From: Selaginella moellendorffii
Lineage: Eukaryota; Plantae; Lycopodiophyta
NCBI RefSeq assembly: GCF_000143415.4
Contig: NW_003314421.1
Span: 153,525-217,524, forward strand
Length of the DNA: 64,000 nt
Reading direction: 5' to 3'
The notes below the pieces were generated by a model. That model did not search any database, was not told the origin of the DNA, and saw only the letters and a list, made by a program, of their open reading frames with translations. The position numbers and the translations under genes are program-made. Numbering within the stretch: the stretch's first letter is position 1; the number at the start of each line of letters is the position of its first letter. Positions 1-64,000 of the stretch are shown here, piece after piece.

Positions 1-589
1 AAGCGGGGGGGGGGACATTGGGTTTCTTTTAGGGGAAAAAAATGGAGGCCAACAAAAAGAGTTTTGGGCCCCAAGGGGGGGGGGGCAAGGGGCCCAGCCC
101 CAAAAGTAAAGCCTTTTTAGGAAAAGGGAGAGTTACCCCGGAAGAAAGAAACAAAAAGAGTTCTGGGGCCAGAACACCAACGGTCCCATTCAAGTTCGGG
201 AAGACCAAGGGTTTTTCAAGGGGGGAGCTCCCCCCCAGGTTTTCCCCCCCCCCCCCCCCCCCCGAGACAAACAGTTTGTGAAATAGAGCTGTATGTCAGT
301 GGCACAAACCCTCCCAAGTTCCTAGGGGAGTGGATTGACAACAGAGTCAGATATGCCCCACTGGCAATCTTGATCACGCCAGGACAAGACATAGGCCAGA
401 CCCTAGAAGAAATACTGGCCTACAACTTTAACTGGAATCCACAATGGTTCTCGATCCAAGAAGATCATTTTATGGAGCAGGCACGTTCAGGTTCTGAGGA
501 ATGGTGAGAATCCCATTTGCATGGCCACTCCGTCCAATGGCACCATATCATTAGGTGGAGAGACAGTGTCTTAGCAGCGCCTAAGGATT

Positions 590-3500
590 CTACAATGGTT
601 AACATCAATGTGAGAACGTGGAACATGAGGGGTCTAAGAAGGAGAGATCATCAGCAAATAATAAGAGAACGAAATTTAGACAATACCATAGACAAGTAGA
701 AAGAGTGACTCAATGTTTTGACTTCTTGTGTGTGCAAGAGCATAGAATCTCAAGTGTGGACCTGGTTTATAAGTTGACCAAGGGAAAATATTTCTGGAAT
801 CCAGCAGTTTCACGAAGTGGTAGTAGTAAAAGGTTCATAGGAATCCCTAGTTGAAGATCATGCAATACTGGTACCGAGTAGAGTGTTTAAGATCGGGGAT
901 ATGTTAGTGGGGCTCCTGAATGTGTATGCGCCACCAGGGAGCTCTTCCGAAAGGGCAGACTTTTGGAATGAGTTAGTATGCCGACTACCTGCACAACCTT
1001 TGACATGGATGGTCATTGGAGATTTCAACTTTATGGAAGAAGAGCTAGACAAAGAAGGGGGAGAAATGAGAGAAAAGAGAAGAGCAATGTGGGCATAATT
1101 AGTGCTTGCGCTGGGGCTTGAAGATACATACAACATCCCTAGTTTTGTGCAACACCGGCCAAGGTACATATGGCAAGGACACCAGCAACAGGGAATCCAA
1201 CGAAGACTGGATTGGTTTTATGCCTGAGCTATATCAGAATAGTGGAAAATTGGACATAGCCACAGGATATAGAGATTTCTTAGACTACAACTCTGTATCA
1301 TTGACTCTGCCCATCTTAAAAAGGTGGGGAACAAAGAGGCTGCTGCCAATATCAAGAAAAAACTTAGAGGACAGGGATCTCAATGGACACATAAAAGAGA
1401 AGTGGAATCAGCAAGGGGAAGGGGATTTGCACCAGTTCATGATAAAGATAGCCAATGAGATACCAAAAAAAACATAGAGCAAGTGAAGAAAACTCTTCCA
1501 CAAAGTGGAAGCAATAAGAAGGAATATCGAAGCTATCAAGAGACTGATCAAGCTTAGCTTGCTAGATGCAACATTGAGAACTCAGTTAGCAAAGACAAAA
1601 GATCAACTTTTCACCCTAGAAGCAGAAAAGATGGAGGCATTCATAAGGCTGGGGCACCTCAAATGGATGAGCACGGGACAGTGGCCTCCAGGAGAAATCA
1701 ATGGAATAATTGTGCTCATCCCAAAAACAGGGGGAGATGCATCTCTGATCAAGAATTAGAGACTGATCTTGATGCTGAACATGCTTTACAAGATCGTAGC
1801 TAAGGCTTTAGCCAAGAGATTGCAACTGATACTGCCAGAAACGATACATGACACACAGAATGGATTTGTGGAAGGAAGACAGTTGGTAGACAATATATTG
1901 ATAGTGCTACTCACACAAGAACAAGTAAAGGACCAAGGACTAAAGATGGCAATAATACTTTTGGATTATAAGAAAGCCTATGATAGAGTGGATTGGGAAT
2001 TCCTGCAAACTATGATGAGGAGAATTGGCATTCTAGACAAGTTCATAAGATGGACAGCCACCTTATATCAAGGCGCATCAAGCAAAGTTACAATAAATGG
2101 GATAGTGGGGAACATGATCAAGTTAAAACGGTCAGTAAGACAAGGGTGTCCTCTAGCCTCTTTTTTGTTCTTTTCATGGTAGATGCACTAGCACATTATC
2201 TAGCAAGATTGGATGGGCCGGAGGGGTTGGTTTTGCCTGGGTGTAGAGACTCGCTACAAGACATGGTAGTGATAGCAGAAAAGCTGTTGAAATCTAGTGC
2301 CTTTGCTGATGATATGGGAATAATTGCATCAGGCTCCCTGGAAAACATGAGCAAAGTCAAGGAGGACTTAGACTTTTTCAACCTGGCAATGGGCTCAAAA
2401 ATAAACTGGGGAAAATTAGTGGGAATATAGTTGCCAAATTCAGACCTACCAAGCTGGGGGGAGGAGTGGGATTTTAAGTGGCTAAAACAAGGGGAAACAA
2501 CAAGATACTTAGGTTTCCAAGTGGGCCGGGACTATGACCCTCTCCCATAGAATCAAAAAGCAGTTGACAAGCTTAGAGATCAATTGAAATTCTGGGCATC
2601 ACGAAAGCTGTCCTTCTCGGCAAGATGTGTAGTGGCGAACAATATCGTGCTAGGGGCAATATAGTTTTTGGCAGCAGCATAGAATTTAGACAAGAAAATG
2701 CTAAAAGACATGAACAAGCTAATCAGGACATACATATGGAAGGGACAAGCGACAATCTCAAGAGGAGGGGCAAAGGTTGGATGGAGCTTGGTCGCAAGAG
2801 CGAAGTAGGATGGGGGGATAAACATAATTGATATAGAAGAACAATGCAAGGCTCTGCTATTCAAGATCTTTCATTGAATGAATATGCCTGAAAACCAGCC
2901 ATGGAAACTCCTACTACGTCACCAACTGCTAAAAGTCATCCTCGATAGACTAGAACACACAAGGCAGAATTGGGGAAAAGATGAAAGGTAGCTCTTCACT
3001 AATTGCATCTTAAAAATGACAAGACCAAATACATTCTCAGGGAAATTATTCAAGCTATGGAAAGAATTCAAAGGGAAGGTAGAAAAAAGAAAACTAGCAA
3101 ATAGCTATGAGTTGGATTGATAAACAAATATTCCTCAACAAACTATTCCAATGTAAGGGGAAATGCTTGGGAGAAATAAGAGACAGAGGAATAGACAAAG
3201 TATGTAGGGACCTGTACAGTGCCGGGATGAGAACATATGCAGAGGTTGACTCGATGCTGAAAGTGGGGGAAATGGAAAGAAACAGAGACATGCTAAAAGC
3301 CTTTTATGGCATGGAAATCTTGGCTCACCAGTTAAAAAAATTTGAAACAGCTTTTGAAGACGCATGAGAGTACTGCAAGCAAAGCATGGGGGAAGTCAAA
3401 GAAATGACACCAGTGTGGTGGACAGCCAATGGAAAGGTGATATATACGGCAACTCAAGATCAGACCAAGTGCGTTGTGTTCGATGTTGGGGTGGCCGGTT

Positions 3501-4405
3501 AACTGGTACCATACAAAGTACCCAAGGAAAGTATAAGACCGGACATGTCAAGAGTAGAGCCAATACGGGTAATAAGGATGGATAAGTAAACAGCATTGAT
3601 AGACCCGACAATAATGGAAGGTTTTGTAGCCAAGTTGTATTGGTTTAGGCAACAAAAATTAAGCAATTTGGTCTAGGATCCAATGGAATGAAATTGGCAG
3701 GGTAAAAAGAAGGAAGAATTCTTTGCATATGAGACAAGATTGGGATGAAGACTCATTTGGCCAAGTAGTGACTCGCTATTGGTATCAAGAATGAAATGAG
3801 CTAACATACAAGACATGATACAGCAGGTCCATAGCTTTGGGCAAATCCAAAGTAGCTTATCCATATGGTGGGAGTCTCGCCAAAACCAAGTGGGAGGCAA
3901 GGTTTGGGGACTATGTCTAGCATGTGATCACTCTGGGGGGGGCTTCAGAAATCACCTGTTTAGGGTTTAGGGTGTCCCCCACACCAAGTGCCACACTAGG
4001 GTCTGTTGACTATTGTTACTGGATTTGCATGATGGAGCGTAGAGCACACTATCTTGGTCCATATAATGAATTGTCTGGAAAGCTTCAATAAGGAAGGCTC
4101 TTGGGTATCCATGTGCATGGAGACAAGTATAGAAAAGCTTGCGAATTGCACATAAGCTCTCAGGGTTACTCTCTCAAAAGAGGTAATGCTGAAGTTCAGC
4201 ACGAATAAAAGCAATCTTTTGGTGTTGAGGATATGTTGAGTTCCATGGAAGATACTGGTATGCATTTAGTGGCTTTTGAAAGGGCATTTCTCAAAGCATG
4301 GGCCTTTGAAAAAATGGATGTAAGCTCTATTTCGTTAAAGTGGGAATTGTCATTATCCCACTTGTAAAATAAGGTTTCCAAACCTTTATATAGTATATAA
4401 ATATA
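590..4405 (+). mobile_element. Degraded L1-clade LINE ORF2 (endonuclease, RT, C-terminal region)
   Basis: EN motifs TWNMRGL, LCVQEH, NVYAP, IGDFN; RT motifs LDYKKAYDRVDW, VRQGCPLA, AFADD, YLG; many stops and frameshifts; AT-rich 3' end near 4370-4410. Confidence 0.9.
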
Positions 4406-4763
4406 ACAAAATTCAACTGCATTGAGGCACATGCCATTTTATTTTAAACAAGGAAATGTCTACTCAATCACTTCTCCTCCCCCTGCCACTGCTTCACCTC
4501 TCTCTTCTCCTTGTCATCGTCGTCCAATTTCTTTCCATCCTTTTAATATTGGCTCAGTTGCTCCGAGTCTAGGTGGAGCCCAAGTCCCCATTCAATCTTT
4601 ACTTTCCCTTTATTAATAAAACAACTTCGTAGACTTCCAATAACATGCTGTAACACTTCTAGTATAATGCAAATCCTCTCAAAGAATTGTCTTTTAATAT
4701 TAATACAATGGCATGGAACCCCATGCCATAATAAGTTACATTTTTAAATAAATACATGCCATC

Positions 4764-5626
4764 TCAGACTGTTATTTTTTGCCTCCAACGCCTATACAAT
4801 AATCTTGGAATTTCATCACTCTCCACACTATCAGGATTTAAACCCAATAGAAATGCCATCTCTTCTCTAATACATCCACGCTCACGTTCAGTGGTCGAAG
4901 AACCCATCCGGTTGAGCAGATTATGGAGATGCGGATAGTGCTTGGCTAGACAATATACATGCCATAAATGATGACTGGTGTCTGTCCGATCAAATGGCTT
5001 CTGATATACCGTTCCATCTGCCATTTGGTTGATTTCTGCAGCCACCTCCTGGACTGGCCGGTTCTCTATCACCATCGCTTCAAGCCGTTTTGCAAGGTCC
5101 CCCAGAACATACGGTTTCTTCTCCCTAGTTTCCATACTGCAAGAGATGGGGTGCACTGCATATGTGTGCGTGTTCACTGCAATTTTAATCGGCGAGTCAT
5201 CGATGATGAGGATTTCACTTGACCTAGCAGTCCGGTTCATCACTACAGCCTCTGGCTTGACGAAGATGGGCTTGCTACCCCTCACATGGACCATAGTCAA
5301 GCAATCCTCCTGCGTTAGGAGAAAGTCAAATGGTAATATTACTCGCGTCTGATCGTGCATCATCTGTAGCAACGTTAATGCATTGTGGCGCATCATGGAT
5401 GTCCAAACTCCCAATTGCAAATTGAACCCGGCCCTCTGTTTTAAGTGTCGCATGGTCATTATTAGATCCCGCAGTTTCTCCCGTGTGATTAATGTGAATC
5501 TGTCTCTTTTGACCAACTTGCGACCGCAGGCTTTGGAGGGTGCAGTGACATTCGAGGACGAGCCACGCTCATGGGAGAAAAGGACACCGTTCAGATCAAA
5601 AACGATACAGTACTTTCGCCGTGACT
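4764..5626 (-). other. FCP1-homology (NIF/HAD) phosphatase domain exon
   Basis: CIVFDLNGVL (motif I variant), VWTSM (II), FVK (III), LIIDDSPIK (IV). Confidence 0.85.
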
Positions 5627-8600
5627 CTGAAATGAAATGCGTCAGCATAAAAAATGGTATAAGTCAATTTTACCATCTACAATATTAGCGAATGGTGCTC
5701 CCGATGGTTGTTCAGAGGGTTTTGGTCGAGGAAACGTGAAGGGCGGAAATACTCTCCTCTGCAATGTGGGGTCAATCGCATCCGATGGCGTGTGGGCACA
5801 TGCCATTTCAGCTGTAGACTCTGGTACAACTGGCTCAACAGTGGCATGGGGTGGTTCCGATGGCGTGTGATCACACGCCATTTCAGCTGGTGCCTCCGTT
5901 GGCAAAGTGGACATGACCGAACAGGCAGCAGGGGCAGTGTAGGGTGGTTCCAACGGCGCGTAGTCAGACGATTGGGCACACGTTGAGTCCGTTGGAAATG
6001 AGGATACGACCGGCTCGGCGGCTGGGGCGGCCTCATGCGGGTCCAATGGCGCCTGGTCACCGTCAGTTGGATACGTGGACAAGATTGACTCAGTGGTATG
6101 GGCAGCATCAAGTGGAGCGTGGTCAGCTTGCTTGGTGTTGATATGGATAGTAGCCTCCACCAGCTCTGATGACTCTTGCAGGCAAGTAGAGTCCACTGGC
6201 GGATCCATATGCATGTCCAAATATCTCCCTTCGATTGAGATGGTATCCTCCCTACTGGCTACTAAAAACAAACTCATTAGCACATTGAATCGACTATACT
6301 GTACTTACCATCAAGTGCTATTTGGCGCACTGCTGATTCTGAAGGATTGGACATACGTTTCGACCCTTGCTTGGCACTATCCTTCCTCGACACTAAAGGC
6401 TAGAGTTTGTATCTTAATTCAACTGAATAATCTCTACTTACCATTTCTTCTGCGACCTACATGGACAATGTTAGAAATGGTAAAAGGTTAGGAATGGATG
6501 TACTATTATTTACCTGATGGTTTGTCTTGTATGACCTTCCTCCGCTGCTCTTTGGCCACCTCAGGCTGGCCATCGTCGTCATCATCGTCATCGTCGTTAT
6601 TGTGATCGTCACCATTGTGAGGACCATCCAAGTCCTCTTCGTCCTCCTCTTCTTCGTCCTCCTCTTCTTCGTCCTCCTCTTCTTTGTCCTCCTCTTCATC
6701 CTTCTGCTCTTCCTGCTCATTATCTTTCTCTGGCTCCTCATCCCCCTCCTGCATTTCTTCCATAGGCTGCTCAGGCTGGATGGCTTGTTTTTCCAGGACC
6801 ATCTTGGGAAAATCATCTGGCCGAGTCTCCATCTCAAAATACAAGACATCCATAGCCTGTTTTAGTGCTTGACCTAGGACCGTATCCTCACCCGACTGTC
6901 TTAACATGGTTTCTGCACATTCTTGCACCCTTTGAAGACGACGAGATGAGAAAAACGTGGCCCTGACTTGAAAAGCATCCCTCATCCATTGTACCTCTCC
7001 ATTGAGATTGGGGAAGGGGAGTCCGCCATAGGAATCTGAGTCAGAAGGTGGTGACTGGCTCCTTTCACTCAGCCCTTGATCTGCAATGAATGGCATGAGC
7101 ACATACGCCATAACCGCGAGGCATTACCTATCATCTTTTCGTTGCCCTTCTTCCTTTTCGAATCAAACGCCTCTGATCCCGACGACTGTCCAACGTGCTT
7201 TCGCTTTTTATGACCACTGTCAGTTTGAGCTTGGCTGGTGCTTGCCTGTTTTGCCTTTGAAGAAGTGTCTCCTGCAAGGAATGGCATGAGACCACACGCC
7301 ATTGCAAATATAATTTGTACCTCCTTTTTTCCTATTGCTTGTCTGTTTGTCCTTCTTCGACGCGCCACCAGTGCGCTTTTCAGTCCTCGTGTCTGAATAT
7401 TCACAACGATCTATAATCAAAATGGCGTGAGGCCTCACGTGACCTTACCTTGTGCAGGTTGTGAGCTCGGCCTAACATCAGTAGCTGTTAACGCCGTTTC
7501 AGCATCTGGGGGTGGCCACGCTCCTGCATACAGAGCTTGTGAGATAACATTTAAACTTAAAGTGCGTACTCACCAGGTTCGTAGAGAAGATACTGTTTTT
7601 CTTTGGCAACTGTAATTATATGCTCCATTGAAGTCACCTCTTCAATGGAGTTTGTCACCGCAACACACGGGACACCCTTGAGTAGTGCGGCTCGAAAGAA
7701 TAGTCCGCCGCAGTTGTACTCGACAACGCATTTGCCCTTGGAGTCACCCGCTATTGCGTTGAAGACCCAGCTGAGCATTTCCCATGCTGCACCTGGAGCT
7801 TTCTTTGGATTCAAAAGCTCCATAGCCGTCTTCAGTTCCTCAGGCACGGGTAAATTGACCTCCCTCAGATCAATTCGATTGGCCTTGTCGAACGAAGCTG
7901 GGAAGTCACTCCAGTCCCACTCTGCTGCAGGACCAATAACAAGGGCGAGTGTGAAGATGCGGACATTCGTCGGTATCTTCTTCTTAGCCATTATACCATG
8001 GATCTCCTGCATCTCCTTGCCTTTCAACCGAGCCTTCACCTCGTTCAAGGCCTTCCAGAACTTGTGATAGGATTCGGAGTCGTAGATCATATAGTGGACT
8101 GAAGATTCCACCTCCGCAAGTCCCACCATTAAGTCAATGATGGAGCTGACTTCGTCTACATGAGTGATCTCCTCGTTTGTGAAGTCCATCACACAAAAGA
8201 TGTTCTTGACCTGCTCATCTCCGCGGGAAACGATGCTCCTCCACCTTTGATCCTCATCCGAATTCACGTATACCCGGTAAGGTTCTTGATAGGCCTCTGC
8301 TGCGGGGTCGAGCTGTTTCTGAAGCCGGCGGTCGACATCCCTCTTAATGAAATTTGGATACTGATCCAACTTCTCAGCTTTACTTTTCGTGGCATCCCGC
8401 AGCAGATCGATGAACTTGGGGGCCCCCTTCACGTAGTCGTCGATGTCTTCATTTGACAAGTCCAGCTCTTCACCACGTAGAAGAGCATTAGCCACTGTCA
8501 GAAGGTCGTCGTCGTCTAGAGACCGCGAGAAACGCAAGGCGTTGAGCTTCAAATCATTGGGCTTCCGGCCGTCCTCCACACCCATTGAGTTTAGCAACTC

Positions 8601-10201
8601 CCCGTCATGGTACTTCCTCAGCACATCTACCCATTTGTCAAAAACAACTTTTGTCGCGAGTAGAATGTTATGGATGCTGAGTGTGTCATTGACCCCCAGT
8701 GTTTTCGAGAGAAGACTCGAGAATTCCTGCAATGGAAATGGCGTGAGGCCACATGCTATGCCACATGCAACGAGGCTTACCTGCCAGGCGCTAGTTGCTA
8801 GTGCATGTCCTTGTCCTGGTTTTTGTGGCTTCTTCAGTTAAACCCAGAGCTTCCGTGTTCGTGCCAATGTCTCGTGCAGACCCGATTTGTAGCACGTTTC
8901 TTGCTTGACATTCTGCGCGTGGGAGATGTATATGATAGATCGGAGGGGCGAGTTGCCTTTTATCAGGCGGACAACTCTTGTCTTGAAGACTTTCTTCACC
9001 TCCTCGCCCACCATAATATCCACAACTATCTCTTGCATCGCCAAGCTAGAATGCTGCCCGGAGACGGCATAGAACCGGATGTTCTGATCGTCCAACACCT
9101 TCCTATTGATCAAGTCTAGAAACCTCGTCTCGCCCTTCATTGTTCGGTAGTAGGGGATCACGTCTGCGATGTCGGGTGTTACTGGACTTGCCAGCATCTT
9201 CTGCTTCAGTTTCTCCACCCACTCATCAGATACTAGCCTGTGGTTGTATTTGCTTTGGATCTCGATACGGCTCACGTCGATTGTATATACTTTGTTGGAA
9301 TAGTAACAAGTACTATTATCTGCGACGATTTTTGCTGCCTCTTCTTGCTCTTTCTGCTCTTTGCGGCTCTTCTTTTTGGTGGGTGTAGTGTTCGAACCCG
9401 AGGCAATGGCATCACCGAGTAGCTTCTTTTTTGGAGCAGCAGAGTCGGACGTCGGCTTGAGCTTGACCACCCTTTTCTGCTTCGGGGTAGTTTCCAGATC
9501 GACCCCCTTCCCCTTCGCTTCGCAAACTGGAGGCACTCTCAACGGCTCAATGTTGGAATATAGTTTTTGAACATCGCCGTAGGTGAGGTCCGTGGATTCC
9601 ATGTGATCTTCATAGACCCGCAGCGTCTTTGAAATTGTGGGCCTCCTGGACAACCTCTCCCTAGCTCCCTCTAGGAATTCCTGATAGCCGCTGCCCCCCT
9701 CCGGGAAGCCGCTAGGATGTGCAAGGTGGATCTTGAAGGCGGACGCTGTCTCTACCACAAGTGCCAGTCCATATTCTTGCATGGAACTGCATGGAGTGTC
9801 TGTCACTTGGATGAGGATCCCCATGCATTCTTTTCTCCCACCATCTGTGTTGTACAGCATCAGATCCTCGCCTTCCATCCCGAAAGTCCAACTGGTGAGC
9901 TCCTCCCCCTTCTCTGCATCCACATTGACAGTGGCTGGAAGAAGAACGCAATTCCTCGCCTGTTCAGAAATGCACAACAATTAGAGCTGACAGATGAAAA
10001 GCTAGCAGCTGGAAATAACGTGAGGCCACACGCCATTCACCACTGCATCAGATGTCTTGAGGCTGCATCCTAAGATGGCGTGATGCTACACGCCATCTGT
10101 AACCGGACTGCACTCGAGAGCCCAATCGGTGCATGCCAATGTTGCTACTGAATGGCATGTGGCCTCATGCCATTTTCTACTTGGCCTAAAAGACTTACCA
10201 T
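4764..10201 (-). CDS. Multi-exon ~1,580-codon gene: ParB-like domain, degenerate N6/N4-MTase-like fold, basic/acidic low-complexity linker, Pro-rich repeats, C-terminal FCP1/NIF HAD phosphatase; one in-frame TAA at 8838-8840
   Basis: Manually spliced exons (minus): ATG 10201-10199 (tentative), 9959-8781, 8726-7574, 7523-7449, 7392-7321, 7271-7128, 7080-6514, 6456-6442, 6392-6309, 6261-5674, 5626-4764. All junctions are GT-AG and phase-compatible; internal introns 47-57 nt. Motifs FYAVSGQHS (ParB-like), VVEYNCGG..RAALLKG (MTase motif-I-like), VFDLNGVL/WTS/FVK/IIDDS (HAD). Confidence 0.75.
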
Positions 10202-10404
10202 TTGAAGCCGAATGGAGGCCGTGACAATCGAGGCCGGACTCGCTGGCGAATGTGCACTGTGTGTGCAGCGGATCGTAGCAGCAAGGCTACTCTGCCACTT
10301 ACAGTTGGAGAGTGGCGCTGAAATCTCCCGGGACGCCAAGTGGGCTGCGTGTGGGTGGCGGAGTGGGCGGCGGAGTTGGCGGCGAAGTTACAAACTGGGT
10401 GTGT

Positions 10405-10635
10405 CTTGAAGTGGACGCCGATGCACACGAGCGCGATGCGAGCGCGAGTGTGATGCAAGCGCGAGTGGACGCCGATGCACACGAGAAACCTGTAGAGAAG
10501 GCGCGAATGTGAGCGTGATCGCGAGTGGGAGCGCGATGCGAGCGCGAGTGTGATGCGAGCGCGGGCGCGAGTGTAGCGCGAGTGTGCGAGCGCGAGTACG
10601 AAGCAAAATGCAAAATCTAACCTCACACGCGCGAA
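10405..10635. repeat. CpG-rich short tandem repeats upstream of the minus-strand gene
   Basis: Iterated GCGAGCGCGAGTGTGAT units and two copies of GTGGACGCCGATGCACACGAG. Confidence 0.7.
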
Positions 10636-10942
10636 ATGTCACAACGGTTGGTAATCCCGCCACGTCATCATTCCTCGGACTTGGGCGCCACCATTAATTT
10701 CTGGATTTCCGCGCGCATGCAAGCACGCAAAATCCAAAAGAAATCCGCAACGTCATCATTCCTCGGACTGCATGCACGCGAAATCCAAAAGAAAGATCAT
10801 GATTGGGATATCATTTAATACCCTCGCTATATTTATACCATGCATGATTGGATATTCCAAAGCATCTTGTATTTCCAAAAATGGCAGATGTTCAGCTAAA
10901 TAAAGAAATTCTATCTGTTTCTATTTTTCTCTCAAATCAATA

Positions 10943-12300
10943 TTATAGCGTGTGGGCTCATGCAATTTTGAACCAAAGAAACCCAAAAAACGTTGGACCC
11001 AAAATAATTTGAAAAAACCCAAAAAACCCTTAATATTTTAAACCCAAAAATCCAGGCGTCCTGTGGCGTTATTCCTTGAATGGCGTGTGGGCGCATGCCA
11101 TTTTCAGGGCCAAATACTGAATGGAGAAAAATTCCCTTTCAGTGCAAATGCTGCAAGAGGCAGATGCCGAGCACAAAGGACTATAACTACCTCACATGAC
11201 ACAGATAAACTTTTCTCTATTTGGCAAAGATAAACTTTATAGCGTGTGGGCTCATGCAATTTTGAACCCAAAAAATGCACCAAAAAATTCTCGGCGTCAT
11301 CTGGCGTTATCTCTTGAATGGCGTGGGGCCGCATGCCATTTTCAGGGGCACATAGGAGTATATTCCTAGAATATTCTGACACGCGCGAGATTTTTTTGAG
11401 TTTTCTGGAGATCCAACCGTTAGATCGCAACTATATTTTACAGAATGGTATACAATGTCTTTCTTGATGACTCTGCAAAGAAGCATCTCGATCGGACACC
11501 ACATGAGACCACACGAGCCTTACAATGTTTCAGGGGCATTTGCCATAGATCCGACTGTTATTTTTCTCCAAGATTTTACAGTTTGGTGTGCATTGACCTT
11601 TCCATCGACACTGCAAAGGGACATCACAATCAGATGCGGGATCACAAGAAACTAACTTCACTAACTCTGGTTTCACCAAGATCTACGTAAGGAGTTATGA
11701 AATGAAAGGACCCTCTCTATTAAAATGTGTTTATAGTCCTAGGGGCATTGTGACATATCAAAGGATTTTGCATCAAGTTCTGTATTTGCATGTTTATCAA
11801 GCTACTGAATTGCTAAACCCTAAACCCTAAACATGTGGCAAATGCTGCGTGAAGAAAGATGCCCTTTCTGGGCAAATGCTGTAAGAGGCAGATGCCGAGC
11901 AGATGTATCTCAGGCTAGCGAAGGGGACAAACGAAAGCTAGCTATAAACATGACGGGATGCAAATAGATTACTAGGCTGGTCCTACGAAAATCAAAAACC
12001 ATAATTGAAAACATTGAAAATGCAAAAAGAAAGGTTTATAATATTTTTGAATTTTAAGCAACCAAAGGAATGTAAGTAGGGCATGTGTTTGTAAGTTTAA
12101 AAATGCCTCAACCACTTAAATTCCCAAGTAAATAAAGCTGTTTCTATTTTTGGTACAGGTAAACTTTATAGCGTGTGGGCTCATGCAATTTTGAACCCAA
12201 AAATGCACCAAAAAATGCTCGACTAGCATTATTCTTTGAATGGCGTGTGGCCTTATGTCGAGCATTATTCTTTGAATGGCGTGTGGCCTTATATTGCCAT
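10943..12300 (+). repeat. Three imperfect direct repeats (~10943, ~11237, ~12166), each carrying palindrome pairs
   Basis: TATAGCGTGTGGGCTCATGCAATTTTGAACC...TTGAATGGCGTG occurs three times. Confidence 0.85.
11813..11831 (+). repeat. Short interstitial plant telomeric repeat (CCCTAAA)n
   Basis: ctaaaccctaaaccctaaa. Confidence 0.7.
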
Positions 12301-12553
12301 AAATGGACGTACACACACAGCATAATTATTCCTTTACACGGCGAATAATCTTGGCGCGGATCGCTGACATGGCATGGCAAAGTTCGAATCACTGACATGG
12401 CACAGCTGGATCGAGGCAAGGACATGATGTGACAAAGTTCAACCTCCGACAGCAAAGTCTAGAAGCTACTCAATTTGAAATTTGTCAGAGGAATCATAAG
12501 ATCTGGTTTGTCAGAGGATTTGATGTGACGTTCAAATTATCCGCGGCTGGGAA

Positions 12554-12653
12554 NNNNNNNNNNNNNNNNNNNNNNNNNNNNNNNNNNNNNNNNNNNNNNN
12601 NNNNNNNNNNNNNNNNNNNNNNNNNNNNNNNNNNNNNNNNNNNNNNNNNNNNN
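12554..12653. other. Assembly gap (100 N)
   Basis: Run of N. Confidence 1.
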
Positions 12654-12676
12654 AGAGAGTTGCAAAAGGGACCCTT

Positions 12677-15600
12677 GTGTCTATGGATCGAAACTTTGTT
12701 ATACACTGTCAAAGGCTTAGGGAAGGCAATGCTGCTGTATCAGTAGAGACTGTCTTCGATGGGAATGTGGTCGCTATTGAACGAGGAGAGATGGTCGTCG
12801 GGGTAAATGTTGTTGTTGCCTTGAAAAATCTTCAGAAGAAAGCAGATGTTGGGGACAGCGCAAGTGCGACGCATGTTCCCTCCGTGGATCTTAAGAACCG
12901 TGCTACATGGATTCAAGCAAAGGTGTTTCTAAACAACCCCGAGGGGGAGGTGGTAGCTGAGGGCTTAGCCACAGTTGTCGATCCAAGAGATGCGGTTGCT
13001 AATCAAGAATTGGGCTGGGATGATATTGGAGTTGCGATTTTAAAGGTTGTTGACACAGAAGAAAACAATCTGACTATTAGAAGCATTGTGCGGTGGAAAT
13101 TGAGGCACTTAGTGTTTGAGAATGTGAAGGATTCACAATCAAACACCACTACAACTGATGACAGAACATCTCTTCATGGGAAAAGAAAGTACACCTTCCT
13201 AAAGCACAGCCAAAGGGATCTGAGCAACGAACCGAAAAGGCAGAAAATGGCGATGGAGGTTCGAATGGTCTTAACAGTTGCTTGTTGCAAGAGGAGGTGC
13301 TGTCAACATGCTGATTGGGATGCTATTGAAGAGGAGAGAGCAAGATACAAGACATTGTCCTGGAAGGCAGCTCGCAATTTTGTGTATGAGGCATTACGGT
13401 CATTTGTTGATGCTTCAGAACATCAGGTGGGGGGCATGGTCTTCCAGAGGGGTTTGGTCTGCATGAAGGCATGGAGAATCATTTATGGAGTCCCTCGAAG
13501 CACATTCTACAGAATCAAAACTGAGTTCGAAGAACAAAGGGTTCAACAGGCAGTCCATGAGAACAACGGTACGCGCAAAACCAGGGGTCATGTTGTATAT
13601 GGAGAGGCAATCTTCAAGAGGTTTGTCGAGACATATAGCGAGCAGCAACCACATAAAACCCGCCTCTTGGAAGATGGAACACGAGACACCCAACGAGTTC
13701 TCCCTTCCATGTATACCAAGGGGGCCATATTGGAAGATGTGAATCGGGAACTCCAGAGTAATGGCTACAGGAAGCTGAGTCAATCTAGATTTAGTAGATT
13801 GTGGAGCAACAGGTTCAGGGATGTGAGTATAGGAAAGTACTCCAGCTTTTCAAAGTGTGACGAGTGCACTGCTATCAAAATGGCTTTGTCGAAGAATTCT
13901 TGCAGCGCTCAAGAGCGAGAGACGTTGGTTAGAAGGCGGCTCGACCACAACATCGAGCAGAGAAGCTGCAGGACTGCATATTATCATAACAGGATTCTCT
14001 CCATGGAGAGACCTGACTCTTACCTCTGCATCATCCACGACAAAATGGACCAGAAAAAGACGTGCTTACCTCGACTCAATCCTGCCCCCAAGGCAATCTC
14101 TTCATCCATACAGCTGCCTGTGTCTCTGTTTGGCATAATTGCTCATGGGCATGGTGCCCAGAACTATGGGAACTTCTTTGTACCTCTATGGGGTGGCGGG
14201 GGTGCAAACATGATGATTGCGTCCCTAGCAAAACACTTAAGGTCTCTGCAAAGTGCGCAGACTGAGCTGAACGGCCAACCCTTGCATAAGGCCCTTGTCG
14301 ATCGAACCCCATACAGGGTTCAGCTGGAGGAGGAGCAAAGGCTTGCAGTATCGCGTGGGGCCCCATGCCATCCCAGTGAATATGTTGGCCGTCAGATTGT
14401 AGGGTTATCACGTGAGGCCTCATGCCATTCCGACGAGGCTGGTCGCCCGGTGAATGCACAGCCTCATCCAAACGAAGCAGAATCTCAAGGAAGTTCTTGC
14501 GGCCGATGTGGCCTTCCACCCCATCTTCTGCTCCAAACAGACAATGCTGGCAGTGAGAACAAAAACATGTACGTCTTCACGTACTTGGCGATGCTTGTTG
14601 CCAAAGGCATATTTGAAACGGTTACACTTGGCTTTCTCATGGTTGGGCACACTCATGAAGACGTGGATGCCATGTTCAGTCACCTGGCAGAGTCCCTCCG
14701 GCGATCCAATGTCCTCACCCTCCCACAACTCTACGATGAATTCCAAAATTGCATCAAAGGCAATGTTGAAGCTGCACTTCTGACAGAGGTTCCAGACTTT
14801 AAGGGGTTTGTAAGAAGCTACATCAGGGACGGATCTGAAATGCTGATTGGCCACTCCAAGCCTCTTCAGTTTCATTTCAGCATGCGTGACGGTGCTCTAG
14901 TGATGAGGTACAAGATGAGAGAATGGGACACAGTGTGGCTGCCAGTGGACGGCATTGAACTCTTCAAGAGAGATCCCATAATTGGGGAACCTATGATTCC
15001 TCAGGGTTCCCCACGGCCGATGCACCCGGATGGACTCAAAGACCAGGAAAGTATAGTGGCCGGGATTAGACAGCATATTGCCTTCTGGAAGAGGGGGTTG
15101 GTGTTTGGTGGAGAATCCTATTTTCAGAGGTGCAAGCCTTTGCTCGAATACTGGGAGAAGATTATATCTGCTATCCAAAATGGGCCGGTTGTATATGAAG
15201 AATTGGAAGAGTCCTTTTGGCCAGAACCCAGAGCACCAGATAGTAGCGGAACAATGTCCTCTGGAAATGCAGTGACAGATAACGATGTTGAGGATCATTA
15301 TTGTGGGCCGAGGAACAAGAAGCCGGATTCAGCATTCAATCCAGTACAGGTCTGCAAAGGAATGGTCGTGCTTGTCAGACCCAGTAATAAAAAACAAATG
15401 ATATGGGTGGGGCGCTGCATCACTGATGCAGAGGAGGACGCGGAAACTAACTCCTTCAATGTAACTGTGGAGTGGTTCAAGCCAAGTTCCGGATATACGA
15501 AGGATTGCCTAGAAAAGAGATGGGTGCTGAATCCAAGGGATCCCAGCATGAGCATATCGGTGGATAATGTTGTGCATGGTTGGATGCGGAAGCAGAGTGC

Positions 15601-15749
15601 CACCATCACCTTGCCAGACCATGCAAGAGATGCAGCAAGAGCATTCATAACCCGGGTTCAAGGTGAGATTCATTAATATTCCTTTACTAAGTTTCTAATG
15701 TATTTTATTTCAAGGTGAACAATCCGAATCTGAATCAGAGGAGGCGTGA
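12677..15749 (+). CDS. DDE/RNase H-fold transposase (DUF7869/Sola-like motif set) with N-terminal Tnp1/En/Spm-like domain and C-terminal beta-rich (SH3/Tudor-like) domain; 5' end may lie in the gap
   Basis: Uninterrupted 999-aa ORF; CCKRRC, FSKCDEC, IIHDKMDQKKTCLP, LQTDNAGSENKN, FLMVGHTHEDVDAMFS; N-terminal VVAEG..VDP..V...ELG; probable last intron 15663-15714 and exon GEQSESESEEA* ending 15749. Confidence 0.85.
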
Positions 15750-16361
15750 TGGCATGTGGCCTTACGCCATTCCTAGGTGAGATGATACAAATAACAAGTA
15801 TAAATTCTTAGTTGTTCTAGCAAATCTTACTTAAAGTTCAAGGTGAACAAGCCGAATATGAATTCATCGGATTGTTATAACAAATTGCGAGGTGATGGCA
15901 TGAGGCGATACGCCATTTGAGAGTGGTAGCCATTCTTATATGAGGTGAGTGAAATATTTATTAGAAATACCTCATTCAATTGTGCACTTCTAAGTCTTGG
16001 TCCACTCAGTACTGTTTGCATGTTTTTATTTTAATTCTTTCTCTAAAATGTTATTTAGCATGTGGCTTCATGCCATTGCTCTCCACAATCATGCATTGAA
16101 TTTTTCTATCCTTGCATAATACTTCTCCATATATATAGCATGTGCGCACATGTGATATGGTTCATTAGGCCTGATATAGTGTGTGAGGTAAAACAAAGAT
16201 GATGTGACATATGCATTTACCAATCATACGTGCATAAATCTAATAATATGGGCCACACGCCATATTATTAGATTTATTGTACCATCATTCCCTTGCAGCG
16301 TGTGTGTTGGTTTCCTTTCATAACACAACGAACTCCATATTTTAGGGTGAAGAGCGTTCTC

Positions 16362-16619
16362 ATGGCAAGCACAAAATCTGTAAGTGAGGCAGAAAAGGAG
16401 ACGGAGAAGGAGATAGGTGAAGATGTAGAATATATAAGTCTTCCAAACTCCCCGTACTATACTCCAGGTGATCATTTTTCTGAACAAACGGCAACATTAA
16501 CAACTATCGAGAACGCCCCAGTAACGTCAGAGACAACAATCCAAAGCAAAACAACTGACCCGGAGAAGGATGATAGTACCGCTGAGAGTACCAAAAAGGA
16601 GGTGTCCACTAGCACTTAG
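16362..16619 (+). CDS. Small Ser/Thr/Glu-rich ORF or additional exon inside the element
   Basis: Open frame MASTKSVSEAEK...STST* preceded by an acceptor-like TTTTAG at ~16346 and followed by a palindrome. Confidence 0.3.
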   Translation: MASTKSVSEAEKETEKEIGEDVEYISLPNSPYYTPGDHFSEQTATLTTIENAPVTSETTIQSKTTDPEKDDSTAESTKKEVSTST

Positions 16620-17109
16620 GCTTATAATGGCGTGTGCCCTCATGCCATTTACTTGATCACCAAATACCTTTTTCCCTTTGCACTAGTATATTTTAATACC
16701 GGTCTGAGAAATAGAATGGCATGTGCCCTCAGGCCTTTTACTAAATCACCTTTGAAAGAAATGCAAGCCTCTATGTCGTAAAAAAAAGGTACTAGAGAAA
16801 TTCCTTAATAATATGAATGTTATTTAGTTTCATGAAAATACACTAAGGGTCAAATGAGTTAAACGACTTCTCCAGACTAGCAATGCCTCTTGCTACACCT
16901 TCACAATTAGATTCGTTAGAAAAAGATAACATTGAATAATATCTAAATGTTCTCACCATTAAGTTATATGTCTAGCTAATAGGAATGACGTTCATCTTGG
17001 AAAGCTCACCACACGCTCAATGAACAAACAAATAATGTGTGTGTGCATGCCATCGCTCTTCTTTAGCTTCAGATTCGGCTTGTTCACCTTGACAATGAGA
17101 TTTATTATA

Positions 17110-18140
17110 CAACCAGATGGACTCAGTCTGGACACAAAGTCACCGCGCTAGTCACCATGCCCCAGATATGTCTAGCCCCTGGACAAAAAACATATAATTT
17201 CACGTCATTTTCAAATACTTGAAAATTTGTACCTAGTCCCATTTTACTGAATAAATCCCACTTTAACGAAATAGAGCTTATGTCTAGAATATCCATAGAT
17301 TCAAATGAGATCACTGAGGTGATCTTTATAGAATTGCAGAGGCTTCCATAGCCAGCCAACCGGCATTCCAAGCTCTCTTTTGATCCATCCCAAATTCTGA
17401 CACCATCGTCAATATATCTCTTAAGATATATTGGCCAATTAGAAGAGATGGCCTTAAACTCGTCCTCGAGGGAACAAAGAAAAAGGCAAGCATACACTAC
17501 AGCAAAGTTGGACCCATAGCAGTGCCTTGGATTTGAAGGAAATAACTCCCATCGAACTCAACATAATTGTGTTCAAGGATGAGTCCTACAGCAGCCATGA
17601 CAAAGCGTACTTGCATTGAATCTCCAAAATTTCTATATATGAATTTATGGAGGCAATAGAGCCCTTCACGTGTGGGAATGCTCGGGTAGAGCAACTCCAC
17701 ATCAAAAGTGAAGAGGAGGCAGTCTTTTGGGAGCTGCTTTTTATGAAGATCATGAAGGAGGGTGTGGGAGTCCATAAGAAAGGTTTCCTGTTGGAGGAGA
17801 ATGCCAAAAAGTTGGCGGTGAAGCCATTTTGCAAGTGGCTTCCAAATGTAGCCAACATAGCTAGCAATTTGTCTCCCATGAATTGGCTGCTTGTGTATTT
17901 TTGGAAGAAAATACAACAAGCAAGCCTTACATGGAGGTGAGGGCAAAGTGGCGAGGTACTTGGCTGTGTTCTTGTCGAGCCACAAGCAAGATTTTTCTCA
18001 TTCTTGTCAAGCCACAAACAAGATTTATACGAGATAAATCTTGCTTGTGGCTTCAGAAGTGGGCTCTTCGGAAACTCAATTTGCAAGCGAGAGCATCACC
18101 CTTCCCAGCATTTGGTACCACCTCTCAATCTAGCCTGTCC
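17110..18140 (-). mobile_element. Penelope-like element (PLE) reverse transcriptase fragment
   Basis: DKN motif, LYFLPKIHK..GRQI, LFTFDVELLYPSIP, NYVEFDG..LQIQGTAMG, YLKRYIDD; frameshifted. Confidence 0.85.
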
Positions 18141-18159
18141 TTGAACACACTCTCAAAAA

Positions 18160-20228
18160 GGTATGCATAATGGTTCGTAAGTATGTGTGGCAAGGCACGC
18201 TTGTCGCAAGAAGGATCATGGCCAAGGTTGCGTGGCAATCCACAGCATGTCCACGAGTCCTAGGAGGATTGGGAGTTATCAATCTGAGTAATATGGCAAA
18301 GGCACTACTATACAAAATCCTCCTTATGGGCCTTCAACTAGGTAACTAACCTTGGAAACTCATGTTCAGGCAAAGCTTGTTAGCAATCTAGCCTAGGCAC
18401 AACATTGCAAGACCATGGGAGGAGGATCCACATTGGCTTTTTGCTAAAGGGTTGAAGCAAGTAGTCAATGGCAACACGCTGGTTCAAGGGTTTCTCAAGT
18501 TATGGAGTGAGTTTCCAGTTAGTAGGGAAATCCCGGGGTGAGCGGAGGACTGGCTGAACCAGCCCCTATTCTTCAATGACCTCTTCAAAGTGGATGACAG
18601 GACGCTGGGCAAGGAAGACCACTACACAATCTGGAGAAAGTTGCATGGCGAAGGCTTCCGAACTCTCAAGCAACTGGTGGGAGTTCTAGACAAGGATAGG
18701 AGGAAGACTACAAGGTGTATGCAGGTCTTTAACCCAGGATGGTGGAGGAAAGTCCACCTTAATCTTCTTTGCATCATTAGAGTAGTGAGTGAGGTGAAGA
18801 AGGGGCAGTTTTGGCCTAGGTGACGTCTCAAAGCTGGAGACTTTGAGGTTTTGCAATGGGACGTGGAGCTGGACAGGGAACGAGCTAGCTTGGGGGCCTG
18901 GACATGGGTGTTTACAACCCCAACACCAGCTTGGGAGGATAGTGATGTGGAGGTGTGGTTCGTTGTGTCTCCCAAACAGAATGTTGGGTGTTCATTTCGG
19001 GTTATGAGAGGCGACATGCTACTGCCAACAGGACATGAACAGGTCATGCTGATGGTGACAGATGACAAAGTCAAGGGTAGGATTCGAGTAGTATGACAAA
19101 CTCTAAAGCAGTTGGTGGTGGTTCAATTGATGGCCACACTAGAGGGGGATGGCATTCTTCGATGGTGGCAATAGTAGCTCATCGAGGATTTGGATTGGGA
19201 CCCAATAGCATGGAAATGAGGAGCAAGGAGCTTCTTCTCATTTGAGGTCAAGAAAGCACAAGATGGTCTCTTGATCAGTAGGGAGGAGGCCCGAGGGGAG
19301 ATCCCCAAGCTCTAGAAGAAATGGATCGAGCAAAAAGTTGAAGCAAATTAGGTGGTGGACAACATGCTTGCGTTCTGGAAACTACTGGTACAGAAGAAAG
19401 TCAAGGCCACCTCTTGGTTGGTGGCTAATAACAGGCTGCAAGTAGGACAGTAGTTCTAGGGGGAAGCATGCTGATGATGCAAGGAGTGTGGCAAGCTATA
19501 GACAGCATGACATGCACTTTGGGAATGTGATGTGGCAAGAGAGGTATGGCGACAGATCCTCAAGGTGATGTAGGAATTAGGAGACATTCCGAAGTTCAAG
19601 GCTCAGAGCAGGGATATCCTCCACTGGTTTGAGGGTGCTAGAGGTCTAGCCATTGGTCCAGCTTGGAGGTGCATTCGCTATCACGGATGACATGGATGGA
19701 ACATGCGAGTCTAGTGGGATGCGATAGGGGCTAAAGTCAAGATGTTAGTTTGGGAGGTGATGGGCCATAAGTGCTGGTCCATCTGGAGAGGGACAAGAGT
19801 GCAAGCACTTTGGGAGGCACGAGCACACTGTCACTTTAATGGGAAACAAGTGAGGATATTGGTGATGGTGGAATCGTGGTGAAGACTCACTCTTGTAGCG
19901 GTGTGTCTTCATTATGCCATCCTGAAAGAGCGGGTGAAACCAAGGCATCTAGAGGAGTGGAGGTCCAGGTGGCTCCCATACCTTGGTAGAATGGTAGGTG
20001 GCGAGATTCGCTGGCAATGCCCCCCCCCCGGACTCTATTCTACACTCAGCTCGAGTGGGAGACTTGAACATTGACATGATTTGAATGTGATGACCACGTC
20101 CACTTCTGCTTCAACACTAGGTCCAGCTGTGACACAAGAGGATCACGTAGAGTAGCTCATTGAGAGGGCGGCACGTCTAGTTTTTGTATTAGTCCCATTG
20201 GGACATGGGGAATGTACATATACGTTTA
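18160..20228 (+). mobile_element. 5'-truncated, degraded L1 LINE (3' part), same family as 40203-47970
   Basis: Matches the ORF2 C-terminus (AKVAWQS, WLNQPLFFN) and 3' end GGGAATGTACATA.ACGTTT of the minus-strand copy. Confidence 0.85.
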
Positions 20229-20749
20229 TCGATCTCACCAGATAGCAGCAGGGACCTAGCAAAACCCTAATGTTGGATGAATTTTATGGAGGCAATGGTG
20301 GAAGGCACCCAATACCATGGCTGCTGTGATCGAAGGTGCAGCCAGAGGTAGAAGAGCGTACAGAGGAGAGTGTGCAATCTCCCCGCACTTGCTACCATCG
20401 GCGGGGGCATCTGCCGTGAAATTTAGGGAAGCATTGTTCCCCTTTCTTTGTTTCTGCTGTGTACTCACTCTCTTGTTAGCAGCATGGAGAACAGCCACAA
20501 GGGAGTCATGGCCGTCAGACACAAAATCCCTAGGCCCCAAAGTGGAGCCGAAAGGGTGCCACGTGGTAGTGGCCGAAGTGAAAGCCAAACGAACGTAACA
20601 CGTTTGGACTAAAAGCTCCAACTTGAAAGGTTGAGAGCGGGAGTGAAACTCCCAACAAAGTGCTCGAGGAACAAGCACAAAGCGAGCAATAAGCGAGGCT
20701 TCAAAAAGGGACCCAAAAGGACCAACACATGACACGTGGAAGTGTCTGA

Positions 20750-21112
20750 GATAGAGTCCGAGATGGACCCGAGTTAGAGCCTGAGGTGGAGTCCGAGATG
20801 GAGTTCGAGATGGACCTGAGTTGGAGTCCAAGATGGAGTCCGAGATGGACCGAGACGGAGTCCGAGATGGACTGAGACGGAGTCCGAGATGGAGTCCGAG
20901 ATGGAGTCCAAGATGGACCAAAACAGAGTCTGAGATGGAGTCCGAGAGGGATCCGAGAGGGATCCGAGATGGAGTCCGAGATGGAGTCCAAGATGGACTG
21001 AAACGGAATCCGAGATGGAGTCCGAGAGGGATCCGAGATGGAGTCCGAGATGCACCCGAGATGGACCCAAGATGGAGAGTCCAAGATGGACCGAGATGGA
21101 GTCCGAGATGGA
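20750..21112 (+). repeat. 12-bp minisatellite (GAGATGGAGTCC)n inside LTR
   Basis: Tandem GATGGAGTCCGA units; also at 25370-25620, 27075-27790, 48960-49170, 49390-49790, 50050-50305 and inverted at 59945-60192. Confidence 0.95.
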
Positions 21113-24100
21113 GTATATGAAGTATATCACCACTAGTGTTGGCATTGGAAGGTCCTAGGAGTGGGCCTATCCTTGAGGAGTAGTAAGTCGAGAGGACATG
21201 ACTCTCCACTCAAGTTCATGCGTGAACTTGGGCGTGATGTGGTGGATAGAAAAGGGGCCAGTAAGGAAACGACTTTGGGATCTTGGAAACAGTATAAGGG
21301 TTTCCTCAGAGAGTTGAGGATATGATCCAAATAAGTGTTTGACATAGCCAACTGGCTAATATAGTTGTGTTAAACAACTATAGTTTAGATCACGTGAAAG
21401 ATAGAGACTCCAAAGCAATAAAGGAGTCACAAGATTATCCTCATATAGTTGAGGTTGGTGCTCATGAATGTGAGACCAGAAGTAATGACCGCAAGAAGTC
21501 AAATACGGAAAAGGACATGAGTCCTTGAAATGGTAGCCGGAGCTACCTCTAATAAATGCTGGAACAACCCAAGGAGTTGGGGGTGTACTCAGAGGATGAG
21601 TTGGTATTCTCATCACATGGACAAGTGGTCCTAAGGGGTAAAAGGTTGCCCCAAGAGAACAAATCAAGTGTCAGAGTAACACTTGCAAAGATGGTCTTTG
21701 TGAGTAGGACTTGAATACAAGAAGTAGTATTCCAGTGAGCTGACATCTCAAAGGTAGGACCTCATGGGTTGTCGGATGACAAAGTCCAAAAAGCTGGATG
21801 ACTCAAATAGAGTCAAGGAATATTCCTAAAGGATTGATGGAAGCATTTGGATTGAGGTGTGTTGTACCCCACGAAGGATGGGGGGGATCATAAGATCCAA
21901 GGATGAGAACAGAGGGTATCTTATCGATGGTAGAGTGGGCCATGCTAAAGTCGTGGGAAAGGTGTTCCCCAAAAAAGAAAGCAATTTTGGCATAGAGTTG
22001 TGTGTGAACACTGTGGTGCAGTGCTAACTGCTAGTTGGCATGAAAAAACGACTACCTTGGTCTTGGCAAAGACCGAGACACAAGTAAGAAGTGTTATAGA
22101 GGTAGGCTTGTGGAGCCATTAGTGGGGAGACACAAAATGTGCCAAAGTGAGATACCTTGAGGTTATGTTGATGAGTTCATGGGAACCCCTTGCCAAGGGA
22201 ATGGCATAGCCTAAGCTGGAAGGCATGTGGTTAGAGTGTGGTGACCCAGATAATGATGGAGGTGTGGAAGCACCAAACAATGAGTTGTAGGACTTGACAA
22301 TTATAGGGCAATTAAGCAAGAGGTGCAAGATAATTGGTTAAACGGGTAGAAGGTAGCTACCCAAGACTTCTTAATGGCATAAGGAAGTTAGATATACCCT
22401 TATGAGGGATAAATTGCTTATGTTGCGATATAGTGAATCAATGTCGAAAAAGGAAATGCTCATTGACAAGAAGACCATCATTGAGACACCCAAACACTCT
22501 AGAACACTAGGAGGTGGTGTTTAGTGTCGCGAAGGCAATGGATAATGCCCAAGGGACAAAGTCCCTAGCAAATGAAGGATAGGAGGTGCTATCCAAATGT
22601 CCAAGGTTGTGGAGATAGGAGAAGTCTGTTTACCCAAATTGGACAAAGCCAAAGAGGGATTTTGGCAAGGCTAGTGATGGGCATATGGAGGCCTATAATT
22701 AGCAACGGTAATCCCGGTGTGTGGGATTATAAGGTGAGCATGCCCAGATTGAGGAACCACTCCCTAAGCTATTGGGTAGGTTCATCCCTATGAATACTTG
22801 CTAAGGCGTGGTAAAATGTGGAAAGCTATCCTCCTAGTATGGAGGAGAATAACCAAAGGAAACATATGGGGCCAAAAGGCAAATAGTATTGGGCTGGAAC
22901 TGAACTATAGAAATCGAAGGGCATAACTAACGGTGGTTATGCAAGTTGAGAGTGGAGAATCAAGAGGATGTTCGAGGATGTTGTTACTAGCAACTGCGGT
23001 GCCATGGATAGTCCAAAATGTGGAATTATCCATGTTGGACCATATGGTGAGTAGGGAGCTTGCAAAAGAGAAGCCTTAGCAAGCTAAGGAACAGAGTTCC
23101 TTGAAGGTTCCCAAAGACAATTTTAGGTAAATAAGTACGTAGAAAGCCAAGTGTAAATGGTTCCTAAAGCGCGTGAAATCAGAGTGGCGCAACAGAAGCG
23201 TGGTCTTGAAGCTAGCTATGAGGCGAGGCTATCAAGGTTGGGGAAGTAGTTCCCGAGCGTACAAAGAGAGGGCTTTGAACAAAAGTCGATGGTTAAGGAC
23301 TTTCACGCTTATGCATGAACCATGTTACGGTGGCCGGATGACTTGCTACGCAAGATTAGCGAGTCAGGGGAACAAATCCCCTAGTTGAAGGTGCTAACTT
23401 CAAAAGGGGTGGCCCATGGGGCCGAGCATGGAGGAGTCCATGCATGATCACAGACTTTTCAAGCGAGAGGACTTGGCAATATATGCCCTAAGCTGTGATC
23501 TATAGCGTGCTTTAAGTATAAATTGTTGCACCGGCGTGGGGAGTCACGCCAGGCATCCTGTGCAATGCCATCTGTAGATGCATATATGGAGGTTGGGTTC
23601 GAGTCCCGACCCTCTAGTGCTTAGGTTCGAGTCCCAAATTACTAGGGCATGGTGATGGTTTGGAATATGAGGACACTCATTTTTCGGTGGTCATGGACTC
23701 TCAGTGAGGAGACTGGTTTGGGCACACTGCCAAGCGAGGGATGCCTCGGAGTCATGATGCACGGTTAGATTGCTTAGTGTGGCTTAGCATATTTAACTTG
23801 AACACTTTGGTGCGAGTGGCACCAAGGACGTGGTGAATGAGATGGGGACACCCAGTCTCAGTTGCTATGGACCCTTAGCCGGAAGGGCTGGCTTGGGTGC
23901 ACCGCCAAATGTGGGGGATGCCCCCGGGGTCATGGTGAACAACTTAAAGGTCTGGAAGACCTAATGCCTATTGGCAAACTTGTTAAGGTGCCAAAGTGTG
24001 ATCACTAGGTGATCTTATGGCTAAAACAAGGACAAGGTCCTTGTGAGGATAAGGGATAAACTTCCTAGTTCAAAGTGTTGGTTTGAACTATTGATGATGG

Positions 24101-25291
24101 TGTGGCTTGGTCAAGGTGACCAAGTGTTAAGAACACCTAAGGGAAATCATTTGTGACTATGCGATGGCATAGTGAGTCCGAAGAAGGTAGTCTCTATAAG
24201 AGACCCAGGGGAGGGTCACAAAATTGGGCCAAGGATAGAGTCTACAGTAGAAAATCCTAAAGAGACGTACTAGGGGTGAACACCCTCTGGACTTGGCAAA
24301 GCAAAATCTTTGCTATGGAACTGAAAGGAAACCTCGAGAATGGAGGTAGTAATCCGATGTTGCTAGGTGCAACAATCGAGGATAGGAGCAAAAGACTAGT
24401 GGCTAAGAAAATAGCCATGGGAATAGTGGGAAAGAATTCGAAAGGCAAAGTTAGGCCAAAACACTAAGGTGTTGGGTGCTAACGAATTATGGGAAATGCA
24501 ATGTGTTTCCAAGAATAGATTCCCAATTGCTCCAATTTGGCGAAAATGGAAGCTCCAAGGGAGGGAGCGGTAAAGTAGCCAAATGATAGGGCCATGGACA
24601 GCCCTAACACAAACTATGATAACTGAAACTTAGTGCCTAAGGTGGCACGAAATAGAAAAGAGGATGATGGTGCCCTCAAGTAAAAAACTTCCTACGATGG
24701 GGAAGTGGAGTTGCACAATATATGCAAAGCAAGGTGTCGGAGACACCTAAGATATGGACTTTGAGAAGTCAAAAGTAAAAGTTCCAAAGTGCAAATGTCA
24801 TATTGATGAAAACAGAGACTACTCGAGATGGAGTAGTGGGATTGAGATAGAGACGGTGTCTCTAACAGGTTTAGCAAGAACTAAACTAATAAAAGGGAAA
24901 GAACCACCATAAGTGGTCAATCGAGTCTCTATGTCCGAGAGGCTATACACCTTAGAGGATGGAGAAGGCATGGTGAGCCTTTGGTGTCATACCATTGACG
25001 AATATTGACTAGGTGCTAAGGATGGAAAGGGTAATACATATTGGTGTTACTTTATAAAAATGGTTTACCGTTTGATGAGGACATCAATCTTCGTCTATGG
25101 GTGGTGGAGTTGTGAGGCACAAAATCCCTAGGCCCCAAAGTGGAGCCAAAAGGGTGCCACGTGGTAGTGGCAGAAGTGAAAGCTAAATGAACGTAACACG
25201 TTTGGACTGAAAGCTCCAACTTGAAAAGTTGAGAGCGGGAGTGGACTCCTAACAAAGTGCTCGAGGAACAAGCACAAAGTGTGCAATAAGC

Positions 25292-27020
25292 TGTAAGGAA
25301 CCAACTCCCCGAGGTGTCGTAGGCTAAAGGATCCCCGAAAGCATGACCGAAATGACAAAGATTTCATCGAATGGGACCGAGTCTGAGATCGAGTCCAAGA
25401 CCGACTCTAAGACCGAGTTCGAGATGGAGTCCGGAATCGAGTTTGAGGTCGACTCAAAGACCGAGTTTGAGACGGAGTCCGAGATCCGAAAACGGGTCCA
25501 AGACCGAGTCCGAGATCGAGTCCAAAGTCGAGTTCGAGATCGGGTTCGAGATCGAGTCTGAAATCGAGTTCGAGACCGAATCTGAAGTCGGGTCTGAGAT
25601 CGAGTCCGAGACCGAGTCCAAGTACTAATACAGGTCAAGGGGTGAAAGCCCAAAGCGTGTGTCTCAGGTGGGGGGGGGGGGTTGCTGCAGGGGGTTCCAA
25701 AAGTATAGTAGGGATAGTGAGGTCTAGGAGCCAGTCTTGAAGGAACTCTCCAGTGATGCTTCCAAACTGACTTGAGGTTGAGATTGGGGCCAAGGGTCCT
25801 TGGGTGGGAGTGACCATGGACTCGGGTGGTGCCGGAGGGGCCACCCAGGGAAGTGCTCAAGAGCAGCTCCCACTCCCGAAAGGGAAACTAACTGCGGTGC
25901 TCCTGGCTCATGTGGAGTGGTGCCCCACTTGAGTACCTTGTGGCTCATTGGTCCTCGCCCTTCCTAGGGGCTTGGGCCTTCCCTTTGGGATGGAAGTGGG
26001 GGGATGGAGGTACCCATACCGGGCCGTTAAGCCACGGTGTTTCGCCCCGACATCCCGAAGCATGTGTTGCACCCAAGGCTTGGGATTTAAAGGGTCCCAT
26101 GATCAAGTCTTGTGGTACCAAGGGATGTTAAGAACCTGGAGGCTTGGTGTGCTTGGCTGCTTGTGCCTACGGGGACTGTAGCCGAACCTTAATGTAAGCA
26201 ACCAAAGGGAACGACTCGAGAGACGATCCATAGGGGTTCAAATATAGAGGGAAAGGGCCCATGAACAAGAGTGCACCCCCTTTTCCAATCGGTTAAGGGT
26301 CTTAGGATAGTTGGAGTTAAGCGTCCTTGGGTTTGAATAGTACTGGGCTGGGTGACCTCCCGGGAAGTCCAAACTCAAGAGCTTACATTTGGTATCAGAG
26401 GGGTCTTGGGTCCGACTCTGTTGGTTGGCTTAAGGGAATCGCACCACATGTTGATTGACATCTGGCTGGTCCAGTTTGCTCCCGCTGGGCTCGACCCAAG
26501 GGGTAGGGTGTCAAGAGAGCGAGGCTCTCGGGAGAGCTGCGGCTCTCAGCTTCCGTTCACGAGGGCGTGAACTTGCAGGGAAGCGTGGTGGATTGTAAGC
26601 AACCAAAGGGAACGACTCGAGAGACGATCCATAGGGGTTCAAATATAGAGGGAAAGGGCCCATGAACAAGAGTGCACCCCCTTTTCCAATCGGTTAAGGG
26701 TCTTGGGATAGTTGGAGTTAAACGTCCTTGGGTTTGAATAGTACTGGGCTGGGTGACCTCCCGGGAAGTCCAAACTCAGGAGCTTACACTTAAGTCTAGT
26801 CTAACCCGGGGAGGGGGATTGGGAGAGATTTGGGAAACCATGGATGGATGGCTAACGCTCCATTGCTCATACAGTGAGTAGCTGAAACCAAGTAGGACCA
26901 AGTAGGAGCTGGTACCATAGGTGGGGACCTTGGCGAGGGAACTTAGTAAAACCTAAGGCAGTGTTGGATGGATAGATGAGGTAAGCTGGCAAATTGGAAA
27001 GGAAAAATTTGTGGCTTACA
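25292..27020 (+). mobile_element. Solo LTR (family B) nested in the family-A 3' LTR
   Basis: TG...CA ends, TSD TAAGC/TAAGT; homologous to LTR 49968-51120; empty site visible at ~20686. Confidence 0.9.
26193..26788 (+). mobile_element. Cassandra-type TRIM, complete (195-bp LTRs 26193-26387 and 26594-26788, 5S rRNA-like core)
   Basis: Perfect TSD CTTAA; PBS TGGTATCAGAG (tRNA-iMet) at 26390; purine-rich tract; LTR holds AGTTAAGCGTCCTTGGG..TAGTACTGGGCTGGGTGACCTCCCGGGAAGTCC resembling the 5S rRNA A/IE/C boxes. Confidence 0.92.
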
Positions 27021-29155
27021 TAAGTGAGGCTCCAAAAAGGGACCCAAAAGGACCAACACATGATACGTGGAAGTGTCCGAGATGGAGAGTCTGAGATGGA
27101 CCCAAGTTGGAGCCCGAGGTGGAGTCCGAGATGGAGTCCGAGATGGACCAGAGTTGGAGTCCGAGATGGAGTCCGAGATGGAGTCTGACAAGGAGCCCGA
27201 GATGGACCAAGACGGAGTCCGAGATGGACTGAGATAGAGTCCAAGATGGATTGAGACGGAGTCCGAGATGGAGTCCGAGATGGAGTCTGACAAGGAGCCC
27301 GAGATGGACCAAGACGGAGTCCGAGATGGACTGAGATAGAGTCCAAGATGGATTGAGACGGAGTCCGAGATGGAGTCTGAGAAGGAGCCCGAGATGGACC
27401 AAGACGGAGTCCGAGATGGACTGAGACAGAGTCCAAGATGGATTGAGACGGAGTCCGAGATGGAGTCTGAGATGGACCGAGACGGAGTCCGAGATGGAGT
27501 CCGAGAGGGATCCGAGATGGAGTCCGAGATGGAGTTCGAGATGGAGTCCAAGAGGGAGTCCAAGAGGGATCCGAGATGGAGTCCGAGTTGGAGTCTGAGA
27601 TGGAGTCCGAGATGGAGTCCGAGATGGACCCGAGATGGACCCAAGATGGAGTCCGAGATGGACCGAGACGGAGTCCAAGATGGAGTCCGAGATGGACCCG
27701 AGATGGAATCCGAGATGGAGTCCGAGAAGGACCCGAGATGGAGTCCGAGTCCGAGTCCGAGCCCGAGTCTGAGTCCAAGTTCAAGTCTGAGAGGGTGAAA
27801 GCCCAAAGCGTTCATCTCCCAGACCCTGGGGGGTTTGGTGAGTTCCAAAAGTATAGTAGGGGGAGGACTGTAGTGGAGCCAATTTGGCCAGGAAAGGCCA
27901 GTTTGGCCCAGGAAGGCTGTACCCAGTGTTGGGTGATGAGCTGCCCACTGGGAAGTCCAAGACTAGAGTGAACACAGACCAACAAGTGGGGTAGCTTGGT
28001 GAAGTGTTCAAGAGCCGGCTCTAGTTCCCCCGGGAGATCGACTGGCCGATGCTCCTAGTCCAAGTGTGGGTGGCACTACCTACTTAGATACTTGGTGTGG
28101 CTCAAGAACCTCACTCTAAGCCCATGGCTAGAGCACCCGAAGGCGGAAGGCGGGGAGAGTACCCACGAGGCTCGCATAAGGCCGCGGTGTTCCAAAATAT
28201 TGCCCCAAAGTCCCAGATTTTGAAAAGGAGGAGGAGCCGTCCTCTAGTATAGAGACCAAGGATACGGTCATATGAGGAGGTAGTCCCAGAGGACCAAGGG
28301 ACTTAGTGGTCAGGCTTGTGGGCCTTGACCCAGTGGTAGTGTTGGTGAACATGGCCATGGACAAAAAGGGACTTGGTGGGGATTGGAACAGGGATATTGG
28401 GGAAGGCTAATCCCCATGTCTATGGGCATCCTAAGGATGCTAAAGAGTGGATCGGGGATGATCACTCATGGGTGGATAGCTTAGTCTTTGAGAGATAGGA
28501 CTATGATGCAGGTGGTGTTAGACTACCAGTGTGACCAAGGTGAAGGGGCATGGCCTTAGCGTAATAGGCTGATATGTCGATGGTACCTTGGGATGTCGGT
28601 CATGGGATCAGACACGTGGAGCACTTGGACCAAGTGCAAAGGTTGAGTGGCGGGGATGCTATTCTCAGGGCTAGCAAGCCCAAGTCCAAAATAGGACTTA
28701 TGGAGGTTGTGAGTGAGACTCCTCCAAGTGGTTGGAGGTGTGGTTAAGTGACTAAAGTAGAATGGAAAAATTTAGTCGCTTACAATGGCATCCATGCCCA
28801 TCTATCTAAGCTCTCAAGGTCGTGGAGTGCGAGGTAGGTCAGGGTCCCACGAGGAGGATTGTTACAAGGTTGGGGTCTTGGAACACGCACGGCAACAAGC
28901 CAAGATGGGAAAGGGCCCTTTGTATCAATGGCTAGGACACTACGACACAAGGCAGCAAGTGAGCCACACAAAGCAGCAGCTCAACAGGATGAGAACCGTG
29001 AGATAGAAGTGGTAGACATGTCTAGGTTGGGGGATGGCCAGGTCCTCGAAAAAGCTGGAAGTGTAAGTTGTGCTAGAGGCAAAGTTTCCACTGAGAGTGG
29101 AGGAGAGGATGAAACTACCTCCCCTCACCCACTTGCATGGTCACTAGCTGGAGTT

Positions 29156-29716
29156 TGTAAGCAACTAAAGAGAACAACTTGAGAGATGATCTATAGGGTT
29201 CAAATATAAAAGAAAAAGGCCGATAAATAATAGTGCACCCCCTTTTCTAATTGGTTAAGGGTCTTGAATAGTATTGGGCTGGATGACCTCTCAGAAAGTT
29301 CAAATTCAGGAGCTTACATTTGGTATCAGAGAGGTCTTGGGTCCGACTCTGTTGGTTCACTAAGGGAATCACACCATATGTTGATTGATACTTGGCAGGT
29401 CCAGTTTGCTCTAGCTGGGCTTGACCCAAGGGGTAGGGTGTCAAAAGAGTAGAGCTCAAGAGAGAGTTGTGGCTCTCAGCTTCCATTCACGAGGGCATGA
29501 ACTTGCAAGCAAACATGGTGGATTGTAAGCAACCAAAGAGAATGATTTGAGTGATGATCCATGGGGTTCAAATATAGGGGGAAAGGGCCTATGAATAAGA
29601 GTGCACCCCCTTACCAATTGGTTTAGGGTCTTGGGATAATTGGGGTTAAATGTCCTTGAGTTTGAATAGTACTAAGTTGGGTGACCTCCCGAGAAGTCCA
29701 AATTCAGGAGCTTACA
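29156..29716 (+). mobile_element. Cassandra-type TRIM, older copy
   Basis: LTRs 29156-29318 and 29524-29716, PBS TGGTATCAGAG, TSD GAGTT/GAGTG. Confidence 0.88.
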
Positions 29717-32700
29717 GAGTGCAAGAGATTCATGAGAGTCTCAGACCAGTCACAAGTCAGAAAGGCTTACGGGGAATCATCCCAAGCAACTTTGCAGTTG
29801 AGGGGATTCACAGGGATGGATATCTTATAGAAGCACAAGAGTGGTGCACTAGGGTCAGGTCAGGAGTCACCACCAGAGCAGCAGCACGTGCAGCAGCAGT
29901 AGAGCTAGGGCATAGGACATGAGAACTCAAGTCTACCCCACCCAGAACGACCAAGAACAAAGAGGAACAAGGCCCTAGCATGGACGCACTTTTGTCCTAC
30001 AAGATCAACATGGAAGCCTCACTAGAAGGTGAGTTCATAATCCCTCACTCAAAGACACAACCAAGCTAAGAGATCTCCAGGGAGAATGGCTCTAGAGCTG
30101 AGCAAGGAACAGCCACTCTGAACACTAAAGTTTGCCTACAAATGCTTGTCGAACCTTATGAACAAGCCCAGAGCTTCACTCCCATCTTCACCAGCTTATT
30201 CCTCAAGTGTGAGGCCCTGATCTAGCTTACAGCCCCCAGTGGCAAGGTTCTACACTGACTCAAGATAGGTTGGAGACAGCACAGACTGTCTACACTTGCT
30301 TTCGCCAAAGCTTGCAGGTGGTGGTATAGTCTCTGGAACAGTGAGAGGTTCACGGAACAAGTGCATCGCAAGTCGACACAGTGAATACAGTAGGAAGTCT
30401 TGCAACTAACTCACCAACTAGATGACATGGAAGACATGGGGAATGTCTCACTGTGGGATGCATGTTGAGTAGCTCTGGGAATTCTAATAGAGAACCTCAA
30501 GACACGAAAGGACTAGGCAGTTGGCACACTCCCTGTTCACGGGAATGCATCAAGCTCATGCCCAGCTGATGGGAACCTCCTGCACCACCTAGAGACTCCT
30601 ATAGATCAGGCTGGGCTCATCCCTGACCCAGCAAGAATGCAGGAGGCAGCACGTCAGGTGGACCTTGCACACCAGCAACAAGTGAGGAAATCAGACTTAG
30701 AGTCTCTCACAGTTCTCCATGAGGGGCAGAAGGTGTTGCTCCCCTCTCCACTTCTGAGACTTGATGAGGCAGGGATGTTGGTCTGGGACCCTCACCACTT
30801 TGTGGAAAGGATCCAAAGGTCTCCACTTCCAATATGCAAAGAATTCCAATCAACTCTGCTGTCCATTATTAGAGAGCTGGACCTGAATCCTTTGGCAGAA
30901 GACCTCGTGTTGGGACCTACACTACGAGAAGCACAGGAATTAATCACAAAGGTAGTGGTCACACAGCAAGCGGATTTGTTTGATGCATGGGCTTAAGAGC
31001 AAGGTGGCAAGTTAGATGTCACACCAACTCCAACAGATGATGTGAGACTTGGAGAGCTAGAAACAAAGCCAGAGATGGAGCACTCACTAGATGAACAGTC
31101 AGATGGCACACTTCTATTCCAGGAACAGGATACCTTCAACAAGAGGAAGACCAAACATGAGAAGAAGAAAGTGAAGCGAGCAACACGGTGGAAGCTTAAA
31201 GCTCTAGGACTTGCTAAGGAGAGCCCGTCCTGGACAAACACAGTTGAAGCCTTCCTTGAGGAGGAGCAGGCCCCCACTGATAAGAGAGCAAGCACGCAGG
31301 AGGACCAACGCCAAGAGGTTGACACATCTAAGTGAGTGGCAAAGACCTAGTTGAGAGCAGGGAAGACTCGGGGCCACGGAAAGGTGGCAGAAGCACTACA
31401 CTCCTTGGAGGGAATAGTGATGGCAACAAGAAGAATCCCTCCCATAATATGAATGGGGAAAAATTGGATCAATGCAACGTTGGGATAGGGAATCCTCATG
31501 AAGAAGATGCTGCCACACAGGAAGGGCTGTTACACAGTTGTCTTTGAATAAGAGGAGACACAATCTTAGACAAAGGCCATGCATGGCCTCATTGATGAGA
31601 ATTGGGCAGTGTCATTCCACCCATGGATCCCGAGGTTCATGGCAAAGGACCAGGCATGTCTTAGGGGTGGGAGCTTTCCAATGAACATCACACTGTAGGA
31701 CCCATGGAAATGTGGACCACAATGGTGATCCAGGAGCTGGTTGAAGGGAGTATTGGCCAGATAGTGGCTGGTCTCAAAACTGTAGAAGCAAAGGGTGTCC
31801 TTGGCCCCATCCGACTCAACGTTTTTGTGTCAGCCTCAGCTGAAATCCTGGCAAAGATTGCAGTGCTAGGCAAATATATCAGGATCCAAATGGAGAACTC
31901 GGAATCTAGATGCAACTTTTGTCAGTGTGTCAGACATCAGGAGGAGGCCTGCTCATTCAAGTGGAATAGGCTGGCCTCCCATAAGCCTTTTGAGCTATCG
32001 GAAGAGCAGGAGAAGATCTTGAAGGCATGCCCTCCAGACCAAGCTCCCCACATTCACTTCCCAGTTGCTCCACCACTCTTGGGTTCTTCCTCACAGCCCC
32101 AACTATTCAAGTGACCTATCACAGATGCCAAAGGGGATGGCTTCCAGCCGGTCCTCCCTCTAATAGTAGGAATGGCGGTCAAGTGGATTCCGCCTAAGCG
32201 GGAATTAAGTCCCACTAAGGTGGGAGACTGGCTGATGTGCTGTGGGAGCACAGCCTTCCTAGAGGTTGTTACCATTGGCAACTACCAGACACACCTGGAG
32301 AGTGCCATCATTGAGTGGATAGGCTTTGCGAAATACACTGTCCGAGGCTTCTCCTGGACAAAGTATAGGGGGGAGATGACTGTGGTGTGGACCATCTCCA
32401 CAGAATGGAGGGCAAGACCCCGCAACACTTCACTTTCTTGGAAGGACGTGGCTCCATAACAACACTCACAATTGTCACTTGGAACTGTCGAGGACTCAGC
32501 TGGACCGGCAGTTGACTCAACAAAAGGGCGCAGCTCAAGTCCCACATCCATGAGATCAACTTAGAAAGAGGCATCAGCATCCTGTATCTGCAAGAGCACA
32601 AAATGACCGAGGCCCCAGACTACACCTTTGGTATGAGGGGATGTGGAACCTGGCCACGCAAGCAGTACCCAGATCAGGAGGTGGCACAGTGATAGTCTCA

Positions 32701-33335
32701 ACCAAATGGTCTGCTCAGGTATGAAACCACATTGTCTTGTTTCAAGGAAAGGCTCAGCTGCTTGTCCTTCATCTCCACTTCGAATGGGGGGTTAATTAAT
32801 GTCTATGCACCAACTGGGAAAGGAAGACGTGCAGAATTCTAGTTGAGCATGTCGCAATCTGCCCAAGGGCAAGCAGATGAATGGCTGGTCCTAGGAGACT
32901 TTGGTTGAGGACATTTGCGATCGTAGGGGAATGCAGGAAACAATTCAACTACGCAAGCGGGAGCAGCGAAGTTAACTCGTGGACACACTAGGGATCATGA
33001 ACCTCGAACATATAGTGGGGTTCGCACCTCATGCTCACCTCTTTATGAGGCGGCAGACAATGACCTCCCAGTCGAGACTGGACCAGATCTATGCCTCAAC
33101 TCGCATACGGCAGGATGGTGGAAGCCTTAAAACGTGGCTCGGTTTCACCTCCTTCTCAGATCACGACCCCCTCTGCTGTGTGATCAAGCTTCAAAGGAAC
33201 AAAGGGACAGCAGTCCAGCGTTCAATCACGAGAGCAACGCTGCGAGACTCGGTGACAATCAGGCTAATACATGACACCCTCGTGCAAGACAAGATGGGAC
33301 TGATCCCAATGCTCTTGTCTTGCTCCCAGAACAAT

Positions 33336-34100
33336 CCTCCTCATGAACGCTAGGATGATCCCGAGCACGAACACTGCCAAGGCAGTCGGGATCCTCTGGA
33401 AAAACTTCACAAGCTTTGACGATCTCGCTTGATGTTCTTCACAGTGCTCTTCATGATCATCGTGATGACGATCACCTTCACTGTTTGTCATGAAGTACTC
33501 GTAGCCCTCACCGGATACATTCACCAGCATGATGAATGCAAAGCAAATCACTGTGAGGAGAATTCCATCCAAGTCCAGCTGTGGTCAATCACCCATTGCC
33601 TTGTCCCTAGAGAGATTTTGATCCTTCATCAAGTGAGTGACAGCCTTGACCGCGAAAGAGCCCATGCGCAAGCTGGATGCCACAAACCACCGGCAATGGC
33701 ACGATCCAAGCCACGACCCGTGATCAAGCCCATGGTTCCAAGCACAAACACGATCGCAGACACAGTGATCCCCGCGGCCATGATCTCATCCACATGGAGA
33801 TGCTTGGATTCGGTGAAGGCCACCACTGTGATGGATTTCGTGGGCTGGACAGGCATTGGCACACCAAAGAGCACACTAGTGAGAATGTTGTAGATGCCTG
33901 TGGCGATGAGAGATGTACCAAGATCCATGCCATTGATGAGAGCTAGAGCCATGACAATCGGGATGAATGTGCCCAGGTCGCCCAGCGAGCTGCTGAGCTC
34001 CTGCCATGGCCGCCTGCACTGGAGATTGCTGCGCAGCCCTGTGCCATCACTGGGAGAATCCACCGCTCCTCCCGCTCATGCCTCTTCCTCCATGGATGGG
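33336..34100 (-). pseudogene. MOT1: Molybdate transporter (MOT1 family) 5' fragment
   Basis: ELSSSLGDLGTFIPI, FGVPMPVQPTKSI; frameshifted and truncated; duplicate of 55766-56490. Confidence 0.85.
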
Positions 34101-34329
34101 TGCCACTGCCTAAATTTATATAGTCCAAAAGCTGGCTACCAAGAGACCATTGGAAATGAGCAAAGAATTTTCTCTTTAATCATACATGATAATCTGTCAA
34201 AGAATACCCTCTTTAATCACGAGGACACAGAATCTACACCCACACTAGTTTCAAACAAAATTGCTACTATTTGCTAGTAGAATTCCTAGAATCTACACTT
34301 AAAGCTTCAACACCATGAGATCTTTGTCC

Positions 34330-34780
34330 TCAATTTCTAGACTTTGCTCCCAGCAAGCACATCCAATCCACTGAAACTGGCTTATAAGGCATGCTCCTCA
34401 CAAGTTCCTCAGCCTCTTCCACACACCCAGCTCGCCCCAAGCAATCCACCATGCAGCAGTAACCTTGCCTTGATCCTTGGTAGTGGCGAGATGCCCTTCT
34501 TGGGCGTGTGCCAAGAACATAATGACCCACAAGTGGCAGTCACATTGCTCCATGGAGTCAAACACTGCTTGCGTGCGCTGGATCTTGCCCAGCTTGCCAT
34601 ACCAAATGATGACGAGATTGGAGAGGTAGTAGCAATCGCCAGGCAGCATTTGCTTCTGGGCGATCTCAATCCGGGAATGGGCATCGATTGCCTGCGAGGA
34701 ATTGGTCGCAGAAGTGATGAGATCCACACACTCGGACTTGGACAGCATCAGTTTCGCTCGACACCAAAGCTAGCCTCTCA
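34330..34780 (-). pseudogene. PLS-class PPR gene fragment
   Basis: YGKLGKIQRTQAVFDSM, YCCMVDCLGRAGCVEEAEELVRSMPYKP..DWMCLLGA; internally deleted. Confidence 0.8.
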
Positions 34781-35573
34781 CAAGATTAGAGAGAAGGGAG
34801 AGATTAGGGAAATTCTCGATGGCATCCTTCCAAGGTAGCACTTCCAGGATCCCCTAGCTTGGTTTGTTCATTCTAGTGAGTCAATGCATTGCAAAGAGCT
34901 TTTCTTAGCTGCCTTCAAACAGTTTCCTTAGGCACTATTCCATCTATGTTCTGTCCAACTGCGATCTTTAGTCTTAATCATTCCATGGCAAAGTCTCTCC
35001 ACGGCACTCATCCAAAATGCTAAGGCCTTTAGGGATGGACAAAAGGCTATGATGGGGATAGATCACACCCGGTATTCAAGTCATGGGACCAGTATTTTAC
35101 ATATTGTGGCCATTCAAGGTATATTTGTGCTGTTTCATTTTCAATCACTTGATGTTATCTTTTGTACTCCAGGTTTGGACAAGTGAAAGACCTAGTCAAT
35201 GTGTCTCTGGATTCTATTGCAGACATGAGGAAACTAGAAGAGGATCAAAAGATGTATGCATGCAGAATGTTTGGATGGGTTAAGAACACAGCAATGTGCA
35301 AGTATTTGGAGCCAAAGCTCAGTGTGAAAAAGAGTAAGTAAAACTTCATAGTTTGTTCTGTCCACAATCAATCTGAGAATTTTTCTGGACTATAGAAGCA
35401 AAGCATTTGCCTATATATTTGTGTGTGTGTAGGCTACAATACCATATACTAATGTTAGCATAGTGGGATTTTAGTAGGTGTCAGATTAATTTCAATCAAG
35501 ACCATTCGCTCTTGTATATAAACTAAGGTTTTTGGGTTAATTTGTATTCCCTTTCCATATTTCATGCACTTAC

Positions 35574-37450
35574 ATTGGTGGAAGTGAGGGGCATCTTTGA
35601 TTACCCCTGAAGAGTGCTTGAATTTGGGATTTTGATTTAGATCTAGTTTTTTCCATTTCCTTTCTTTTGTTTTTTCTTTTCAAGATTTTGGTTTAGATTT
35701 AGCTTTTGCATTGTTTAAATTTTCCTTTTCTTCTAGCTTTTCTTTATTTCTCTTCTTTTACTCTTTCCTTTCAATTCATCTTCATGGCAGAGCAACAGTC
35801 TCCTCTTCCTTTGACTCTATAATAATAGTTGGTGCAATTGTTTGATACTATGCACTTGCAATTGCTTGGTGTTATGTGCTTGCAATTGCACAACCAAACT
35901 TAGTTGATGGCTGCATTCATGGCATATGGTATAGCTCCTCTTGCCCAATTTTTGTGTTCGGTTGGAGTTCTTTCGTGGGAATCTTGGGGATGATGTATAC
36001 CATTGGTTTGATCACTTCACAATGATTACCACATATCATTCTTGGGATGATGCTAAACCCTTGGCGTCAACAATGTCCTATTGGTGCTACTACAGTGAAA
36101 GGTTTGGACACCGAAATGTATTTGGGAAACAAGGAGTTGCACAAGCAATAGAGGGACATTGTATGAATAAGTCAGTGACCCTTCCATTTTTCTTTTGGGA
36201 GTATCATAAAAGGGTTCACTCGGCACCAGTTTATCCAGTCTTTACTTTTTAAGCTCGTTTTTATAACAAAAGGTCTTCTATTATTCTCTCTGTATTGGTT
36301 GATATAGATTCGAGTTTATCTTCTATTGCTCAACTTGTTACTATACATTGCTATCTACACTTGCATCTTGCATCAGAGCTAATTTTCATTCTTTATGGCA
36401 ATGGCCATACACATGCATGTGCATGGGATGGGGTGGACCTAATTGTGCATGTAAGCGATCTTGAGTTTGGGTTGCAATCATTGTGGGTGGTGCCGAATCA
36501 AGCTTTTGACTTCATCCTTAGTATGGATTGGTTATAGTGCAATTATACCAAATGTGACTTTGAGGCTTCTCCCTCTTGTCTCATATTTCCTTATATTTCA
36601 TAGATTCCTCTCACTTCCGTACTTTTTTGTCCCTCTACTTGAAGCGGTTAAAGTGCGTATTTGGGTTCAAGAACATGACTTATCTTGGGTACCGTATTTC
36701 TCATGAGGGTTTGCAAGTTGATCCTAACAAACTTATGGCTATTTTAAAGTTCCCTACTCTAAAGTGTGTGAATGATGTGCAACGCTTCCTGGGCAAGGTA
36801 CAATATCTCGGTCATTTTGTGGATCATATTTTTTATTGCACTACACCGTTGCGAGCATTGTTGAAGTCATTAATATCATCTTTCATCTGGTCTTCGGATT
36901 GTGAGTGGGAATTTGTGGATCTCAAAAAGCTATTGACGACTCCTCTAGTTTTGGCATATCTTGACCACACTCGACCTTTCATTTTGCGTGTGGATGCTTC
37001 TCATATTAGTCTTTGAGGAGTGCTGATGCAAGAGAGCCCGAGTGTGCCTGGTTAGTGTCATTCCATTGCATATATAAGCCATATATTACAACCAACGGAG
37101 GTGAACTACTTCACGACAAAGAAAAGAGTGTTTAGTAGCAGTCTAGGGTTTTGAGAAACTTTATGCATATTTACATGGTTCTCAAAACGTTACTAGAAGG
37201 TGATTATGCTACCGTTACTTCATTATTAAAGAGGAAGAACCTGGTTGGTCATACTGTTTAGTGGGCCTTGAAGCTTCAGATATATGTTTTTCGTGTTGTT
37301 CATCCCCCGGGAAGTTCTATGGCTGATGCTAATACCCTTTCTCAAGATCTTCTTCCTTTTTCACTTTCTTCTCATGATTCTGACAAGCATGTTGTTCTAG
37401 CATCTGTGAATTTTCTAGATAAGAATTCTGTGCCATCGGTGGTTGTGGGC
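35574..37450 (+). mobile_element. Degraded Ty3/gypsy internal fragment (gag, protease, RT, RNase H)
   Basis: ...TTACA followed by PBS-like TTGGTGG; YLGYRISHEGLQVDPNK, DVQRFLG, PFILRVDASH. Confidence 0.8.
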
Positions 37451-37959
37451 ATGGCCTCCTGTTCATTATTGGACGAATACAAACATCTTACTCCTGTAAT
37501 ACATCTGCCTAAGGATCATGTCCTCGTAGAGCTCCAATCCCTCCTCCCTCATCACAAGCTGGAGAAATTCCTTGATAGGGCCACTGTGGCGGCAGTGGCA
37601 ATACAGCTGATCCATGGAAATCCTGGCCCTCTTGCCTGCAAATGCACTGCTACTGGCTACCATACTGGAGATTGCATATAAGAATGTCTGTCAAACCCAT
37701 AGCAGCGTATCAGCCACACTAATGGTAGCAAGTATATTTGCAAAGTATTGAAAATGCCAAAACATACTTGTAGTTACAAAAAAGAACTTTGAAACTTTAA
37801 TACATATAAATTCCTCTAAAGCACCGATGTGACTAACAAGGAAACCATAGACACCAAACATGTTTGTATATTGCTGATTTATATCTAAGGGGCAGAGTGC
37901 TGCTCTTTTGAGACAAAAGTAGCTTCCAAGTCTAACTAGTAGATGATAGTGATGTAGTC

Positions 37960-38450
37960 AAGTGAATGGTTGGGGCCATTTATTGAGGCCTTATGTCAAG
38001 TATAAAATCTTGACTCCATTTTATTCCATTGTCATTACACCACAAGTGAGAGCTCAAGCTACCCCTAGTGCCCTTTTGTTTGCCAAAGTTGTGGCCTATT
38101 AAGCACCATCTTTGACCATATATTAAAGTATAAGAACTTGGTTAGGGGAATTTCAAGAAAAGGTGTAGCATAGTTGCTATACTTTTTTTGTCTTTTATCA
38201 CCAGATTGTAATATTAGTATTAGAGAAGTTAATTGTGATGGTTGACCAAGAGGAACATTAGAATCTTATTATCGATGGTGGTGCCAATAATATTGCCAAT
38301 AGAGTCATAAAGGTTTGGACTATCCATAATGTTGTTCATAAGCTGCAAACCCTCAATCAAATTAGCAAGAAATGCAAGAAGAGATGCATATTATGACAAT
38401 TACCATGTGTGGGTATGTTAAGGCACTCAAAGCTCACTCCAAATAAGACT
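37960..38450 (+). mobile_element. Possible decayed hAT transposase fragment (DUF659-like)
   Basis: EKLIVMVDQE..NLIIDGGANN resembles the hAT E.VVQVITDNAAN block; heavily disrupted. Confidence 0.35.
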
Positions 38451-38504
38451 TTCTTAGTGGATTGGCTCAAGATTCCAACCCTTTTTAGTGATTGTGGCAT
38501 GAAT

Positions 38505-39050
38505 AAGTGTCTAGCAATTGCAAAGGGTTCCAAAAGTATAGGAAGGAGAGTGAAGATAAAGACCCATTCTTGAAGGAACTCTTTAGAGGTGCTTTTAAAC
38601 TATGTTAAGGTTAGGGCTAGGGGTTAATAGCCTTAGGTGAGTGAGCATATATTTAAGGGGTGTCAGAGAAGAGCAATACTCATTCTCAGAAGAGAAACTG
38701 ACTACAATACTTTCATCTTAAATAAAATGGTGCCCCACTTGAGTACTATAAGGTTCATTGGTCCTTGCCCCTTCCTAAAGGCTTAAGCCTTCCCTTTGGG
38801 ATGGAAGTGGGGAGTTAGGGTACTTATATCGAATATTTAAATTATGGTGTTTCCCTTTGAGGTCTCAAACTATTATATACACCCCAAGATTTAGGATTTA
38901 GAACAAGTTTTGTTATACCTTAAAAACCTCAAGGATTAGTAGGTTAGCCAAACTTTAAGTTTAGTTTAACTCAAAAAAGGATTGGGAGAGAGTTTAAGAA
39001 TTTGTGAAGAAATGGTTAACACCCTATTACTTGTGTAGTGAGAGTTGGTC
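38505..39050 (+). mobile_element. Old family-B LTR remnant
   Basis: Similar to 25690-26190 (GGTGCCCCACTTGAGTAC, CCTTCCCTTTGGGATGGAAGTGGGG), AT-shifted. Confidence 0.7.
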
Positions 39051-39879
39051 TTTTTATAAGTGAAAAATCAAGCTTAATAAACAGAGTTATCTTTAAGCTT
39101 TGAAGATGCTTAAATCTCTACACTTTTAATTAAAGAAAAAAATATAAAAAATTAGTGTCTTTGGCAAGATTTCTACCACTAGATTTCTTGAACAAGTTTG
39201 CAATTAATACACAAAAAGCCCTATAACTTCGTGCTACCTTGGAATAGGCCCAATCTCATTTCTCATTTGTGCCACTTCTTTAGTGCCAATAGCTGTGTCA
39301 CCACTGCCAAGTGCCCCTTCTTTTCCTGGGTCCAGCCATCCTTATCACTTACTATTGGACCAAAATCTTCATGATTTCCCAATGGCAAGATTGTGATGGG
39401 GCAAATGTTACACACTAGATTGAGTGGTAGGCCAAGTCCAAGCTATAATGTCATTCCTCCACCATCTTCCTATGCCCATAAAGAAATATTCTATGGCTTT
39501 TGCACATCACTTAGGCATTGAGAGGGCACTTGCTAACTAAAGTGCTTCTTTCTTAGTTGTTACCAGTGTGGGTATGTACTAGCCCTTCCTCAACTTGTTA
39601 AGAGATTTCAGTAGAGTATCCAAGAGATAGTGGATACATAAATATTAAGCACTATATTGCTCTAGCACTTCGGTGAGCCAAGCTCTATAGTCCACAACAA
39701 TTGCCTTATCTAGGCATTTGTTGCAAGCAGCAAATCCAGCACTTATTTGCTAGGTAGTGGTCCATCTAGAAGGCATTCCAATGTCACTCTTGACACTCTA
39801 GTGAAGGACTAGAGCTTTTCTTACAAGCCAATGTGAAGGATAGGGGAAAACATTCACAATTAGTGTAGTGACAAAAAAT

Positions 39880-42800
39880 TGTAAAGAATTAAAGAGAACA
39901 ACTTGAGGACAACAACTTGAATTTAGATTTCCCAGGAGGTCACCCTACCTACTATTATTTAAATCTAAGGACACTTAACCAAATATCCCAAAACCTTTAA
40001 CCGATTGGAAAAGGAAGTGTACTCTTATTCATAGGCCTTTTCCCTTTATATTTGAACCCTATGGATCATCTCTCAAGTTGTTCCCTTTAATTTCTTACAA
40101 TCCATTATGCTTTCTTGCAAGTTCACGCCCTCGTGAACAAAAGTTGAGAGCCACAACTCTCCTGAGAGCCCCACTCTTTTGACACCCTACCCCTCGGGTC
40201 GATGAAACGTGTATGTACATTCCCCAATGTCCCTTAGGGACTAATACAAAAACCGGGCATGCTGCCCGAAGCTCATGCTACCTAGTGGAGATCTCCCTCA
40301 TGTAAAGTGATACTAAGCCTGCAGTAGAAGCGGCTGCGGTTGTCTCCGTCGTATCGTGTCCAAATCCAAGTCCCCCCTTCATGCTAACCGCAAGATCGAC
40401 TTCGGGGGGCACCATCTCCAATGAACCTTATTGTGTTCTCCTTCACCAAAACATGGCAACCATGCTTTCTGCCACTCCTCGAGCCTCTCAAGCTTCCCTC
40501 TGTCCCGAAGGATAGCATGGTGAAGCCGTACTGCCGCTAGTGTAAGTCTCCACCACTCTGCCAGTACCTATGATACTCTGACCTGTGTCCCGTCGAAGTG
40601 CGCCCGGTTACGTGCTTCCCAAATGCCTGGACACCCATCACACGCCATATCACCCATCGAGCATGGCCAAGTGCCTCCCACACAGGGACTCCTATCTCCA
40701 CCCCGGTCGCGTCCCACCGGACCTGAATTCCCCAGCCATGTCGTCCTCTGCACCTGATGTGTCACTGGGCTGGGCCCTGGGCAGGACCCCTCGCTTCCTC
40801 AAACCAGTGGAGCACGTCCCCACTGTGGGTCTCGAAATCCTGTGCCACGCCCAGCTCCTTCCCTGCCTTAATAATCTGGCGCCACACCTCCTTTGCAGTG
40901 TCGCACTCCCACAGTGCATGCTTGACTGTCTCGATTTCGCCACACTCCCTGCACCTACGACTCGCGTCGTCCTGGAATCACTGTCCAACCGGAAGCCCGT
41001 TGTTCGCTACCAACCACGAGGTGACTTTCACTTTTTCCTGCACGGGCAACTTCCAAAAGTGAATCGTGTTGTCCACCACTTGCTCCGCATCGACCCCCTG
41101 AGCTATCCACTTCTGCCACAGCTTTGGAATCTCCTCTCTTGCCTCCTCTCGCAATGTCAGTAGTCCATTCCGTGCTTCCTTGACTGCATAGGAGAAAAAG
41201 CTTCCTGTCCCTCATCGCCATGCGGCAGGGTCCCAGTCCAGATCTTCTAGTAGCTGCTGTCGCCACCATATCAATGATCCATCGCCCTCCAACCGGTCTT
41301 CCGATTCCACCATGTCCAGCCTCTTGGGTGACTGCTTAAGCACATGAATCCTCCCACGTACCTCATCATCCATGATATCTGGCATCTCTTGTTTCTCACC
41401 CATCGGGAGAAGCGTGTCTCCTCTCGTGATGCGAAACGGCAGTCCTATGTTGTGCTCTGGTGCGGCGACAAACCTCAACGTCCCCTTCTTCCCATGCTGG
41501 TGTAGGCACGGTGAATGCTCGAGTCCATGTCCCCAGCGGACGTCACACTGCATCGTGTTCCTCCCACTCCATTTGCCACTGGATCGCCACAAAGTCCCCT
41601 ACTTGAAGGCATCTTCTCGGCCACTTCGTCCCTACTTTCGTGTCGTTCACCACTCAGAGGAGTCGCAGAATGTCCAGCAGGATGTTGTGTCGCTTCCAAG
41701 GTCCAAACACTTGAGTCCTTCTCGCTGTTCGCCACCAATCCCTGTCAATCAATCCCGCCAGTTGCTTCATTGTCCGGAATCCACTTGCATGCATTTTCCT
41801 CCAGATCATGTGGTGTGTCTCTCGTCCCAGTGTCACACCTCCCACTTTGAACAGTGCGTTGAAAAACAGAGGCTGGTTAAGCCACTCCTCGGCCCTAGTC
41901 GGTGGTGTTTGCTCCAGCGGAAAGGCTCTCCACAATCGATGTAGGCTCTGGATGAAGTTGGCCCCTCTCACTACCTACATCGGTCCTTCTGCGAAGAGCC
42001 ACCGTGGGTCCTCCCACGGTTTGGCTGCATTGTGTTTGGGGCGTATCGCTAGGAGGCTCTGCCGGAACATGAGTCGCCACGGCTGTCTCCCCTGTTGCAA
42101 ACCCATGAGAAAAATCTTGTACCTCATCGCCTTCGCCATGTCACTGGGGTCAATGATCTCAAGCCCCCGTAGAATGCGCGGCCTCACTATAGATTGCCAC
42201 GCCACCTTGGCCATGGTTCGCCCTGCAGCCAATGCTCCATGCCATACATAGGTTCACACCATCTGTCTCACCTTCTGTAGTGTAGTTTCCAGCACCGGCC
42301 AAATCGAGAGGTGGTACCAGATGCTAGGGAGGATCACGCTCTTGACCACTACGATCCGGGCTGGGAGTCCGAGTTTCCTCGGTGTCCATTTCTGAACTGC
42401 AGTCAAGATCCTCTTGAGAAGCGTATCGTCCTGTGTAGCTACACTGTATTGGACCCCAACCTGGATTCCAAGGTACCGAGTGTCTTCGCCAGGGCGAAGC
42501 CATTGAAAGCCTATCTCCTGTCCCCAGGTCTCGATGCCTGGCTTTCCCCAGTTCACGCCTACTGACTTGTTCCAGTTTATGGCTGCCCTCGCTGCCATGT
42601 TGAAGATCTCCAGCTTGGACCTTGCTGCGTCCAGGTTCCCCGGGGTAGCAAGTAGGAAGAGTGTGGTGTCATCTGCAAATGCCCCGTCTTGCAGCTCTTG
42701 CGTCACAACTTGAGTTCCCGGGAGTTGTAGCCATTCAGAGGGCAGCACCAAGCCTTTTATATCCCCTCCATGCACGAGGAAAGAGCCCAGTGTCTCTACT

Positions 42801-45800
42801 ACTATCAGGAACAGGTAGGGGGCAAGTGGATATCCCTGTCTCACTAAGCCTCCCAAGTGAAAGGTTGGGCCCATCTCTCCATTCAGTGTGACTCGGCTTG
42901 AAGCTCCCCTATACAGCAGTGAGATACGTGAGATAGTCCTTGCCGGGATCCCTATCCTCCGCATGCAATCCTACAAGAAGTCCCAATCGACTCGATCGTA
43001 GGCCTTCTCAAAATCTAGTAGCCACGCTACAATCTGTTGATTTGAGACATTTGCCCACTGCTGTGCCAGGAGGTACGTCCATATGTTTTCTGCGATCTGT
43101 CGTCCCAGCACGAATCCAGTATGTTGTTCTCTGATGATGAGGGGCATGACTGGCTACAGCTTGAGTGCCATCGCCTTTGCGTATATTTTGTACGATGTGT
43201 TGAGCATGGTTATGGGGCGCCAGTTCCTAATTTCTTGGAGGTCACCCCATTTCGGAATCAATGCAATTTGTCCCTCTAGTATCTCCCCCGGCAGCACCCC
43301 TGTTTGCTATGCGTCTCGCCATGTCTCCAGGAGCATCAGGTCAACGTTGTCCCAATACTCCTCATAGAATGCCGGAAGGAGGCCGTCCATACCTGGCATC
43401 TTGTCATCGTTCAGCTGCTCCAGGGCTCGGTGGAGGTCTTCCAAAAAAAAGTCAACCACCAGCATCTCCAGGTACTCGTCGGGAACTTTGCGTGGAAGAG
43501 TGGACAGCACTTTGCTTGCGGCGTCTCTCCTATCCTGGGACCAGGGCTGGGCCGTGTACAGCTTCTGGTAAAACTCCTGTGCCAGCCCCTGCATTCCCTG
43601 TTGGTCCTCGACCACTTCTCCGTCGTCCTTCCTCAGTCCCAGGATCGGGGGGGAGTCGGTGACTGGACGGATCCCTTTGTAGAAGGCTTTGTTGAGAAGC
43701 CGCTCATTCATCACCCAGCTGTCCTCCATGGTACGGAGTCCGGCACTCCATGCTGCATATTCTTTGTACCGTAGCTCAGCTTCCCTCTCATCCAGTGTTG
43801 CTGTCCATCTGGCCTTGTCGTTTGTATGTAGGACCATTCTCTGGGCCGCTGCCACCTTTTGTCTCGCCAGTCTCACCTCTTTCAAGACTTCCCCTTTAAG
43901 TGCTGCCTGCCTTTCCCGGAGCTTAGTGGAGCAAGTGCCTAGTGCCAAGACGAGTTCCCCTTTGCTGCTGTCCAGTGCTTCCCGGACGAGCTTCACTGCT
44001 ATCGGGTTGGTCATTGTGGCTTTGGTGATCTTTCTCTGTGCCACCGTTCCTTTCACCATCTGTAACTTGAGAATGCCTTGGAGTGGGTCATGGTCTGAAA
44101 AGGTGGCAAATGCAGGCCACGTTTTGAGTCCCCCTCCGTCTTGTCACAGCTTGGTAGAAGCGTAAATCCTGTCCAGTCGAGCTTGGCACCCCGTCGATTG
44201 GCATCTCGTGAATGGGTGGGAGTGTGCAGCAAACTTCTCTGCATGCTGGAGGTCCAAGACTCCCAGGGCTTTGACTAGCGCTGTCCAATTCTTTCTCTCT
44301 CTCCCCTGAATGGTTTCCAGTGAACCTCGCTGGTCACTCAGACCCTCCACCATGTTGAAGTCTCCTACCACAAGCCACTCGTCCGCCACTCCTTGAGTGC
44401 TCTACTGGATATCTGTCCACATCTGTGCACGCTCCCTTCTTCGAGTGGGTGCATACACGTTGACAATCCCAACACACCCAAAGTGTAAGTGTATGACCAA
44501 CAGCTGTGCTTTCCCTGGGACCAGCACCCCGCGGTCACGTACCTGCACTGACCACTTGGTAGAGATGATGATCGTTGTTCCTCCTCCACACCGTATTCTC
44601 GCTTGCATGGCCGGATTCCACCAAATTCTCCCGCGCATGCCCAGGTTGAAGTCTGGAGCCTTCACCATCTTGTGTTCTTGGATGCACAGTATGTCGATCC
44701 TCCCCTCTAAGCCAATCTCCCAGATGTGGGACTTGAGCTGTACTCTCTTGTTGAGTCTACTGTCATCGGAGCTGAGTCCCCGACAGTTCCACGTGAGCAC
44801 TGTGAGCATATGGGGCAATGTATTTCCAGGAGAAAACCGTGCTGCTAGGCCTAGCCCTCCATTCCGAGGAGATGGTCCATACTGCAGTGAGTCTCCCCTT
44901 GTACTTGGTCCAGGAGAAGCCTTGCACTGCGTATTCTAAAAATCCTGTCCACTCTGTGATGGCGCGTTCCATTCGGGTCTGGTAATCACCAAGCGTGATG
45001 ACCTCTGGAAAAGCCGTGTGCCCTCGGTACATCAGCCAGTCTCCCACCTCTATGGTTGTCAGTTCTCTCCTAGGTGGGATCCATCTGACTGCCATATTCA
45101 CGGTCCGAGGAAGAACCTGCTGAAAGCCTTCTCCGTCTTTTTCAGCAATCGAGCTCTTGAACATTCTGGGCCGTGAATCAGGTCCAAAGAAAGGTGGTGC
45201 GCTTGGGAACCGGATGTGTGGAGGCTGCTCTGGAGGACGCTGCTTCAGTTGCTTCTCCACGGCCTCTAGGAGTTCAAAGGGATGTCCTGGAGCAAGCTTG
45301 GGCCGTTTGGTCGTGCATGCGTTCTTGCTGTGCCCGGACTGTAGGCAAAAACCACAGTGTGGTGCTGCGTTTTCTACCTGTATACAAACGTACTGTCCCA
45401 GGACTGCTATCTCCATAGGGAGTTCTGCTGGGGATGAGACAAAGACCTTAAGTCTGACAGGGCCCAGAATGCCCTCCGCATCCACGGTGTCTAGGCCCGA
45501 GGCGATCTGCCTGATGCTCCCTAATGCCTGCGCTATTTCAGCTCGTTTCCCTGACTCTCCAGTGCAAAGCTCCGTCTTAGCAGCTTCTGTGTGCGGGATT
45601 TCCTTTACCACCTTTCCTTGTGCGGAGCAGCCTTCTTGTTCTTGCTCAACTCCCAAATCACCTTGCTTCCCTGGGTCCTACGAGCCTTGGTGTGGTGCGG
45701 TCCGACAATTGTATTCCACCTTTTCCCCCCCACGTCCTGCTGAGGCCCTCTGTGCCTTTCCTTTTGCTGTGCTATCCTTCTGCTGTTCTTGGTCCTCCTT

Positions 45801-48543
45801 AGAACGTGTTTCCTCCTCGTGAAGGAACTCCTCCACCTCTTTTGCCCACGCAAGGGCCTCCTTTGAGCTACTTTGGGTCTTTAACTTCCTGCGCGCCACC
45901 TTGCGTTCTTTCTTTTTCTCCATCTTGTTTTCTTTTTGGCCTCTCTTTCCCTCTCCAGTCCCATTCACTTCATCTCCTCCTCCTGTTCTTCCAGTAGTAG
46001 CTCCAGCGGCTTCACTCTTTTTCCCAGAATCAATTCCTCCTTTTGCGTCTCCACCTTTTTGCTAGCTTCCGGGATCTCCTCGTCTTGGTCCCTTTGTTGT
46101 TCCACTTCTTGCTCCTCTTGTTCCTTCCACGTGCTTGTCACTTCCTCTTGCACCTTAGTTTGTTGGGCCTCCTGGCTGTTTGTGTACTCTTGCTCTTTTG
46201 GCGTGACTAGTGCCTCTGTCGCGAGATCGAGGGCTTCCCTGAGAGCGGGGCCAAGAGTTCGGTCTTCTCCCTTGGGGTGAGTCTCCTGGTGCCATACTTC
46301 AGCAGTGAGTATGTCTTGGTGTAGCTGTACTTCGTTCTGAGTGGCCTCCCGCAAAGCCTTCGCAAAGGTTCTGGGATCCCATTGCAGCAGTCCTTCTTCT
46401 GTCTGGTGTGGCATACATTGTTGCAGCACCAATAGCTGGGGCTCACAGTCAGGCTGATGACTGGGAGATGTCCTGCTCTTAGGTTGAGATCCCACCGACC
46501 TCACCGGAGAGCCCGGTAGAGATGTTCTCACTTTGTTGGTCAGATCCGAGAGGCACTTGTGAGAAAACTTCTAGCTGAGTGACCCTCTCTTGGACTGGCC
46601 CTGGCTTTCACTTGTGGCCCTGGTGAGGCAGAGGCTCACCTCTTCCCCCTAGACCTGCTCCTTTACCTCGGTCCTGTGTACCTCTGGCATTTCCCTATGC
46701 CCTCTCGTTTGGTCATTTGGCATCTCCAAGCCCTTCTCTTCTTCTGGATCCACCCTTGACTCTTGTGCATGACAACCTATTGGTATCTCCACAACCATGG
46801 CTGCCCTCATCGCTGCTGCCGCTGCCCTAGTGGTGACGCCGCTCCTGTTCTTACTTGGATTAGGGCATGTCCTACCTTTGGTTTTTCTAGAGGCTGTCTT
46901 CCCCACTTTGAGAGCCACTCTGAGTCCCGTGCGCCCAGTGATGGGGGTGAGGAAGTTCAAGTCCAGAACTCTGCTTGTGGCCACCTCTTCACGTGGTCCA
47001 TCTCCACTGGCTAGGTCCCCCGAGCCTAGGAATTCGCTTACTTCTTGTACTTCTCTGTTCAGCGCACAGCTTTGCTGTACTGGGGAACCATGCTGCGTGG
47101 GTGGTGAGGCTGGTTGAGACGTCCCTGGCCCAGGTCCTTGGGCCCTTGAAGGCTTCTGCTCTCCTGCTCCGTCACTGCTCCTGCGCAGCTCCTCTTCTAG
47201 TGACTCATGCATCGCCACTCCTGTGTTTCCAGGTAGGATCACCTCGTCCAGTGTCTCATGTTCTTCCTGTTGGTTCCCAAGATGTCCTGAACCGGGCTCA
47301 AGGACTGTATCTGGTGCTGGTGGCTCCTCCTTGGTTGCCAAGCTACTTTTGTGTGTCCCACCGTCCTGTGCTGAGCTCTGATCATCATCTCCTTGGTACC
47401 CTGCACGACTTCTTCGTGAAGATCCTCGGCTGCGCACCCTACAAGGTAATCACTTTCCGTGTGGTGTGATTTCTGCCTCAAGCCTGTTTGATCACTGACA
47501 GTGTGCTCACTGCTTCTTGCCGTGCCACTTGAACCTAGCTTCTCACTGTCCCCTGGAGAGCCCAGCGATGTCCTCTTCCCAGCAATTGGGGTTTTGCTGT
47601 TGGCGGCTCTTCCCTTCAGCATCCCTCCTTGGGGCAGTCGGATGCTGAGGCCGCGGCCTCTAGCACCTCTTCCAAGTGCAAATGGCTGGGGCTTGGCTTG
47701 TCCTCCACTGCTGCTGGGTGCTGGATGACGTTCCATCCTGGACACAGCAGTGTAAAAGAAAAAATAGAGAGATTCTGGAGTGATTCTTCCCTGAATCTCG
47801 CGGCAGATGCCCCCGCTGTCAGTAGCAAGTGTGGGGAGATTGGACGCTCTCCCCTTTGCGCTCTCCCTCCTCTGGCTGCGCCTCCGATCATGGCAGCCAT
47901 GGTGCTGGACGCTGTGCTCCTCCACGCCCTAACACTCCAATCATTTTTTTTTAGGTCCCTTAGGTCCTTTCTACCCCTTGGGTCGAACTCAGCCGGAGCA
48001 AAGTGGACCTACCAGATGTCAATTAACATATGGTGCAATTCCTTTATCCAACCAACAAAGTCAGATTGGAAACTCTCTTTAATACCAAATGTAAGCTCTT
48101 GAATTTAGACTTTTCGAGAGGTCATCTAACGTAGTATTATTTAAACTGAAGGACACTTAACTCCAAATATCTCAAGACCTTTAACCGATTAAAAAAGAGG
48201 GTGTACTCTTATTCATAGGCATTTTCCTTCTATATTTGAACCCTATAGATTATTTTTCAAATTGTTCCTTTTGGTTGCTTATATGGGATTTAAATATAAA
48301 GGAAAAAAGCCTATGAATAAAAGTAAGTTAAGGTATTGAAATACTTGGGGTTAAATGTTCTTGGGTTTAAATAGTATTGGGTTGGGTGACATTTCGGTAT
48401 AAGTTTACATTTGGTATTAGAGAGGGTCTCAAGTTTGACTCTCTTGGTTGGCTAGAGGAATTGCACCATATGTTGATTGACATTTAGCAGTTCCAGTTTG
48501 GGTGACCTCTCGAGAAGTCCAAACTCAATCTTAAGAGCTTACA
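39880..48543. mobile_element. Nested Cassandra-type TRIMs: plus-strand copy (39880-~39910, 48283-48543) split by minus-strand copy (~39915-40202, 47971-48282), itself split by a LINE
   Basis: Reverse-complement LTR/internal/PBS pieces join across the LINE; outer copy PBS TGGTATTAGAG at ~48411; flanks AAAAT/TAAAT. Confidence 0.75.
40203..47970 (-). mobile_element. Full-length L1-clade LINE (ORF1 ~47900-44800 with CCHC knuckle; ORF2 ~44818-40400 EN-RT-zf), with several disabling mutations
   Basis: 16-bp TSD CTACCCCT(C/T)GGGTCGA at 40187-40202 and 47971-47986; CGFCLQSGHSKNAC; TWNCRGLS, VGDFN, RLDRIY, VRQGYPLAPYLF, AFADD, YLG. Confidence 0.93.
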
Positions 48544-48739
48544 TAAATGCTTTTGTGGGGCAATTGCTAAGGGCTTTGACTTTTAAGGCCCACTTAGTCA
48601 AGTTCCACTACAAGAAATAGTGGATGAAGAAATCTCAACATCAACATCAATATGATCAAATAAATGATCTTTGAAAAAAAATTTGCCAGAGAAATTTAGG
48701 ATTTGCCAGAGAAAACAAGAAAATGCTAGCATCACAAGA

Positions 48740-49967
48740 TTGTGAGACATGAATTTCTAAGCCCCAAAATTGAGCCAAAAGAGTGCTATATGGTAGTGTT
48801 TCAAGAAGTCCAACAAACATAACATGTTTGGACTAAAATCTTTGACTTGGAAAGTTGAGAGCGGGAGTGAAACTTTGAAAAAAAATGTTTAAGGAATAAA
48901 CATGAAGCAATCAGTGAATGAGTCTTTAAAAAGGGACACAAGAAGGACTAACACATGGAAGTGTTGAGATCAAGTCTAAAAAGGAATCTGAGATGGAGTC
49001 CAAGAAGGAGTCCGAGATAGAATCCGAGGAGTCTGAGATGGAGTTTGAGATGGAGTTTGAAGAGTTTGGGAAGGAATCTAAGACGGGGACCAAGACCAAG
49101 ACAAAGACTGAAACTAGAGCCAAGACCAGGCCCGAGTTTGAGTCTGAGTTCGAGTCCAAGTCTGAGTCCAAGGGTGAAAGGCCAATGCAATCATCTCCTA
49201 GACCCTAGGGGGTTTGGTGAGCTGCAAAAGTATAGTGTGAGGCAAAAATCCCTAAGCCCCAAAGTGGAGCCGAAAGGGTGCCAAAGCGAAAGCCAAACGA
49301 GCGTAATACGTTTGGACTAAAAGCTCTGACTAGCAATAAAAGAGTCTCTAGAAAAGGGACACAAAAGGACCATTACATGACACGTGGTGGAGTCTGAGAT
49401 GGAGTCCGAGAGGGACTGAGATGGAGTTCAAGATAGACCTGAGATGGAGTCTGAAATGGAGTCCAAGATGGAGTCCAAGATGGACCGAGATGGAGTCCAA
49501 GATGGACCTGAGATGGACTCCAAGATGGACCGAGATGGACCCAAGATGGAGTTTAAGATGGATCCAATATGGAGTCCGAGATGGACTGAGACGGAGTCCA
49601 AGGTGGAGTTCGAGATGGACCCGAGATGGAATCCGAGATGGAGCCCGAGAATGACCCGAGATGGACTCCAAGGTCAAGACCAAGACTGAGACTAGGACCG
49701 AGACCAAGACCAAGATCGGGACCGAGACTGAGACCAGGACCAAGGCCGAGACCGAGGCCAAGCTCAAGACCGAGCCCGAGCCTGAGTCCAAGTATGAGGG
49801 TGAAAGCCCAAAGTGTTCGTCTCCCAAACCCTGGGTTTGGTGAGCTCAAAAAGTATAGTAGGGGGAAGACTCTAATGGAGCCAGTTTCACCAGGAAAGGC
49901 CAGTTTGGCCCAGGAAGCACAGGTGGGTGATGGGATAACCACTAGGAAGTCCAAGGCAAGAGTGAAT
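48740..49967 (+). mobile_element. Two partial family-A LTRs in tandem (second starts ~49236)
   Basis: TGTGAG(A/G)CA...CCCCAAA.TGGAGCC starts and 12-bp minisatellite arrays. Confidence 0.75.
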
Positions 49968-51805
49968 TGTAAGGAACCGACTCCCCAAGATGTCGTAGGC
50001 TAAAGGATCCCCGAAAGCATAACCGAAATGACAAAGAGTTCATCAGATGGGACCAAGTCGAAGATTGAGTCCAAGACCGACTCTGAGACCGAGTTCGAGA
50101 TAGAGTCCGGGATCGAGCCCGGGCCAAATCGGAGACCGAGTTCGAGACCGAGTTCGAGACAGAGTCCGAGATCCAAATTGGGTCCGAGACTGAGTCTGAG
50201 GTTGAGTCCAAAGTCGAGTCCGAGATTGGGTCCGAGATCGAGTCGGAGATTGAGTCTGAGACCGAGTCCGAAGTCGGGTCCGAGATCGAGTCCGAGACCG
50301 AGTCTGAATACTAATACGGGTCAAGGGGTGAAAGCCCAAAGTGTGCGTCTCCCAAGGGGGGGCGGGGGGGGGGGGGGGGGGGGGCTCCCCGGGGTTCCCA
50401 AAATTTAGTAGGGATAGTGAGGTCCAGGAACCAGTCTTGAAGGAACTCTCTAGTGGTGCTTCCAAATTGACTTGAGGTTGAAATTGGGGCCCAGGGGCCT
50501 TGGGTGGGAGTGAGCATAGGCTTGGGTGGTGCCGGAGGGGCCACCCAGGGAAGTGCTCAAGAGCAGCTCCCACTCCCGAAAGGGAAACCGACTGCGGTGC
50601 TCCCGGCTCATGTGGAGTGGTGCCCCACGTGAGTACCTTGTGGCTCATTGGTCCTCGCCCTTCCTAGGGGCTTGGGCCTTCCCTTCGGGATGGAAGTGGA
50701 GGGGTAGAGGTACCCATACTGAGCCGTTAGGCCATGGTGTTTCGCCCCGATGTCCCGAAGCAAGTGTTGCACCCAAGGCTTGGGATTTAGAGGGTCCCAT
50801 GATCAAGTCTTCTTGTACCAAGGGGTGTTAGGAACCTGGAGGCTTGGTGTGCTTGGCTGCTTGTGCCTGCAGGGAGTGTAGCCAAACCTTAAGTCCAGTC
50901 TAACCCGGGGAGGGGGGATTGGGAGAGATTTGGGAATCCGTGGATGGATGGCTAACGCTCTGTTGCTCGTGTAGTGAGTAGCTGAAACCAAGTAGGACCA
51001 AGTAGGAGCTGGTACAATAGGCGGGAACCTTGGCGAGGGAACTTAGCACAAGCCAAGACAGTATTGGTCGGATAGACGAGGTAAGGTGGCAAATTGGAAA
51101 GGAAAAATTTGTGGTTTACAATTTGGTATCGGAGTCTTTTCCTCAGTTCTAGTGAAGGATAGAGGCGGATTGCTGGGAGATGGAAAAGGCAGGGTGGAAA
51201 CGAACCAAGGCAGAGATAGAACCTCCTCTAGAGCTGGAGCCTCCGGTCGAACAAGAGGCTATGAATGAGGAATCCTTGCATGAGGAGGACTCCAATGAGG
51301 CAACTTCTAAACAGGAGTCCGGTGGTGAGGCTCGGTCGTCCAAGGCTTGATTGGACGTTCTAGAAGGACAATTGGCACAAACCAATGCCCTGCTAGAGAC
51401 TCTCGTACGCAAGTTAAAATGTGATGAGAAGCGGAAGAAAAAGCGAAAGACTGCGGATGCTGGCAGCGCAAAGGGTGCGGACCCTTCGGTAGGGACTGAG
51501 GCAAAACCAAACAAGGTCGAACAAACAGAAGTGGAATCAGTCCCTCAGGCAATGGACTCATCTATTACAAACAAACGAGGGTGTATGTTCCAGAAGGGGA
51601 ACTAAGGAAGGTAGCCTTAGAAGAGTGTCATGACGGACCTCTTGCGGGACACGGCGGAATGCCCAAGACAATGGGCTTACTCAAGAGGAAGTACCATTGG
51701 CTAGATATGGCTAAGGACGTCCAAGACTATGTAAAAACATGTCCAACATGTCAGCAGGTCAAAGCCGTGACTAAGGTTAGTAGGGGCTTGTTGCAATGCA
51801 TCCCA
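49968..51805 (+). mobile_element. Family-B Ty3/gypsy: 5' LTR 49968-51120, PBS, leader and integrase zinc-binding fragment
   Basis: TGTAAGG...TTTACA, PBS TGGTATCGGAG at 51124; CHDGPLAGHGG..KT...YHW..DVQDYVKTCPTCQ. Confidence 0.88.
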
Positions 51806-52732
51806 CTTCTGGAATCCTCCACTTCTGGACATGCTTGAACCAGTTGATGCTCCTCCAGTCGAGGACAGGCCTCCAACACCTCCACCACCTTGTCGACGTC
51901 GTGGCATGCCTGATCCGATGCCAGTTCTTGATCACCCCCGGGAACGTCAGCCCTCGTTAAAAGTCCGGGAAAATGCTAAAGCAGATGCTGCAAAGCTTGA
52001 TGACTTTTGTGTCCTTGTTGACATCAGCATCCCCATGACCTATGATGAGGCCGTCTCAGGACCTGAGGCTTCATCTTGGATGGAAGCTATTGCGGAAGAA
52101 GTTTCTTCCATTCAGGTTAACGGAACTTATATTCCAGTTGATTCAGCGCCATTGGGATGACGTGTTTTGGATCCAAAATGGATTTTTTCCAAAAAGTATG
52201 GGAAAGATGGTCAGGTTGTATGTTATAAGGCACGGTTGGTTGTTCACGGTTTTCGCCAAGTCCATGGCCTTGACTACAATGAAACATTCTCACCGGTTGT
52301 AAAAATGGCCAACCTCCGTACTCTTTTTGCACTTGCGGCTGCTCGCTAATGGCAAGTCCACCATATGGACGTCAAAACTGCATTTTTGAATGGGGATTTG
52401 CAAGAGGACATCTATATGCATATACCTTCTGGTTTTGAGGACGATGTTGCCCCTGGTGGCCCTATATGGCAATTGCGGAAAGCTTTGTATGGCCTAAAAC
52501 AGAGCTCCCATATTTGGTATCAAAAATTTGGTGCCACCCTACGCGCTCAAGGCTTTCGTCACTGTCATGCTGATCACAATGTGTATGTGAATGGTCATGC
52601 TGAGCACATGCTTATTGTGGCCCTCTATGTTGATAATTTGCTCATCATGGGTGATGACACCAATGCCATTGCTGCTCTGAAAGCTGCTCTCAGCCAGCAA
52701 TTCCAGATGAAGGACCTTGGCCAAGTCTCCTA
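51806..52732 (+). mobile_element. Ty1/copia RT fragment
   Basis: PMTYDEAV, KWIF, YKARLVVHGF.Q..GLDYNETFSPV, MDVKTAFLNG, KALYGLKQ, LYVDN; in-frame stops. Confidence 0.92.
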
Positions 52733-52761
52733 CTAAACCCTAAACCCTAAACCCTAAACCC
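52733..52761 (+). repeat. Interstitial telomeric repeat (CCCTAAA) x4
   Basis: ctaaaccctaaaccctaaaccctaaaccc at a Copia/gypsy junction. Confidence 0.9.
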
Positions 52762-53480
52762 AGTTACATGGTGAGGAAGTCCTAGAGGATAATAGGACTT
52801 AATGGTCAAGCCTTTAGACTCAGTAGTGGTGTTGACGAATATAACCATATATAAAAAAGGACTTGGTGGGGACAGTAGAAAGGATATTGGGGGAGGGTGT
52901 CCCCCATGTCTCCGGACATCCTATGTTGGTGCTAATATGTCGGTGGTCCCTTTGGGTGTTGGTTATAGGATTGAATAGGTGGAACACTTAAACCAAGTGC
53001 AAAGATTAAGTGGCATAAATGTCATTCTTAGGGCTAGCAAGTCCCCAAGTCCGAAATAGGACTTATGGAGATTGTGAGTTAGACTCCTCTATGTGGTCGA
53101 ACGTGTAGTTAAGTGACTAAAGTAAAATGGAAAATTTAGTTGTTTATAGCAAGATTATCCTTATATAGTTGAGGATGGCACTTATGAATTTGAGATTATA
53201 GAAATAGTAGTTAAGATTACCTTTAATAAAGGTTGGAACAACCCAAGGAATTTTGGGGTGTACTCAAAGGATGAGTTGGTGTTCTCATCATGGAAAGATA
53301 ATTCTAAAGTGCAAAAGTAACTTATGTAGAATAAAGAATAATTAAGTGTTAGAGTAACATTTGCAAAGATAGTCCTTGTGAATAGGATATGAATACAAAA
53401 ATTTGTATTCAAATGTGGTAGCACCTCAAAAAGTAGTTAAGAGGCTAGAACTTTACAGGATGATGGACTAACAAAGTCTA
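52762..53480 (+). mobile_element. Family-A LTR 3' part plus internal fragment
   Basis: Similar to 28265-28784 and 21430-21800. Confidence 0.75.
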
Positions 53481-55150
53481 AAAAAGTTATTTTCTTCCAT
53501 AAAAACTTTTCTATGACTTTAGTATAACATATTCTGTCATCAATGAGATGCCCACTGTTCTCATACTTCGGTGGGGAGGATGTGCTACAGTCCAATGACC
53601 AAGTTGCACACTATTGCATGAAAGCACCAATCATTGCAAAGGCTGCAGATAAGGCCCAAGGGGGTGTAGTGACAAGGGAGGAGTGTGTTGGACACCATGG
53701 CGACCAACTCCTTGTCTTGGGTACCAGGCCAGCAATGGCCCAATTGCACAGGGAAGGCTGTCTAGGTTGGGCTTGTGAGCAAGAGCATGCACTCCTTACC
53801 CTTTGCAATGATGTCCACCTTGGACAAGTCACATGCCCTTGTCCTCATCTTGGTGCTCCTCGCCTTCCTCTCCCTCCTCGGCCTCCTGCACCTCATCTCA
53901 TGCCTTCTCAATTCCCTCTCAATAGCTCTGTGCTCCATTGACCTAATTCTCCTGACATCATTGGAACCAACCTTCATGCTTTTATTTACAATCTTCTTCT
54001 TTACCTTTAGCTAAAGGTCCAATACCCAATCTCAATTCTAAGAGATAAGAACACAGGTAATGTCGAAAGTTATGAGCTAAGTTTTATCCTATTTTTTTCC
54101 TTTTTCCAAATAGGACATTCAAAATAAAAAGGCAAATTTATAAATTTAGACAATTTATATTTAAAGCTATTAATGGTTTGAACTTAGATTTTAGTGTTGG
54201 GCATAAAAACATTGTAAATCACGTCCATATCAAAACCATTGTGTGCAACTGGTTTTTAGACATGGTTTTTCTAACAAAAACCATTGTGATTGTCCTTGTG
54301 GCTGAAAATCAGTTCATACCTTAAGTTTGCATATCGGGTAGACATAGAGCACTTGTACAGTGACAAGAAGGAAGCAGCTGCATCCGATTGTCACAAGCTG
54401 CTTCCCTGCCTGCTGGAGTTGTGAATGGGTTTGCGCCTCGAGGATCAGGTGATTGTTGAAATGCTGGGGAAGTGTTGGGCCTGTTTGCAAACCACATAGT
54501 CTGGATCACATACTCAGGGACAGACAAGGTTCTTCTTGCCGACAGCTGATTCTGCTGCGAGTCTAAAGTTTATGTTGTGAGAATAGCGATCCATGGAAAC
54601 AAGAGTGTTTTGGAGGTCTGTGGTAGTCCATGTGGCAGAGGTACTCGCTCGGATCCCTTGCAGGTGACTGGCGTGCCTAGAGTGCTGCCCATTGTCCATG
54701 CGCAAAGCGTTACCCAAAGTTCCAAGAGCATAGCGGCGCCCCAAGATTATACCTGCTATACAGGCCTGAGCCAAGCCAAGTGCTATGACCAAGCGGGACT
54801 CGTGGCAAAGGTTGGGATATAGAAGCGCACATCCCTCCAATGTTTCACTCTCTCGTTTGCTAGGCCGGGCCGAATTGCTCTCACTCCGCACGGTGAGGAA
54901 TGGAATCCATTTTACTCTTGAGTGAAAAGTAGATAGTTTTTAAATTTACACTCTGAATCAATTTCGACATGAAGACCTCGATGAAGCCCCACTTACTCTG
55001 CACCGTCTTTGTTGCAGATAACATCCCTGGCTTCATATGCCGCTAACGGTGGTTGTAGCCAGGCCTCGCAGGCTTTCGAGAAGATGGCATGGACGTGGTT
55101 TCAGGCAAGTGTGTTACCATGATGTTCTCCCAAACTTTTCAAAGCTTTAT

Positions 55151-56490
55151 TTACATTGAGGAACCTCGCAACCAAGAGCTTGCAATCGCCCAACAATCCA
55201 TCTCTCTCGCCTGGAGCAGCACATACAAGAGTATGGCACAAACACATCCCACCGCGAGATTGGATCCCTGCGAGATGGCAATGCAGCAGAGCATCACAAA
55301 CAAGTCCCTCCTACTAGTTTGATCCGGGCACGCCATCGCCAGCTCCACCCCGGAGAAGAGCAGCAAGATCCCCAGCAGTCCCACTGGAAAAGCTGGCAGA
55401 ATTCTCACCAGTGAGCCTCCCAAGAGAAGCCCCAACACAAGCTTGCCACCGCTACCCCACTCGTGGCTCCGAAACGATACTGCCCGGCCAGTTCTCCAGC
55501 GCCATGGCAAACCGGGAGAGCTCCAAACCAGCAGCCCACCAAGTTCATGAGCCCCACGCTCACCGAGACTTTGGTCGGAGTCACGGAGTCCTTCTTGGCC
55601 GGGAAGAGATCGCTCGAGAGCTTGCAAACCGCCACCACCGAGTTGAAGATAGTGAGAGGGAGCTGCGGGATGGCGGCTCTCACAAACCGTCTTCCAGTCG
55701 TGGGAAGAGATTCGAGTGATCCGTGGCGTGGCCGGGCCAAACTGGAGCTCCTTGAGAATGTGTGGCCTCCTCACGAACGCCAGGATGATCCCGAGCACGA
55801 ACACTGCCAAGGCAGTCGGGATCCTCTGGAAAAACTTCACGAGCTTTGACGATCTCGCTTGATGTTCTTCACGGTGCTCTTCATGATCATCGTGATGACG
55901 ATCACCTTCACTGTTCGTCACGAAGTACTCGTAGCCCTCGCCAGATCTATTCACCAGCACGATGAATGCGAAGCAAATCACTGCGAGGAGAATTCCATCC
56001 AAGCCCAGGCATGGTCGATCACCCATTGCCTTGTCCCTAGAGAGATTTTGATCCTTCATCACGTACGTGACAGCCTTGACCGCGAAAGAGCCCATGCGCA
56101 AGCTGGATGCCACGAACCACCGGCAATGGCACGATCCAAGCCACGACCCGTGATCAAGCCCGTGGTTCCAAGCACAAACACGATCGCAGACACAGTGATC
56201 CCCGCGGCCATGATCTCATCCACACTGAGATGCTTGGATTCGGTGAAGGCCACCGCCGCGATGGATTTCATGGGCTGGACAGGCATTGGCACGCCAAAGA
56301 GCACGCTGGTGAGAACGTTGTAGATGCCCGTGGCGATGAGAGACCAAGATCCATGCCATTGACGAGAGCTACAGCCATGACGATTGGGATGAATGTGCCC
56401 AGGTCGCCCAGCGAGCCGCTGAGCTCCTGCCATGGCCGCCTGCACTGGAGATTGCCGCGCAGCCCTGTGCCATCACTGCGCCACTGACCT
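55151..56490 (-). pseudogene. MOT1: Molybdate transporter (MOT1 family) pseudogene, near full-length, at least 4 frameshifts
   Basis: GDLGTFIPI, FGVPMPVQPMKSIAAVA, AIPQLPLTIFNSVVAVC, PVCHGAGELAGQYRFGA, FPVGLLGILLLFSGVELA in alternating frames. Confidence 0.9.
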
Positions 56491-56713
56491 CCAAGAACCC
56501 TAAATTTATATAGTCCAAAAGCTGGCTCTTGTATGGAAATGAGCAAAGAATTTTCTCTTTAATCATACATGATGATCTGTCAAAGAATACCCTCTTTAAT
56601 CACGGAATCTACACTCACACTAGTTTCAAACAAAATTGCTACTATTTGCTAGTAGAATTCCTAGAATCTACACTTAAAGCTTGTTCTAGCACAACACCAT
56701 GAGATCTTTGTCC

Positions 56714-57080
56714 TCAATTTCTAGACTTTGCTCCCAGCAAAGCAATCCACCATGCAGCAGTAACCTTGCCTCGATCCTTGGTAGTGGCGAGATGCCCTTC
56801 TTGGGCGTGTGCCAAGAACATAATGACCCACAAGTGGCAATCGCGTCGCTCCATGGAGTCAAACACTGCTCGCGCGCTGGATCTTGCCCAGCTTGCCATA
56901 CCGAAGGATGACGAGATTAGAGAGGTAGCAGCAATCGCCAGGCAGCATTTGCTTCTGGGCGATCTCGATCCAGGAATGGGCATCGATCGCCTGCGAGGAA
57001 TTGGTCGCAGAAGTGATGAGATCCACACACTCGGACTTGGACAGCATCAGTTTCTCTCGACACCGAAGCTAGCCTCTCAC
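56714..57080 (-). pseudogene. PPR fragment, duplicate of 34330-34780 with a further deletion
   Basis: Near-identical sequence; AVFDSMERRDCHLWVIM. Confidence 0.75.
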
Positions 57081-57472
57081 GAGATTAGAGAGAAGGGAGA
57101 GATTAGGGAAATTCTCGATGGCATCCTTCCAAAGTAGCGCTTCCCGGATCCCCTAGCTTGGTTTGTTCATTCTAGTGAGCCAACGCATTGCAAAGAGCTT
57201 TTCCTAGCTGCCTTCAAACAGTTTCCTTAGACACTATAGATAGGAATAGAAATAAAGTGTGTAACTTGTGAACCTTAAAGTGAAATAAAAATGACACTAC
57301 AAATATGGCAATGGCTAAGCAAACATCTAAACGTACAACCTTCCACTGTTTCCCCAGTCTTGCAAGTGTTTGGGGAGCAATCTTGTTTGAACATTTACCC
57401 CAAAGATGAATTGGCGAGTAAGATTACTCACCTAGACACCTAAAGTAGTAAGAAACAAATGTATATAAATGA

Positions 57473-58034
57473 ATAGCATGAGGCCTCATGCCAAGAAAAT
57501 GACTTCATCCCTCCATAATACCTTAATCCAATCTACAAATGGATGGTGTCCAACCTCACACAAAAACATTAGTGTGAGGCCTCACACCAAGAAAAAAAGC
57601 CCACCCACCTCCTCTAGCCTAGTTTCTCGACACCAATCTCCTTTGCATGCATGTTTATTGCATAAGTGAATAAGATTGTCATCAAGAAACTGAGCAATCT
57701 AAGTGTGAGGCCTCATGCTAGTAACTCCATCAACACATTGTGACTGGACTCATGCTTAAGGATTAGCATGAGGCCTTATGCTAAAGTGCTAAAAAGATTT
57801 TTGTTTGTCTAGTTTCTTGAACGTCTGTCCATGGGACAAGTAATATTATTATCAAGGAATTGGCAAACACACCCCATCCATTCCTAAGTGTGAGGCCTTA
57901 TGCTAATAACCTCCTATAGAATTACCTCCACTACCCCTTTCATACACCCCATCCATTCTTGAGTCCTCATGCTATTAACCTGCTATAGAATTACTTCCAT
58001 TACCCCTTTTACTTAGCATGAGGCCTCACACTAA
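57473..58034. repeat. Cluster of variant 22-bp palindromes TTAGCRTGAGGCCTCAYGCTAA
   Basis: Copies at 57473, 57569, 57700, 57763, 57885, 58013 plus partial ones. Confidence 0.9.
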
Positions 58035-58097
58035 GATCCATTCTCTCCCATTTCAAAAATATTTTAAGTAATTCTAATAAGTTCTTTCATGTTTCTA

Positions 58098-58926
58098 GGC
58101 CCAGCATGATTAGGAGAGTGAGGGCGATGAAGACAAGGTACAACACAAGAGACAAAAAGTGACAAGTGATGAAATTCAAGACAAGAGTCCTTCCTCATCA
58201 TGAAAAGAAGAAGAAGATGATGATGAACCACCACAGAAGAGGGTTACATGTGAACTTTGGAGCAAGGTTGCAAGCAATAATGCATGGACGAGCCAGGGAC
58301 AAAAACCTCGATACAAAGCAAGAAAAAAAAGTGTCACACACTAAATAAACCAAGAGATGGTAGAAATGAAGGCTCCAAAGAGAGGAGCAAAAGGGTGAAA
58401 TGATGACAGCACAGTTACAACAATAGGGGTGAAAAAAAAGACTAGTATCGACAGGACACCCTTGTTGAAGTACAAACACTACTACTTCAACGATCAAACA
58501 ATCTACGAACTCCTAATGTCTTAGTGCATCATTGATGCAGCTCTTTGTCCACGATGCCCTCAAGGAGCTGATGATTGTACAAGAGAACTCAGTGGATCTA
58601 GGTGATGCAATCCCAATCACTATGGACAAGGATGTTTGGACATTTGTCGAAAGGATAAGCAAGGAAATAACAAAAAATCCAACAGTCAAATTCATTGTCA
58701 TGTCTAGGCAGTACTTGACAAAAGCAATGCAAGAGATCTCTTCTGATCTGATATACACGAAGAAGATGCAGTCAAAATTCTCAATATGATATTTCTAAAT
58801 CATGAAGGGGTCAACACCACAGGATACCATTATTGAGATATCCAATCTTGTGAACACAAAGGCAAAGAACTAGCACAAAAGTAGCCTCAATGACAAACTT
58901 GTACATAGTCACCACAACTAAGAGAG
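58098..58926 (+). pseudogene. Diverged, decayed homolog of the ParB-like region of the 4764-10201 gene; truncated by an LTR
   Basis: DLGDAIP~DIADVIP; KFIVMSRQYLTKAMQEI~RFYAVSGQHSSLAMQEI; IMKGSTPQDTIIEISNLVN~LIKGNSPLRSIIYISHAQN; HKSSLNDKL~YKSGLHETL. Confidence 0.85.
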
Positions 58927-60770
58927 TGTAAGTGACTAATTTTTCTATTCTACTTTAGTCATTTAACCACACCTTCGACTACTTGGAAGAGTCTTATTCA
59001 CAACCTCCATAAGTCCAATTTAGGATTTGGGACTTAGTAGCCCCGAGAATGGCATCCATGCCACTCAACCTTTAGACTTGGTCCAAGTGCTCCATATGTC
59101 CAGTCCCATAATCAACACCCCAAGGTACCACTAACATACTAGCTCGTTACGCTAAGGCCATGCCTATTCAACTTGGTCACACTGGTGGTTTAACACCACT
59201 TGTATCGTAGTCCCATCTTTCAAAGACTGGGCCATCCATCCATGAGAGACCATCCAATATCCATTCCCTAGCATCCTTAAGATGCCCACAGACATGGGGA
59301 ACAACCTTCCCCAATATCCCTTTTACAGTCCCCACCAAGTCCCTTTTCTATCCATGGCCGTGTTCGCCAACATTGCCACTGGAACAAGGCTCATAAGCTC
59401 GACCACTAAGTCCCACTATCCTTTAGGACTTCTTCACCACATGACCGTATCCTTGGTCATTACACCAGAGGACCACTCCTCTTCCTTTCCATAGTCTGGG
59501 ACTTTGGGACAATATTTTAGAACATCATGGCCCTATGCAAGCCTCATGGGTACTCTCCCCACCTTCTGCCTTTGGGTGCTCTAGCTATGGGCTTAGAGTG
59601 AGGTTCCGTTAAGCCACGCCAAGTATCCAAGTAGGTAGTGCCACCCACGCTTGGACTAGGAGCATCGACCATTTGATCTCCAAGGGGAACTAGAGTTGGC
59701 TCTTAAACACTTCACCAAGTTACCTTGCTTATCAGTCCGTATTCACTCTAACTTTGGACTTCCCAGTGGTTATCTCATCACCCAATAGCTGGGCTTAGCC
59801 TTCTTGGGCCAAACTGGCCTTTCCTAGCCAAATTGGCTCCATTAGGGTCCAACCCCCACACTCTCCCTACTATACTTTTGAAACCCCCCCCTCTTGGGGG
59901 ACGATTGCTTTGGGCTTTCACCCAACATTCTGTATTAGTATTTAGACCCGGACTTGGACTCGGACTTGGTCTCAGACTCGGTCTCGGTCTCAGTTCCATC
60001 TCAGACTCCATCTCGGACTCCATCTCGGGTCCATCTTGGATTTCATCTCGGGTCCATCTCGGACTCCATCTTGACTCCATCTCAGGTCCGTCTCGGACAC
60101 CATCTCGGGTCCATCTTGGACTCCATCTCGGGTCTATCTTGGGTCCATCTCAGACTCCATCTCAAACTCCATTTTGAGTCCATCTCGGACTCCTTCTTGG
60201 ACACTTCTATATGTCATGTGTTGGTCCTCTTGTGTCCCTTTTCTAGAGACTCACTTATTACTCACTTCATGCTTGTTCCTCAAGCACTTCGTTGGGAGTT
60301 CCACTCCCACTCTCGACCTTTTAAGTTGGACCTTTTAGTCCAAACATATTACGCTTATTTGGCTCTCGCTTCAGCCACTACCACATGGCACCCTTTTGGC
60401 TCCACTTTGGGGCTTAGGGATTTGTGTTTCACAACTCCACCACCCATATATGAAGTTCGACGTCTTCATCGAATGATAAATTATTTTATAAAGTAATACT
60501 AATATGTATTACCCTTTCCATCCTTGGCACCTAGCCAATATTCGTTAATGGTTTGACACCGAAGGCTCATTATGTGTTGTCCATCCTCCAAGAAGCATGG
60601 TCTCTCTAACATAAAGACTCGATCGACCACCTGTGGTGGTTCTCTCCCTTTCATTGGTTTAGTTCTTGCTAAATTTGTTTGAGACTCTTCCTCTATCTCA
60701 ATCCCACTACTTATTCTCGAGTAGTCTCAACTTCTATCGATATAACCATTCCACTTTGGAACTTTTGACA
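58927..60770 (-). mobile_element. Family-A 3' LTR (58927-60433) with PPT and adjacent internal sequence
   Basis: Reverse complement of 24780-28784 without the nested solo LTR. Confidence 0.85.
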
Positions 60771-61219
60771 AAAATTCAACAGTCAAAAGGGAAACTTTGT
60801 TACATCTGTGGACGTAGTTTAATATGCCAACTATAAGGGCAAGAGATATCAATCAAATGAAGTACTTACATGGCTGCTTGTAAATAATCAAACAGAAGAG
60901 AAGGAAATGTTTTAAGAGAGACACCTAAGCTCAGGCTAAATACATATATATGGATTTACTATATATGACTATACATGAATTTAAAATAACTGAAATAATA
61001 ATAATTATGTCTTTTTAAACTAAATTTCTTAAATAAACTTAAATATGGATTGTTGTGCACTCAACGTTGTCAACACATTATCTATGCCGTTTCCCTTACT
61101 GTCACCAATAGAGAATCCAGTCACCTACCAAAGGAAAACCAGAATCGTAAGACTCTCTTGGTATCAAAGTCTAGCTGAATCGCACCTGGAAAGCCTCCTT
61201 TACCACTAAATACTGGTGA

Positions 61220-63901
61220 TCACATCTCTCTCGTACACTTTTTGGTATGCCTTACAGCTGCAATCTGCTCGATCATACCAAAATTGGAGCCGATAATAAC
61301 ACTCGAGGCGTATATATCCATCGGATTAGACTTTTGATATGAGAGAGCTGATGAATTGTCCTTGTCCGAGAAAAATACGTATCCAAAGTTCGTTCGAGCA
61401 TACTCTACAAAAAACAAAAATTAAAAATAAACGAAAAATGTATAACGTATGGACTTACTTTCATCGCCAGGCTGCTCATTGTCCTTGATAGCAATCAGTC
61501 TTCGGACGTCACTCTTAACATTTCGAACGACTTCCGACCAATCCGCAATGGCTGGCTTAAGAGGGTCTCCAGAGCACTTGCTTTGGATGTACAAAAGAAA
61601 TGGCTCCAAATCAATGCCTTTTACTTCCTCGAGTATCAGGAAGGTATCAGCCCCTCTGTTCCGAGGTCCACACATGGCCCAAGTCCCTGACCTTTGAACC
61701 TCCTCCTTTGAGCCTGGACTACTGTGTTTGATCCGAAACCAAAAAACTAAAAACAAGAACATACCTGGACTCAGTTGCTTGATTGAAACTGGAAAAGTGG
61801 GGAACCTGAACTTTCGGTTCTTCAGATTGTCAGGGATGTACCAATCGCAAGGCAACACGTCTGCCAGCATGAAGGTGTCTGAACCCCCCGATAGTAACTG
61901 CAAATAACAACATGTTAGTAACCGAGACTATGAAAGACTATGAACGTAGAATTCACATACCTTATGAATGTAGATGCTGAAGATCAGAGACAACAAATCG
62001 TTGTCTTCCTTCTGCTTCCAATCATCCGTTGACATTGTTGTCAAATCAAAAGTTGTAGAGCCAAAAAGGTCCTCCCGCTGGAGTGTTAGCTTATGCAGTA
62101 ACACAGGTGAAAACTCCACCAGAGCCTTTTCTCCGTCAAGAACCACAGCCACTACTCCACAACTCTCCAGAGCTTCCCATGTCAAAACATTCTCTCCTGG
62201 AAAGGCCTGCAGCAGAACCGGTCCATTCCTTGAGACATGCTCACGAAGCATCGATGCTTGAATTGCTCGTAAGAAATAAGAAAATCTCTCATCCCCGGCA
62301 AAGCCATTGTAATACTTGAATCTTCTGCATAGGCTCCACACACGATCCAGAATCCGCCTTACTTTGTCTCTCAGGAAGGGCTCCTGAATTCTCAGCGCAA
62401 GGTTGTCAATGTCAAGGGCCATGTCTGGGTCATCTGAAGCCAAAGCCTGAACCATGAAGGTAATCAACCTCGGATTCCCTCCGCTCAGCTTGCACAACAG
62501 CTGCATGCCATCATTTAAAGCGTGAAGTTCTTCACGGTTTGAAGTCCTCAGCACCTTGTTAAAGACTTGCAACACCAGCTTCTCCCGATCGCTGCTGCTG
62601 AGAGGGTTGACAGGAATATAAATCACTTCAGATGATCCAGTGTCACCGCTCTCTCTCAAAGATGCCGCTGTGAAAAGGTTGGTCGCTCCGAGCATAGTGA
62701 CAAACGTTTTGCCACCCACGTTGCTGTACTTCCAAACTATGAACTCCCGAAACACTTTCTGAACAAGGACGTTGTTCCTCCCAATCTCATCAAAGAAGAA
62801 CGACAGGAAAATGTTTTGGTCTCCGAGCTCGCAGACTTCTCGCAACAAAGCTATCACGTCATCAAACAGGAGGAACTTCTTCAAATCAGGTGCTTTGGCA
62901 TCAACAACAGCGACAAGCTCTTGGTAAAAAAAACACGTCCAAGTCCCAGTATCTTTTCTGATGTTATCTTGGCCATCTGCTCTAGAAACAGCTGCATGCA
63001 AAGTCCTCAGGGCCAAAACCTGAGCATCACCCAGCCCGGCCTCACCAATGAAAGTTGAAATAAAATCATGGTACATGACCACGTCGAGATGTTCAACGGT
63101 GCTCATCATGGCATCCCACGGTCGCACCTCATCGATTGATGTATCGAAAAGCGAGGCAAGTTGTTGAATCCTTAGCCCTGGATCACTCTGTTGCCTTCTC
63201 ATCTCAATGAGTATTTGTGGGAGTGCCTTGCCAAATGATGTTTTTCCCGCACCCGGGAATCCAACCACACCCATTATATGGTGGAGGCGCCTAAACACAT
63301 CCCAGTCTGTGTGTTGATTGCTCATGAATTGCTTGTACAACAGCCAGTTACCCCTGAGCAATGCATCCACAGTCTTCTCTCGTCCAACAATGGGAAACTG
63401 CTGCCCGATGTCCTTCAGAGACAAGCCAGTTGGCAAAGAAGATAATGAATCCCTTTCAAGGCATTTTCTGTACATGCGGGCATGCTTAAGACGAGGTCCA
63501 AAGAGCTCCTTCAGCTTGGCAATCCGATCACGGGCGTTTGACCAATCAACTCCACTAGAGGGAATGAGCTGCTGACGGAGCTGCTTCTCCTTCTCCATCC
63601 AGTGCTTCTGAAGCTCACGGAGCTGGTTCTCCTTCTCACGGAGCTGCTTTTTCTCCTCCATCCAGTGTTTCTGAAGCTCACCCTGCGTGGAATCCACCTT
63701 CTGGTCAGCGCGCTCCACCTTCTGCTCAACCTGCTCAATCGCTTGTTGCACGGCCCTGATCTCCGATTCCACTTCCTCAATCTGCTGCTGAATCGATCGC
63801 TCAGGCCCATCCGCCCTTTGCCGCTTCCCAGCCCTGATATCTGATTCCAATTCTTCCCCATCCGCCCTTGGCGGCTTCCCATGAGACTGCTCTCGCACCA
63901 T
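61220..63901 (-). CDS. Crinkler/CR-type protein: coiled coil, P-loop NTPase, PD-(D/E)xK nuclease-like domain (~837 aa, 4 exons)
   Basis: Exons 63901-61961, 61897-61765, 61713-61459, 61404-61220 splice in frame; Walker A GFPGAGKT, Walker B FFFDE, SGGNPRL, NRGAD...IQSK. Confidence 0.8.
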
Positions 63902-64000
63902 GGCGGAACCCTAACCTAGGTACTCTGTTTTTTAGGGTTCTAGCCGTAGAATGGGACATTGTGCGAGGCGAGCTGCATTCGATGTGAGGTTGATAGAAAA

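Follow-up and report, generated by a model that had tools for sequence, protein, structure and literature searches.

What kind of gene joins ParB-like, methylase-like and FCP1-type phosphatase-like domains in the lycophyte Selaginella moellendorffii, and what might its product do? The original prediction, made on the 64,000-nucleotide stretch of DNA analysed here (the window), treated the gene as a free-standing chimera. Our analysis indicated that it is instead the second gene in a 13-kb Sola1-type DNA transposon with terminal inverted repeats (Table 1). Hereafter, we term it the accessory gene.

Table 1 Features of the element and its accessory gene (window coordinates)
Feature	Position	Strand	Remarks
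Whole Sola1-type DNA transposon	4322..17279	.	12,958 bp including 100-N gap 12554-12653; inverted ends, 4-bp duplication, frame-restoring empty site
Left terminal inverted repeat	4322..4348	+	First 24 nt perfect
Right terminal inverted repeat	17253..17279	-	Pairs with left end
Target-site duplication ATGT, left	4318..4321	+	4-nt direct flank
Target-site duplication ATGT, right	17280..17283	+	4-nt direct flank
Decayed, presumably Penelope-like reverse transcriptase (insertion target)	17284..17997	-	Extends left of 4318; in frame across joined empty site
Transposase	12656..15676	+	1,006 aa open after gap; DUF7869; invariant D462/D465, D629, D669/D671
Palindrome, 22 bp, 26 copies	4417..17052	.	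Consensus ATGGCRTGTGGCCACAYGCCAT; at most 3 mismatches; 22 non-coding, 7 in accessory-gene introns
3'-end piece of eukaryotic large-subunit rRNA	10266..10303	-	38 nt, upstream of accessory ATG; 35/38 identical to loci Rfam names LSU_rRNA_eukarya
Accessory gene, 11 exons	4764..10201	-	Exons 10201-10199, 9959-8781, 8726-7574, 7523-7449, 7392-7321, 7271-7128, 7080-6514, 6456-6442, 6392-6309, 6261-5674, 5626-4764
First intron	10198-9960	-	239 nt
Nine internal introns	8780-8727, 7573-7524, 7448-7393, 7320-7272, 7127-7081, 6513-6457, 6441-6393, 6308-6262, 5673-5627	-	GT-AG, 47-57 nt
Premature TAA	8838..8840	-	Codon 375, exon 2, 58 nt ahead of donor; Gln codon in other copies
ParB/sulfiredoxin-fold domain	8841..9359	-	Motif SGQHS; AlphaFold pLDDT 78; Foldseek; VIA
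Helical region after ParB domain	8470..8726	-	Possible DNA-binding helix-turn-helix; homologous in Selaginella, Riccia
N4/N6 DNA-methylase-like domain	7574..8300	-	No catalytic DPPY; VVEYNCGG at motif I
Exons 4-9	6309..7523	-	Basic Lys/Arg tracts, short predicted helical stretch, long Asp/Glu tract
Exon 10 Pro/Thr/Ala-rich linker	5674..6261	-	Two palindrome copies (5786, 5861) encode AEMAC-HTPS repeat
NIF/FCP1-type HAD phosphatase-like domain	5166..5612	-	PF03031 E 5.3e-6, 26.6 bits, cut-off 21.8

The accessory gene lies in a Sola1-type transposon

Comparison of the element ends indicated that the terminal inverted repeats match at 24/24 nt, and at 26/27 nt in all. Among the 47 perfect inverted pairs of at least 20 nt in the window, the element's pair was the only one with a 4-nt direct flank, and the duplicated ATGT fits the Sola1 target rule (AWWT/AWDT; PMC3845634). 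A contig of sequencing run X4 begins at 4321, its preceding 50 letters being unlike the window. When the element was removed and its flanks were joined, the reading frame of the target continued across the junction. This interrupted reverse transcriptase frame, which is presumably Penelope-like judging from its motifs, matched RVT_1 with an E of only 0.17 in a Pfam scan. Capture of a host gene together with its flanks was rejected, as the ends, the duplication and the palindromic motif span the whole unit. The CpG observed/expected ratio was 0.71 in the element versus 0.29-0.54 in five flanking stretches; youth alone may cause this high CpG content. The private differences of this copy (12/15 of C-to-T type, 7 at CG) correspond to methylation-type decay, and protection from silencing is therefore not absolute.

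The transposase and the accessory gene are arranged head to head. The Asp residues in the three acidic blocks of the transposase were invariant across 17 sequences and presumably supply the catalytic DDD triad; DUF7869 is associated with Sola transposases. Neither a ParB-, methylase- or NIF-like frame nor a cluster of the window palindrome was detected at the best 80 of 208 transposase loci, the closest of which span only 4-5.6 kb. Candidate inverted ends were also located in more distant relatives, which span only ~3-6 kb and showed no accessory-type gene; Sola1 transposases thus do not need such a gene in general. The 38-nt rRNA piece opens with a donor-like GTAAGT, and contigs of the sequencing runs have loose ends at this piece. 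An Rfam search of the element gave no match.

Exon chain and other copies of the accessory gene

The splicing model proposed originally proved sound at the level of signals: all nine short internal introns, including those flanking the 15-nt micro-exon, are GT-AG introns, and the open reading frames join in one frame with the expected 4740 nt plus ATG. In total, the gene has 11 exons, ten GT-AG introns and 4,743 nt. Its ten donors ranked 1-8, 10, and 12 among the 282 GT sites of the gene when scored with a donor matrix typed from recall; since the donors were chosen partly by consensus, this ranking is not fully independent support. All five exon indels between copies (156, 24, 12, 15, and net 3) were multiples of three, versus 3/7 in non-coding sequence. 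The position of intron 2, which lies between exons 2 and 3, is the same in the Selaginella and Riccia gene models. The joins of exons 4-11 are predicted from splice signals and indel frames. The weakest piece of the chain is the one-codon exon with the ATG; a 59-nt contig of run X20 (depth 4; RNA is a guess) links 10032 to the acceptor 9960 via a different donor. One DNA contig of run X8 covers 5224-10295. Three runs were guessed to be RNA. The contigs of X18 retain introns 1, 2, 6, and 10 and possibly derive from DNA, and X19 and X20 covered 6/30 and 4/30 bins, partly from a diverged copy. None of the three showed a join for the nine internal introns, which speaks neither for nor against splicing.

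The predicted protein of ~1,580 aa is not encoded by this copy, in which an in-frame TAA interrupts the chain. At the stop site, all six covering sequencing runs read G on the plus strand, i.e. a Gln codon (every one in X1, contig depth 51), X19 and X20 having no coverage there. The stop codon is therefore particular to this copy. Excision of the TAA by an intron was rejected, as it would need a poor GTTTAA donor and a Gln codon is all that distinguishes other copies at this site. Relative to those copies, the present one is missing 156 nt at 8470/8471 (seen in contigs of X8 and X4) as well as 24 nt at 6322/6323 (4/4 runs); where the 156 nt are missing, a Selaginella homologue carries 55 additional residues. 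Considering the Gln codon and the 52 + 8 extra codons of other copies, the family product would be ~1,640 aa, and intact copies likely yield it as one nuclear protein.

We consider it fairly probable that all exons are joined and that the NIF exon belongs to the same protein. Alternatively, a ParB-methylase protein (exons 1-3 plus some tail) might be produced, the NIF exon being made separately or unused and the long chain being a by-product of short introns. Such a division would agree with the Selaginella gene models, which end after the methylase domain, and with the comparatively weak donor of intron 9 (rank 8). It seems to us quite unlikely, as exon 11 contains no Met upstream of its DLNGVL motif, indels in exons 4, 9, and 10 preserve the frame, and Diphasiastrum gene model P0049 has the ParB half fused to a NIF domain. 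The NIF part of P0049 was weakly alike that of the window (24%, E 3e-5). The Riccia model ends earlier still, after the helical region.

Word-based protein searches turned up no relatives of exon 3 and, for the NIF exon, none that were longer; the latter is weak evidence according to the search tool itself. The exon-2 family was found in 0/60 candidates in viral contigs and 0/316 in metagenome contigs, and PDB sequence, NCBIfam, PHROGs, phage, and plasmid searches gave no matches. The scattered "hypothetical proteins" of Selaginella, Diphasiastrum, and Riccia can be explained as likely transposon cargo.

Domains of the encoded protein

Structure comparison and Pfam bore out the claimed order of ParB-like domain, methylase-like domain, basic/acidic tracts, repeats, and NIF/FCP1-type domain. 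The model of the ParB domain matched Noc in Foldseek (E 3.9e-4), and VIA aligned it with PadC (Z 9.7, rmsd 3.2, 99 aligned) and KorB (Z 8.9, rmsd 2.8, 94 aligned); judged by titles, the 12 top VIA rows were all ParB/Srx-superfamily proteins. The predicted structure therefore supports a ParB/Srx fold. The SGQHS motif could be aligned with AGERR (P 0.022) as well as with DGQHR (P 0.033). Both CTP-pocket arginines of box II (G-x-R-R) are replaced, and clamp-type spreading may accordingly not apply. In the model of the Selaginella protein, helices were predicted after the ParB domain at moderate confidence. For the Riccia homologue, five of seven Atlas rows were ParB_N clusters, two with HTH_ParB; those with both domains aligned to Riccia residues 183-474, below the bar for naming. 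A ParB profile gave no alignment over the helical region.

The methylase-like domain was recognized mainly through Selaginella homologue P0047 (26% identity), for which eight of ten Atlas structure rows were N4/N6 methylases aligning to PF01555. One of these reached the bar for naming, and two were from ParB_N + methylase fusion clusters. The structure predicted for the Selaginella protein was of low quality (pLDDT 46), and searches with it returned only weak methylase rows (2zif, probability 0.57; Trm11, Z 6.1, rmsd 2.5, 62 aligned). With a profile built from 13 N4/N6 methylases, neither the window protein nor the Selaginella protein received a HMMER score. An active N4-cytosine or N6-adenine methylase, marking palindromes or new insertions as Marchantia DN4MT1 or rotifer N4CMT would, could be proposed from the N4/N6 fold, which covers ~200 residues in the Selaginella homologue, from a weak profile match that is colinear (motif IV then motif I; P 0.086), and from the enzymes reported in Marchantia and rotifers. 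We regard it as very unlikely. The catalytic motif IV, [DNS]PP[YF], is absent from the window and Selaginella proteins, the strand aligned to it terminating in DLRR (Selaginella protein) or near DFTN (window protein), and EYNCGG or EYGCGG stands at the place of motif I instead of DPFxGSG. The domain is likely catalytically dead.

No Pfam match above the cut-off was obtained for the exon-7 frame. The Pro-rich repeats of the original prediction are present in exon 10, and part of them is the translation of two palindrome copies belonging to the element. The NIF domain reads DLNGVL instead of the catalytic DxDx[T/V] defined in PMC7281111, and that of P0049 reads DLDDIL. As the second Asp is missing, the proposed action on the Pol II CTD is unsupported beyond the family name.

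The altered catalytic motifs of all three enzyme-like domains would suit a passive cargo of captured gene pieces without a role for the element. So would the displayed coding differences segregating between copies, 11/13 of which were nonsynonymous; hence, purifying selection is not shown at that scale. This explanation is nevertheless highly improbable in our estimation, considering the in-frame indels, the intron position and domain order that liverwort and lycophyte homologues share despite ~25% identity, and the G, Q, and H of the ParB motif and the R, N, and R columns, which are invariant in 15 homologous sequences.

Palindrome, possible role and known systems

Of 25 palindrome matches in the window, 22 fell within the element, compared with 0.73 expected across the window. 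The 26 copies in the element were enriched in non-coding DNA (22/26, P 2e-6) and in introns (7, P 3e-4). We propose, at slightly less than even chances, that a phage ParB-methylase gave rise to the accessory protein and that the latter is a regulator targeting its own element, likely to counteract silencing. By analogy with ParB, KorB, and VirB, the ParB domain and the helices behind it would dimerise on the palindrome, a step we hold just as tentatively. Without catalysing a reaction, the dead methylase fold would hold DNA or methylated bases; the acidic tract would engage histones, and the weakened phosphatase would bind or slowly dephosphorylate a nuclear phosphoprotein. The net effect would favour the element, which would be transcribed or unsilenced, as VANC does for VANDAL.

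The palindrome is a predicted target of the accessory protein, and the transposase is an alternative binder. The palindromes may be transposase sites and the accessory protein, comparable to MURB of MuDR, a partner in transposition that serves to assemble the transpososome or to choose the target. The clustering of 15/26 palindromes towards the two ends and in the intergenic stretch agrees with this, as do the MURA-MURB contact (PMC12973397) and the finding that transposases can bind motifs inside an element and activate cognate copies (bioRxiv 10.64898/2026.08.24.746577). Nine palindromes, however, sit inside the accessory gene itself, well away from either end, and the distant ~3-6 kb relatives show no such gene; we therefore regard a transposition partner as rather unlikely.

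The self-targeting regulator could be part of a wider picture, which appears unlikely: a family of large Sola1 transposons in seed-free land plants would have taken up a phage ParB-methylase gene and turned it into a eukaryotic ParB/parS-like system, in which a nucleotide-gated clamp loads on intron and end palindromes, slides, and brings the dead methylase, the acidic histone-binding tract, and the phosphatase-like domain to bear against silencing, possibly with kinship to Starship DUF3723. If true, it would be the first ParB-type site-loading protein known to us in plants that is nuclear and spliced. We know of very few elements, with VANC and TnpA, for which escape of plant transposons from DNA methylation is understood. 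In the open literature searched, through listings and the openings of abstracts, no accessory genes were reported for the Sola1 superfamily and no description of this gene, element, or domain combination was found; proteins of this kind, or Sola clusters of plants, may be catalogued in supplements such as those of PMC4738411 and PMC12973397.

Sola1 DNA transposons were reportedly described by Bao et al. in 2009. This element resembles them in its terminal inverted repeats, 4-bp AWDT-type duplication, and DUF7869 transposase with three acidic blocks, but differs in its 13-kb length and second, intron-rich gene, the autonomous Sola1 elements in PMC3845634 being 1.5-2.8 kb. The domain architecture had not been recognized at first; its ParB + methylase half is, however, a known phage and bacterial fusion. 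ParB_N + N6_N4_Mtase fusions and ParB-terminase loci (PMC4738411) have the same arrangement, with a beta-order N4/N6 methylase fold behind the ParB fold, and the accessory protein likely descends from such a phage-type fusion. Unlike these, the accessory gene is eukaryotic and spliced, has lost the catalytic motif, adds the acidic tract and NIF domain, and resides on a DDD transposon. FCP1/SCP (NIF) phosphatases share the PF03031 match and, by eye, the first Asp, Thr/Ser, Lys, and DD pair in the expected order, whereas the accessory protein has DLNGV in place of DxDx[T/V].

The ParB, Noc, KorB, and VirB clamps likewise show a ParB/Srx fold followed by helices, and here candidate palindromic sites are present. 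KorB and VirB regulate genes on their own mobile element, as proposed for the accessory protein, and VirB is a ParB-family anti-silencer acting at a palindromic site (PMC10245682). The accessory protein differs in lacking the box II arginines (GQHS, nearer the DGQHR type) and ParA, and in being probably nuclear. DUF3723 Starship cargo gave the Atlas feature clusters nearest to the Riccia homologue (0.87, a lead only), a hint that it is possibly a ParB-fold relative. Both are conserved in large mobile elements (PMC9156397), but DUF3723 is fungal, belongs to tyrosine-recombinase Starship elements, and is linked by feature clusters rather than alignment. VANC of VANDAL (MULE) elements is also encoded by an accessory gene inside a plant DNA transposon, and it binds motifs in VANDAL introns, intergenic, and terminal regions (PMC5735166), where the palindrome is enriched here; both proteins contain repeats. 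The superfamily, the ParB/methylase/NIF domains, the 22-bp palindrome versus the 9-bp VANDAL motif, and the predicted status of any activity distinguish the present case, and Pfam scans named no VANC-related domain. Like VANDAL with VANC, this young, abundant element pairs a candidate protein, here built of bacterial or phage parts, with a candidate target motif, and this pairing is directly testable.

Exon chain of the accessory gene and its state in this copy

Splicing of the minus strand bore out the nine internal introns of 47–57 nt and the 15-nt exon of the original prediction: removal of ten GT-AG introns yielded 11 exons, 4,743 nt in a single frame. Their donors ranked 1–8, 10, and 12 among 282 GT sites, in a matrix ranking that is partly circular. 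The 1,580-aa product expected from this gene cannot be made by this copy, because an in-frame TAA occupies codon 375 in exon 2; a Gln codon was found there in all six sequencing runs covering the site. Since other copies carry 156 and 24 nt more, the family product is estimated to be about 1,640 aa.

Features of the window
Position	Strand	Feature
4322–4348, 17253–17279		inverted repeats bounding the element
4764–10201	−	accessory gene
6322/6323		extra 24 nt in other copies
8470/8471		extra 156 nt in other copies
8840–8838	−	TAA in exon 2
9960–10031		72-nt GT-AG intron removed in X20 contigs
10193		junction in X19 and X20 contigs
10266–10303	−	38-nt piece of large-subunit rRNA 3′ end
10388–10620		tandem repeats rich in GCGCGA
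12656–15676	+	transposase, 1,006-aa DUF7869 frame
15667–16620	+	splice-like signals; 115-aa open frame (16272–16619)
15710–15756, 17046–17092		47-nt inverted match
541–4250, 18100–20200	+	decayed LINE-type endonuclease/reverse transcriptase fragments (by eye)
23532, 57474		lone palindrome copies
20.7–21.1, 25.4–25.6, 27.0–27.8, 49.1–50.2, 59.9–60.2 kb		12-bp-unit arrays, GAGATGGAGTCC-like
42.3–43.0 kb		RVT_1 remnant
61928–63910	−	intact 660-aa frame

A search among 1.84 billion representatives gave 13 matches to the protein, 11 of them relatives, the named ones being from Selaginella moellendorffii, Riccia sorocarpa, and Diphasiastrum complanatum. The other two, P0042 and P0052, were rejected as repeat artefacts. 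At the place of intron 2, seven of 12 inspected unnamed or frame-called relatives stop within four residues past W-K-V and five continue into short tails; the Selaginella and Riccia gene models share the join of the window model (WQ|EF, DQ|F). We regard a split product as unlikely, and the whole exon chain is probably a single protein. The Selaginella homologue has 55 residues at a place where this copy lacks 52.

From 40 of 50 rows, 28 differences were classed, and 12 rows, mainly from runs X18–X20 (guessed to be RNA), were set aside. Of these 28, this copy alone carries 15, of which 12 were of the C-to-T type (seven at CG), indicating that this copy is methylated and decaying. All five counted exon indels were multiples of three, as were three of seven non-coding indels. 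The residue was changed by 11 of the 13 segregating coding differences listed, which counts against selection.

The rRNA piece lies about 65 nt ahead of the ATG in the sense of the accessory gene, starts with a donor-like GTAAGT, and is shared by other copies. Contigs of X19 and X20 represent a diverged copy joined after AG to sequence absent from the window, and the intron removed in X20 ends at 9960; these contigs are possibly chimeric transcripts coming from a neighbouring gene. The GCGCGA-rich repeats upstream vary in length among copies and are likely the promoter region. Past its stop codon, the transposase gene may continue in small 3′ exons, judging from the splice-like signals and the open frame there.

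Boundaries of the element and its palindromes

Among the 47 perfect inverted pairs of at least 20 nt in the window, only that of the element has a 4-nt direct flank, ATGT outside each repeat. When the element was taken out together with one ATGT, the flanks read through as one unbroken frame carrying reverse-transcriptase motifs, presumably Penelope-like. A contig from another run starts at 4321 with foreign sequence ahead of the element end. The DUF7869 frame stands head-to-head with the accessory gene and has 38 relatives, including Riccia, oyster, and amphioxus proteins; three blocks hold acidic residues that are invariant across 17 sequences. We provisionally file the element as Sola1-type; passages of PMC3845634 give a 4-bp AWWT/AWDT duplication as the Sola1 hallmark. 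In run X1, 30,088 short contigs covered 6.5 kb of the element, two thirds at 99% or higher, which points to a young and abundant family, depth not being a copy number. TTTAGGG-type repeats in the contigs, together with the liverwort and lycophyte origin of the named relatives, suggest a seed-free land plant as the host.

That the accessory gene is transposon cargo is practically certain; that it is passive cargo is very unlikely. It was seen in none of the best 80 of 208 transposase loci, the closest contigs being too short to tell, and candidate ends, where present in more distant relatives of the transposase, enclose about 3–6 kb. Another contig (L044:90–9746) holds a DUF7869-type transposase relative between very long, interrupted inverted repeats, about 9.7 kb overall.

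With up to two mismatches allowed, the window holds 25 copies of the palindrome TGGCRTG-N6-CAYGCCA, 22 of them within the element, where chance would give 0.73 in the whole window; at three mismatches, the counts are 39 and 26. The element copies yield a symmetric 22-bp consensus, and 22 of the 26 lie in non-coding DNA. Introns 1, 2, 4, 5, and 6 hold seven, a copy taking up nearly half of a 50-nt intron; two others encode the repeated peptide of exon 10, and two more lie in the transposase's variable insert. The lone copies outside may mark fragments or non-autonomous relatives.

Elsewhere, the LINE-type fragments lie on both sides of the element, and the 12-bp-unit arrays belong to a repeat family occurring several times in the window in both orientations. 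The 660-aa frame combines a coiled coil with a P-loop (GFPGAGKT), has only weak Pfam matches, and presumably resembles CRN-related NTPase proteins. A eukaryotic rRNA pattern was found in 28 contigs (L094–L121) filed under bacterial or archaeal genomes, and eukaryotic LSU rRNA in all five scanned, indicating contamination.

Domains of the accessory protein

The exon-2 domain model (pLDDT 78) structurally matched Noc, ParB, PadC, KorB, and sulfiredoxin. Its SGQHS motif aligns with AGERR of ParB and also with DGQHR; compared with ParB, the domain keeps the fold but not the CTP-pocket arginines described in passages of PMC10245682. Through the Selaginella homologue (26% identity), about 200 residues in the second half of exon 3 resembled N4/N6 DNA methylases in eight of ten Atlas structure rows, and two rows were ParB_N–methylase fusions from phages and bacteria. 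A methylase profile matched the sequence weakly (P 0.086), colinear across 188 columns. The two parts are very probably joined in one protein. DPPY was absent from the methylase-like domain when the window and Selaginella proteins were compared with methylase motifs, and an active methylase is improbable.

The last exon encodes a NIF domain reading DLNGVL; in SCP1, the second Asp helps catalysis (passages of PMC7281111). The Diphasiastrum gene model P0049 carries the ParB half and NIF in one chain but lacks the methylase part. This model, itself a prediction, is the sole outside support for the putative ParB–NIF fusion. As no more than a lead, the feature clusters nearest the Riccia homologue belong to fungal DUF3723 (0.87), which is a conserved cargo of Starship elements in passages of PMC9156397.

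Possible role and comparison with known systems

As the most likely reading, at just under even confidence, we infer that the accessory protein would recognise the element's palindromes and would promote element expression or shield the element from silencing, its binding, partner, and effect all being putative; the enzyme-like domains may serve mainly as binding modules. As the main alternative, the palindromes may belong to the transposase and the accessory protein may be a transposition partner, as MURB is; we consider this rather doubtful.

Accessory genes in plant DNA transposons and ParB–methylase fusions in phages are already known. The combination of ParB–methylase, NIF, and a dispersed palindrome in a Sola1-type element was not found among the openly accessible papers and abstracts searched, and the passages of PMC4738411 do not describe this protein family. 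According to them, ParB–terminase loci are one origin of methylases in eukaryotes, and DIRS1 elements carry methylase domains that are inactive. Palindromes are loading sites of ParB-family regulators in passages of PMC10245682, and the distribution of the element's palindromes is like that of the VANC motifs in VANDAL described in passages of PMC5735166.

Follow-up and report, generated by a model that had tools for sequence, protein, structure and literature searches.

The palindromes of one Selaginella moellendorffii gene raise the question of why four of its tiny introns should each carry the same 22-bp inverted sequence. An earlier note, made from the letters of a 64,000-nucleotide stretch (hereafter the window), had described one such palindrome per tiny intron and three in a putative first intron, and had offered three explanations: binding sites parked where coding is undisturbed, an introner-like unit that created the introns, or a hairpin acting on splicing. 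The description proved accurate. The palindrome makes up 39-47% of each tiny intron, three copies lie in intron 9960..10198 (at 10015, 10075 and 10152), and five other predicted introns of the gene are free of it. The note had omitted the enclosing transposon, the identity of the gene and the fact that 18 of the 25 copies in the element fall outside introns.

The enclosing transposon

The gene belongs to a cut-and-paste DNA transposon of the autonomous type (4322..17279; 12,958 bp) with two head-to-head genes, of which the window holds a decayed copy. Terminal inverted repeats (TIRs) of 24 bp define its ends (left, 4322..4345, plus strand, perfectly matched by the right, 17256..17279, minus strand), flanked by the target-site duplication (TSD) ATGT at 4318..4321 and 17280..17283. 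Contigs from runs X4 and X6 stop at 17279 and mark the right boundary, while the empty site appears in X1 and X6 as contigs that connect both flanks with one ATGT. The single-exon transposase (12524..15676, plus strand) is of the DDE/DDD, Sola-like type (Pfam DUF7869, E=2.5e-42), and an N gap at 12555-12654 masks its start. Its motifs DKMDQ, DN and HTHED are kept among aligned homologs, and we infer that these three conserved Asp motifs contain the catalytic residues; presumably they resemble those of Sola. The 4-bp TSD agrees with that of the Sola superfamily (PMC10741241), as do the TIR length, within 11-1124 bp, and the DDD transposase. Viral contigs contained no relatives of the transposase or of the ParB-like domain described below, and the palindrome matched four loci among them, one match each, which was taken as chance. 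A search of the openly accessible literature brought up no account of the element or its palindrome.

The accessory gene and its predicted protein

The second gene (4764..10201, minus strand) was reconstructed as a frame-compatible model with 11 predicted exons and about 1,580 codons. Its copy in the window contains a premature stop at 8838-8840 and lacks about 153 nt at 8470/8471, and other runs differ from the window at both places. The structure model of the N-terminal region (8895..9308, minus strand) resembles ParB/Noc/KorB proteins, with Z 11.5, rmsd 2.0 and 95 aligned residues against ParB 7bnk and a best Foldseek match to Noc 7ol9 (E=6e-5). A spliced homolog from Riccia again gave ParB-type matches (Z 8.5, rmsd 3.1, 100 aligned). 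We predict a ParB/Srx fold for this domain on the strength of the models; at the sequence level, Pfam and PDB yielded no ParB assignment. Box II reads GQHS, not GxxR, and either GQHS or GQHT stands in all 13 rows of the homolog alignment that cover the site besides the query. The GxxR arginine is required for nucleotide binding (PMC12704722); since it is missing family-wide, a CTP sliding clamp is doubtful. A helical middle domain is predicted downstream. Foldseek alignments along Noc/ParB span 220-350 columns and the structural superposition ends at the N-terminal domain; no helix-turn-helix family was among the matches listed in a wide fold search.

Positions 7587..8291 (minus strand) model as a degenerate beta-class N4/N6 DNA methyltransferase fold (Z 9.2, rmsd 6.9, 153 aligned to M.MboIIa), where the Z scores of 8-9.2 against M.MboIIa, CcrM and N4CMT are middling and model confidence is low. 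PF01555 gave weak matches in seven of the nine Riccia homologs scanned. Active beta-class N4C/N6A DNA methyltransferases have the catalytic motif (D/N/S)PP(Y/F/W), which is replaced by DFTN in the window gene, by DVTHP or DLTHP in Riccia and by DVHG in a distant relative, locus L008. A NIF/FCP1-like phosphatase domain in the DLNG form (5166..5612, minus strand; PF03031, E=5e-6) is present too in the L008 and Riccia homologs. None of 3,374 candidates proved to be a longer full-length homolog, which is weak evidence, and P0029, a yeast repeat protein, was discarded as a chance match.

Number and placement of the palindrome

The consensus ATGGCRTG-N6-CAYGCCAT consists of two 8-bp arms around N6. 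Its abundance in the window exceeds chance expectation, with 22 copies at ≤2 mismatches in 64 kb compared to 0.07 per shuffle (30 shuffles), and all but one of the 22 fall within the element. Scoring with a position matrix at a cut of 15 raised the element-wide tally to 25, leaving out site 17032 (score 10.6) and three scored sites beyond the element; because 21 sites had served as its training set, the independent count is the mismatch tally with its shuffles. A variant with the same core forms a separate group of six copies at 57.5-58.0 kb, adjoining a decayed frame that gave no match to the family.

Seven of the 25 copies are intronic, 14 are in other non-coding DNA and four are coding, a non-coding share of 21/25 (p=7e-6), and the density reaches 10 per kb in introns versus 0.4 per kb in exons (p=2e-5). 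The coding copies are confined to a Pro/Thr-rich linker in an exon of the accessory gene (two, 5785..5881) and to the variable insert separating the catalytic aspartates in the transposase ORF (two, 14350..14428). The non-coding copies outside introns comprise two 3' of the accessory gene (4416 and 4708; span 4416..4729), six between both genes (10945, 11080, 11239, 11318, 12168 and 12240; span 10945..12261) and six 3' of the transposase (15749, 15895, 16055, 16135, 16627 and 16716; span 15749..16737). Successive sites are 0.06-2.1 kb apart along the element. The element thus keeps palindromes out of constrained coding DNA, which supports the proposal that candidate binding sites are parked where coding is undisturbed. 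Not one of the 27 arm departures from the consensus is compensated, and the commonest form pairs a CG arm with a CA arm; the arms decay independently, as expected of a duplex site.

Confinement to the element, coding avoidance and independent arm decay would fit equally well if the palindromes were internal transposase sites, serving synapsis or self-activation and just tolerated by the ParB-like gene in its introns; a 2026 preprint reports transposases that act as sequence-specific activators (10.64898/2026.08.24.746577). We regard this as unlikely, because the motif is absent from the 24-bp TIR and only 4/25 copies lie within 1 kb of the element ends, unlike terminal transposase sites. Moreover, the element's own accessory protein is predicted to come from a palindrome-binding family, and at L007 and L008, the two loci of the distant relative, another palindrome is found around the homologous gene.

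The palindrome might also lack any element-encoded partner. It could serve a transcription factor of the host, or be a small repeat multiplied through slippage, tandem duplication and gene conversion. The variant cluster beyond the element would suit such an origin, as would the location of some copies within larger duplicated blocks (10903/11197/12126 and 11046/11284). In the accessory gene, introns 3-10 are all in phase 1 and exons 4-6 measure 75, 72 and 144 nt, a pattern suggestive of duplicated exon-intron units. However, most copies are alike over the 22 bp alone, and with the palindrome masked the four tiny introns show no similarity in their flanks (p 0.14-0.91 in 6/6 pairs, short sequences of weak power). 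In-frame copies persist in both genes, and a relative repeats this layout with another sequence. We rate an origin of this kind as distinctly improbable.

Introns and their age

Ten introns are predicted in the accessory gene, five with and five without a palindrome. The palindrome-bearing ones are all GT..AG on the minus strand. Putative intron 1 (9960..10198, 239 nt), which follows an unsupported first exon consisting of a bare ATG, is without homology support. Intron 2 (8727..8780, 54 nt) contains the palindrome at 8738-8759 with a branch-point-like A at 8744, intron 5 (7272..7320, 49 nt) at 7281-7302 with A 7287, and intron 6 (7081..7127, 47 nt) at 7090-7111 with A 7096, while intron 4 (7393..7448, 56 nt) has a degenerate copy with three mismatches near the donor (7422-7443). 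The predicted palindrome-free introns on the same strand are 7524-7573, 6457-6513, 6393-6441, 6262-6308 and 5627-5673 (span 5627..7573), the last four picked on splice consensus from 17 frame-compatible models. Outside support, by homology, exists only for intron 8727-8780; the others were placed by splice consensus and reading frame. None of the contigs of four runs joined across any intron, although contigs drop rare variants and intron-less copies could be missed; in run X20, initially presumed to be RNA, intron sequence is retained and the run looks like DNA.

Intron 2 keeps its position in relatives whose sequence identity is 22-34%. The genomic ORFs of relatives stop at W-K-V or F-x-V in its donor column, L007 and L008 have GT..AG at this place, and in the Selaginella RefSeq protein XP_024528744, which continues across the junction, the 18 intron codons are missing. 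The intron is common to lycophyte, liverwort and metagenome homologs, and the palindrome ATGGCRTG-N6-CAYGCCAT was found in none of four loci of relatives. On this homology evidence, intron 8727-8780 predates the palindrome.

For intron 2, this age contradicts the proposal that an introner with the palindrome at its core generated these introns by insertion. Three tiny introns do place the palindrome 9-11 nt from the acceptor and have alike 3' ends, with one pair sharing 14 of the last 15 nt, and sequence shared by several introns of a single gene is a likeness to introners (PMC9860276). Yet the similarity is interior and not end to end, which the same source excludes as secondary insertion, and the flanks are dissimilar. 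The intron ends show no TIRs (1-5 of 10 positions match) and no target duplication beyond the splice consensus, TIR and TSD being a trait of some introner families only. The constant acceptor distance follows from the branch-point slot discussed below. We consider an introner origin scarcely credible, and the palindrome introns represent no novel route of intron gain.

The palindrome as a possible splicing signal

On the transcript strand, YTCAY occurs in all four copies of the tiny introns but in only 3/21 of the others (Fisher p=0.003, a post hoc test covering four introns, from a gene model that is itself predicted). In three tiny introns this YTCAY lies at -16 to -18, where four of the five palindrome-free introns have CTNAY, and 3/4 tiny introns have no branch-point-like motif at the usual distance other than the one in a palindrome arm. 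Judged from these motifs, the palindrome likely also provides the branch point in three tiny introns. An intron of ~50 nt would accommodate the site only over the branch-point slot, so that the copies retained would be those oriented to give CTCAY in the transcript.

A different link to splicing would be an RNA hairpin that hides the branch point and thereby regulates the tiny introns. The palindrome overlaps the branch-point-like motif, and the predicted folding of the four tiny introns (-9.7 to -14.5 kcal/mol) is more stable than that of the five others (-0.7 to -9.3 kcal/mol). However, folding is a property of any palindrome, the arm departures are uncompensated, the intron 2 copy forms an A-C mismatch on the transcript strand, and most copies are non-intronic. 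A regulatory hairpin is hence very unlikely, so that of the suggested role in splicing only the connection through the branch-point-like motif stands.

Relatives and known systems

L007 and L008, two loci of one distantly related lineage whose contigs contain no transposase, carry a different 22-bp palindrome, GGCTCRAACTTAAGTTYGAGCC. In L008 all nine copies are non-coding, and two copies are present in the L007 counterpart of intron 2 with none in the orthologous L008 intron. The homologous intron of a further relative, L005, holds neither palindrome. The L007/L008 palindrome belongs to a 100-bp tandem array, which could be an unrelated repeat.

Accessory genes that combine ParB with a methyltransferase are known from algal transposons, where binding of the own element is a proposal; these comparisons draw on the accessible parts of the published accounts. 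In Sola1-1_Ec32 of Ectocarpus, the role suggested for the ParB-like and N4C/N6A methyltransferase gene is binding and modification of the element that encodes it (PMC12477816). The Selaginella element shares with it a giant size, a Sola-like type, the accessory gene opposite the transposase strand and, by domain description, the pairing of ParB-like and amino-methyltransferase regions. It differs from this algal element in its land-plant host, its 13 kb, the extra FCP1-like domain and the degenerate methyltransferase motifs. The target sequence is not given in that part of the account, whereas in Selaginella a precise candidate site is mapped. Plavaka PAG3 of Bostrychia likewise joins a ParB-like protein on a giant DNA transposon to inverted repeats proposed as its target (10.1101/2025.02.11.637652). 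There, however, the repeats form tandem arrays beside the gene, a 2OG oxygenase acts as effector and the transposase belongs to EnSpm, while the Selaginella palindromes are single and scattered along the element, introns and coding linkers included.

VANDAL elements of Arabidopsis resemble the Selaginella element in a family-specific short motif in intronic, intergenic and terminal non-coding DNA, in rapid gain and loss of the motif within introns, and in an element-encoded accessory protein, VANC, for which demethylation has been demonstrated (PMC5735166; PMC10398659). VANDAL elements are Mutator-like and carry a 9-mer motif arrayed in tandem with all copies in one orientation (PMC5735166), whereas the Selaginella element combines a 22-bp palindrome and a predicted ParB-like fold with a DUF7869 transposase, 4-bp TSD and 24-bp TIR. 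The predicted N-terminal fold together with repeated palindromic sites recalls ParB/parS, Noc, KorB and VirB/virS, and VirB shows that a ParB-like fold can act in anti-silencing (PMC10770331). In contrast to these bacterial systems, the GxxR arginine is missing, no ParA gene was seen in the element, and the gene is eukaryotic, contains introns and is fused to other domains.

Proposed mechanism and implications

On balance we lean towards the palindrome being a family-specific double-stranded site for the ParB-like accessory protein, parked in pre-existing non-coding DNA and probably serving a VANC-like protection from silencing, a reading with precedents in PMC12477816, 10.1101/2025.02.11.637652, PMC5735166 and PMC10770331. 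A dimer of the accessory protein would contact the two 8-bp arms, and the spacing of the sites would allow it to cover the entire element. The remaining domains would guard the element against host silencing or maintain its transcription, as in VANC/VANDAL. Palindromes would have built up in introns already present, as seen for the one testable intron. In overlapping the branch point, they would offer a concise example of a single sequence used as DNA site and splicing signal.

Two candidate pairs of protein and site, each with a different 22-bp palindrome, make the self-binding idea directly testable. If right, the idea would explain how giant transposons in non-seed plants escape methylation, and would yield orthogonal DNA-binding pairs. 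A bolder extension, which we offer as speculation and hold to be rather doubtful, is that self-recognition derived from parS/ParB is widespread in early-diverging land plants, each transposon family matching a ParB-like protein to a 22-bp palindrome specific to that family, coating itself end to end against silencing and rewriting the branch points in the tiny introns it carries so as to make room for the site. If true, this would be a second plant anti-silencing system, bacterial in origin and independent of VANC, with protein-site pairs that can be swapped.

Results

The 22-bp palindrome (ATGGCRTG-N6-CAYGCCAT) is a real feature, with 22 copies in the window at no more than two mismatches against 0.07 per shuffle. 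When 21 of these copies were used to train a position matrix, it returned 27 sites scoring 15 or more, two of them near 57.5 kb and 25 between 4416 and 16737, within a 12,958-bp DNA transposon (4322-17279). Its two head-to-head genes are a plus-strand DUF7869 transposase with conserved acidic motifs and a minus-strand accessory gene (4764-10201), for which a model with ten introns is frame-compatible, the final four having been chosen by splice consensus from 17 models. Seven of the element's 25 copies are intronic, in agreement with the earlier note. The five palindrome-bearing introns, namely the putative intron 1 (9960-10198) and the tiny introns 7081-7127, 7272-7320, 7393-7448 and 8727-8780 (intron 2), are all GT..AG on the minus strand; five of the ten predicted introns are motif-free. 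Densities per kb are 10.1 in introns, 3.2 in other non-coding DNA, 0.7 in the transposase and 0.4 in exons. This enrichment in non-coding over coding DNA (p=7e-6), in introns over exons (p=2e-5) and in introns over other non-coding DNA (p=0.018) agrees with the earlier proposal that sites are parked where coding is undisturbed. Coding palindromes sit in a low-complexity linker and a length-variable insert of the transposase, and just 4 of 25 copies lie within 1 kb of the element ends. At 16244-16280 the window retains a half palindrome where other element copies have about 30 extra bases; an additional site may be present in intact elements.

Beyond the element, a variant palindrome with the same core (GYRTGAGGCCTYAYRC) is present six times at 57.5-58.0 kb (57470-58035). 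Downstream of these copies are a splice-acceptor-like site and an acidic frame that has decayed; this frame gave no match to the element's proteins or family. The cluster is possibly what remains of a sister family, or else a sign that the motif is shared beyond this element.

A constant acceptor distance had suggested that the motif belongs to an introner-like unit which created these introns. This distance is explained by a palindrome occupying the branch-point slot. Read against the plant branch-point consensus, palindrome-free introns carry CTNAY with its A at -15 to -17 in four of five cases. Three of the tiny introns have no such motif at the usual distance apart from the CTCAY in the palindrome itself (-16, -16 and -18); in the fourth the palindrome's motif is placed at -36, and -25 offers an alternative. 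The tiny-intron palindromes are all oriented so that the transcript reads YTCAY. Of the other 21 copies, 3 do so on that strand (p=0.003, or p=0.006 when the comparison takes in both strands, the orientation test being post hoc).

Intron positions in homologs (15 matches at E<=0.001, one discarded as chance) also speak against an introner; the comparison concerns intron 2, introns 1 and 4-6 lying in unalignable regions. Several homologs called from genomic DNA terminate at the intron 2 donor column at W-K-V or F-x-V, Selaginella XP_024528744 continues WQ-EF directly over the junction, and the Riccia proteins show the same gap. Among four metagenome loci from 117 candidates, L007 and L008 (26-27% identity) have a GT..AG intron there, L005 has a splice donor and L006 ends short of the position. 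Since Selaginella, Riccia, L007 and L008 share this position, intron 2 is older than the motif. The palindrome introns showed neither terminal repeats nor target duplications, and intron flanks outside the palindrome showed no significant likeness in six of six pairs, a comparison of low power. In the available part of PMC9860276, interior similarity between introns is handled as secondary insertion. Where the alignment permits a judgement, that is for intron 2, the palindrome introns do not appear to be introner-made. The common phase 1 of introns 3-10 and the sizes of exons 4-6 (75, 72 and 144 nt) hint at an exon-intron duplication.

The third earlier suggestion, a hairpin that affects splicing, is disfavoured by the arms, as none of 27 departures from the consensus is compensated. 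The variable CG position pairs in 9 of 25 copies and gives G-T or A-C in 15. This pattern fits two duplex-DNA half-sites decaying separately, probably at a methylated CG, and not a selected stem.

L007 and L008, which represent one lineage, contain no window motif and carry a different 22-bp palindrome, GGCTCRAACTTAAGTTYGAGCC. L008 has nine copies (0 in shuffles), all non-coding by our exon assignment (p=6e-5), and the upstream copies are part of a 100-bp tandem array; this array (L008 1-900, upstream of the accessory gene) also holds several distinct palindromic sub-motifs beyond the 22-bp one. Two copies lie inside a 392-nt L007 intron and none in the orthologous 89-nt L008 intron. The arms show CG-to-CA variation, and 17 of 19 departures are uncompensated. 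No transposase was found on the L007 and L008 contigs, and neither palindrome on L005 (1.6 kb) or L006 (1.2 kb).

A structure model of accessory exons 2-3 (mean pLDDT 53; 70-94 across most of the N-domain) resembles Noc, ParB and KorB (lowest Foldseek E=6e-5). Its segment 218-355 aligns with ParB (Z 11.5, rmsd 2.0) and its segment 557-791 with beta-class amino-methyltransferases (Z 8-9.2). ParB-type matches were also obtained with a spliced Riccia homolog (pLDDT 75). The final exon encodes a NIF/FCP1-like phosphatase. Named homologs of the accessory gene come from Selaginella, Diphasiastrum and Riccia, so the DNA is probably that of a non-seed land plant; 48 annotated ones, mostly fragmentary, occur in one Riccia sorocarpa genome (P0041, P0051-P0097), several with weak N4/N6 methylase or FCP1 labels, which indicates a large gene family in liverworts. 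Upstream of the accessory gene (10420-10600) are GC-rich 17-bp tandem repeats, and the stretch separating the two genes includes a short telomere-like tract (11803-11822).

At its ends the element carries a 24-bp inverted repeat without mismatches, outside which ATGT is duplicated. The DNA on either side of it rejoins as a single reverse-transcriptase-like frame. This target (17280-18100 and 4000-4321) is a minus-strand relic with a YIDDG motif, which we take to be Penelope-like. Among other sequencing runs, contigs of X4 and X6 stop at 17279, an X5 contig runs past the element end into a different flank, marking a different insertion site, and no X4 or X5 contig covers the right flank; the empty site is present in contigs of X1 and X6. 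X6 depth, which gives no copy number, falls from ~258 to ~3 at 17279, in keeping with an element that is repeated. Decay is evident in the window copy: many of the differences that the other runs share are C-to-T/G-to-A changes, a stop in the accessory gene among them, and ~153 nt are absent. The element is ~99% identical across X1, X4, X5 and X6, labelled as four different organisms, which may reflect close relatives, mixed samples or horizontal transfer. The 4-bp target duplication, the shortness of the TIRs and the DDD transposase of the element are consistent with Sola (PMC10741241).

Elsewhere, decayed LINE-like endonuclease and reverse-transcriptase frames (RVT_1 match) occupy 560-3900 on the plus strand. 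Repeats of ~400 bp (26193-26791, 29155-29720, 47970-48530) contain a stretch that resembles the internal promoter of 5S rRNA, a trait of Cassandra-like or SINE3-like elements. A 12-bp unit of the GTCCGAGATGGA type forms large arrays within another repeat family (20744-21114, 25378-25619, 27075-27790, 49388-50307, 59945-60202).

Discussion

We consider it probable that the palindrome is a self-recognition site for one or other of the element-encoded proteins. We lean slightly towards a parS- or VANC-type site for the predicted ParB-like protein. A canonical CTP clamp is disfavoured because Box II reads GQHS, without the arginine required for nucleotide binding in ParB-type proteins (PMC12704722, in part), the catalytic motif of the methyltransferase-like domain is degenerate and the helix-turn-helix is unconfirmed. 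Membership of the CTP-clamp family (by the Box II feature) and of the VANC family was rejected by the features tested.

The literature search returned no description of the element or palindrome. As far as the available parts of these sources go, the nearest published case is the Ectocarpus Sola1-1_Ec32 accessory gene with ParB-like and N4C/N6A methyltransferase domains (PMC12477816), Bostrychia Plavaka PAG3 combines a ParB-like domain with adjoining inverted-repeat arrays (10.1101/2025.02.11.637652), bacterial VirB exemplifies ParB-type anti-silencing (PMC10770331), and VANC targets of Arabidopsis VANDAL elements likewise occupy introns and other non-coding DNA (PMC5735166).
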